Assembly (NCBI GenBank): GCA_016748015.1
Contig: JAAOMT010000261.1
Span: forward strand, 322,733-386,732
Direction: 5' to 3'
Source: Geosiphon pyriformis uo1
Lineage: Eukaryota > Fungi > Glomeromycota
DNA: 64,000 nucleotides
Under the pieces are notes generated by a model, which saw nothing but the letters and a program-made list of their open reading frames with translations, had not been told where the DNA came from and did no database searches. This document shows positions 1 to 64,000 of the stretch, in pieces. Numbering within the stretch: the first letter of the stretch is position 1; each line of letters starts with the position of its first letter. The translations under genes and the position numbers were made by a program.

Positions 1-3000
1 ATGCTACAGCTGCTAATGCTTCTATGCTTTCAGATGCATTTGTTGCGGCTACAAAGTTTTTGGATAAGGATGCAATGTGGGACATTGTTCACAAAATATT
101 GATTCTCTTAGCTGGTAGGACATTCAAGAAAAAATGGTTCAAGGGTTATAGTAGTGTTTTTAATAAGGTTTCTTCTAAGTTTCATAGACTAGAACTGCTT
201 GTGTCTAAGCTGGTTAAGATCTTATGTCTGGTTTTTGGTGGGAATTTTGCTTCTTTGTTGGATACATGGGACAAGCTTGACTCAGTTGACGCCTTGCCAG
301 TGAAATCTCTATTTCTTTTGGGTTCTGGTTTTGATGCTATTTGCTCTGAACTGGCTAAGGCAAGAAAAGTTTACTGCTTTTCAAAGATGATGGAGTCTAA
401 GTGCACTGAGGAATCTCGTATTAGGCAGGCTATTGAGAGGAGAATGGAAAGTTTTGAAGTAGACAAGAGATGCACCATCAGAAGTGTTCTGGAGCATTCT
501 TTCCATAAGGTGGTACTGGATCACTTGGTCGTGGATAAAGAGTTGGTCCTGGAGCCAAATTTGGTTAAATCTAAGGTCGATAAGATCATAGAAGATTGGA
601 CTAGAAAGCATGCGGTGATGCCAGATATTTCTAATACTTGGGTGCGCCAATTTCAGCCTTTGGACTATGTCTTTGATAATGCCTTCTCTGAAGTAATGTG
701 TTCGATTGGTTTTGATGAGTTGCTTATAGTTGTCTTTAATTTGCCTAATGGTAAAACAGCTGGTCTTTCTGGTATCTCCAATGAATTGTGGAAACACTGT
801 GATAGAAAGGTTTTGAATATGCTTTTGTTATTGCTGAATTTTTGTTTAGAACATGAATCTGTACTTGGACCTTGAAAGGAAGCTTGGGTGTCAATGATTC
901 CTAAACCATATAAATAGGAGGGCATTCTTACGAATACCTGTCCTATTGCATTAATTGAAACAGCCCACAAGATTCTTTCCAAGATTCTCTCAGACAGAAT
1001 TTCTTTGGCCTGCAGCAGGTTTGATGTTCTGCATGGGGACAATTTCTCTGTATTAAAGGGTATGACAATGCAATCGTCCATTTTTGCCATTGGTTCTGTG
1101 ATGGAAGATGCATTGGAAAAGGGCCAGGAACTGTGGCTGGTTTTGCAGGATATGTGAAAAGCATATGATTCTGTTGGCTGGATACATCTCAGAAAGAGTT
1201 TGGTTAGAATTAAGATGTGTGACAAGTTTATTAGATTTTTTGGCAACATTCACAATGGTCATACCAACAGGGTGATGACAAATTTTGGCTTGACTAATGG
1301 TTATCATGTTCATGATGGTCTGGACCAAAGGGAGGTTTTTTCACCACTTCTTTGGTGCATATTTTACAATTCACTCTTGTGTGAAGTCAAACGACAGGAA
1401 AGCATGTGTGATTACAAGTTGAACTCTCATTTTATTTCCAGAACTGGCCGGGTGGAGCCTCAGGCCAGGCTGACATCATTCTTAACTGCTGGTGCTTTTG
1501 TTGATGACATTATTTGGGTTGGTGGTAGCTGGGCTGCTATGCAGCACATTCTCAATGTTGCTAGTGAATTTTTTAGGATTAATGACATTTCAATTAACAA
1601 TGACAAGACTGTAGCCATTCTTATCAACAGCCGGATTGCAAATCCTTCTTTGACTATCAGTGGCTCACCTATCTCTATCACCAAGAAAGATGAACCTCAT
1701 CGGTATCTGGGTATTTTTTTGTCTTCTGAAGGTCTTTCGACGCCTAGTCTGGCTAAAGCTTGCTCGAATGTTCGGTTTTTTGTTAATTTTGTTCTAAAGA
1801 AGGCGATCTCGGACAAACAATTCACATATTTGGTTTCTGCAGTTCTTCTGCCTATCATCAGCTACAGAACTCAGTTCAGCTTCATTCCTATTAGTGTGTG
1901 TAATAAGTGGGACTCTATAGTTCACAGATGCTTGAAGTCTAAGTCTGGGCTGCTACTCAACTTCCTCAATGACACAGTTTATCATCTTTCTTTGTACAAT
2001 TTTAAAATTTTTGAACAAATCCAAGCTAAGAGTAAATCGGCTGCTGTTTTGGCTTTTGCGAATTCAGTTGGTATTTTGGGTCATTTGTTTTTTCACAGGT
2101 CTCATGATTTTCAGGCTCTCAGTTGGCGTTTCTGTCACCCTTTGCTGTTTCCAGTTCACATTTATGTCAGCCCTTCAAACAACTTTCTGTCAGATGTGGT
2201 TTGTATTTTTTCTGGATGTGATTTGTCTTTGGATGCTTCTCTGGCCAGCACTTTTTGTCTCCGGGGTGGCATTCCTATGTCTCTTGTTCTAGGTGAGCCA
2301 AGGTTTCTCAAATGTGTTCCATTGCTCAAGCACTATAGTATCACTTTCGTGGAACAGCTTTGTGACAAACATGGTGTTGCTTTCAGTTGGAAGACCTTCA
2401 AACATTGGAAAAACTGGATCCCTGTGGCCTGGTTCCTGTTTGGTTTAATATTTTTGTTCAGTTTTTTGGTAGTGTTGTTCCTTTTTCTGTGTGCTTTCTT
2501 CCAGTGAGTGATCGCGCTTCTCCTGATATTTGTTTTTCTCGCAATTTTGGCATGGTTTGCAACAATTTGTTGGACATTGACAGTGCTGTTTGCCTCTCTG
2601 TATATACAGATGGGTCTCTAAGTGGTTTGGGTACTGTTGGTATGAAGGCTGGTGCTGCTGTTTTCTTTAAGGACATTGATTCGGGGTTGGGTGTGAAGGT
2701 GTCTGGTTTGGTTTCCTCTATGCTTATGGAGTTGTAGACCATTGCTCTGGCTCTCAAGTGTGTTCCCTTTTTTCATTTGGTGGATTTGTTCTCGGACAGC
2801 CAGACTGCTTTGGATACATGCAAATCTGAATCCCTACTGGCTCAACCGGACTTCAAGAATCATTGTTGGATCAAGCATTACCACATTGCTAATGTTATTT
2901 GTGATAAAAATTTGGATGTGAATTGAATCAAAGTAAAAAGTCATTCAGGTGTCTCTGGCAATGACCGTGCTGACTTACTTGCAGGAGTCGCTGCCTCATC

Positions 3001-3883
3001 TTCTTGGTGGCTGCCACACAGGGTTAGTGAATGGTTTTTAAAAGCTGGTGACTCTGCCATTTTTAGTAATTCAAGACACTTTGTTCGTAATATCTTCCGG
3101 TCAATTCATCGAGTGCGTTGGGAGGTTGGATCCAGTTTCCGAGTTTTGGTAGATAGTTTGCAAGGTGATGTTGATTGGACCAGGTCTGTTTTGGTGTGGC
3201 ACCCAGATTTCCACATGGCTGCTGGCTTCACTAGTTTGTGTACTGCTGGATTTCGGACTTATTTCATGAAGGCTCTGCATCATCGACTTCCTGTTGCCAT
3301 GTGTAAGCATCTATATGATAGGCTTTACTCCAGTATAGTGTGCTTATTCTGTGGTAATGTTAAGATCTCTGATCATGTTTTTTCTTGCTCCTTTGATGTC
3401 ATTGGCCATGAGCATTTGATGAACACTTATGTGGCTGTTTGGGAGGCATGCTCTGGTTTATCTCATTTTTCTTTGTGTGTTTCACAGTTACTGTCCACTT
3501 GTGCTTCGAATTGTGTAGTTGGGGTGGCCCTATGTAAAGAATTTGTTTTCAATAATTGGTATTGTGAATCTGTTTCTGTTTTTAAGGATCCCAGGGTGGC
3601 AGCTTGTAACATGGTGTCTTTTGTGCATGAGTTTTGTGCTGCATTCTGGGATGAAATCTGGTTGGTTCATGTGAGACACCAGGCAGTAATGGAAAAGGGT
3701 AGACTGATTCCTCATGATGGCTCCATTCCCACCTCTGTTTCTGGTTTTTCCATAAGTCTTTTAGCAGGTGTTGTTAGATTGTTGGAGGTTACTAATGCAA
3801 TTAACATTTGTTTTGGGTTTTGTAGGTCTTGTTTATTTTTTTCTGGTGCTTGTAAAAAGATTTTTGTTCATATAAGTGTGTAG
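1..3883 (+). pseudogene. LINE ORF2 remnant (RT - RNase H - CCHC zinc finger)
   Basis: ORF fragments 24-875, 1200-2507, 2387-2737 and 3113-3883 are separated by premature stops (mostly TGG/CAA/CGA-derived) and a frameshift near 2410. Confidence 0.9.
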
Positions 3884-4010
3884 TATTGTTCTGACTGGTC
3901 TGAGTGGCTGGTCACATGTAGAAAAAGCATGATTCATGCCTAGTTTAAATCATTTAATAATGTATTATATTAGGTAGTGTTTGGACTTTACTCATTAAAC
4001 GAAAAAAAAA
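1..4010 (+). mobile_element. LINE-like non-LTR retrotransposon copy 1 (5' part outside window), ending in 3' UTR and short poly(A)
   Basis: Stop-interrupted ORF2 with RT motifs (PIALIE, QD-x-x-KAYDSVGW, GLDQREVFSPLLW, FVDD, RYLG), RNase H (VYTDGSL...KVKSHSG) and C-terminal CLFCG..DHVFSC zinc motif. Ends actcattaaac-gaaaaaaaaa at ~4000-4010. Homologous to the two other LINEs in the window. Confidence 0.93.
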
Positions 4011-5420
4011 ATATATATTTTCTTAATAATAATTTTTTATAATTAAAACATAATTTTTATTTTATTTGCTATATCTTTTTAAATAATTATATTTTTTCTT
4101 AATATAATAATTATAATAATAATAGATTAAATTTTTTGGATTTTTGTTATAATAATTAAATTTATAAACTGTTATTATATTTTTGGTTTTATTGTTAAAA
4201 AGTTTAATAAATATTATTATTTTTTAGATTTAAGATAAAATAATTTATATTATTTATTAAATTCTTAAACTATAACAATAAATTATTTTTTTTTTGTTTT
4301 TAATATTTATTAAATTATATATTTGTTTTAATAGTGTTTTTAAAAATTTTGTTTTAATTATTAATTTATCTTAGCTAATAATATAATTGTTTTATTATAT
4401 ATTAATTTGAATAGTATTATTTATATTATATCTTATTTTATTGTTTAATAAACAAATAATACTAATAGTATAAACAAATTTTATTTTTTTGGCTGATTTT
4501 AATTAATATTTTATATAATATTTTATTAAATTTTTTAACTAAATTATTTTTTTATAAATAATATAATAATAATAATAGTTTTTTTATTTTAAATTTTTAA
4601 CTTAATTCTGTTAATATTTTGTTTACAAAGTAAATTTTTTAATCTAATAATAATTTTTTTGAATATTTATATTAATATATTAAGTTTTAATAACCAAATT
4701 TAGCTATTAATTTAATCTTAGCTTTTTAAATAACTTTAGCTTTTGGTTATTTAATAAAATAATTCATAATAACTGTTATGTATTTATTGTTTTTAGTAAT
4801 TATAAATAATAATTTAACCAAGTTAATTTTAATCTAATCAAATAATTGTTTAATTTTAATTGGTTTTAGTAATTTATTTGGTTTAATTCCACTTTTTTTT
4901 TTTAATAACCATTATAATTTTGTATATAATATATACTATTTAAATATATAATTAGCCAATAATATAGCTTTTTGGGTTTTTTAATAATTGCTTTACAATA
5001 AAAATATTCTGTTGTTAAATTTGAGTACATATTAAATAAAACTGTTATTATTATTTGTAATAATTTGTTTTGTTTTTTTTTGTTTTTTTAATATAAAAAA
5101 AACATTTATAATTTTTTAATAATTTAAAACAGAAAATAAAAAATAAATATTAACAAAAAAGATTTTTTTATTTGCACAAAAATATAATTTAGTACTATTT
5201 ATATAAATTTAACATTTATATATTCTATATTAAATACAACTTATTTACTTTTACATATAATTAATTAGATATTTAATAAAAAAAATAATAATAACCAAAA
5301 AGTTATTTATTGATATTAATTTTAAACCTATTATTTGTTTTATTTAAATTAGTATTTTTAATATTAAAATTTTTCAAACATATTAATAATTAAAAAATTA
5401 AAAAATTATATCAAAAATAC
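4011..5420. other. Extremely AT-rich tract (likely fully decayed TE relic or insulating spacer)
   Basis: Roughly 90% A+T by inspection, essentially no CpG and no ORF, with sharp boundaries against the LINE tail and the gene promoter. Confidence 0.7.
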
Positions 5421-5498
5421 AAAAAGTTGATTGAGAAACGAGGTCTGGTTCGCGGGGAGGAACATGAGATGGTCAGCTGCAGCGAATCGGATATTGGC

Positions 5499-5548
5499 TG
5501 GCTGGTCACGTGCCTACAAAGCATGAGTTGCGTCTATATATATAAATA
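5499..5548 (+). promoter_or_regulatory. Putative core promoter: GTCACGTG E-box followed by TATA box
   Basis: ggtcacgtg at ~5504-5512 and tatatatataaa at ~5535-5546, about 190 bp upstream of ATG 5736, in a short CpG-containing patch. Confidence 0.5.
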
Positions 5549-5735
5549 GCGTTTGGGATTTAAGCAATAAAAAAAATTTGGCCAATAATATAATTTGTAT
5601 AAAAAAAACCAAAATTTTAAAAAATAGACATGATTTCTTAAAGTTGTACACAAAATCCAACTCGGGTTGACCCATCTTGAAATCCAAGAATGGGTCCTGG
5701 GTTTAACATATAATTTCTATTGAACCACCTTTACA

Positions 5736-6705
5736 ATGGGATTCTTCCCTTCTCCAACAAACCCAACCCTTGTAGCTCTTTTAATATCTTACACCTATGT
5801 TTCTTTTTTGTTGGTTTCCGCTGAATTACTGCACCGACATGGGCTATCCTTGTTTATCACTCGAAAAATCATCCATGTCGGTGCGGGTACTTACATGCTA
5901 GCAACACTTTATTTGTTCGATCAGTGGCAATGGGTCGTATTCATGATGGGAAGTTTTGTACTATTCAATGCTATATTCTTGTATTTTAGAATCTTCAAAT
6001 CAATGGGTACTTAACTCTTAACACGTCTTGCCCTATTTTATCAAGTTTGTCAAGGTTATTAATCTTTATCTTTACACCTTTTCATAGATCCTGAACAAGG
6101 TGCTACACCAGGAACCATTTATTTTGCATTCTCTTGTGCTTTTCTGGTAACAAAAATGTTTCGTTTAATAAAAGCTGTTTTTAAAATACATTTTCAAGTA
6201 AAAATGGGTTAAATATTACTTTTAATTTCATTTTAGATTGGATGGTTTCACGACGGCTGGGAAGAAGGGTTTCCTCGTGGGCGCGAATACATAGCAACTG
6301 GTAAAACAAATTCATTTTGAACTAAAACAAGTATTCTTAAAGATTAATTTTTAATCAAATCACCGGTCTCTCATAGCCGGTATAATGGCCATGACATATG
6401 GAGATGCTTTCGCTGCGATTATCGGAAAAAAATATGGCAGACATGGATACTTGCTCATTGGAGATGAGAGTAATAGGCGCACTATTGAAGGATCGCAAGC
6501 AAATTTTATTGCATCTTTCTTGGCAATATCAATAGTTTGGTGGATAATGTCACCTCCTGCCCTTGGTGGCTTTGGGAATTTGATATTGGGAGCTATGGTT
6601 GGTGCTGTTGCAAATACTGGTTTGGAAGCAATTAGTACATACGGAAGTGATAACCTCATTGCCCCGATTGGTGTCAGTTTCGTGCTGTCGTGGTTGGGTT
6701 TTTGA
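5736..6705 (+). CDS. SEC59/DGK1/VTE5-family CTP-dependent isoprenoid-alcohol (phytol/farnesol/dolichol-type) kinase, 4 exons (5736-6006, 6088-6146, 6237-6300, 6377-6705)
   Basis: GT-AG introns join the exons in frame into a ~240 aa polytopic membrane protein with family motifs TRKIIHVGAG, GTIYFA, MTYGDAFAAIIGKKYG, RTIEGS and LEAIS..GSDNL. Confidence 0.85.
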
Positions 6706-6927
6706 AAATCTTGGGTTTTGTAAAATTATTTTATCGATCTTTGCGTTACCTTTTATTAAATTTTGAAATAAATGTTATAAATGGTGCCATTTAATATCTA
6801 GTATGCTTCATTTGTTCCTAAATAATGTAAGCACCAAATTTCTGATAATTTAAACTGGCTAAATTCATTGAACAAATGCAAGTACCTATCAAGCAAATCG
6901 AATCAAATTGATAACTGGTTAATGGGT

Positions 6928-7766
6928 TTATAAATTATAATTCTCGTCGTCAGAATCGTCATCAAACCGACGGCGATTATACTGGGAAAAAAAAAATGAA
7001 AACTTCTGATTAATAAAATAATTTTCATTACTATCCACCACCTATGAAAAGCAACATACGGTAATTTTTGTCTCGGGCTTTTGTTGTTGATTTAATTGTC
7101 CTAAAAGATCAATCAATTGGGTTTCGCTCACTTTTCCACGTAATTGCCCTGTTTGAGCCGTGCGTATCAAGAGATCTTCAACAGCTCGCGCTTTGTCAGC
7201 TTTGACCATAGAAATCCGGGCAACTTTGGAATCAAAAAGTATGAGTTAAGAGTAACTCGTATTTGATTTAGTGTATTGACTTTCTTCCAAGAAACAATTT
7301 CAGGAAATGCAAGTTGAAAAAAAAAGATACGACGTTCCCGAGCTTCATTATCGAGTATTTGCAATAACTAAAACCCAAATACAGCCTTTTATTAAAAAAG
7401 TTTCAGCAACTTAATAAATAGCAGAAAAATAGGTTAAATTAAACGTACCAAGTTTTGTCTTGTTTCCTCTTGTTGACTAGAGAAAGGTAAAGAGAGGAAT
7501 GAAAATTCAAAATCTAATATTTTGAAAAAACACTCACATATAATTATAAAATGAGCATTACCGTTTTTTTTCACTGTCTTCTTCCTTACTGGGTGAAAGT
7601 CCATCTCCAGCGCTAGCCTAAACCCAGACTCTTAATGAAAATAAAGTCCAAAGATGTGGAAGATTCAACAATAGAAAATTTAGGTCTTAAGCATTACAGC
7701 TCCAGCTTGCGCCTGTAATTCCTGCAACCTGGCCTGGCGTATAGCTTGAAGTTCCGAGTCCTCCAT
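6928..7766 (-). CDS. PDCD5: Programmed cell death protein 5 (PDCD5/TFAR19/Sdd2 family), multi-exon
   Basis: Spliced translation MEDSELQAIRQARLQELQAQAGA...QILDNEARERLARISMVKADKARAVEDLLIRTAQTGQLRGKVSETQLIDLLGQLNQQQKPETKITYNRRRFDDDSDDENYNL*. Missed by the ORF track because the exons are short. Confidence 0.9.
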
Positions 7767-8013
7767 GATTTGTGTATTTCAATAACTAAAGTTGTTCTGC
7801 CATCAAATTTGTGAACTTTTATTAGATTGATTGATAAGGAAGAGTTGTAATGAAACCTTTAAAATCAATCACATTCTCATTAGATATAGTGTTACCCAGT
7901 TAACTAAATTAACAGTTAAAAGGTCTCCCAATTTTTACCGAGATTTAGATTTGGGTGGTCTAGCAATTAGACAGGTTAATTCAAAACTACCTTCATCTTC
8001 ACCAGTAAAAGAG
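7767..8013. promoter_or_regulatory. Short bidirectional promoter region between PDCD5 and calcineurin B
   Basis: Divergent start codons only ~247 bp apart. Confidence 0.55.
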
Positions 8014-8772
8014 ATGGTTGACAATAACAATTGTACGTTTCAAGAGTAAAATATCAGGATTCCATTGTTAAAATATGACGTTGGCTTCCGTTTTCTTACA
8101 AGAAAAGCAATTCTCTTTGGAAGTATGTCTGGTGGAGGAACTTTTTTATTTTCACGCATTTTTAACGCTTTTAGAAATTTTCCCCCTATAGTTACCCCTG
8201 AGGAGATTGAGCGTCTTTATAAACGTTTCATGAAATTGGATAAAGATGGTTCAGGTGCTGTCGACCGTGCAGAGTTTCTCGCCATACCACAAATCGCAAG
8301 CAACCCGCTCGCTTCTAGGATGATTGCAATATTCGATGAGGATGGTGGTGGTGACGTAGACTTTAAAGAATTCTTGTCAGGATTGAGCGCATTTAGTGCA
8401 AAAGGGAAAACAGACGAAAAGTTGCGGTGTAAGTTTTAAATATTTAGGAAATATTCAGATATTTTAAGTATCAAGAATCTTTTAGTAACATTTTTCTCTT
8501 AAACCTCCTACATTTTTGTTATTAAAAATTCAAAAGTTGCTTTCAAGGTATATGATATGGATCGTGATGGACTTATTTCGAATGGAGAGTTGTTTCTAGT
8601 ACTGAAAATGATGGTTGGCAACAATCTCAAAGACAATCAACTTCAACAAATTGTCGATAAAACTATCATGGAGGCTGATAAGGATATGGACGGGAAAATT
8701 TCCTTTGAAGAATTTTGTGCGATAGTGGAATCAACCGATATCACAAAGAGTTTAACATTGACAGAGTTTTAG
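8014..8772 (+). CDS. CNB1: Calcineurin regulatory subunit B (4 EF hands), exons 8014-8032, 8192-8428, 8537-8772
   Basis: Spliced [28 protein letters not shown]...[13 protein letters not shown]...[63 protein letters not shown]. The 5' end is uncertain. Confidence 0.93.
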
Positions 8773-9136
8773 ATGAATTGGATATATCCGAATTAGAGTA
8801 ATGTGAATTCCTTAATTTAATCATTTTTGTATGTTTCTGGGATAAATATTTGATTAATAATAATAATAATAATAGTAACAATAATGACAATAATACAATT
8901 CTAGGGTTTGAATAATTTGTCTATAATTTCCCATTATTATTAAAAGGTATGAATATAAGTCAAAATTTTGTTTTTTAATATTTTATGTATGGGGGTCAGT
9001 ACCCACGAAAATTTTGATCAATAGAAAAATATAATTGTTACTTGGATATTCCTCCATCTTTCTGATAGATATTTGAAGCGATCAAGTCCTCTTTCGCCTT
9101 CTTTTACTCATTTATAGGTAAAAGATTCGTATCCAG

Positions 9137-10067
9137 TCATTTCATCACTGGTGGCCTATTTTGTCGATTACGCTGTAGCCTTAAATACAGCCAATCTATC
9201 GCCTCTCTTATACCATCTCTGGATGAAAGAAAAATTATTATTATGATTATTATTTGAACATTGAAATAATTTTTTTTTTAACTTACCCTTCTAATGCTGA
9301 TGCCAATAACACTTTTGAATCTCGAGCCCCAAGTCTCATGGCAACCTTCTTAAAAATTTTTAGGATTTCATCCATTTTTAATGAGTCAGAGACATCCTGT
9401 TTATTCGCAAGCATTAAAATGGGGATGCCTGCCACCTTTTCATTTGTAATTAAATTTTCTAGGAAAATAATTCATATCAGAAAATTTTTGGAATATAATC
9501 AAAGAAATCAATTCTTTATAATCAATAACACACCAAATGTCATTTTACACTCCCCTATTCTTTCTATGTTGGTGGAGTCGATCACAAAGATGACGGCATG
9601 ACACTCACTGTAATACTTTTCCCAAAGACCATGAAGTTCACTTGCTCCACCTAAATCCCAAAAATTGAGACGAGACCCACTGTAACTAATTTTCCCAACT
9701 TTGAAATTAATAGAAATTAAATTTGATTTTGTATCTCTTAAACGATAAAGCAAACTTAAAGCGGGGGGCCAAATAAACCACATACTATTCAAGCCTACTG
9801 TTGGAGTTATCTTATCGGGAGATAAACCAACGATACCATTGAATATCGATTTAACGCGCTCTAAAAAAGTCTTATAGTAAATAAGGAAAGATTCAGTTAA
9901 AAAGTAAAAGGTTGGGTTGCTGAAATAAAATCAGGCCCATTTGGGAGTTTTTTAATAAAATCAATCGTACTTGCCGTTTTTCCACTGTTATCTAACCCAA
10001 TTATTAAAATAAAAAATTCTTCCTTGCGTGTTAGATGCGTGTGAAGACCACTTAGCAAAGTATACAT
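9137..10067 (-). CDS. ARFRP1: ARF-related small GTPase ARFRP1 (yeast Arl3 orthologue), multi-exon
   Basis: MYTLLSGLHTHLTRKEEFFILIIGLDNSGKTTFLERVK...ITPTVGLN...LNFWDLGGASELHGLWEKYY...ILMLANKQD...DSKVLLASALEG...LQRNRQNRPPVMK*. The MY/F start without Gly2 is typical of ARFRP1/Arl3. Confidence 0.9.
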
Positions 10068-10635
10068 TGCCAAAAAATGACCTTTGATTTATTTTGGCCT
10101 TTATGAAATTCGCTAAGGAAGTCTTAATGCCCGTTGTCAAGTCTGAAAGCGATCTAAACGTATAAACCACTTCATTGTCCATCCCGACTGAATATAATTC
10201 TAATCTACAACACATTTCATTCTGATCATGATTTAATTACACTTCTTTTACTTAATAAAATAAAATTGATCATATTTTCATTTTAAGAATTTTGAATGTT
10301 GTCCAACAATTAAAGACAATGTTTAGAATGATCATTATGGCAACTAATGTCAGCTTATAATGTACAAGGGCTAAAAACCTTTTCAAAGGCAAGACAGAAT
10401 GCCCATTAATGATTGAAGAAAATTCTTCAACTAATAATAAAGAGGTTGAAAAGAATACGTATCTTTTTGAAGTAAATTCAGAGTTCCAACTGTGCCATTG
10501 AACCCTCAGGTAGAGCACAGGGGCTTTCCTTTCGAGTTCTTTATAGTTCAATACGAGACGATATAAAATGAAGCGAGCTTTTCTGGGTTTATTGAATTCC
10601 TTGTTATTAAATGCGCTGATTTTAATGTCAGTGTG

Positions 10636-14052
<3,417 letters not shown>

Positions 14053-14310
14053 TTTTTTAAAAAAGCAATCTTTTGTTGCAAATGTCACGAAACTTTGAGT
14101 TTTTGAACAGTTTGTTCTTCCAAGTTTTTTTTGCCTGGTCTATTCACTGTTGTTCAATAACCTAGCACACAGTATATCGAAAGACGACGAACTTGAAGAC
14201 AATAAACACTTGAACACACTAACAAAAAATATTAGTAGGTATGAGGGTCAATATTTGATATCTTTTTCGCTCAAAGTATCTCATGATCCCACCTTTGAGG
14301 CACCTATATT

Positions 14311-14319
14311 TCACGTGAC
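14311..14319. promoter_or_regulatory. TCACGTGAC E-box upstream of PRP4
   Basis: Exact bHLH-type (Cbf1/SREBP/USF-like) consensus ~260 bp upstream of the PRP4 ATG. Confidence 0.4.
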
Positions 14320-14963
14320 TATATTATATCAGGGCGCGAAAATCTTTGTAATTGCATGGGAACTTTTTTTTAAATTGACGAATCATTTAATATTACTAAT
14401 TTTGAACAAGCAGAAAATTTGATATACACAAATTTTATAATGGAAATTTCTATTGTCAATCATTATGATAACCGCAAAGCTTAATTAGCACATTAATTAT
14501 ATTATTATTGTTTAAATTTTTTGGTTCTTCATTTTTTAAAATTTTAATAAAGAAAACAACAACTAAAAAAGTTTTTTAATAGTAAAAACAATTAGACAAA
14601 ATATTAAAAATTTAAAACATCTTTTTTTATTTTAATTAAAAGCTTTTTTCCAAATAAAATTTCTTTAAAAAAACACATTAGAAACAATTTTAATGTTAAT
14701 GTAACTATTGGCAAAAATTCAAAATTTTTAATAATAAATTTGTATTAAAGCATTAATTTTTTTAAAATTTTTTTGCAATAATAATTATTATTATTACTAT
14801 TTTTTAAATAGTCAAAAAACAATTATTATTTTTTTTATTAACACATTTAATGAGTGTAGCCCAATCGCTATCTAATACATAAAACCAAACTAAGAGGCTT
14901 AAACTAAATGTGACTCACGCACTTTCTACATGTGGCTAGCTACTCAGGCCAGACAAGGCAACA

Positions 14964-17900
14964 CTACACATATATAATTACCCGCACACTGCCATCCAGA
15001 CCAGAAAAGAAACAATAAGGCTTCCAATGACCAAAGCTAACAGCAAAGAAATTGGCCATACCAAGCAATCTCATAACACCATCAGACAAAACCGAAGACA
15101 TACCACAAAGGAGCCCAGAAACAACACTAACATCACAGACCAGACCAGCCTTCTCCATCACCACCTGGTGGCTGGCCCTAGCTAACTATACTCTAGCATG
15201 ATGTAACCCAACAACAAATCTGATATAATTAACAATCTGAGCAGCGGCCACCTTTCTATTCTCAAAAATACCGCAAGCCTCCTCATACCACTCCTCCAGC
15301 ACAAACCCTTTGCACACCAAAGTGTACAGCCCAACATCAATGGAACATTGAGACAAAACTTGCAACATGGCAGAAGCAGGGGAACCACCAGCCAAAGCTG
15401 ACCAACAGGCAGAAGCCTCCGCCAAAATCTCACCACGGATGCCAAACTCATGAACACAAGTAAAAATGTGGTCAGAGAACTCCACCTCACCGCAAAACAA
15501 ACACAATACACTAGAGTAGCACTTATTATACAACCTTTTCTTTACCGCCACCAGCAACCTCCTGTGCACAGCCTTCATAAAATAAGTACGAAGCATTGAG
15601 GATGCGCGGCTAGTGAACCCAGCAAGCATATGAGAATCAGGATGCCACACCTTTGCTGTGACAACCCAGTTTATGCAACCAATCATCACATCCGAAACCA
15701 CGTCACAACCAGGCCCAGCTTCCCAATGAGCACAACAAATTGATTGAAAAATATTCCTGACAAAATGATGGGCATTACCAGAAACAGCGACACCTTCAGC
15801 AACCAAAAAATGTTCATGCACATCAGCACAAAAGGAAAAAGAAGACCCAGAGGCAGCCCCAGCAGCCAAGTCAGCTTTCACATTACCAGGAATCCCAGAG
15901 TGATCTTTCACCTTAACCCAACTCACACTAAGATCCTTATCCCTGACCAAATTGAAAATATGCCACCTCTCCAGCCAGCATGGATTACAGAAATCAGGAG
16001 CAACCAAAGACATCTCAGACACACATGCGTCAATGGCAGTCTGGCTGTCAAGATGTAACACCACAGTACTTAAAAAAGGAACACACTTCAAAGCCAAAGT
16101 GACAGCCTGTAATTCAGCCATAGTGGATGACAAAAGGCCACGAACAGCGACACCAATGCTTTTATCCAAGACTGGAAAGTATGCAGCAGCACCACAGGCG
16201 ACCTCAACAGAGCCTGCCTTTCTTAAAGATCCATCTGTAAAAACCTCAAAAAAGCCTGACCAAATGTCATGCACTCCATCTTTTACCGCAGAAAATTTCT
16301 CAGACCCCAAAATGTCCAAACCAAGCTTTTCCGTAGAGCCAATAGAACCAGAAAATGAGTAACTCTGACCCTTCAAAAACTCAGAAAAAACCACAAACTA
16401 GTGAGGCACAGGGCCACGCGGATCCAACCTTTTCCAACGACGAAAAGTTTTCCAATCCAACAAAACACCATTCTTATCAAAAAGCTGATCACCAAAAGTG
16501 ACACCAAAACATTTCAGAGATTTGACCGAATTAAAATACAGAGACTTTCCAAGAACAGAGGACAACGGAAACCAACCAGGACTACGAAATGCAGTGGGGA
16601 GGTTGTTCACCAAAGCAAGCTCATTGCCCAGAAAGATCTTCACCATCCCAGCCAAAAAATTGTTCACCGGACTAACACACAACCTGACCGGAAACTGCAA
16701 AGGATCCAAAGAAGCCCAACCAAGAACCTGTAGGTCCAAAAACCTATGTCTAAACAAACGCCCAAGAATACCAAAGGCATTAGAGAACACCATCAAAGCA
16801 GCAACTTTCTCTTCTGACTGCACCTGCTCAAAAGACTTTAGGCCATACAATGAGGGATGATGCAAAACAGTGTCAGGAAAATCACGGGGGAGACAAGCCT
16901 TGGACCTAAGACCCTTTCTAACCAAGACATCCCACTTGCGACAAACATTAGATGAGACAAAACTGAACTAAGTACGATAGCTAACAATGGGCTGCAAAAC
17001 AGCTGACACCAGATAGGAGAATTGTTTGTCTGTAATAGCCTTTCTAAGCACAACATTGGCGAAGAAACGTACATCCACATGAGCCTTAGCAACACTTGGC
17101 TTGGAGAGCTCTTCAGTTGACAGAAAAATACCCAGATACTGATGTGCTTCCCCTTTCTTGGCAACAGAAATTGGCTGACCACAAATGTTCAGTGAAGCAA
17201 CTTTAATGCCTTGATTGATGGGAATAGCTACCGTCTTTTCACTATTGATAGAAATATCATTAATCACAAAAAATTCACTGGCAATGTTCAGAGCATATTG
17301 AGTAGAAGCTTGACAATTTCCAACCCAGATTGTATCATCAACAAACACACCAGCCAAAAAATACAATGTCATACCACCACCACTCTCAATTCTGCCAGAT
17401 TTTGAAACAAACTTAGTATCAACCCAGTACCCATACAATTGTTCGTGCCTTTTAACTTCACACAAAAGCAGATCATAAAAAATTTTCCAAAGAAGTGGCG
17501 AAAAGACCTCATCCTAATCCAGCCCATCATGCACCTTATAACCACCAGACAAACCAAAGTCAGTCATCACCCTATTAACTCTATCCTCATGAATACCACC
17601 AAAAAATCTTATGAGCCTCTCACACATCTTGACACGCCGCAAACTAGCTCTCAAATGATGCCACCCAACTGAATCGTAAGCTTTCCGCATATCTTGCAAG
17701 ACTAATCATAACTCCCTATCTTTTTCAATGGCATCTTTAATCACCGACCTGACAACAAACACTGGAGATTGTATTAACGTACCTTTCAGCACTGAAAAGT
17801 TGTCACCCTGAAGAACATTGAACTTGCTACAAGCTATTGCAATACGATCAGACAAAATCTTGGAAAAAATCTTCTTGGCAGTCTTAATCAAAGCAATGGG

Positions 17901-19649
17901 CCGAGTGTTTGTAAAAACTCCATCCCAGTCATAAGGCTTAGGAATCATTGACACCCAAGTCCTCTTCCACAAAACAGGCACCATACCAACAGACAAACAT
18001 TTATTAAACAGCGCCAACAGGCACCCCAAAACCACCTCACCACTATGTTTCCACAACTCATTAGGAACACCAGACAAACCAGCAGCCTTGCCATCAGGAA
18101 GACCACCAACAACAGAAAGTAACTCACTCATACTGATTGCACTCATAACACCTGAAAAAGCATCATTCCAGACATGGTCCAAAGGCGTATACTGACAAGC
18201 CCAAAGACCAGGAAGCACTGACTGCACAGAGTGTTTCCTCGTCCATCCCTCCATTATTCTATCCACACTAGACTTCACCTCTTCAGGCAACAAAACCAGA
18301 TCATCATCAACTATCAAGTGATCCAACACCACCTTGTGAAAAGGCTTTTCCAACACACTCCTGATCATACTACCCTTATTAGAACAGAAATTATCCATGC
18401 GCTTCTTAATCGCCTTTCTAACCAAAGCTTTCTCAGCCAACCTTGACTCAAACATCTTCAACCTCCTGTACTCTTTGCAAACCAATGACAAATGCCTAAC
18501 AACAACATCAGATTTAACATCCAAGCCAACCAAATCCTTGAAAGCACGAGCCTTTGCGTCATCCAGAGTTGACTATTTACTCACAAGACAATTAGCACCC
18601 AGCAAGTCACCAGAGCAAAATTTCTTGACAATCTTGGCCACCAACAATTCCAGACCAAAAAACCTAGAAGAATGTTTGTTCCTCGAACATTTGAATTCAC
18701 TAAACCAATGCCTCGAAAATGTCACATCAGCAGAATCCACCACAGCTCCCACTAAAACTGCCTACATAGCATCCACATTACCACGTATTTCGGCACCAGA
18801 GAACACCTCACCCAAGGACAAAAGTTTAGCTGACAAGAGATCCTTAAACTTAGCCCATCCAACACAGTCAGCATTCTTGATTTTGAACTTCCAACGATCT
18901 TTATTCACCTGCTTGTGCAAACTATTCAATTGTACATCTAGAAGCCCACCCAAACTGACTGAAACCACAACTGCCTTGTGATCAGTGTTAAAGAAATCCG
19001 AAACAGAGACAACTTGATGACCAGCAACAACAGAAGACAAATTACTACCAACAAAAATGTAATCAATCATTTTCCCAACTCCTCTTGAATTGCTCCACAT
19101 ATAAGAATTAGCCAAATGATAACCAACAAATGAATTGACCAAACCCAAACTCAAACAAAACTTGAAACTAGCACTTCAACCAGATCCATTCTCATTAAAG
19201 TCCCCACCCAAGATAACAAAATTGCTGGAGTTGACTGCCTTTGCAATGAGAGAGTTAATTTCAGAAGCCTAACCAAATCTAGCTCCAGAGGAGGCACCAG
19301 CATACAACCCCAAAACAGTAACCGAGAGCTTGCCCTTAAACAGGAGCCGAACAGAAATAACCCGACCAGGAATCTCCTCCACCTTAGATACATGACAGGC
19401 CAAAGAAATGTTCATAACAATCGCAACCCCAGCACCCATAAAACCCTTATCTAAGCCAGAAGAAAATATTTGCACTCCATCAAATTTGTCCTTTAACCAC
19501 GGCCCAGAAGAAGACCTCAACTTAGTCTCAGTGATAAAAGAAACCATATTCCCTGAGTTTACATGTCAACGAACAACATCTGCTTGCTTCGCAGAAACAT
19601 TGATACCCTAAACGTTGCACGTAGCAAACTTCCAAACCAAACTACTTAT
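14964..19649 (-). pseudogene. LINE copy 2 ORF2 (APE-EN, RT, RNase H, zinc finger)
   Basis: WKFATCNV, ITETKL, LGGDFN, IDYIF, TDH (APE); QDMRKAYDSVGW, FVDD, YLG (RT); VFTDGS, AELQA, LDSQ, KVKDHSG (RNase H); CLFCG..DHIFTC. Confidence 0.9.
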
Positions 19650-21601
19650 TGAGATGGAGGAAAAGCCAACGAACCCAATCCAGAAAGCAGATGATTTAAT
19701 CTATTCAAAACCGAGCGAACTGAAGCCTCAAGAGCCACTATATTCGACTCCAAACTGCCAATCTTGGCAGTCAAAACCTTAGAACTGCTCAGACTGAGAT
19801 CAACAATCGACTCACCAACATTGGGAGGAGAAGAAACAGACGATAACAACGTACTATTCAAAGCCAAACCTGAGTCTATATCTGAAACAATGGCAGTCAA
19901 AGACACCAAAAGAAGAGCTGAGGGAGAGGGCGCCAATGACACCAAGTCAACGAAACTTAATTTCTTTAAAATGAGCGAGACTTGGTCCGAGAGAATTTCC
20001 ATGGAGCATTCCAGCACAGCTAGGCAACCACCTAGATTAGCAGCACCAGATGAGGAGGGATCCATTGAGAAAGCCTTCGAACCAGAGATCAAACCAACAC
20101 CAGGAGCATCTGAAGAGACAACACGAGAGGGAGAGCTGTCTGCCACTTGGGCCCATGTCTTTCCACCAAAAGAAACTGGGCAGACAATTGGTGCCTGCTT
20201 CTTCCTATAAATATTGGCCAACCATACCCTATCCTGAGAAGTCGCCGCATGTTTCCCACGATCACCAAACCCCCTACCAACAGAGCAATCAACAGCAGTA
20301 TGACCAAACAGTTTGCAATGAGCGCAACTGGCCAAAGAAAGACCAGCCCAGTGCAAGCCCACACCTTTGAAAACCGGAACCGAACCAATAGCAGCCAACT
20401 TGGATGTCTCACTTTCAAAACAAATTACAGCACACCAATCACGAACATATGAAGATGGATTACGGCCAATAAAACAAGTCTTCCCACCATAGGCCTCCAC
20501 CAAAGCAGACAAATCATGGGCAGTGGTGCCAACTGGAAGAGTGTAAAGCAACGCCTGATGCTGATCCCTAGATACTCACATTTGTTTATCAACACTTGCC
20601 TTTGCTATGCGAACAGAATCTTTTCCCATGAGCACAAACCATTTAGTCGCGACCAAATCAGCTATCTTAGATAATTCATATTCCACTAGGGCCTTTTGCC
20701 AAAGACCAATAAGCTGCACTTTGATTGAAATAATTTTGCCAAACTTGGAGAACACTGTCTCAATCGCCGATTTGGGAAGATCCACTGGGATTTCCTTGAC
20801 AATCACTTCCCAATCCGAATGGCTGTTTACTTTCCTTAGATTATCATTTACCAAAATTTTTTCACTGATTGCCATAACCCTTGCCTTAATCAAACTTTGT
20901 TCAGATGTAAATGATAACCTAATTATCCCAGGAAATTTTGAGGGAGTTGAAGCCCCTCCAAAACCATCAACTTGATAAAAAATTTTTTTCACACAAATCA
21001 ACTTATCACTAACAGTTTTCCCAGGAACAGCAGAAAGTTCAATATCCAATGCAAATGATTTTGACGAATTAAAACTTTGTTTCTCCGGTGCACATGACCT
21101 GACTGGAGGAAGGCGATTGGACCCACAAAATTTAGGACTCGGAAGAGACAAAGTGTTTTCACCATCACTTAGAACATTAAAAGAGAGAGGTGGTGGCTTA
21201 CTGTTCAGAACATAGGTGCGAGTACACATCTTTCTTGGCATGGCATCGTTCATGTCATCGTCCAAACCTGAAACATCCGACTCTGCATAGCTAATTTCCT
21301 CAGCGACGATGTTTTCCAAGTTATCTAAGTCCAAGATGCCACTTATGCTGTCCACTTTGCTGTTGATCTTGCTAGCCCACAATCGTTCAATGTTAGGTCC
21401 ATCACCACTTTCATCCATAACGTTCGAGACACCAGCAGACGACTCCACCAAATCGTTAACCACCATAGGTTTTTTCGGCTTCTTATAGGATGCACCGTAA
21501 GATTGAGGACCAACCGAACGCTTATTTTTGACACCAGACTGGGTCCCCAACCCAGCCGAAATGGACCCAGAACTACCAGCAGCAAAGCCCATCGGTTCCA
21601 T
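19646..21601 (-). pseudogene. LINE copy 2 ORF1 (RRM-like region, CCHC knuckle, C-terminal coiled coil)
   Basis: VIVKEIPVDLPKSAIETVFSKFGKIISIK (RRM-like) and CAHCKLFGHTAVDC (knuckle). Stop-interrupted; ends PPSQ* at 19646. Confidence 0.85.
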
Positions 21602-21890
21602 AGCTACAAAAAGGGAAATGTCTGAAGAAATAACTGGAGAGAGTCGAAAGGGAAAGAGAAAAAGAAGGCTATTTCAATGATGACTTAAAGCTCTCATTGT
21701 GACCGGGGGATCAATGAAAGAAAGAGTTTTCAAAGTAAAAATACAATCTCACAATTATTAATGTTAATAATTTTAATAATAATTATAAAAAATAACATTT
21801 TTTATAATTATAATTATAATTAAAACAAAAAATAAAATAAGTAAATATATATTTTTTATAATATAAAATAATATTATAATTTAAAATAAC

Positions 21891-24800
21891 ATGAAAAACT
21901 TCTTTCTTTCTTTCTTCTAAAAAATTCTCAAAAAGCATGTTTTCTAAAAAAGAAGTTTTTTTTGTTTTTTCTTGTTAGTTTATATTACTATTTTTTTAAC
22001 TAATAACTCTTTCATTGTGGATTTAAGCGCTGTGTCTGGCAGTAATCTGTCTAAGAAAAAAGCACCTAAGGGTGTTTTTCATGGTCTTGCTAGTGGTTTT
22101 TTTTCCCAAAGAAAGAAAGTATTTCTTGACAATATTAAATATTCAGATAATAAAAAGAACATTTCTCTAGTCAAACTTAGTTCTAATGACATGTATTCAG
22201 ACATGAATAATGAATCTAGTTGTGGTAAAGACAATATAATCATGGAGAGTGTCAACAGTGAGTCTCTCTTAGGCTTAATAGCTACTACTCCTAAAGCAAA
22301 AAGAATGAATACTGATATGATTCTTGGATCTCCTTTTAGCTTCCCCAATTTTAAAATAGAAAAAGAAGTGGAACTTCTCCTGCCCCCCCTTGGTATATCT
22401 TTGGAAAAGAGATGGATAGATTTTAAAATTGAGAAAACTCCTGTGAAAGTTTCTGTTAGAAAATTATTTGCTTTGAATATTAACCTTTTAGCTATAGAAA
22501 ATAAATCTACAACAGCAAAAACTCAGTTAATTAGAAAAATTTTTTCATTAGTTAATGGTTTTGGGGGGGCCACTACCCTCTCAAAATTTGAAAAGATCAT
22601 TAGATTTACCTTCACTTCAGAAAAAAGCATGGAAATAGCCACTTTATTGGCCAGAAAGAAAGAGATCAACATAAACAGCAATCTTAAAAGACAAGAAATA
22701 AGGTCAGATTGGGCTGTAGTAATTAAGAAAATTCTCATGGATACACCTAAAGATATGATCATTGTCACAGTATCTGAATTTGAAGAAATTAAGTCGATCA
22801 AAATTCAACTGATTGGAATGTAACAAAAAGCTGTGATGGAGTTTGCTGAATTAGACCAAGCTAATTTGTTGGTCTCTAAGTAGTTATTCCTAATTGGTAA
22901 AGATTCTGTATATGTAGCCAAAATGGTGAAAGATCATAAGACTTGGGCATTAAGGGATTGGTTTAGAGCATTTTTGTTTACTTTGCCAGTAGAAACAACA
23001 GCATATAATCTTGGAAATCTTCTGAAAAGAGCTGGTAAGAAAACTTGTATTATAAACAAATCTCTGAAAATGGGTAATAGAATTTGCTGTGCTGTGGTTG
23101 GTTTTGAATCTGATGATGATCTGAAATCTGTCTTTTACACAGAGCCTATCTATGGTGAAATAAAACTATCTTGGGCTAGGATAGATTTGGTTCATTGTAA
23201 GAAATATAGGCATTTTGGGCATTCAGTTTTTGAATGTAATACTTCAGAAGTACTTGTGCTGCCATTATCTAAAAAGTCATATAAAAAGATTGCTTTAGAG
23301 GAAGTTCATTTTTAGCTTGCTAAGTTGTATAAGAAAAAAGATGTTCTAATCTTTTATCTGGCTGTCTTTAGTGGCAAATCTTGGGCCCAAGTGGTCTTGC
23401 TAGCTAATTTTTCTGGTGGTGCTTACTTCAAGTCTGGTTCTAGTTCTCTTTCTCTTGGCATTTCACATTTAGGTGGCACTCTTTTTCCTATTTTAGCTGA
23501 TAGCTCTGGCTTGGATGATTATTTGGCAGTTTTAAAATGCTCTTTGAAGCTTTTGTCGGATCAGGTTTTTGTATTGTTGAAAAAGTTGAGCTTTGTGGAG
23601 TTGGTGCTTTTGACTGCATCCTCTTCTGCCTCCCCTCCAGTTGCTCCTGTTTTGTTAGCTCCTGTTCTAAATTTGGATATGATTTTGGACAGTGCATTGG
23701 TGTCATCTACTCCCTTTTCCTCTGTTGGTTCAGACTTGATGGCTGATTTTAGCTCTAGTAGTTCTAAGATTCTAACCACCAAAGTGGGTGGATTAGAATC
23801 CAAGATGGTGGCTTTGGAGGCTTTAATTCATTCAGTTTTAGGAAGATTGGATCATTTGTGTTCTGGTGTGGGTTTATTGACTCTCTCTTTGTCTCAATAA
23901 TCAATTTAGTTTGGAAAATTGCTATGTGCAATGCTCGGGGCATGAACAATCCTACAAAATAGGAAGATATTGTCCATTGACATAAAGACATGAGTAATTT
24001 GATTTCAATTATTACAGAAACTAAGTTGAGAAGTAAAGTCCATCCATGGATTGCTAATAAGTTTGATGGTATTTATGTTTTTACTTTTGGTTTGAATTCT
24101 GGATATTTGAGTTCCAGTGTTGTCATTGTTATGAACTTTTCTTTGGTAAAACATATGTATAAGGTTTCTGAAGTGTTTAGTTGGCTCTTATCTATTAGAT
24201 TTCTTTTCAAAAATAAACTTTCTGTGTCAGTTTTGGGGCTTTATGCTGGTGCTTCATCTGGGGTTTGGTTCTTACAGGCTGGTGAGATCAACTCTCTTAT
24301 TGCAAAAGCTGTTAACAAATCTTCTTTCATCATTCTTGGTAGTAACTTCAATGAAGATGGTTCGCAAAAGTGTGCTAGTTTTAAAAAGTGTATTGATTTG
24401 AGGCTGGTTAATTCTTTGATGAATAGTTTGGTTGTGAATTGTTATACATGAAGAAATTCAAGAAGTGTGAAAAAAACAATTGATTATGTATTGGTTTCAT
24501 TAAATTTAGTTAATGCAGTAGTGGATTGTGATGTCATAGATGTTGGGGATTATTTTGACACTAATCATCAAGCTGTTTCTGTGTTAGTAGGTCAGGGCAG
24601 TTTGCTGAACACTCAGTTGAACTTTCTTTGCAAGTAGGCAAATAAGGATTGCTGAAAGTTTGATTTTAAAAGGGCTGATGATGCAAAGTGAGGCCAGTTT
24701 AAAGATACTACAGTGGCCAATACTACTATGTTCTTTGATAATTTTACTACCTTCAAGCAATCCTTAAACTTGAATGTGATGTGTAATATGGTTCACAAAA

Positions 24801-27800
24801 TTATGACAATTTCAGCTAATAAAATATTCAAGAAGAAATGATTTAAGGACTTTGATAGTATTTTTACTAAGAAATCTTCCAGGTTTTATAAGCTGGAGCT
24901 TTTGGTCTTGAAAATTGCTAAGGCCTCTTATAAGGAGGATATTGATAGGTTTGCTTATCTTATAGACTGCTGGAATTCTTTAAACAATATTAAAGCTTCA
25001 ATTGTACAAGAAATTATGAACTTTGGTGCAGATTTTGATCAAGTATGCTCAGCTCTTTTCAATATATGAAAGACATATTGTGCCTCCAAGCTTGCTAAGT
25101 CTTTGTAAGCTAAAGAATTAAGGATAAGGTTGGCTATTAATAAGTGAATGGAAAATTTTGCAGTCAACAAAGATAACATAATCAGAAGTGTGCTGAAGCA
25201 TCCTTTTTGAAAAGTGGTTTTAGACCATCTGGTAGTTGAAGATAAACTAATTCTAGAATCTGACCTAGTTAAGGCCAAGATTAATGTTATCATAGAAGGT
25301 TGGACCAGAAAGCATAGTATGGTGAAGGATTTTTCTGGTGATTGGTCTTATCAATATCAGTCTTTGGAGTATGTTTTTAATGATGCTTTTTCAAATGTGA
25401 TGTGTTTGGTTAGTTTTGATGAGCTACTCGAAGTGATTTCTAATTTGTCTGATGGCAAAGCTGCTGGTTTTTCTGAGATGTTAAATGAGCTTTGGAAACA
25501 TTGTGATAATTTGGTCTTGGATATGCTTTTGGTGCTTTTGAACTTCTGTTTGTCTCATGAATCAGTATTTGGTGCTTAAAAGGAAGCTTGGGTATCAATA
25601 ATTTCAAAACCATATAAGTGGGAGGGAGTTCTTATGAACACCCGACCTATTGCTTTAATCAAGACTGCCCACAAAATCCTCTCCAAGATTCTCTCAAATA
25701 GAATTTCTTCAACATGCAGCTTTTTTGATGTCTTATACAGGGACAATTTCTCGGTCCTAAAGGGTATAACAACACAATCTCCTATTTTTGCCATAGATTC
25801 AGTTATTAAGGATGTCTTAAAAAAGAACTATGAACTTTGGTTGGTCTTACAAGACATGCAAAAGGCTTATGACTCTGTTAAATGAGAGCATCTTAAGAAC
25901 AGTTTAGTCAGAATAAAAATGTGTGACAAGTTCATTAGATTTTTTGATGACATTTACAATGGTCATGTTAATAGAATAATAACAGATTTTGGTTTGACAG
26001 ATAGATATCAAGTACATAATAGTTTGAATCAGAGGGAGATGTTTTCACCACTTCTTTGACACATATTTTATGATTCTCTTTTGTGTGAAGTCAAAAAACA
26101 AGAAAGCATATATAGTTATAACCTAAACTCTCATTTTATTGCCAAATCTGGTTGTATAGAATCTTAGGCTGGATTAACATTTTTTCTTGCTGCTAATGCT
26201 TTTGTTGATGACACAATCTGAATTGGTAGCAGCCAAGCTGCAACCCAACACATTCTCAATGTTGCTAATGAGTTTTTTTGAATCAATGACATTTCTATTA
26301 ACAATAACAAAACAGTAGTAATTCTTATTAATTACAGAGTTACATGTTCTAAATTGTCTATCAGTGGTTTGCCTATATCCATTGCCAAGAAAGGAGAGTC
26401 TTATCACTACCTAGGGATTTTTTTGTCGACTGAGGGTTTGTCAAAGCCTAGTCTGATTAAGACAAATTCTAATGTTAGATTTTTTACCAATCTGGTTTTA
26501 AGAAAGACTATTTCTAACAAACAATTTTCATATCTGGTATTAGCAGTTCTTTATTCTATTGTTAGCTACAAAATACAATTCAGTTTTGTTCTTATTGGTA
26601 TGTGTAATAAGTGAGATTCTTTGATTTGCAGGGACTTAAAGCTGAAGTCTGGTCTACCTCTCAATTTTTCTAATGATGTGCTTTATCATCCTTTATTGTA
26701 TGGTTTGAAAACTTTTGAGCAAATCCAAGCTGAAAGCAAGATTGCTTCCATTTTGTGCTTTGCAAACTCTGTTGGAATTTTGGGTCAGTTGTTTTTGTAT
26801 AGGTTACATAATTTACAGATTTTGTCTTAGAGCCCACTTCATCTATTGGTGTTTTTAGCTTGTATCAAAGTCAGTGTTTCTAATAATTTTTTGGCAAGTA
26901 TGGTTTGCATTTTTCTTGGATGTGGTCTGTCTCTGAGTGGTCATGTAAACAATTCTTTCCGTTTTTGTGACAGAACTTCTATGTTATTTGTTTTTAACAA
27001 GACTGGTTACTTTAAGTTTTTTTCGTTCCTTTAAAGATATGGCATTGCTTTTGTTGAACAGCTCCACAGTAAAAATGAGACTGTTTTTAATTGGAGAACA
27101 TTCAAGCATTGGAAAAGGCTGGATCTATGTAACTCTATTCTTAAATGGTTTAGACTTTCTGTTGACTTTCTTGATGGTGTTGCTTTTTTCTCTGCCTGCT
27201 TTTTTCCTGTGAATATCACTGAGCCTTTTGATATTTTAAAATATAGTGAGTTTGAATTGATTTCTGGTTAGTTGTTGGGTCTTGGAACTGACAGCCTTTC
27301 TGTCTATATGAATAGATCTCTGAAGGGCTTGGGAAGTTTTGACATGAGAGCTGGTGCTGTATTCTTTTTTGAGAATATAAGCCTGGATTTAGGAATCAAA
27401 GTTTTTGGTTTAATGTCTTTTATTTTGGCTGAATTGCAGGCTATTGCATTGGCTTTTGAGTGTGTTTCTTCTATTTGCTTAGTTAGTGTCTTTATGAACA
27501 GTCAGACTGCCTTGAATGTGTGCAAATCAGAATTGGGTCTTGTTTATTCAGATTTTTGGAATCACTGTTGAATTGAACATCAACACATTGTGAACATTAT
27601 TAGAAAAAAAGATTTAAGTGTTAGCTGACACAAAGTGAAAGGTTATTCAGGTGTTGTGAGTAATGAATACACTAATGCACTTGCTAATATGGCATCTTTC
27701 TCTCTCTGATGTCTTATTTCTCATGTGAAGGAATGTCATATTTTAGCTAAAAGAAATGTCATTTCTGGTAATTCTAGACATTTTGTTTGTGGGGTCTTTA

Positions 27801-28654
27801 GGTCTGTTTCTTCATACACACTAGAAAGTTGGTTCAGGTTTTAGGGTTTTGAATAATAGTCTGCACTTGGATATTAATTGGCTTAAATTGTTATTGGTGT
27901 GGCATCCAGACTTGTACATGGCTGCTGGCTTTATCAGTAAATCTACAGCTGGTGCTTGTACATATTTTATAAAAGCTTTACACCATCGGCTGCCAGTTGC
28001 TGTTCATAAACAACTGTATGACAAATGCTATTTCAGTGTGCTATATCTGTATTGTGGTGAAATTGAAGTTTCTAATTATGCTTTTTCTTGTGTGGTTAAT
28101 AATTCTGTTTATTGTTACTTGTTGGATGTCCATGCCACTGCTTGGAGTACACTTTCTGGTTTTTCTGTCTTCTCTTCAAGTGTTTTTCAATTACTGTCTT
28201 TTTGTATCTCAAATGTTGCAGTTTGCACAGCTTTTTACAAGAGCTTTGTTTTTAAAGAATAGCGTTAGAAAATTACATCTGTTTTTGGAGGTGCCAAAAT
28301 AGCTGGTCAAAAGATCATGGAATTTGTACATAACTTGTGTCTTGCTTTTAGGAATAAGGTTTGGTTGGTCCATACTAAGCATCATGCCTATATAGAGAAA
28401 AATGGGATGATACTATGTAATGGTTCAGCTTTAGTTTTGGTTACAGGGCTTTTTGCGGATGTTGTTAAGTTGCTGGGTATTGCTGAGACAATCGGTATTG
28501 GTTTTGGATTTCATAAGTCTTGTTTGTTTTTCTCAGGAGTTGAGAACTCAGTCTCAGTACATATAAGCACTTAGTGTAGTCTTGATTGGCCCAAGTGGCT
28601 GGTTGCATGTAGAAAACACATAATTTATGTCTAGTTTAGATCAGTTGTTGATGT
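21891..28654 (+). mobile_element. Near full-length, heavily decayed LINE copy 3; 3' UTR interrupted by LTR element A
   Basis: ORF1 remnants ~22017-23900 and ORF2 remnants ~23897-28574 are collinear with copy 2. The 3' UTR matches copy 1 up to atgt (28651-28654), then TGTTAC of an LTR begins. Confidence 0.9.
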
Positions 28655-29469
28655 TGTTACTCATAGAATATAGGTAGTATATTAGCATATAAATTAGCCA
28701 ATCAGAAGTAGCTATAATAAATATGGAATTCCAGGATTTCTCTCAAGAAATTACAGGATTCCAGAAATTTCAGGATTTTTGTACAAAGAATTGCAGGGTT
28801 CCAGAATTCCAGAATTTTTGGTGTAAAGAATTGAGGAATTAAGAAATCTCAATTATGTATATATATCAGTAGCAGTTAGAAGAAAAAAGACAAACCTTCC
28901 AGTTTAGATTTAATCTAAGCAATCTTTCAATTCACAAATATTAATAAATAATTATTTGATATCTCAAATCCACTCTCTACTATTAACACTTTATGTTGAT
29001 AACAATTAATACTTAACCACACTGGAACAATAGCTCTTGATCACAGCTATTAATAAGATACTAACATTCATTGTCTTGGCTTATTTTTTTTTTATTTTTT
29101 TTTATTTTTGTTATTTTTTTGTTTTATTAATTGATTAAAGATTAAGTACTGAGTTATTGACATTAAGGATAACCTGGTAAAAAACCTCAAAAGAAGGATA
29201 TAGAAATTGAAAATTTAAGGATAGCTTACCAGAAGGACATCTCTGCCAAATTACTGACCACCACGCTGAGAAAAAAATTCAACAGAATTGTGATTCCAGG
29301 AGGCTACTGGAAAGATAACAATTGAATCTTTGTCTATTATACAAAAGACTTCACCAAAACCTTCAGATACAAACAACTTACAGATATTACCAACACCCAT
29401 AATTAGCTATTGAACACCAAGTTATGGGTTTGTTATTTGCTTTGAGACCCCAAATAATTACCTGTAACA
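28655..29469 (+). repeat. Element A 5' LTR (TGTTAC...GTAACA, ~815 bp)
   Basis: Homologous to 57274-57521 + 63686-64000. Followed by 2 nt and a degenerate PBS (tgatgctccctgtgaa). Contains an imperfect GGAATTCCAG-type tandem array at ~28725-28850. Confidence 0.88.
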
Positions 29470-29531
29470 TTTGATGCTCCCTGTGAAATATAATTCTACA
29501 GAGAACCAGCACCAACAACAATCATCCAAAA

Positions 29532-32500
29532 GTGACAGAATCAGAAATTATAGGAGCAAACCATTTAGGATTCACCAAATTCTTGTTTCAATAGTACAGC
29601 CAACAATTAGAATTAAACAATAACCATTTTCTAGCAGAGTCAGCCTTTAACTTTTACATTAATGATAAAATCACAGACTGTTTAGGAAAAACAGTTAACA
29701 TTGAATCCACAAGAGAAAATTTCTATACAGAATTGTTTTAACATACCAGCTTACCAAGAAGCTACAGTTTCGCACCAATTATTAGGAAAATAAATCAAAT
29801 TATTAAAAGGTACATCCAACAATAATTCCCCATCACTTATGCAGACAAAAGCAAAGGAAGATTGCAAACACCAGCAATAACACCCAAAAAAATACAATCA
29901 TTCATTTGGAAGAAAAACAAAATTGAATCACCAACCAGTCTATTATACTACTATACACCAGGAAGTGCCATTAATATCTCTTCAGCAGATGCATCCACAT
30001 CAAATGTGACATCAACCTTTGGACAATTCTCATTTTAAAGTAAACAAAGAAGAGCAGAGTTGTTAGGACCATATAACAAATATTTTGAAGGATTTAAATT
30101 GTGATTACCAACACCATCAGAATTTCAATCACCACTACCTTAACCAGATTTCGAAACTGCAAGTCTGTGAGAAGTGACAGAATCAGAAGAAAAAGAAAGT
30201 GAAAAGCAGGAATTTACTTACCAAAACCCAATCTTAAGAAATCTGAAAATTGAAACTCTGAATTTTCAACCTCCTCAAAATTCAAACAATACAAATCCCA
30301 AAACAATTAATCAGCAAAACTTACTTCCAGTAATTGTCATTAATTAACCACCAATTGAACCGATTATTAAACCAATTCAACAGCAGCCATTTTAGCAACC
30401 TGTTCAACAGCTACTTTACTTATCTCAACAACTACAACAGCCACTTCAACAGCTGCAACAACAAGTTGTAGCACCAATAGTATATGCTTCTATCATCAAA
30501 TTAAAAAAATTTACTGGTAAAGAAAATAATGTCCAAGTCTGGCTTAACAACATTGTCAAAACAATCACTGTTAACAATTGGGATGATGTCAAAACACTAC
30601 AAACTATCTCATACTTTTTGCAAAATACTGCTAATTCATGATATTAAAGCTTGATCAATAAATCTGTCATTTTTGATGTGTTTAAAATAGAGTTTTTGAG
30701 ATATTTTAGCAATAATAATAGCATTAACCAATTGACCAACACTTTCACCACCATCAAACAAGAAAAAACTGAAGCAGTTACTACTTACTTAGGACGCTTC
30801 CACAGAAATCTGTGCTAAATTTAGATCATACAAGCTGATTATTTCATAGCGCCACAAATTCTAAATCAATTTATTAGAGGTCTGTGCAATAGTATTCTCC
30901 AATGTGTATGTCCAATGCATTCAACAGATCTTCAAGCCACAGTTACCAATGCCAAAGATTTCAAAGCAGCTGAACTTAAAGCCAATCACACCCAAGCCAT
31001 AAATCTAGTAATAAATAGATTATCTGATTTGGATTCCAAGTTGAAACAATTCAGTGACTCACTTAATCAGAAATTAGATGTGTACTTAGCTAACACCAAT
31101 CAAGCCATTTATCAATTTCCACAATGATGCAACAATTAAGGAAATGGAAATTACTTCCAAAATCAATCGCATCCAGCATTATCCTCAATCAATTAACAGT
31201 GGCAACAGAAAACACATGCATGCTACTATTGTGGTAAACAAGGACATTTACAGTTTGAATGCTGTAAATGGCTAAATAAACAATAATCAGACCATCAATA
31301 TTGAAACTCCAATCACCAACTACAAACTCAGAATTACGTCAGTAATTAATCATCAGAACAATATCAACATCAATTACATTACCCTTCAGTGATACAGCCA
31401 ATTTATCAAATCCCAATGACACAACAATTATACTTATCTCCAGTATATCAGGCTTCAGCATCAATCTATCAACCAACAACATTCATAATCTATCAATCAC
31501 CACAGCCACAAATAATCTATCAAATACCAACAATTTCAACCTCAAATTCAGCTCAGATAACATCAGGAAATCCCAGATTCAGAGTCACTTAAAACTGGAG
31601 ATTGGCAATGGTTGTTCACCAATTGATTCTCAGCTCCTCAAACTAGCCATTGAGATTACACCAGTGGAATTTAGGAACTGAATATATCCAAAACCTGAGT
31701 TCCCAGAACTATTTAAGTCTCCTAGTAACTCCAGAAGACATTGCATCTAACAACACAGAATCCAACCACAAACAAACACTCACTAACAACATATCTCCAG
31801 TCACCATTATCAACAATGAGTCACTTGCAGCTATCTTCCCATTTGAACTTGAGGAATCAATATCTATGCCTTTGTTCAGTGAAGTTGCACTTGAGGAAAA
31901 ACCAATTACTGCTATGTATACTGATGTCAAAGTTGATGGACACTCTATCAAGCTCATCCTTAATAGTGGGTCAGAAGGCAGCATTATCACACAACTTATG
32001 GATCAATTAGGTCATTGAGTTGATTGTACTGCCAGTGCCAGAATCATTACCACTGATGGAGTAACCAAAACTCCAATTGGTGAAATAGACAATTTTTTAT
32101 TTGAAGTCAATAACATCATAATACCAATCAAAATATTGGTAATGAAAGCAACTTAGTACCAAGCTCTCATTGGGAACAACTAGCTGTACAAAACCAATGC
32201 CATGCTTGACTGGAATATACAAAAACTGCAGCTCAGCTAAAATGGCCACCACACACATGTACCAGCCACCTATGGCCACTTCAAGACCACTGTTAATGAC
32301 AAGCCACTTATTGAATTAGAAAAAAAAGAAAGAAAACCTATCTGGAAAGCGTACCAAGTTTTCTGAACTAATACCGAAAACAATGAGCTACCACTAGTAC
32401 TTTCCTGGGACAACAAAAGAAAAGGAAAGGAAGAAGACACACTAGAAAAAGACACTACTGTAGAGAAAATAACCAGTGGTTGAAAAAGAGAGTACTCACA

Positions 32501-34595
32501 TAAGCTGATAAAAGAACCATTATATATTTCTCTAAAATATAAAAACTGTGGCAAAAGACTCTCTTCTATGGAAGCATGGATCATGCCAAATAAAGATCAT
32601 TGAATGAGAACTCATTATTATTGCAAGTCTTGCTACTGTGAACACTATGACTATCCAAAAAGCAAGTAGAACAACAAATTATGTCTTGCTTGCAGAGAAC
32701 AATTGCTTGACAAAAAAATGTAAAATAACATTTTTGGTCAAGGAGGAATATGTAATGCTTTGTGCTAATACACAATCCTTATCAGTAATTAGGTAAGTTG
32801 TAGTATGCCAATAACTGTTACCTGACACCAAGCAATCTTTTGCTTGAACAGTTATCTACATAATGAAGACAAAATCTGGAAAATAGCAAATGCCAAAGTT
32901 GAAGGAACCATGTCCAGTAAAATTTTAGAAATTAAAAACAACCCACCAGCACCAGTAGAAACGGTTTTTATTCCAAATTCTGACATTTTTTTTGACATTG
33001 AAACAAGTCCAGAAGAATTTCACAAGCACTATTAGAACCTAGCATCAACACAAGAAAAACAGGAACAATGGCTGGAAAAATTAAATACCAGACTATGCTA
33101 ATATTATTTAATTCTTAATGATTTTGAATATTGTGATAATTGTGACCTTATTTACAATCTACCACCATGCATGATCTACACAATTCCAGAAGAAAAAAGA
33201 CCAATCAGCAGTTGTGCATCAGAATTGAAATCAATTTTCAATCCTGATTCAAACTCTGACAATAATAACGACAAAAACAATGGTTCCAGCTCCATTCAAT
33301 ATAGCAACAAAAATAACAACAATTTAGACTCAGATTCAAACCCTGAAACATACATCACACTCCCTAATCTTACCAAAAAACAGGAACTCAAATGGTTCAG
33401 TAATAATAATAAAGATATTATGCCAAAATGTGCACATGATACTGATGCAAGATTTGATCTAAGATATCTGGAAAAAGATTCCATCAAATTGGAACTCCAT
33501 TTACGCACTTGCATTGATCTCAAAATAGCACTGGAAATTCCAGCAACAATAATAGTTTAGTTAACATCTAGGAGTAGTTTAGCCAAAAAGGGAATCAACA
33601 TTAAGGGAAGAATAATTGACACAGGATACATAGAAAATATTATTACTATGCTACAAAATGACTCAAAAAAGACATATATTATAGATCCAAATGAAAAGAT
33701 AGCACAGGCAATATTCCTGTCTCTGGTTAAAATAGCTCAGTTAGTATTAGTAGGAAACAGGGAAGAATTAAGAATAACAGCAAGAGGAATACAAGGATTT
33801 AGATCAACAGATAGAATAGATATACCTGTTAATATAGCAGAAGAAAAGATTATTGACAAGGGAAAAATTATTTCCATCTGTCAATCAATTTTCATTCCAT
33901 CATATGACTAGTATATGGTAATTATAAAGAGAAAAGTAAAGGATTAGGTTCAAATTTTTGAGGCAGAAGCAACACTTTGTAAATCAGGAGAGATTGGATT
34001 AGTTAATTTACACATACCAGCCAAGAACCACAGTCACATTAAAATTCCCATTTACAATAATACAAAAAATGTCATCAAAATACCAAAAGAAACTACTATT
34101 GGATACTTAACTACTGAAATTGAAGACCAATTGCCAAATACTATTTCAGACTTTCCACAACTGTGCAGATATGTAGATATTATATCTTAAATCATATATA
34201 AATAAGAAAAATGTTATCTGCTCCAACCAGAACAATTAGAACAGATGAACTTGGGAAATCTAGACCTATTACAACATATGCAACTCAAGATATTACTCAA
34301 CAATTTTAATGCCATCTTTGCCAGTAAAACAAATTTGGCAGAACTGACATAATTCAACACCAAATTAAGACTGGAGATACAATGCTAATCAAACAAAGAG
34401 CATACAAAATACTACCTGCCAATCATGAGATCATTCATTAAAAAATCAATCGAATGATTAACAATGGGTTAATTCAGCCATCAATGAGCCCATGATCATC
34501 ACCAGTAGTACTAGTCTGTAAGAAGAATAGAAAAATCCACTTTTGTGTGAATTATTGGAAATTGAATAAAGTAACCAAAAGAGATAGTTACCCAA
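29532..34595 (+). pseudogene. Element A gag-pol 5' part: N-terminal extension, capsid, CCHC knuckle, protease, Cys-rich domain, dUTPase, RT N-terminus
   Basis: KFTGKENNVQVWL (capsid start), CYYCGKQGHL, LILNSGSEGS, AHDTDARFDL...RGIQGFRST and SPVVLV..K...RDSYP, where it is broken by an insertion. Confidence 0.85.
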
Positions 34596-34604
34596 TGTTA
34601 CCAG

Positions 34605-35580
34605 TGTTACCAGTAGAATTTTAGCTATTAATTAGCATGAAATTACCCTTATAATTACTATAATTAATTAGTATATTAATATCATTTCAAATTATCATTT
34701 ATTATTTAATCAATTATTACATATCACAATTCAATTAAAATAATCTAATTAGTATAAAAGAAGTAGAATGATCAAATTACACAATACTCTGAACTTTATA
34801 ATATTCAAAAATTCGCCGAAATTTACAGAAATTCGCCGAAATTATAAATAGTTCACCCAAATTAATCAATAGTTCAGCGAAATAACTTGTAGTTCATCAA
34901 AATGTATCTTTAGTTTGCCAAAATTTGAGCAAAGAGAAAAAGTGCAAGTTCATAGACTAGTACTACAACAAGTTGTATAAAAGAAGAGCTTTTTTCTTCT
35001 GGAAAATGTATCTTACTTTAGATTTAACAATTAGAATCATCTTTTACATACAAAAACAAAAATAAATATCAAATAATTCGAAAAACCAAATTCTTTAAAT
35101 TATTACACTTGGAAAATTCTCAAAAACCCAACTAACATTTTGAAATTGATTAGCTACCAATTTCAATAAACTGTTAGTGACTCCAAGCCTGGATAGAAAA
35201 CGTTTCCCTTGATAAAATCCTATTTCTTTTACATTTTTTTTATTTTTATTTTTTTTTCTTATTACAATTATTAGGGTAGCCTATAGATGAGATTCCTGTA
35301 GAAGAGTTGACTTTCACAGCAAAAGTAACTACACATTTTAGTGAGCTTCCAGACAAGCAATTCCTGAAAAAGAGTTGACATTTACTACAATGTAACTATA
35401 CAAAATAACTGGCACAGAATTGGCCATTCTACTTATAAGCCCAGCAGTTCAAATTATAGAAGATAATTTGAAGAGAAAATTCAGTTACTGGAGGTTCAAC
35501 CACATCTAGAAAACGTGAATTCACAGCAAACAGATATCAACAACATTACAGAAAAGAGACCAAAAAAACCTCTGGTAACA
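34605..35580 (+). repeat. Element B 5' LTR (976 bp, 9-bp terminal inverted repeats TGTTACCAG/CTGGTAACA)
   Basis: Direct repeat of 43831 onward. TATAAAAG at 34976. Confidence 0.93.
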
Positions 35581-35582
35581 TT

Positions 35583-35599
35583 TGGTGCTCTCCCACGGA
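35583..35599 (+). promoter_or_regulatory. Primer-binding site TGGTGCTCTCCCACGGA
   Basis: Starts with TGG two nt after the LTR end. Same site in C (58504-58520) and D (53442-53458, minus strand). Confidence 0.85.
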
Positions 35600-35625
35600 A
35601 ATAACACAGCAACAACAAATTCAAA

Positions 35626-38600
35626 GTGGCGACCACACCAGAGACAGCAACTCTAAAGTATTACCAGTCAATTTACACCCACTGCAAGCAAAGATTCAAC
35701 ATTCCAGACAGAATTGAAGTTGTCAAGAAATCAGTATACCAATACATTGAAAACTGCATCAATAATTATCTTTTTGGAAACTACAATATTTCAAAAGTTA
35801 GAAGCAACCTTTACAATAATTTAGTGTACTATTCACAATTAGGAACAGAAGACCTGAACAGTGAAACACTTGCTACCTACTTCCAAGAACTTAATTTTAA
35901 CATTATTGAGTATTGTGAAGAAAAATACCCAGTACAGTCTAAATACTTTTTTGACTTTGAATCAAAGACAGAAACAAGCAACAAAGACAAACAAAGATTG
36001 AAGCAATACTCAAAAACCACTCCAAACACTCCAACACTACAAAAGACACCTGCCAAACACTTGCAAACACCTGAACAAGGAACTAGTATCAAATTACCAC
36101 TTTCTATTACACTATTTCCAATTTCACTTGTTCAACCACAAACACCAAATTCACTACTTAACCATTTCTCCAGACCAGAAGATTTTCAGTCACTTAGAAA
36201 TCCTACTCAACAACAGGAACCAATATCAACAAGTGCCAATATCATTGATTACTTACAAGAAAACGAAAGTAATCACTCAAAAAGCTTGGAAAGTGAAGAA
36301 ACTGAATCAGAACCAGAAGAAATTACAGAAAACAAAAAAGAAATGGCAACTGCTTACATTGCAAAAATCCCAGAATTCACTAGTGAAGACAATAATACCA
36401 GTCCTCAAGAATGGCTTGACAAGGTTTAAAAAGCAGGAGATGCAAATGGTTGGATTACAGCAAGAATGCTCAAAGCAATTTTCTACTTTCTCCAAGGAAC
36501 AGCAGAAGAATGGTTTGAAAACTTAGAAGAACCATTTAAAAACTGGCAAGCATTCAAAGATGCTTTTCTACAACAATTCACCAACAACAATACCTCTATC
36601 ACTCTCAGAAACCACTTTCACAATATCAAACAAGAAACATCTGAATCTGTTATGACTTATCTTGAAAGATTTAACAAACTTCTCAGATGAATCTGACAAT
36701 TGGAAACCAATAATTACTATTCTGATGCTCAAATTCTGGATCAGTTTATAGCAGAGTTAAAAAACAAACTGATTAAAAAAGTCTGTCCACATGCTCCAGC
36801 AGACTTAGCAACTGCTATTAGACATGCAAAGAGCTATGAAATGGCAATGGAAGAAGCAAATCACACCAAGCTTGTAAATTTTGCAATTAGAGAAACCAGC
36901 TCAGCAGCTGAAGAAAAAATAGACCAACTCACAAAGAAAGTTGAAAGCTATTTTACAAACCAACAACAACAGCAGCAACAATCACAAAGATATCAACCAC
37001 CACCACAATAATGCAACCAAAACAATTTTGGATCACCCTCCAACAACCAATCTCAAAATTGTTATTATTGTGGAATTCCAGGACACTGGAAACGAGATTG
37101 CAGAAAACTGCAAAGAGACCAACAAAACAGGAGTAATCAACGTTACTTTTCACTACAACAATCATATTACCAATCTCCACCACCAACCTATTATTTACCA
37201 AGACCACAAAATCAGAACAGTTACTATCCACCAGCTCCACAACTAATACAGCAACAATATCAGCAACTTTTACCAATTCAGTCATATCAGATACCATCCA
37301 CTCAACAATATCAAGTACCAGCAAGAAGATTGGTTCAACATAACCAATTCACACCCCAAAATCAATTGCAGAATAACCACAACAGAATCAATCCAAATAA
37401 CCAGTTGGTTCTTCAAAATTTGGGTCAGCAAAGATCCAATCACTATCACACTCAACCCAGTTATCTTACAATACCAGAGGAATCGGATTTTCAACAAACT
37501 GCACTTTCTGAAAATAAAGTTGCAGTGCCAAGATCAAACCCTTTCAACCACACCATTTCACCAGCTCAAATTGCCCAAAATGCCAATCTGTCAGATATAT
37601 TTCCATTTGAATTTGAAGCAAATGAATCACCATTTCTGCTTAGTAATACAGCAGTTAATAAACAGAAAGCAATTACTGCTATGTACACAGAAGCTACAGT
37701 GGAAGAAAAACTCATTCGCTTAATCTTAGATAATGAATCAGCTGGAAGTATCATCACTTACCAGCTGATGCAACAACTCAAACAAAATGTAAACAGACCA
37801 GTTCAAACAGTTATTGTTATAGCTGATGGTATGAAGAAGACTCCAGTATGAAAAATTGATGATTTCCTTTTTTTAATTAATGGAATTACCATTCCAGTTA
37901 AAGTTCTTGTTATAGATGCACCCCAATATCAAGCTCTAGTCGGAAATGATTGGCTTCTCAAGGCCAATGCAAACCTGAACTGGGAAACTCAAGAACTTAA
38001 AATCTCATACCAAGAACAATATACCATAGTACCTGCAACCTGTGATATCTTTAACAAACAATCAGAAAAAGCTCCAGTATTTGAATTTGAAGAGGAGAAA
38101 GAAATGCTACTTACTGAAACCTACATGGCTCTTGGATCAACATTCAATTGGGCTGAAGAAACCAAACAAGAGATTTTTGAAGAATCAAGAGAATGGAAGA
38201 AAGTTAGATATTCTATACCAGAATCACGGAAACAACCACCCTATATTCCATTCAAATGCAAAGATTGCAACAAAAAACTTTTATCAATGGGAGCATGTAT
38301 TTCTTCAGAAGAAGAATATGAAACTCGTACCTGTTACTTTTGCAAAGCATGCCATAGAGAACGATTTGGATCTCCAAAAAGAAGTGGAAAATAGGACAAC
38401 ACACCTTGCCTTACATGTGGAGAAATGCTACCAGAAGAATGCAATTGGATTAATGTAGCAATGAGAGGAGGAGTATGTGATCAAACCTGTCAATATGCTC
38501 TATCAATTTCGGAAAAAGTCAGAAGAGGAACACTATTTGATGCAGCATACAACAGTGCTCTCAATAAACTTTACTACTACCCTTATAATACTAAAATAAT

Positions 38601-41550
38601 TTTTGATCTAGCAATGGCATTGATCAATGGAGCCACCCAAAAAGATGTCCACCAAATGAAAAAAGCTGAATATATTGAGTATACCATGGAATTAGCTGGA
38701 TTTGATTATGAAGATGAAGTAGAAACCTACCACCAAATTGCAAGCCACATATATCTGACCAAAGAAGCTCAAATTTAATGATTAGAGCAAATGAACATTT
38801 AATTGTGTAAAGAATGTGTTATGTCTTGTGATGACCAATGGTGTTTAGAATGTTATGCTCTTAGCATTCCTCTGCCAGATGAGAATGATGAAAATAAAAT
38901 CGAATTTGGAGTATCTGAACTAGTAGAAGAACCACCAACCACTCCCATCTATCTTTTTGAAAAGCAACCACCTCTACAACTTAAATATTTTGACAACCAT
39001 GGCCAAGGAATCAGACCAGAAAAAGCACACGAAATTGATGCTGGATATGACCTAAGATACCCAGGAAAAGATACTTTGATTCTCCAACCAAAGTTTTTGA
39101 CAAAAATCAATCTCAAAATTGCTCTTGAAATTCCACCAGGAGCAATGGTTCAAATTGTTTCCAGATCATTATTGGCAAGCAAAGGAATCAATATTAGAGG
39201 AGAAGTTATAGATGCAGGATACACTGGAGACATTACTATTATGTTACAGAATAAAACAGACAAACCATTCAAAATTGAACATGCTGAAAAAATTGCTCAA
39301 GCAATTTACTTACCCTTAATCAACATTTCGGGTTTACAATCAGTAAACAACAGAGAACAATTGGGAAAAAGTAAAAGAGGAACTCAAGGTTTTGGTTCAA
39401 CTGGACAATTTACAGTTCCAGTAAATATAGCTCTTAATACACAAAATGAATCTCACCAGATTCTTTAACTTCCCCAACCAATTACCATTTCACTTTTTGG
39501 AGAACATCACGAAATTTACACTTGCTCAAAACCCACTACTACCCAACAAATCTTTGAATCCAATAAACAAATTTGTTTGAAGCATGAAATATCAATTCCA
39601 AATGTTTATATTCCCAAAGAAATGAAAAAATTTTGAGTTATATTCTACAACCCCAATAATTACCCTATTGTCTTATTAAACAAATTAGAAATTGGAATCA
39701 TACACAGCAATATCTTTCAAGATNNNNNNNNNNNNNNNNNNNNTGAATCTCACCAGATTCTTTAACTTCCCCAACCAATTACCATTTCACTTTTTGGAGA
39801 ACATCACGAAATTTACACTTGCTCAAAACCCACTACTACCCAACAAATCTTTGAATCCAATAAACAAATTTGTTTGAAGCATGAAATATCAATTCCAAAT
39901 GTTTATATTCCCAAAGAAATGAAAAAATTTTGAGTTATATTCTACAACCCCAATAATTACCCTATTGTCTTATTAAACAAATTAGAAATTGGAATCATAC
40001 ACAGCAATATCTTTCAAGATGAAAACCCTCAAATTGTCTCTAATTTCATCAAAATTGTAAAGCACACTCTACTCCCAAATCCAAATATTATTCCCACTAC
40101 TAAAAACTACCACTTTTTGGAAGAAAAACTCTTTCGAATCAACATGGGTCCCTTAGAACCTTAACAACAAAGACAATTGAAACAATTGATAGCTGAATTT
40201 GTAGATATATTTGCAAAAGACAACAATGACTTGGGAAAAACGAACATTGTTCAACATCAGATTCATACAGAAGATGCTCTACCAAAACGACAACAAACTT
40301 ATCGAGTACCACCTACCAGTTACCAATTCATCAGAGAAGAGATCCAAAGAATGCTCAATAATGGATTGATTCAACCATCAAGAAGTCCTTGGGCCTCACC
40401 AATAGTTTTAGTTAAAAAGAAAAACGGAAAAATCAGATTCTGTGTTGATTATAGACAACTGAATAGTGTTACAATTGGAGATGTCTACCTTTTTCCAAGA
40501 ATTGATGACATGCTAGATGCTCTAAGAAAAGCCAAGTTCTTCTCAACTTTAGACTTGGAAAGTGGATACTGGCAAGTCGAAATGGACTCAAAAGATAGAC
40601 CCAAAACAGCATTCACCACCCAAGGGGGAAACTATGAGTTTAATGTTATGCCTTTTGGACTCTACAATACACTAACAACATTCCAATGACTCATGGATGT
40701 TGTATATAAAGGACTCTTATGGCAATCAGTAGTTGTTTACCTTGATAACACTAATGTGTACTCACCAAGCTTTGAAGCCCATCTTATTCATCTGCGAGAA
40801 GTTTTTCAATGATTATGGAAAGCAGGATTAAAGTTGAACATTGAAAAATGTCACTTTAGAAAAACAAGCTTAATCTTTCTTGGGCACATTGTTAGCAAAG
40901 ATGGAGTCAAACCAAACCCTGAAACAATTAGTGCTGTCAAAAACTTCCAAACCCCAAAAAATATCACAGAGCTACGAGGATTTGTAGGATTAGTCTTCTA
41001 TTATTGAAAATTCATCAAAGGATTCTCAGAAATTGCCAAACCACTCAATTATCTCACCAATAAAAATGTGCCATACAAATGGACTGAAAAACAACAAAAA
41101 ACATTTGAAACCCTCAAAACAAAGCTGACAACAGCCCCAGTTCTTGCTTATCTGGACTTCAACAAACAATTTCAACTAGCCATTAATGCTTCACACATAG
41201 TATTTGGTGCCATTTTATCACAAGTAGATAAAAATAGGCAAGAACAAGTCATCACTTATGCTAGTAGAACACTCAAACCAACAAAACTAAAATACGGCTC
41301 AACTGAATTAGAAGCTGTTGCAGTTATTTGGGCTCTTAAACATTTTCAACAATATCTGAAGAATGGAAAAGAATTTGACATAATAACGGACAACATTGGT
41401 CTCAAATGGCTCAATAAAAAGAAAACTAAACAAAGTGCCAAACAGTCTCAATGGAATGACTTCCTAGCAGACTACAGATATATTGTACATTACAAACCAG
41501 GAAAACTACATACCAATGTTGATAGCCTCTCAAGAATAAGACAAGATTAA
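35626..41550 (+). pseudogene. Element B single-frame gag-PR-Cys-rich-dUTPase-RT-RNase H polyprotein (stop-interrupted)
   Basis: All ORF fragments (35626, 36466, 36700, 37330, 38104, 38425, 38803, 40177, 41068) are in one frame. Motifs: CYYCGIPGHWKRDC, LILDNESAGS, DAGYDL, GEVIDAGYTG, RGTQGFGSTG, SPWASPIVLV, LDLESGYWQ, MPFGL, YLDN and ends VDSLSRIRQD*. Confidence 0.9.
38980..39410 (+). other. dut: Trimeric dUTPase domain within the element B polyprotein
   Basis: Motifs I-V: AHEIDAGYDL, SRSLLA, GEVIDAGYTG, KIAQAI, RGTQGFGSTG. Equivalent domains in A (~33400-33810), D (~49630-50050) and C (~61880-62300). Confidence 0.9.
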
Positions 41551-41607
41551 TACCAACAACAATTCCACCACAACTTACCAACCTACCAACAAAATAACCA
41601 AACAAGA

Positions 41608-42993
41608 ATGAATCTCAGAAATTACAGCAATCTTAAAAATTATTTGGAGACTCTTACTATGCCAGAAAACTGGTCTCCAAGTGAAAAACATCATTTACAA
41701 CATCAATCAAAACAATATTTTATACACCAAAACAAAATCTATTATAAAAATCACAGAAACCCAAACCAACTACTCAGATTAGTACAAGAGAATGAAAAAG
41801 AAACAATTTTATACAACATGCACACAGATCCTTCTTCAGCACACTTGGGAAGAGATAGAACAATTCAAAGAACTCTTGAACATTATTTTTGGCCTCACAT
41901 GTAAAAAGACATTCGACAATATGTAGAATCTTGTGATAATTGTCAAAGAAAAGGAGGAACTCACCCCACAAAACCTTTAAATCCAATCAAAGTTGGACAA
42001 TCTTTTGACAGAGTTGGAATTGATTTAGTCGGACCATTACCTATCACAACCCAAGGAAATTATTATATTGCAGTTGCAATGGATTATCTTACCAAATGGC
42101 CTGAAGCTAGAGCCATCCAAAAAGCAGATGCAAAATCAATAGCAAATTTCATCTATGAAAACATTATCTGTAGACATGGATGCCCAATTGAACTCTTATC
42201 TGATCAAGGAACACATTTTGTGAACAACTTGATACAAAAAATTTGTGAACGGTTCAATGTCAAAAAACCTTTATCATCACTTTATCATCCTCAAACAAAT
42301 GGACTTGTAGAACGTTTCAACAGAACATTGTGTGAATCTCTAGCCAAAGTCTCAACAGACTTTGAGCAGAAATGGGATATCTTTATTTCATCAGTGTTAC
42401 TAGCATACAGAACACTAAAACAAGATACTACAAAACACACATTATTTGATCTTACTTATGGAAAAACAGCAACATTACCAATTAATTTCACAGTAGAAAC
42501 ATACTCAGTGCAACCAATCAATGAAGAAAACTTTTAAGAAACACTCCAAAGAAGGGCCTACACTCTTCTTAGTACACTGGAAGAAAAAAAAAGAATAGCA
42601 GCAACTTATATTGAACATTTCTAAGCTCAACAAAAAAAAAGACATGGCAACAAATTACTACTTATTACCAACGAATTTAAAGTTGGAAATAAAGTTTTTT
42701 TACACAGAACTAAGGCTGAAAAACAATGGAGTAAAAAATTTGAAAACAAATGGGATGGACCATTTTATATTCACGAAATTCTAGGCAATGGATCATACAA
42801 ATTAAGACTTAATGACAAAATACTAGCAAAAGTTGCACATGGAGACAGATTGAAACACTATCATTCCAGAAACAATCTTAAACTATTAATTCCACAAATT
42901 GGTACACATTCCCCTTTAATTAATTCTAAAAATATTCCCCGAAATTTAGAACCAATAATTATAATAGAACAACAACCAAACTTGAACACTTAA
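41608..42993 (+). pseudogene. Element B integrase, separate ATG-initiated ORF (462 codons incl. stop; HHCC, DDE core, GPF/Y module)
   Basis: MNLRNY..., H..H..CDNC, GIDLVGP, DYLTKWPEA, SDQG, HPQTNGLVERFNRT, KWDGPFYI. No chromodomain seen. Confidence 0.88.
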
Positions 42994-43142
42994 ATTTTAC
43001 AATAATTTTTCAATAAAAACACAAAGACAAAAAAAATAGTAAATAAATTACAAAAACACCCAAACCCAAAAAACAAATAAAAACCCCATATTCCAAAAAT
43101 AATTTTCCTTATTTTCTCTTTTCATAATTAGTCAATTTTATC

Positions 43143-43850
43143 ATGATTATTCCCCAAAATATTCAACAAATATCCCAAAAGTTAATGTTAGCCTTAAAAA
43201 CACTTCCTGACTTATCCATAACGATTAATGGAAATCAAATTAATTACATTCAGAAAAAAACCACAGCCCCAGTAGCAAATCATTTACAGAACTATCACTC
43301 CTATAGAAGAAAAACAAGAAGTCACTCTGAAAATAGATTACCAAGACTTTTGAAGCAAGCACTAGAAAAAAATCTTTTAATTGCCCTTATTGACATTCCA
43401 CCAAATACTACAATGCAACAAAAACTTCTATTACTTCTCAATGAACAGAACAATGAACACACTCCTATCTATAAATACTTTCACATTGGGAAAACACTTT
43501 ATGAACGAAAACTGGAACTTGAAGCAACAAATCTCACTCCTGAAGCTATACAAAAACAAATTCACAATGAATTCAAAACAGCAGCTGGACCAACAAACAC
43601 TTGCTACAAACTTAGAGCAGCTTTTAGACTCTATGACTTGTTTAATACTTGTGAAAATGGTTTACAAAATCCAATACTGCAACCAATGAAAGTCTAATAC
43701 ATTGGCAAACTTACAGAACTGAAATTTTAACAATTTTCAGACCAGATTACTTCAATTATTTTGGATCACTATCTCAATATTACAGATAGTGCTTGGACTT
43801 TAATGGAGCTCAGTCTTGAGGAGAAAATTATGTTACCAGTAGAATTTTAG
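43143..43850 (+). pseudogene. Element B ORF3, unknown soluble protein (~235 aa) in the env position, overlapping PPT and 3' LTR
   Basis: The frame continues past two CAA>TAA-type stops to TAG at 43850. Homologues in D (45522-46241 -), C (62430-62737) and A (~56700-57260). Confidence 0.75.
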
Positions 43851-44508
43851 CTATTAATTAGCATGAAATTACCCTTATAATTTCTATAATTAATTAGTAT
43901 ATTAATATCATTTCAAATTATCATTTATTATTTAATCAATTATCACATATCACGATTCAATTAAAATAATCTAATTAGTATAACAGAAGTAGGATGATCA
44001 AATTATACAATACTTTGAACTTTATAATATTCAAAAATTCGCCGAAATTTACAGAAATTCGCCGAAATTATGAATAGTTCACTCAAATTAATCAATAGTT
44101 CAGCAAAATAACTTGTAGTTTATCAAAATGTATCTTTAGTTTGCCAAAATTTGAGCAAAGAGAAAAAGTGCAAGTTCATAGACTAGTACTACAACAAGTT
44201 GTATAAAAGAAGAGCTTTTCTCTTCTGGAAAATGTATCTTACTTTAGATTTAACAATTAGAATCATTCTTTACATACAAAAACAAAATAAATATCAAATA
44301 ATTCGAAAAACCAAATTCTTTAAATTATTACACTTGGAAAATTCTCAAAAACCCAACTAACATTTTGAAATTAATTAGCTACCAATTTCAATAAACTGTT
44401 AGTGACTCCAGGCCTGAATAGAAAACGTTTCCCTTGATAAAATCCTATTTCTTTTACATTTTTTTTATTTTTCTTTTCTTTTCTTATTACAATCATTAGG
44501 GTAGCTTA
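43831..44508 (+). repeat. Element B 3' LTR (partial, ends at N gap)
   Basis: Nearly identical to 34605 onward; preceded by PPT gaggagaaaatta. Confidence 0.93.
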
Positions 44509-44528
44509 NNNNNNNNNNNNNNNNNNNN

Positions 44529-45407
44529 TCTACCGTCATTGTTTCCGATGATCAGGTTTTCCGGTATATTAAGATAAGTTTGTTGATAATTTTGGTAGTT
44601 TGGATTGGTTTGCTGATTGGTTCCGGCGCGGTTTGGATTCCTCTGGACCAATGCGTTCTGGTTTCACATGGGCTGATTTTGGGCCTCGGGATGCCAATTC
44701 GGGTTGGCTATCATGGGCTGTTGCTGGTAAGCTCCTTGATTTTGATACATGGTGGGATATTGGCGTGGTATTGGCGTGTACTGGTTTCTGGGCATTTGGG
44801 GTGGTGCGTAGTAATTATTTTCATGTGCTTTCTGCATCATTCGCGTTCGACATTGACTAATCAAATGTCCTATGCGTTTGCAAAAATGGCAGGCGCGTGT
44901 TTCTGTTCTGAATTCCTGGCGCGACGAGCGATTATTTCGACTGTCGCTGACTTCCTGGCTGCGTCTTTGGGGTGGTTGGTATGTATTTTTTCTCGGATCC
45001 GGGATGAGGTAACTTTCTATTTTCTTAGAGAGTTCCTCCCCTAATTGCGTTATTCTTTTCTCTAATGTTTCTGTCTTAGATGTGTATAAGAGACAGGGGT
45101 ATGAGTCTTTGGTTGTTTTGCTGTTTAGTTTGCAATAGTCGACGCAAAATCTAATTTTTCCGTTCTTTTTCCTTACTAAAACAACTGGTAAGGACCATGG
45201 GCTCATTGATGGTTGTATTATTCCTTTTTCCAACATGCTTTGGACTTCTTCTCTGATAAAATTATGCTCCATTGGTGGGACACGGTAAGTGCGTTGTTTT
45301 TCAGGTCTGGCGTCTCCAGTGGGGATTTGGTGTTAAACCAAGTTGGTTCTTCCAAATTCGCCATTTCTTGAAAATATATCAGAGTATTTTAAAATTAATG
45401 CTTTTAA
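44529..45407 (-). other. Small gap-flanked chimeric contig: Gypsy RT fragment joined to an unrelated gag fragment through a Nextera/Tn5 mosaic end
   Basis: AGATGTGTATAAGAGACAG at 45078-45096, which translates as the adapter signature CLLYTS in ORF 44664-45272. RT motif SPWSLPVVLV..IRFCVDY lies on one side and knuckle CHFCKRIGHLISQC on the other. Confidence 0.92.
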
Positions 45408-45521
45408 NNNNNNNNNNNNNNNNNNNNNNNNNNNNNNNNNNNNNNNNNNNNNNNNNNAAGTGATAATTTGAAATAATAATATATGCTAATTAATGATAGG
45501 AATTATAAAGATAATTTCATG

Positions 45522-46241
45522 CTAAATAATATCTCTAATTTTGTCTGGTAACATAACCTCCTTCTCAAGACTGAGCTCCATTGAAGTCCAAGTACTGTCT
45601 GTAATTTCCAGATAGTAATCCAAAATTATTGAAAAAATTTGGTCTGAAAATTGTTGAAATTTCAGTTCTGTGAGCTTTCCAATGTATTGAATCTTCAAAG
45701 GTTGTAAAATTGGGTTTTGTAGGACATTTTCACAGGTGTGGAATAGGTTATAAAGTCTAAGAGCAGCTCTGAGCTTGTAGCGACTGTTTGTTGGTCCAGT
45801 TGTTGTCTTGAATTTGTTGTGGAGTTGTTTCTAAATAGCTTCTTTCGTGAGGTTTGCTGTTGTAAGTTCCAGTTTTCGTTTGTAGAGTGTTTTTCCAATG
45901 TGAAAATATCTATAGATTGGAGAGTATTCAGTGCTTTTCTTATTGAGACACAGTTGAAGTCTTTGTTGAATTGTAATATTTGGTGGAATACTAATCAGAG
46001 TGAGCATTAAGTTTTCTCTTAAAGTGAGCTTTAAAAGTTCTGGCAGGTGAATTCCAAAATAACTTCTTGTGTTCTTCTTATATGGGTGATATTTTCGTGA
46101 ATTTGGGGCTAAATTTGTAACTACTTCTGTTTGGGTATAATTAATGTGGTTTCCAGTAACAGTAATGAATAATTCGGGCATTGTTTTTAAAGCTAGCATT
46201 AGTTTTTAGGATAATTGTTAAATGTTTTGAGAAATAGTCAT
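45522..46241 (-). pseudogene. Element D ORF3 (unknown protein)
   Basis: MTISQNI..LMLALKTMPELFITVTGNHINY...IYRYFHIGKTLYKRKLEL, collinear with B ORF3. Runs through the PPT into the 3' LTR. Confidence 0.75.
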
Positions 46242-46357
46242 TATAAGAGATTTGAAAATAAAGAAAATTATTTTTGGTATATGGGTTTTTATGTTATTTT
46301 TGTTTTGTTTTTGTGAGATTGTTTCTAAATTATAAGGAGATAACTATAATAATAATT

Positions 46358-47743
46358 TTAAATTAAGTGTTCAAGTTGTTGTTTTATTATAACTATTGGT
46401 TCTAAATTTTGGGGAATATCTTCAGGATTAATTAAAGGAGAATGTGTACCAATTTGTGGAATTAATAGTTCAGGATTGTTTCTGGAATTATAGTGTTTCA
46501 AACAATCTCTATGTATAACTTTTGTTAGGATTTTGTCATCAAGTTTTAACTTGTATGATCCATTGCCTAGGATTTCATAGATAAAAAATGGTCCATTCCA
46601 TTTATTTTCAAATTTTCCACTCCATTGTTTTTTGGTTTTAGTTCTGTGTAAGAGAACTTTGTTTCCAATTTTAAATTTATTGGTAACTGGTGGCAATTTG
46701 TTGTCATGTCATTCTTTTTGTTGAGCTTGAAAGTATTTAATGTGAGTTACTGCTATTTGTCATTTTCTTTCCAATGTGCTAAGCAGAGTATAGGCTCTTC
46801 ATTGTAATGTTTCCTGAAAGTTGTCTTCATTAATTGGCTGTACTGGATATGTTTCCACTGTGAAACTAATTGGTAACATTGCTGTCCTTCCATAGGTTAA
46901 ATCAAATGGTATGTGTTTTGTGGTATCTTGTTTTAGTGTTCTATATGCTAGTAACACTGATGGAATAAAGATATCTCATTTCTGCTCAAAATCTGTTGAG
47001 ACTTTGGTTAAAGATTCACACAATGTTCTGTTGAAATATTCTACAAGTCCATTTGTTTGTGGATGGTAGAGTGAAGATAATAGTCTTTTAACATTGAATC
47101 GTTCACAGATTTCTTAAATTAAATTGTTCACAAAATGTGTTCTTTGATTAGATAAAAGTTCAATTGGGCATCTATGTCTACAAATAATGTCTTCATAAAT
47201 GAAGTTTGCTACTGATTTTGCATCTGCTCATTGAATGGTTCTGGCTTCAGGCCATTTGGTAAGATAATCTACAGCTACTGCGATATAATAGTTTCCTTGG
47301 TTTGTAATAGGTAGTGGTCTGACTAAATTGATACTAGCTCGGTCAAAAGGCTGTCCAACTTTGATTAGATTTAAAGGTTCTGTAGGGCAAGTTCCTCCTC
47401 TTCTTTGACAAATATCACAAGATTTAACGTATTCATGAATGTTTTTTTTCATTTGGGGCCAAAAATAGTGTTTTAATGTTCTTTGGGTGGTGCTATCTTT
47501 TTCTAAATGTGCTGATGAAGAGTCTGAGTGCATGTTGTATAAGATAGTTTCCTTCTCATTTTCCTGTATTAATCTGAGTGGTTTGTTTGAGTTTCTGAAG
47601 TTTCAATAATAAATGGTATTGTTGTGTAAAAAATATTGTTTGGCTTTTTGTTGTAATTGGTGTTTTTCATCTGAAGACCAATCTGTTGAGATTTTTAGTG
47701 TCTCTAAATATTGTTTGAGATTGTTGTAGTTTTCAGAGTTCAT
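46358..47743 (-). pseudogene. Element D integrase, separate ORF
   Basis: Begins MNSENY; contains HSDSSSAH..CDIC, DYLTKWPEA and KWNGPFFI. Confidence 0.87.
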
Positions 47744-47793
47744 TGTTTGTTGTTTTTGTTACTGCTAATTCAAATGGGTGTTGGTTTTGTGTT

Positions 47794-50700
47794 CTAATCT
47801 TGTCTCATTCTTGAGAAACAATCAACGTTGGTGTGGAGCTTTTCTGGTTTGTGATGTACAATGTATTGGTAGTTGGCTAAAAATCCTGTTCATCAGGTTT
47901 GTTTGGCATTCAGCTGAGTGTTTTTGTTTTGAAGCCATTTGAGTTCAATATTATCAGTGATAATATCGAATTCTTTAGGCCTGAGATAAAAGTTGAAGTG
48001 ATGTAGGGCCCAAATTACGGCTGCTGTTTCTAGTTCTGTGGTAGAGTAGTTTTTTTCGGCTGGTTTTAATGTTCTGCTAACATAAGCGATTACTCACTCA
48101 TTTCCGTTGTCATCTAATTGTGATAAGATGACACCAAAGACAGTATAAAAAGCATCTGTAGCTAGTCAAAATTGGTTACTGAAGTTTGGGTAAGCGAGAA
48201 TTGGAGCTGTTGTCAGCTTTTTCTTGAGAATTTTAAAAGCTTTTTGGTGTTCTTCCATCTATTTGTATTCAACGTTTTTAGTAGTGAGCTGGTTAAGGGG
48301 TTTTGTGATTTCTGAGAATCCTTTAATAAATTTTCGGTAATAAGAAGCTAATCTAATAAATCCTCTCAATTCTGTAGTATTTCGTGGAGTCTTGAAGTTC
48401 TTGACAGTGCTGATTTTTCTAGAGTCTGGTTTAATTCCATCTTTGCTCACAATGTGGCCAAAAAAGGCCAAACTCATTTTTCCGAAGTAGCATTTTTTGA
48501 TGTTCAGTTTCAATTCTGCTTTCCGTAATCATTGAAAAACTTCTTGCAAGTGTTTTAAGTGTAATTCAAAAGATGATAAATAAACATCAGTATCATCAAG
48601 ATAGACAACTACTGATTTCCAAAAAAGACCTTTGTAAACAACATCCATGAGTCTTTGGAATGTTGTTGGTGCATTGCATAATCTAAAAGACATTACATTA
48701 AACTCGTAATTTTTTCCTTGAGTAGTGAATGCTGTTTTGAGGCGATCTTTGGGATCCATGGCAACTTGCCAGTATTTGCTCTCTAAATCTAATGTCGAAA
48801 AGTATTTGGACTTTCCAAGGGCATTCAACATGTTATCAATTCGGAGAAGAGAGTAGGCATCTCTAATGGTGACGCTGTTGAGTTGTCAATAATCAACACA
48901 AAATTGTATCTTTCCATTTTTTTTTTTAACTAAGACCACAGGTGAAGCCCATGAACTCATTGATGGTTGAATAAGCCCATTATTAAGCATCCATTGTACT
49001 TCTTCTCTGATAAATTGGTGGCTTTCTAAAGCAACTCGGTAGGCTTGTTGTTGCTTTGATTTGGCATCTCCTGTATAAATTTGGTGTTGAACCAAATCAG
49101 TTCTTCTTAAGTCATTGTTGTTTTCGGCAAAGATATTAGCAAATTCTGCAATTAGCTCTTTAAGCTGGTTCTGTTGTTGTGGTTCAAGTTGTCCCATGTT
49201 GATTCAAGATAGTTTTTCTATGACAACATAGTAGTTTTCAGAACTGGAATTTGGGTTGGTTTTTGATAGTGAATGTTCAATGATTTCTGAGAAATTGGGA
49301 ACTGTCTGGGGTAATTCTTGTTGAAAGATGTTACTGTGTATGACTCCAATTTCTAAGTTATTTAATAAAACTATGGGATAATTGTTGGGATTGTAAAAAG
49401 TAACTTGGACTTTCTTTGTTCCTTCTGGAATATAAATATTTGGGATTGAGATATTATGTTCCAAGCAGACTTGTTCGTTGGATTCAAAAATTTGTTGTGT
49501 GGTTGTTGGCTTTGGGCAGATGTAGATTTTCAGATGTTCCCCAAAGGATGAAATAGTAATTGGTTGTGGAAGTTGTAGAATCTGGTAAGATTCATTTTGT
49601 TCATTAAGAACTATGTTTACTGGAACTGTAAATTGTCCAATTGAACCAAAACCATTGGTTCCTCTTTCATTTTTTCCCAATTGTTCTCTTTGATTGACCA
49701 ATTGTAAACCCGAAATGTTGATTAAGGGTAAATAAATAGCTTGAGCAATTTTTTCAGCATGTTCAATCTGAAAAGGTTTATTGGTTTCATTTTGTAACAT
49801 GATTGTAATATCTCCTGTATATCCAGCATCTATGATTCCTCCTCTAACATTGATTCCTTTGCTTGCCAATAATAATTGTGAAGTGATTTAGACCATTGTT
49901 TCTGGTGAGATTTTGAGGTTGATCTTGGTAAGAGAATTTGGTTGAAAAACCAAAGTGTCTTTTCCTGGATATCGTAGATCATATCCAGCATCAATTTCAT
50001 GTGCTTTTTCAGGCTTTATTTCTTGTTTATTGTTGTTGAAGTATTTGAGCTGTAAAGCAAGCTGACTTTCAATAAGATAGACGGGTGTCATTTTAATTTC
50101 CTCCATTGCTTTAGATTTACCAAATTCAATTTCATATTCATTACTTTCACTGGATAATGAAATGCTAAAAGCATAGTATTCAGGACATCATTGTTCATCA
50201 CAAGACATTATGCATTCCTCACATAATTTAATGTTCATTTGCTTTAGCTATTGAGCTTGAGCTTCTTTGGTTGGATAAGTGTGACTGGCGATTTAATGGT
50301 ATACTTCTACTTCATCTTCATAATTAAATCCAGCTAATTCCATAGTGTATTCAATGTATTCTGCTTCTTTCATTTGACAGATATCTTCTTTGGTAGCTCC
50401 ATTAATTAGTGCTATTGCTAAGTCAAAAATCATCTTAGCATTATGGGAATAGTGATAAAGTTTGTTGAAAGTGCTGTTGTATGTTGCATTAAAGGGTGTT
50501 CCTCTTTTGACTTTTTCTGAAATTGATAAAGCATATTGGCAGGTTTGCTTGCAGACTCCTCCTCTCATTGCTATATCAATCCAATTGCATTCTTCTGGTA
50601 GCATATCTCCACAAGTCAAACAAGGGGTGTTGTTCTATTTTCCACTTCTTTTTATTAGATAGTCCCATTGTTTTCTGTGACAAGTCTTGCAGTAATAACA

Positions 50701-53415
50701 AGTATGATTTTCATATTCTTCTTCAGGTGAAATACAAGCTCCCATTGATGAGAGTTTCTTGTGGCAATCCTTGCATTTGAGTGGAATGTAAGGGCATTGT
50801 TTTTGTGGTTTTGGTTTTGAATAGAGAACATTCCATCTAGGTGTTACTGGTTCTTCTGTTTCAAGAGAATCGTTTGTTAAAAAATACTGTTGTTCAGTTT
50901 CATCAGCCCAATTGGAGGTTGATTCAAGAGCCATAAATGTTTCAATGATGGGTTTTTCTTTTTCTGGTTCAAATTCCAAAGCTGGGGCTTTTTCGGAGCA
51001 TTTGTTGAATATACCACAAGTGGCAGGTACTCAGGCATGTTGTCTTTGATAAGAGATTTGTAGCTCTTGGGTTTCCCAGTCTAATTTCACATTGGCTTTT
51101 TGAAGCCAATTGTTTCCAACAAGGGCTTGATACTGGGGAGCATCCATTACAAGAACTTTTACTGGAATGGTGATTCCATCAAGAGTGAACGGAAAATTGT
51201 CAATTTTTCCTACTGGTGTCTTTTTCATGCCATCAGCAGTGACGATTACTGTTTGAGCTGGCTGGTCAACATTTCTCTTTAACTGTTGCATCAACTAGTA
51301 AGTAATAATACTTTCAGCAGATCCACTGTTTAGGATTAAGCGAATTGTTTTTCCTTCAACTTTAGCTTCAGTATATATTACAGTAATGGCTTTTTGCTTG
51401 TTAGCTGCTGTATTGCTAAGCAAGAATGGTGATTCATTTGCTTCAAATTCGAAAGAGAAAATATCAGAAAGATTGGCATTTTTGGCAATTCTGGCTGGTG
51501 GAATAGTGGTATGGTTTTGAGAAGGGTTTTGTTGTTGTGCTGCAGTTCTACTTTCCGAGAGTGCAGTATAAAGAAAATCCTGTTCTTTTGGCATTGTTAA
51601 ATAACTGAGTTGAGTGTGATAGTGGTTGGGTCTTGGTTGAAAGGAATTTTGGAGAACCAATTGGTTGTTCAAATTGATTCTATTGTTGTTTACTTGGTAT
51701 CAGTTTTGTGGTGTGGATTGATTTTGCAGAATCAACTTTCAAGCAGGTACTTAATAATATTGTGTGGGTGGTTGTTGGTATTGCTGTTGGATCGGCTGTG
51801 GGGCAGGCTGATAATAGTTATTTGGGTATTGGGATCTTGGTGAATAGTAAGCTGGTGCTGATGGTTGATAATAAGATTATTGTGGTGGAGGGTAACGTTG
51901 ATTACTCCAATTTTGTTGATCTCATTGTAGCTTTTTGCAATCTCTTTTCTAGTGGCTAGGGATTCCACAGTAATGGCAATTCTGAGACTGGTTATTAGAA
52001 AGTGGTGCAAAGTTATTTTGATTTCATCTTTGGAATAGTTGATATCTTTGGGGTTGCTGTTGTTGTTGGTTGGTGAAATAATTTTTGACTTTCTTTGTAA
52101 GTTAGTTAATTTTCTCTTCAACTGCTGAGCTGGTCATTCTAATGGCTAAGTTCACGAGTTTTGTACAATTGGCTTCTTCCATGGCCATTTCATATCTCTT
52201 TGCATGCTGAATGGCAGAGTTTAAATCTTCTGGGACATGTGGGCGAATCTTTTTAATCAGTTTATCCTTTAAACCAGTGATAAATTGATCCAAGATTTGA
52301 GCATTAAAATAATAATCATTAGTTTCAAGTTGGCGAATTCATCTGAGAAGTTTGTTGAATTTTCCAATATAAGTCATGACAGATTTGGAGAGTTCTTGTT
52401 TGATATTGCGAAAATGATTTCAAAATGTGATTGAGGTGTTGTTATTGGTGAATTGTTCTAAGAAGGCAGTTTTGAAAGCTGTCCAGTCATTAAAAGGGGT
52501 GGTCAAGTTTTCGAACCATTTGCCTGCTGTTCTTTTGAGAAAGTGGGAAATTGTTCTTAACATTCTGGCAGCATTCCATCTATTTGCATCTCCAGCTTTA
52601 GTAACTTGGTCGAGCCATTCTTGGGGACTGGTCTCAATGTTTTCTCCATTAAATTTAGGGATTTTTGTGATGTATGCTGTTATTTCGTCTTCTTTATTTT
52701 CACTGTCTATTGATTCTTCTTCAGATATTTCAGAGTTATTTTTTTTGTTTGCTGCTGTCTCAGAGTGTTCACTTCAATTTTCAGCTAGAAAGTCAAGGAG
52801 ATTGGAACTAGTTTAAAAAGATTCTTGTTGTCTGGTGGGACTTCTGGGTAATGTAAAATCTTCTAGTCTTGCAAATTGATTTAAGGGTAAATTAGGTGTT
52901 TGTGCTTGTGCAAGTGAAGCTGGAAAAGGTGTAATAGTAAGTGGAAGTTTTGAACTGGTTCTTTGTTCAGGTGTTTGTAAGTGTTTGGCAGTTGTTTTTG
53001 GTAGTATTGGAGTATTTGGAATGGTTTTTGAGTATTGCTTCAATTTTTGTTTGCCTTTGTTGCTTGTTTTTGTCTCTGATTCAAAATCAATAGAGTATTG
53101 AGACTGCACTAGATATGTTTCTTCACAGTACTTGATAATGTTAAAATTAAGTTCTTGAAAGTAAGTGGCAAGTGTTTCACTGTTAAGATTTTCAGTTCCC
53201 AACTAGGAATAGTGTACTAAATTATTGTAAAGGTTGCTTCTAACTTCTGAGATATTGTAATTTCCAAAAAAATAATTGTTGATGCAGTTTTCAATGTATT
53301 GGTATACTGCTTTCTTAACAACTTTAATTTCGTCTAGAATGTTGAATTTTTGTTTGCAGTGGGTGTAAATTGACTAGTAATACTTTAGAGTTGTTGCATC
53401 TGGTGTGGTCACCAC
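47794..53415 (-). pseudogene. Element D gag-PR-Cys-rich-dUTPase-RT-RNase H polyprotein
   Basis: LILNSGSAES, CKDCHKK..CYYCKTC, GGIIDAGYTG, RGTNGFGS, WASPVVLV, YLDD; ends FSRMRQD*(TAG). Confidence 0.9.
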
Positions 53416-54754
53416 TTTGAATTTGTTTTTGCTGTGTTGTTTTCGTGAGAGAGCACCAAATGTTACCAGAAGTTTTTGGTCTCTTTTTAGTTCTTGTATG
53501 TTTGTTGTAATGCTGTTAATTCACGACTATAGGAAGTGTTTGAACCTCCGATAACTGAATTTTATCTTCAAATTATCTCCTATAATTTGAACTGCTGGGC
53601 TTATAAGTGGAATGGCCAATTTCTTGCCAGTTACTTTATGTAGTTATGTTGTAGTAAACATCAACTTTTTCCCAGAAATTGCTCATCTGGAAGCTTACAA
53701 AAATGTGTAGTTACTTTGCTGTGAAAGTCAACTCTTCTACAGGAATCTTGTCTGTAGCCTACCCTAATAATTATAATAAGAAAATAAAAGAAAAGTAAAA
53801 GAAATGTAAAAGAAATTGAATTCTGTTAAGGGAAACGTTTTCTATCCAGGCCTGGAGTCACTAACAGTTTACTGAAATTGGTAGCTAATCAATTTCAAAA
53901 TGTTAGTTGGGTTTTGGGGATTTTCCAAGTGCAATAATTAAAGAATTTGGTTTTTCAAATTATTTGATATTTATTTCTTTTTGTGTGTGTAGGAATAGTT
54001 CTAAGTGATAAATCTAAAGTAAGATACATTTTCTCAAAGAGAGAAGCTCTTCTTTTTATACAACTTGTCATAACACTATTCTATAAACTTGAACTTTGCT
54101 ATTTTCTACAATTTTGCTGAACTAAAGATACATTTTGGTGAACTACAAGTTATTTCTGTAAACTATTAGATATTTTGGTGAACTATCAATTATTTTGGCG
54201 AATTTCTACAAATTTCAGTGAACTTTTTGAATGTTACATAGTTTGGNNNNNNNNNNNNNNNNNNNNNNNNNNNNNNNNNNNNNNNNNNNNNNNNNNNNNN
54301 NNNNNNNNNNNNNNNNNNNNNNNNNNNNNNNNNNNNNNNNNNNNNNNNNNNNNNNNNNNNNNNNNNNNNNNNNNNNNNNNNNNNNNNNNNNNNNNNNNNN
54401 NNNNNNNNNNNNNNNNNNNNNNNNNNNNNNNNNNNNNNNNNNNNNNNNNNNNNNNNNNNNNNNNNNNNNNNNNNNNNNNNNNNNNNNNNNNNNNNNNNNN
54501 NNNNNNNNNNNNNNNNNNNNNNNNNNNNNNNNNNNNNNNNNNNNNNNNNNNNNNNNNNNNNNNNNNNNNNNNNNNNNNNNNNNNNNNNNNNNNNNNNNNN
54601 NNNNNNNNNNNNNNNNNNNNNNNNNNNNNNNNNNNNNNNNNNNNNNNNNNNNNNNNNNNNNNNNNNNNNNNNNNNNNNNNNNNNNNNNNNNNNNNNNNNN
54701 NNNNNNNNNNNNNNNNNNNNNNNNNNNNNNNNNNNNNNNNNNNNNNNNNNNNNN

Positions 54755-55171
54755 CTTATTCAAGCTTCAGTACTAATCTATTCAGACTACAGTAAGCCAT
54801 TCATAATTACAACTGATACATCTGGCCAAACATTGAGAGCAGTATTATCACAGAAAAAACTGGATGGGAGAAAACATCCAGTAACATATGCCAGCCAAAG
54901 TTTGAGTCTAGCTGAAAAGAACTATAGAATTCTAGCTTTAGAACACTTAGCCATTTATTGGGCTGTCATCAAATGGAAAGAATACTTGAGTCAAAAGTTT
55001 GACATATATACTGATCACAAAGGATTGACTTCAATCCAAAAGCAAAAATTTGGAGATAATTGCTATGCCAGATGAAAGATAAAACTTTCAGCATTTAATT
55101 ACACAGTATATTACAAAAAAGAAAAAGAAAACAGAAATGCTGATGGATTGTCGTAAATAAGACAAATTTAA
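54755..55171 (+). pseudogene. Element A RNase H region (after gap)
   Basis: IITTDTSGQTLRAVLSQ..HPVTYASQSL..EKNY..LEHLAI..FDIYTDHKGL..NADGLS; stop at 55169-55171. Confidence 0.85.
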
Positions 55172-55201
55172 AGACATTCCAACCCAAAAATATAACAAAA
55201 G

Positions 55202-56571
55202 ATGAATATACAAAAATACCAACAACTTCAACATTATATAAATACCTAATTGTTCAAGGAGAAATTATCTCAAAAAGAACAAAGAAACATAAAACAACAA
55301 TCAAAATATTTTATCAACCATCAAAATATACTTTACCAGAAGAACAAAAGAAATTCAGATCAACTAACTAGAGTAATCACAGAACCAGAGAAAGAAACAA
55401 TATTATTCAATATGCACTCAAATCCAACAGCAGAACATTTTTATAAAGAAACAACCATGGAAAGAACCAAAAAAAAATACTATTGACCAACAATATATCC
55501 AGACATTATCCAATATGTTCAAAATTGTGATGCTTGTCAGAGAAGAGGAGGAACAAAACTTAGTGAACCATTGAGACTAATCAGAGTGGAACAATTATTT
55601 GATTGTATTAAAATTGACTTAATCAGACTATTAACAATCACCAGCAGAGGCAACAGATATATTGCAATAGTCATGAATTATCTTACTAAATGGCCAGAAG
55701 CAAAAGCCATTCAAAGAGCAGATGCAGAATCCATTGCCGAATTCATTCATCAAGATTTAATATGTCAACACAGATGTTCAAAAAAACTATTATCAGATCA
55801 AGGAACTCATTTTGTGAATAGAACATTAGAAAAATTAAGTCAAAGATTTGGAATTAAAAGACCATTGTCATCACCATACCATCCATAAACCAATAGATTA
55901 GTTAAAAAATTTAATAAAACATTGTGTAAAGCCATTGTCAAAATCAGCCAAGAAAACCAGGATGAATAAGATTTGATTATACTATCAGTATTATTTGCTT
56001 ATTGGACAATGAAGCAGGACACTACACAAACAACACCATTCAAATTAGTATATGGTAGAATAGCAATATTACCAGTTGAAATAGAAGTTAAAACATATCC
56101 AACAGAACCAATAACAGAAGAGAATTTTCAAAGAACATTGTTGAAAAGAACATATGACTTAATGGAAACACTAGAAAACACATGACAAAAAGCAGCTGAT
56201 AACATACAAAAGTCACAAGAGAAACAAAAAAAAGACACAATAACCAACTATTAGAGAAACCAGTTGAATTCAAAATTGGAAACAAAATACTTCTATATTG
56301 TACTAAAGCAGAAAAACAATGGAGTGGAAAATTTGACTCCAAATAGGACAGACCATTTTACATAAAAGAAATTCTTAGAAATGGAGCTTATAAATTAAGG
56401 TTGAACAACAAAATTTTAACCAAAACAGCACATGATGATTGACTGAAACAATATCACCATATAATATTATCATCTACCAGTAATATTTCACAATTAAAAG
56501 TACAGAGAATATTAGTCAAACCAGATGAAATTTCATAAGATCTAATTATAATCATTGAACCAAACATGTAA
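55202..56571 (+). pseudogene. Element A integrase, separate ORF
   Basis: Begins MNIQKY; contains HSNPTAEH..CDAC, NYLTKWPEA, SDQGTHF and TPFKLVYGR. Confidence 0.85.
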
Positions 56572-57273
56572 AATTGAACAATCAAAAGAGTATATAAAGA
56601 CACATTAAACGCAACAAAAGACAGCAGAAAATAGAGATTACTGACAGCATTCACTCATTAACACAACAACTTTTTTAACTGATACAACAACAAAAGATAG
56701 AAATTACAATCAACCAACAAACTATCAGATATACAAACACCAGAAAAAAACCATGAGATAAAATATGAAAGAAAACAGGAAACACAGTAGACAAAATAAT
56801 CACAAAAGTGAAATTAGCAATAGAAACACAACCAAAAGTCATCTAATATCAAGAGTTGACTATAAACACTTGGAATTGGTAGATACAACAATTTCCAAGA
56901 AACTTTTGTTACTTTTATTTGGGACAATACTTAAACATTTAAAGCTTGTATATGAATAAAACAAAACAATTATTTAATACAACAATACTGCAACAACTAG
57001 AACAATTTGTGAGGAAGAACAATTTGACCACACAAGCAAGAGCCATCTATTGGCTACACACCAGATTTCAAAATTGACCAAAAATCTTACTCAATCCAGA
57101 AATAAACTCCGTTACCATTAACTAAATGGGAAAAATAACAAATGCTTAATTTGAAGAATTACAAAACAAAATAGCACAAATAATTCTTGAAAAAAAAGTT
57201 CAAGAAATACTCAAAGACAGAAAATTAGAATTAGAGGATCTTAACAGAACTCAATATTAAAAAAAGAGAATAA

Positions 57274-57521
57274 TGTTACTTATAAAATATAGGTAGTATA
57301 TTAGCATATAAATTAGCTAATCAGAAGTAGTTATAGTAAATGTGGAATTTTAGGATTCTTTTTAAAGAATTGCAAGATTCCAGGAATTTCAGAATTCTTA
57401 TACAAGGAATTGCAGGATTCTAGAATTCCAGGATTTCTCTTAAAAGAATTGTAGAATTCCAGAAATTCTAGGATTCCTGGTGTAAAAAATTGAGGAATTG
57501 AAGAATTCTAATTATGTATAT
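57274..57521 (+). repeat. Element A 3' LTR, first part (interrupted by element C)
   Basis: Matches 28655-28860; preceded by the purine tract aaaaaaagagaa. Confidence 0.88.
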
Positions 57522-60500
57522 TGTTACCAGACAAAATTAGAGATATTATTTAGCATAAAATTATCTTATAATTCCTATCATTAATTAGCATATATTATCA
57601 TTTCAAATGATCACTTATTACATTAGCAAAAATGTCCAAAATTATCATTTAATTAATAACCCAAATTGTACACAACACAAATGTAATCTAATTGCAATGA
57701 TCAATCATGCAATACCCCAAACTATGTAATATTCAGAAGTTTGCCAAAATTTGTAGAAATTTGCTGAAATAATTGATAGTTTACCAAAATATCTAATAGT
57801 TTGCCGAAATAACTTGTAGTTCGCCGAAATGTATCTTTAGTTCAGCAAAATTGTAGAAAATAGCAAAGTTCAAGTTCATAGAATAGTGTTACAACAAGTT
57901 GTATAAAAAAAGAGCTTCTCTCTTCGAGAAAATGTATCTTACTTTAGATTTATCACTTAGAATCATTTCTACACACACAAAAAGAAATAAATACCAAATA
58001 ATTTGAAAAACCAAATTCTTTAATTATTGCTCTTGGAAAATCCCCAAAAACCAACTAACATTTCGAAATTGATTAGTTACCAATTTTAGTAAACTGTTAG
58101 TGACTCCAGGCCTGGATAGAAAACGTTTCTCTTGACAAAATTCTATTTCTTTTACATTTCTTTTATTTTCCTTTTCTTTTCTTATTACAATCATTAGGAT
58201 AGCCTACAGACGAGATTTCTGTAGAAGAGTTGACTTTCACAGCAAAGTAACTACACATTTTTAGTGAGCTTCCAGATGAACAATTCCTGGGAAAGAGTTG
58301 ACATTTACTACAATGTAACTACATAAAGTAACTGGCAAGGAATTGACCATTCCACTTATAAGTCCAGCAGTTCAAATTATAGGAGATAATTTGAAGATAA
58401 ATTCAGTTATTGGAGGTTCAACTACTTCCTGAAAAATGTGAATTCACAGCAAATCAACATTACCAACATTTAAGAAAAGAAACCAAAAACCTCTGGTAAC
58501 ATTTGGTGCTCTCCCACGGAAATAACACAGTAACAAATTCAAAGTGGTGACCGCCTCAGACATCACAACCTTAGAGTACTATTAATCAATTTACACACAC
58601 TGCAAACAACGATTTGAAATATGCAACGGAATCATAGCTTTCAAGAAAACACTTTTTCAATACATCGAAAATTGAATCAACAACTATCTCTTTGGGAACT
58701 ATAACATTATAACAGTTAAAAAAGATCTTCTTGAGAACATACTACACTATTCCAACACTGAATCAAAAAACATTAGTGCTGAAGCTTGCACTACTTATTT
58801 TGAGGAACTCGATTATAATATCATTCAATTCTGTGAAGAAAAATATCCTGCAAACACACAATTTGCCTTTAAACTCGAATCTGAACCTGAAACCAGTAGC
58901 AACAAAAGACAAAAAGATAACCGACCTGTTCACACAACACCCAATACTCCCAAAATATCATTCAAACAATTACAAACACCTGAACAAGGAACCAGCTCAA
59001 AACTTCCACTTACTATTACACCTTTTCCAGCTTCACTTGCACAAACACAAACACCTAATTCACCCTTGAATTGATTTGCAAGACCAGAAGATTTTACATC
59101 ACTCAGAAGTCCCACCAGACAACAAGAACCCCTTCAAACTAGTTCCAATCTCCTTGATTTCTAGCTGAAAATCAAAGTGAACACTCTGAGACAGCAGCAA
59201 ATGAAAAAAACAACTCTGAAATAACCAAAGAAGAATCAATAGACAGTGAAAACAAAGAAGACGAAATGACAACATACATCGCAAAAATTCTTGAATTCAA
59301 TGGAGAAGATATTGAGACCAGTCCCCAAGAATGGCTCGACCAAGTTACTAAAGCTGGAGATGCAAATGGATGGAACGCTGCCAGAATGTTAAGAACAATT
59401 CCCTACTTTCTCAAAAGAACAGAAGGAGAATGGTTTGAAAATCTTGCTGCCCCATTCAATAATTGGAATGCTTTCAAAGCAGCCTTCCTTGAACAGTTCA
59501 CTGACAATAATACCTCCATCACTCTTCGCAATTGTTTTCAAAATATCAAACAAGAACTCTCTGAATCCGTTATGACTTATATTGGGAAATTCAACAAACT
59601 TCTCAGATGGATTCGCCAACTCGAAACAAACAATTATTATTTTGATGCTCAAATCTTGGATCAATTTATCACTGGTCTAAAAGATAAACTAATTAAAAAG
59701 ATTTGCCCACATGCACCAGAAGATTTAAACTCTGCCATACAGCATGCAAAAAGATACGAAATGGCCATGAAAGAAGCCAATCATACAAAACTTGTAAATT
59801 TGGCAATTGGAGAAACCAGCTCAGCAGCTGAGGAAAAAATTGACCAACTCACAAAAAAGGTCGAAAACTATTTTACCAACCAACAACAACAACAACCCTA
59901 AAGATATCAACCACCCCAAAGACGAAATCAAAATAACTTTGCACCACTTTCCAATAACCAGCCCCAGAATTGCTATTACTGTAGAATCTCTGGCCACTGG
60001 AAAAGAGATTGCAGAAAGCTGCAACGAGACCAACAAAATAGGGGTAATCAACGTTACTCTCCACCACAGCAATCTTATTATCAACCATTACCACCAGCTT
60101 ACTATTTACCAAGACCCCAATACCAAAATAATTATTATCAGCCCACCCCATAACCAATCCAACAGCAATACCAACAATCACCCACACAACATTATCAAGT
60201 ACCTACTTGAAGACTGATTACACAAAATCAATTCAGACCACAAAACTGATACCAAGTAAACAACAGTAGAATCAGTTCGAACAACCAATTGGTTCCCCGA
60301 AATACCACTCAACCAAGACCCAACCATTACCACACTCAATCCAGTTATTTAACAATGCCGAAAGAACAGGATTTTCACCATACTGCACTCTCGGAAGGTA
60401 GAGCTGCAGCACAACAACAACAAAACCCTTCTCATAACCACACCACTATTTCACCAGCCCAAATTGCTGAAAACGCCAATCTCTCTGATATCTTTCCTTT

Positions 60501-63500
60501 TGAATTTGAAGCAAATGAATCACCATTCTTGCTTAGCAATGCAGCAGCTAATAAGCAAAAAGTCATCACTGCAATGTACACAGAAGCTGAAGTAGAAGGA
60601 AAGCCAATTCGCTTGATCCTAGACAGTGGATCCACCGGAAGCATTATTACCTACCAGTTAATGCAACAGTTAAAAAAAAATGTCGACCGACCAGCTCAAA
60701 CAGTAATTGTCACTGCTGATGGCATAAAAAAGACCCCAGTAGGAGAAATTGACAATTTTCCGTTCACTCTTGATGGAATCACCATTCCAGTCAAAGTTCT
60801 TGTAATGGACGCACCCCAGTACCAAGCTCTTGTTGGAAATGATTGGCTTCAAAAAGCCAATGCTAATCTGAATTGGAAAACACAAGAGTTAACAATCTCC
60901 TACCAAGAACAACATGCCCGGGTACCTGCCATTTGTGGTACATTTAACAAATGCTCTGAAAAAACTCCGGCTTTTGAATTTGAACCAGAAGAAAAAAAAC
61001 CAATAATCAAAACATTCATGGCTCTTGGATCAATGTCCAACTGGGCCAATGAAACAGAACAAGAACATTTTATCTCACACACTAAACCCGAAACCTCTGG
61101 ATGGAATATACCTTACTCAAAACCTGAACCAAGGAAACAATGCCCCTATATTCCTCTTAAATGTAAGGACTGCCACAAGAAACTATTGTCAATAGGAGCC
61201 TGCATTTCACCTGAAAAAGAATATGAGAATCATACTTGTTATTACTGTAAGACTTGCCACAGAGAGTGATGGGGCCATCTAATAAAAAAGAGCAGAAAAT
61301 GGGACAACACCCTTTGAAATATGCTACTGGAAGAATGCAATTAGATTGATGTAGCAATGAGAGAAGGTGTCTGCAATCAGACCTGCCAATATGCTTTATC
61401 AATTTCAGAAAAAGTAAAAAGAGGAACACTCTTTAATGCAGCATACAATAGTGCTCTCAACAAACTTTATCACTACCCTCATAATGTCGAGATGATTTTT
61501 GACTTAGCAATGGCATTAATTAATGGAGCTACCAAAGAAGATGTTCGTCAAATGAAGGAAGCAGAATACATTGAATACACTATGGAATTAGCTGGATTTG
61601 ATTACGAAGATGAAGTAAAAGTCTACCACCAAATTGCAAATCACACTTACCTGACCCAAGAAGCTCAAATTCAACGATTAGAGCAAATGAACATTAGGCT
61701 ATGTGAAGAATGCATTATGCCTTGCAATGAACAATGGTGTCCTGAATACTATGCTCTTAGTATCCCCTTGTCCAGCAAAAATAATAAGAATGAAATTGAA
61801 TTCGGAGAACCTGAAGAAATGGAAGAAATTGAAACAACACCCATCTACCTTATCGAAAATCAGCCTGCCTTACAACTTAAATACTTCAACAACAATGGAC
61901 AAAGAATAAAACCTGAAAAAGCACACGAAATTGATGCTGGATATGACCTAAAATATCCAGGCAAGAATACTCTTGTTCTCAAACCCAAATCTCTCACAAA
62001 AATCAACCTCAAAATTGCACTCGAAATCTCGCCAGGAGCAATAATTCAAATCACCTTCTAGTCCTCTCTGACAAGCAAAGAAATCAATGTCAGAGGAGAA
62101 ATAATCGATGCTGGATATACTGGAGACATAACAGTAATGCTTCAAAATGAAACTGACAAACCATTCAAGATCAAACATGCTGAAAAAATTGCCCAAGCTA
62201 TTTACCTACCTTTAATCAACATTTCAGGTTTGCAACTAGTCAATCAAAGAGAACAATTAGGAAAAAGCGATAGAGGAACCCAAGGTTTTGGTTCAACTGG
62301 ACGATTCACAGTTCCAGTTAATATAGCTCTTAACATACAGAACGAATCCCACCAGATTCTCAGACTTCCACAACTGATTACTATCTCACCCTTTAGAGAA
62401 CATCCAGAAATCTACACCTGCCCAAAGTCAACAACTCCACAACAAATTCAAGACAACAGCTGGATCAACAAACAGTCGCTACAGGCTTAGAGCTGTTCTT
62501 AAACTTTATAACCTATTCCACATCTGTGAAAACATACTGCAAAACCCAATTTTTCAACCTTTGAAGATTCAATATATTAGAAAGCTCACAGAACTAAAAT
62601 TTCAACAATTTTCAGACCAAATTTCTTTAATAATTTTGAATTATTATCTGGAAATAACAGACAGTACTTGGACTTCGACAGAGCTCAGTCTTAAGGAGAA
62701 GGTTATGTTATCAGATGAAATTAGAGATATTATTTAGCATGAAATTATCTTATAATTCCTATCATTAATTAGCATATATTATTGTTTCAAATAATTACTT
62801 ATTACATTAGCAAAAATGTCCGAAATTATCATTTAATTAATAACCCAAATTGTACACAACACAAATATAACCTAATTGCGATGATCAATCATGCAATACC
62901 CCAAACTATGTAACATTCAGAAGTTCGCCAAAATTTGTAGAAATTCACCGAAATAATTAATAGTTTACCAAAATATCTAATAGTTCGCCGAAATAACTTG
63001 TAGTTCGCCAAAATGTATCTTTAGTTCAGCAAAATTGTAGAAAATAGCAAAGTTCAAGTTTATAAAATAGTGTTACAACAAGTTGTATAAAAGAAGAGCT
63101 TCTCTCTTCGAGAAAATGTATCTTACTTTAGATTTATCACTTAGAACCATTTCTACACACACAAAAAGAAATAAATACCAAATAATTTGAAAAACCAAAT
63201 TTTTTAATTATTGCCCTTAGAAAATTCCCAAAAACCAACTAACATTTCGAAATTGATTAGCTACCAATTTCAGTAAACTGTTAGTGACTCCAGACCTGGA
63301 TAGAAAACGTTTCTTTTAACAAAATTCTATTTCTTTTACATTTCTTTTCTTTTTCTTTTCTTTTCTTATTACAATCATTAGGATAGCCTACAGACAAGAT
63401 TCCTGTAGAAGAGTTGACTTTCACAGCAAAGTAACTACACATTTTTAGTGAGCTTCCAGACGAGCAATTCCTGGGAAAGAGTTGACGTTTACTACAATGT

Positions 63501-63685
63501 AACTACATAAAGTAACTGACAAGGAATTGGCTATTCTACTTATAAGCCCAGCAGTTCAAATTATAAAAGATAATTTGAAGATAAATTCAGTTATTGGAGG
63601 TTCAACTACTTCCTGAAAAACATGAATTCACAGCAAATCAACATTACCAACATTTAAGAAAAGAGACCAAAAACCTCCAGTAACA
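57522..63685 (+). mobile_element. Ty3/Gypsy element C, internally deleted (no RT/RNase H/integrase), intact 980-bp LTRs and ATAT target-site duplication
   Basis: LTRs at 57522-58501 and 62706-63685, PBS 58504. gag-PR-Cys-rich-dUTPase (58544-~62440) is fused to the ORF3 3' end. atat flanks both ends. Confidence 0.92.
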
Positions 63686-64000
63686 ATATATATCAATAAC
63701 AGTTAGAAAGAAAAAGACAGATCTCCCAGTTTAGATTTAATCTAAGCAATCATCCAATTCACAAATATTAATAAATAATTATTTGATATCTCAAATTCAC
63801 TCTTCACTATCAACACTTCATGTTGATAATAATTGATACTTAACCATACTGGAACAATAGCTCTTGATTATGGCTATTGACACAATACTAACATTCATTG
63901 CCTTGATTTATTTTTCTTTTTTTTTTTTTCTTTTTGTTATTTTTTTGTTTTACTAATTGATTGAAGATTAAGCACTAAGTTATTGACATCAAAGATAGCT
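63686..64000 (+). repeat. Element A 3' LTR, second part
   Basis: Resumes the match to the 5' LTR at ~28860-29175. Confidence 0.88.

Follow-up and report, generated by a model that had tools for sequence, protein, structure and literature searches.

The Ty3/Gypsy-type LTR elements described here encode their integrase as a gene of its own, located after the stop codon that ends Pol, and this enzyme is likely made by ribosomes that terminate at that stop and restart on the full-length RNA, a reading to which we assign a probability of about one half. In the usual scheme the integrase is built into Gag-Pol, freed by cleavage in the particle and thereby brought to the cDNA; a high-copy lineage without any Gag-Pol-integrase link implies that another route to the cDNA exists.

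The Pol-integrase junction in the window

The window, by which we mean the whole 64,000-nt stretch of Geosiphon pyriformis DNA that was analysed, contains elements designated A to D. Element B lies on the forward strand between a 5' LTR (TG...CA, 34605..35580) and a 3' LTR (43831..44508, interrupted by an N gap at 44509) that are 96.8% identical over 679 nt; the LTR pair of element C is 94.7% identical over 980 nt. Two nucleotides past the B 5' LTR there is a PBS-like TGG... stretch (35583..35600), identical in B, C and D, and a polypurine tract (43818..43827) adjoins the 3' LTR. The decayed B frame (35626..41550) encodes, according to Pfam, Gag (capsid and zinc knuckle), protease, a Cys-rich region, dUTPase, RT and RNase H, with Retrotrans_gag, Ty3_capsid and zf-CCHC as the gag domains of this element type. 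Its candidate start is a GTG at 35626, which C and D share with B; in all three, A stands at -3 and G at +4. An N gap at 39724-39743, accompanied by a 277-nt assembly duplication, falls within B, and D shows the frame across this gap. The Gag-PR-Cys-rich-dUTPase-RT-RH polyprotein of the original prediction is upheld by a single Gag-PR-Cys-rich-dUTPase frame in B together with a single dUTPase-RT-RH frame in D. Downstream of the integrase, B also has a decayed ORF3 (43143..43850) that crosses the polypurine tract and reaches the 3' LTR.

In B, Pol ends after RNase H at a TAA (41548..41550, ...DSLSRIRQD), followed by a 57-nt A/C-rich spacer (41551..41607) with no ATG and no predicted structure, and then by a stand-alone integrase ORF of 461 codons (41608..42993) with decay stops at 41902, 42535 and 42622. 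Element D, on the reverse strand, has a TAG at the same place (47794..47796, ...DCFSRMRQD), a 50-nt spacer that shifts the frame (47744..47793) and a decayed integrase ORF, also of 461 codons, starting at the ATG at 47743 (46358..47743). Element A, on the forward strand, retains an RNase H fragment that begins after an N gap (54755..55171) and terminates with ...DGLS*IRQI and a TAA (55169-55171); its 30-nt spacer (55172..55201) is in frame and contains one more in-frame stop, and its decayed integrase runs from the ATG at 55202 to an approximate end (55202..56470), with 67% DNA identity to that of B. Pfam assigns RT and RNase H to the upstream frame and an H2C2, rve and SH3 integrase to the downstream one. 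Every coordinate that had been predicted for the Pol stops and the separate integrase ATGs of B, D and A proved correct, as did the A at -3 and the proteins beginning MN, present in all three. The spacers had also been called A/C-rich and unalignable. The first description holds, the A+C content being 82-86% for the B and D spacers and 80% for that of A, as compared with 60% for the RT-IN coding region of B; the second is slightly too strong for B and D, whose spacers still align loosely. Single-sequence folding of the 60 nt before the integrase ATG gave no general signal (0 kcal/mol in B and D).

A stop common to three copies would in itself be weak evidence for a separate gene, since all of them are decayed, the B spacer is in frame and stop-free, and B and D share another stop, at 40810. 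Over 906 aligned B/D codons, which take in the junction and spacer, B has 7 stops and D has 17. The only indels in this alignment are a 3-nt in-frame one in RNase H and those of 5 and 2 nt in the spacer, so that the frame-breaking indels are confined to the spacer. It is this confinement, along with the same split in intact relatives, that takes the observation beyond chance. With respect to the contigs of run X1, 29,617 pieces together cover the whole RT-IN-ORF3 stretch, and a loose end at 41549 (10 contigs among those listed) continues as a TAG and a different A/C-rich spacer.

The split in related elements

Among metagenome loci in which both RNase H and integrase are visible, 32/38 are split and the other 6/38 are fused and distant. 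The 34 measurable split junctions extend from -11 to +727 nt, with spacers in all three frames (11/9/14); 14/34 have no stops in either flanking ORF. Two loci, L012 and L041, are complete elements with terminal repeats (in L041, 435 nt at 96.8% identity) and are stop-free except for a recoding site within Gag-Pol, which makes them intact elements for testing an alternative integrase route. The named relatives are from Rhizophagus and Cetraspora; a search of viral contigs turned up no integrase relative. The 16 long proteins nearest to the B RT-RH (49.8-54.4% identity) all terminate 0-3 residues past the RNase H match, and position 1 of the integrase family is Met in all 102 homologues reaching the start among the best 120. 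The original prediction of a separate cistron, due neither to decay nor to readthrough, is thus borne out by this scoring of junctions and starts: the intact relatives carry a stop and a new ATG and no sense linker.

The split is the rule for the lineage, with exceptions. Fused proteins P0126, P0130 and P0136 are nested among split relatives inside the RT clade, while the split loci L066 and L067 fall outside it, and L034, L036, L055, L066, L067 and L069 lie outside the integrase core clade. The RT and integrase trees (FastTree, midpoint-rooted) are congruent, with a Mantel r of 0.85 between the distances for 24 elements (0/2000 permutations), and the two enzymes are inherited together between one LTR pair.

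The least probable of all the readings we considered is that the split arose as dead copies decayed, or that the integrase belongs to an independent, Ginger-like DNA transposon beside truncated elements. Ginger1 DNA transposons have a stand-alone Gypsy-like integrase and move without RT or Gag. The decay of all the window copies and the additional stop common to B and D would fit this reading, and two stand-alone integrase proteins, P0142 and P0202, which from their domain content we take to be Ginger-like, branch beside the wider group, although this placement is weakly supported (0.75). However, the stop-free split elements lie between direct terminal repeats, RT-RH is directly upstream of the integrase, the RT and integrase trees agree and the frame-breaking B/D indels keep to the spacer. 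For the lineage, decay or an independent transposon is ruled out by L012, L041, L013 and L031.

Expression of the separate integrase

In copies of the B/D type, with a single frame from Gag to RNase H, every ribosome would end at the Pol stop, and a minority would then resume at the first strong AUG beyond a short, unstructured, AUG-free spacer. The outcome would be a low integrase:Gag ratio with no need for frameshifting. The integrase ORF starts near where, in fused relatives, the region homologous to integrase has its N-terminus (in many fused Pol proteins the match to the integrase profile begins at positions 3-9), and so the start codon likely replaces a protease cut. Lacking a Gag anchor, the integrase would likely be loaded non-covalently via the genomic RNA or Gag, by analogy with foamy-virus Pol; alternatively, it might join the cDNA later. 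An apparent -1 Gag/Pol overlap in L012 and in-frame Gag-Pol stops in L008, L037, L041 and L049 suggest that few ribosomes would reach the Pol stop in these elements and that reinitiated integrase would be scarce, which counts against this reading.

Several features are as termination-reinitiation would have them. Junctions overlap or are at most 5 nt apart in 9/34 cases, including TAATG (L012, L022) and ATGA (L033); the spacers of 1-100 nt (n=19) are ATG-poor, with 4 as against 10.2 expected from shuffles (Poisson about 0.03); and the integrase start context is strong, with a purine at -3 in 48/57 and G at +4 in 44/58. Others are not. The spacers of 156-727 nt (n=8) are not depleted (34 ATG vs 39 expected), which disagrees with scanning from the stop. 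A TURBS-type pentamer, taken as the conserved 18S-complementary sequence of such systems, is not enriched upstream of the stop (1/32 vs 25/238 background windows), nor is any hexamer upstream of the Pol stop, and there are the three fused members inside the RT clade. Termination-reinitiation is known from caliciviruses, influenza B, HvV190S, CHV1 and the non-LTR element SART1, and in TURBS viruses the stop and start lie within 20 nt, with efficiency dropping beyond about 30 nt (PMC10275272, in the portion available). The UAAUG and AUGA overlaps resemble those of the reinitiating viruses. In contrast to TURBS viruses, 25/34 junctions have spacers of at least 24 nt, only the remaining 9/34 falling inside the 20-nt limit, which the window copies exceed with their 30, 50 and 57 nt. 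The available text of PMC10275272 does not report reinitiation in an LTR element.

As a best guess, the reading that ranks next is possible but clearly less probable: integrase, and ORF3 too, would each be translated as the first cistron of a subgenomic mRNA that arises through splicing from the 5' LTR or is driven by an internal promoter, and the stop/start overlaps would reflect compaction. The undepleted long spacers and the strong start context suit it. So does the third ORF conserved after the integrase, which needs a further expression route anyway and makes subgenomic RNAs plausible. Moreover, foamy-virus Pol comes from a spliced mRNA, as the accessible part of PMC3705302 describes. Against it, there is no conserved acceptor: YAG occurs within the last 30 nt before the integrase ATG at 26/58 starts, and many of these are the CAG of a hairpin, R1, which is missing from the hairpins of L025 and L020. 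The ATG-poor short spacers and the 9/34 tightly coupled junctions also argue for termination-reinitiation rather than subgenomic RNAs.

R1 is a bulged, covarying RNA hairpin of about 40 nt immediately before the integrase AUG in one sub-clade. It occurs once each in 17/80 loci (16 at E < 1e-11, from 14 of which the model was built, and L020 at 0.015). In every case it lies on the sense strand and closely precedes the integrase ATG, and the 306,567 bases scanned contain no other occurrence. Two-sided changes are seen in 6/12 pairs, 95.8% of cells pair compared with 19-51% in slid controls, and RNAalifold returns the same fold; the carriers cluster in the integrase tree (support 0.80). Such a position-specific, covarying and sub-clade-grouped structure would fit a reading in which ribosomes enter internally at the integrase AUG, independently of upstream translation, R1 acting as an IRES-like or protein-bound operator in this sub-clade and A-rich unstructured leaders serving elsewhere. 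We regard this as unlikely: R1 is absent from the window copies and most split loci, Rfam 15 gave no gathering-level match in 20 loci, nothing in Rfam matched the hairpin of 12 loci even at E values up to 5, and the RNA structure past the upstream stop in SART1 can, in the part of PMC10275272 available, also serve reinitiation. The R1 pattern had no match in viral contigs. Under termination-reinitiation, the sub-lineages with R1 or with long spacers probably have a modified entry route.

Two further proposals would restore a Gag-Pol-IN product. One, a very improbable minor splice that deletes the stop and joins RNase H to the integrase for packaging, derives from Rhizophagus clarus models (P0124, P0184, P0317) that pass from the RNase H end to integrase residue 3, and from database models P0123, P0125 and P0129, which also join both. 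Yet the R. clarus join leaves out the conserved Met as well as N.ADALSR, a motif located at the end of RNase H, a donor-like GT near the Pol stop is found in just 7/34 junctions and in neither B nor D, and the invariant integrase Met would serve no purpose. Most likely, these joined models are gene-prediction artefacts. The other, readthrough or frameshifting from RNase H into integrase, has even less to recommend it and is already largely refuted. The lineage appears, judging by stop contexts, to use readthrough elsewhere, inside Gag-Pol: 5/6 of the stops in L008, L037, L041 and L049 are in TGA-CTA or TAG-CAATTA contexts, which we take to be readthrough signals. These candidate stops and the open, in-frame B spacer would favor such a mechanism, but neither context occurs at any RH/IN stop (0/34), an in-frame spacer free of stops exists in only 4/34 junctions, and all frames occur.

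Known systems, R1 and ORF3

In common with Ty3/Gypsy elements, this lineage has LTRs, a PBS-like site, a candidate polypurine tract, a Ty3-type capsid with zinc knuckle, the order PR-RT-RH-IN and an H2C2/rve/SH3 integrase, and its RT-RH falls among Gypsy Pol proteins. It differs in giving the integrase its own ORF and ATG, in 3/3 window copies as in the 32 split loci. The Metaviridae pol includes the integrase domain (ICTV profile, PMC7879559); with integrase outside pol, the lineage is best filed as a Gypsy-derived variant and not as a canonical member. The fungal Gypsy elements PosPlaTy3-5 and Tuber Tmt1 similarly place dUTPase between protease and RT, but their coding regions are described either as a single, fused Gag-Pol ORF or as a gag ORF plus a pol ORF, the available part of PMC2864245 mentioning no separate integrase ORF. 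Foamy viruses make the Pol precursor without Gag and package it non-covalently through RNA and Gag (PMC3705302, in part); there the whole Pol, with its integrase, is free and only the precursor is packaged, whereas here RT stays with Gag and integrase alone is free. DIRS elements likewise encode their integrating enzyme on its own, according to the accessible portion of 10.64898/2026.05.21.726589, though it is a tyrosine recombinase and not an H2C2 and rve DDE integrase. Our literature search, with Repbase, GyDB, subscription journals and supplements (for example, Rhizophagus TE libraries) outside its scope, did not turn up any Gypsy element whose integrase has an ORF to itself.

The junctions, from TAATG overlaps to 700-nt spacers, provide natural variants of eukaryotic polycistronic translation. 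Gene predictors appear to join the ORFs via false introns or to label the integrase a lone transposase, and such mispredictions would give a wrong picture of how many intact retroelements mycorrhizal genomes contain.

R1 is a candidate for a new RNA element, and the ORF3 proteins form a new family. A more elaborate and rather doubtful proposal would unite them, in an old and successful lineage of mycorrhizal fungi, in a polycistronic Gag-Pol/IN/ORF3 genome whose free integrase is made from the genomic RNA and captured in cis by it, with R1 in its sub-clade combining translation control and packaging and ORF3 acting as adaptor or reinitiation helper. Hepadnaviral epsilon and the phage operator hairpin are precedents to which a dual-role R1 can be likened. 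The idea of ORF3 as a third cistron gains from its conservation after the integrase in 17 loci and from a homologue of the window ORF3 in the relative L003 (E 3e-12). The link between the window ORF3 and the 17-member family is weak: hhalign gave a probability of 63% at E 7e-5, and a search with the family HMM left the window ORF3 below significance (E 0.24). No Env features were seen in ORF3, the ESM Atlas matches of the window ORF3 were all below the recognition threshold, and the 17 family members gave no Pfam match near threshold. A sequence comparison of the family with PDB likewise yielded nothing under E 0.1. The family is modelled as a small helical protein (pLDDT 94), for which Foldseek retrieved nothing at E 0.001 from either PDB or BFVD and the best Z among 48,161 chains was 4.5, a value that does not in itself make the fold novel.

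The stop between RNase H and integrase

Each of the Ty3/Gypsy-type copies B, D and A closes its Pol frame after RNase H and starts the integrase anew, with all three junctions found as the original prediction described them: TAA in B (41548-41550, plus strand; integrase restart at 41608), TAG in D (47796-47794, minus strand; restart at 47743) and TAA in A (55169-55171, plus strand; restart at 55202). In Pfam terms, reverse transcriptase (RT) and RNase H are encoded ahead of the stop, and an H2C2/rve/SH3 integrase in the frame that follows it. Copy B is flanked by LTRs (96.8% identity across 679 nt) and has Gag, zinc knuckle, protease (a weak match) and dUTPase in a single frame; in D the Gag-to-dUTPase frame extends through RT and RNase H. 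Every copy in the window is decayed. An alignment of 906 codons that takes in the junction and spacer shows 7 stops in B and 17 in D; because the two also have one decay stop in common, the shared junction stop alone is little proof. The complete set of indels between B and D consists of 3 nt in frame within RNase H and 5+2 nt within the spacer, as would be expected for non-coding DNA separating two coding frames.

In B, C and D the Gag frame opens with a candidate GTG start (35626-35628 in B), preceded by A at -3 and followed by G at +4; the first ATG lies about 240 codons downstream. Copy C (57522-63685) retains the pair of LTRs (94.7% identity) and may be flanked by a 4-bp ATAT target duplication, with no RT, RNase H or integrase; it is an internally deleted, probably non-autonomous copy, apparently inserted in the 3' end of A. 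An exact 277-nt duplication flanking a 20-N gap in B (39447-40020) is an assembly artefact. A second repeat family occurs as several diverged copies (384-3963, 16687-19862 and 23684-28654; 65-67% identity), and the minus-strand translation at ~11100-11400 holds a DLGSA... motif that we take to be protein-kinase-like, probably in a host gene exon.

According to the ICTV profile of the Metaviridae (PMC7879559), integrase sits inside pol, whereas in this lineage it occupies a separate ORF. Searches of the open literature, which leaves aside Repbase and closed journals, turned up no Gypsy element whose integrase has an ORF of its own, and none is mentioned in passages of PMC3248453, PMC2864245, PMC5911963, PMC10224137, PMC12789967, PMC13468544, PMC11075540, 10.1101/2021.03.30.436303 and 10.64898/2026.05.21.726589. 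The split organisation is real and conserved, and apparently undescribed in that literature; the division into Gag-Pol and integrase is itself nearly certain.

Conservation of the split in relatives

One metagenome scan covered 10 of 64 parts, and the best 80 of its 562 loci were kept. Both an RNase H end and an integrase are present in 38 of these (the other 42 show no RNase H end by the test applied): 32 are split and 6 fused. Identity to the query is 34-41% in the fused loci, and four split loci fall in that range as well. Including the window copies, 34 junctions were measured; L062 was left out (no start located), and L006/L023 and L005/L058 are near-duplicates. Stop and start overlap or lie at most 5 nt apart in nine junctions (two TAATG, one ATGA, two at -8, two at -11, and one each at +2 and +5), with spacings of 24-93 nt in 17 and 156-727 nt in eight. 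The three frames are represented 11/9/14 times. Moreover, 14/34 junctions are stop-free on both sides, and the complete elements L012 and L041 carry Gag, a Pol ending after RNase H or after a C-terminal tail, integrase, further ORFs and terminal repeats. The comparison that could have refuted the original prediction, by showing a sense codon and an in-frame linker between RNase H and integrase, came out in its favor: intact relatives keep the integrase as a genuine separate ORF.

An acidic tail of 280-590 residues past RNase H, with no match in Pfam, occurs in L041 (4945-6705) and in the sub-clade carrying the R1 hairpin (L011:2420-3274, L013:3497-4441). An ORF family of 140-290 residues, ORF3, lies 3' of integrase in 17 loci (for example L025:1596-2039 and L012:8592-9179). 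The ORF3 of copy B (43143-43850) matches that of L003 (E 3e-12) and, weakly, the 17-locus family. For the family, the predicted structure is a confident helical domain (pLDDT 94), to which no structural match was found. The C-terminal end of ORF3 in B and L003 is encoded across the polypurine tract and on into the LTR, and in L012 an extra coiled-coil-like ORF (7458-8258) stands between the integrase and the ORF3-family gene.

At the protein level, the search covered proteins of 261-832 residues; its 120 best matches to the B integrase measure 392-453 residues and have no RT or RNase H domain, and their named sources are Rhizophagus irregularis and R. clarus. Met occupies the first profile position in all 102 that reach it, the other 18 being called from a later start; this pattern partly reflects gene callers and was therefore examined in DNA as well. 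The 16 longer proteins that most resemble B in RT-RNase H all end 0-3 residues past the RNase H match. Three related, genuinely fused proteins from metagenome gene calls (P0126, P0130, P0136) count against a universal split. RNase H and integrase are also joined in six database models from Rhizophagus or Cetraspora; the three R. clarus models among these six omit both the final RNase H motif and the Met of the integrase, and their joins look like predicted introns.

Ancestry of the split elements

With concatenated and partial gene models dropped, the RT-RNase H tree (186 rows) places 62 of 66 integrase-less rows in a single clade (SH-like 0.93). The same clade takes in the R. clarus models and the fused proteins just named, three of each, and the remaining 114 fused rows fall outside. 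In the integrase tree, built on 144 rows, support for the core split group is 0.95, and several split loci lie outside it. RT and integrase distances correlate among 24 split elements (r 0.85; 0/2000 permutations), and therefore the integrase travels with the RT, which rules out its being a passing DNA transposon. The simplest reading of these midpoint-rooted trees would be a passage from fused to split, with occasional re-fusion. Split elements with divergent RT outside the main clade (L055:765, L066:1356, L067:1223, L069:793) may come from a different group of hosts or mark a second origin.

Expression of the integrase

Readthrough as a means of joining RNase H to integrase can be largely rejected, in agreement with the original prediction: none of the 34 junctions has a readthrough-type context at the stop, and only four have an open, in-frame spacer. 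Inside Gag-Pol, five of six in-frame stops in four intact loci (L008:870; L037:374 and 929; L041:3358; L049:481 and 1585) have TGA-CTA or TAG-CAATTA, presumably readthrough contexts, and these stops are likely readthrough sites; some fall between protease and RT, not between Gag and protease, and L037 and L049 have two each. It seems that the lineage relies on readthrough where fusion is wanted but not at the RNase H/integrase junction. A -1 frame Gag/Pol overlap at an A/T run (L012:3132-3147) is a candidate frameshift site.

We give a probability of about 0.5 to termination-reinitiation, in which ribosomes would stop after RNase H and resume at the integrase AUG. It is favored by the coupled stop/starts, the scarcity of ATG in short spacers (4 observed against 10.2 expected), the strong start context of the integrase ATG and the unstructured spacers of B and D. 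PMC10275272 gives UAAUG and AUGA as overlap types in reinitiation systems, SART1 as a retrotransposon case, an efficiency of 3-20% in caliciviruses and a stop-start limit of 20 nt in TURBS viruses. Counting against reinitiation, 25/34 spacers here exceed that limit, ATG is abundant in the long spacers, neither a TURBS-like motif nor any other enriched one was found ahead of the stop, and elements with a recoded Pol would yield little integrase by this route. Production from a subgenomic RNA is a strong rival, if a distinctly less probable one, but no conserved acceptor was seen; internal ribosome entry at the integrase start seems improbable. Speculatively, integrase might be loaded into particles with the help of RNA and Gag, a route for which foamy-virus Pol is the precedent (PMC3705302).

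In one sub-clade, the ~40-nt hairpin R1 lies directly upstream of the integrase ATG (L013:4456-4506, L009:588-638, L011:3290-3341 and 14 more loci). Its fold comprises a 4-bp stem, a 12-nt bulge and an 8-bp stem interrupted by a bulged A and closed by a loop of three bases, and RNAalifold agrees. Over 14 sequences, pairing holds in 95.8% of cells (19-51% in slid controls) and 6 of 12 pairs show two-sided change, figures biased in favor of the fold since it was derived from the same sequences. No Rfam match was found, either at gathering level in 20 loci or on the hairpin at E up to 5 in 12 loci, and the R1 model found no further copy in the 306,567 bases searched, window included. That model matches once per locus in 17 loci, three of them outside the set from which it was built.
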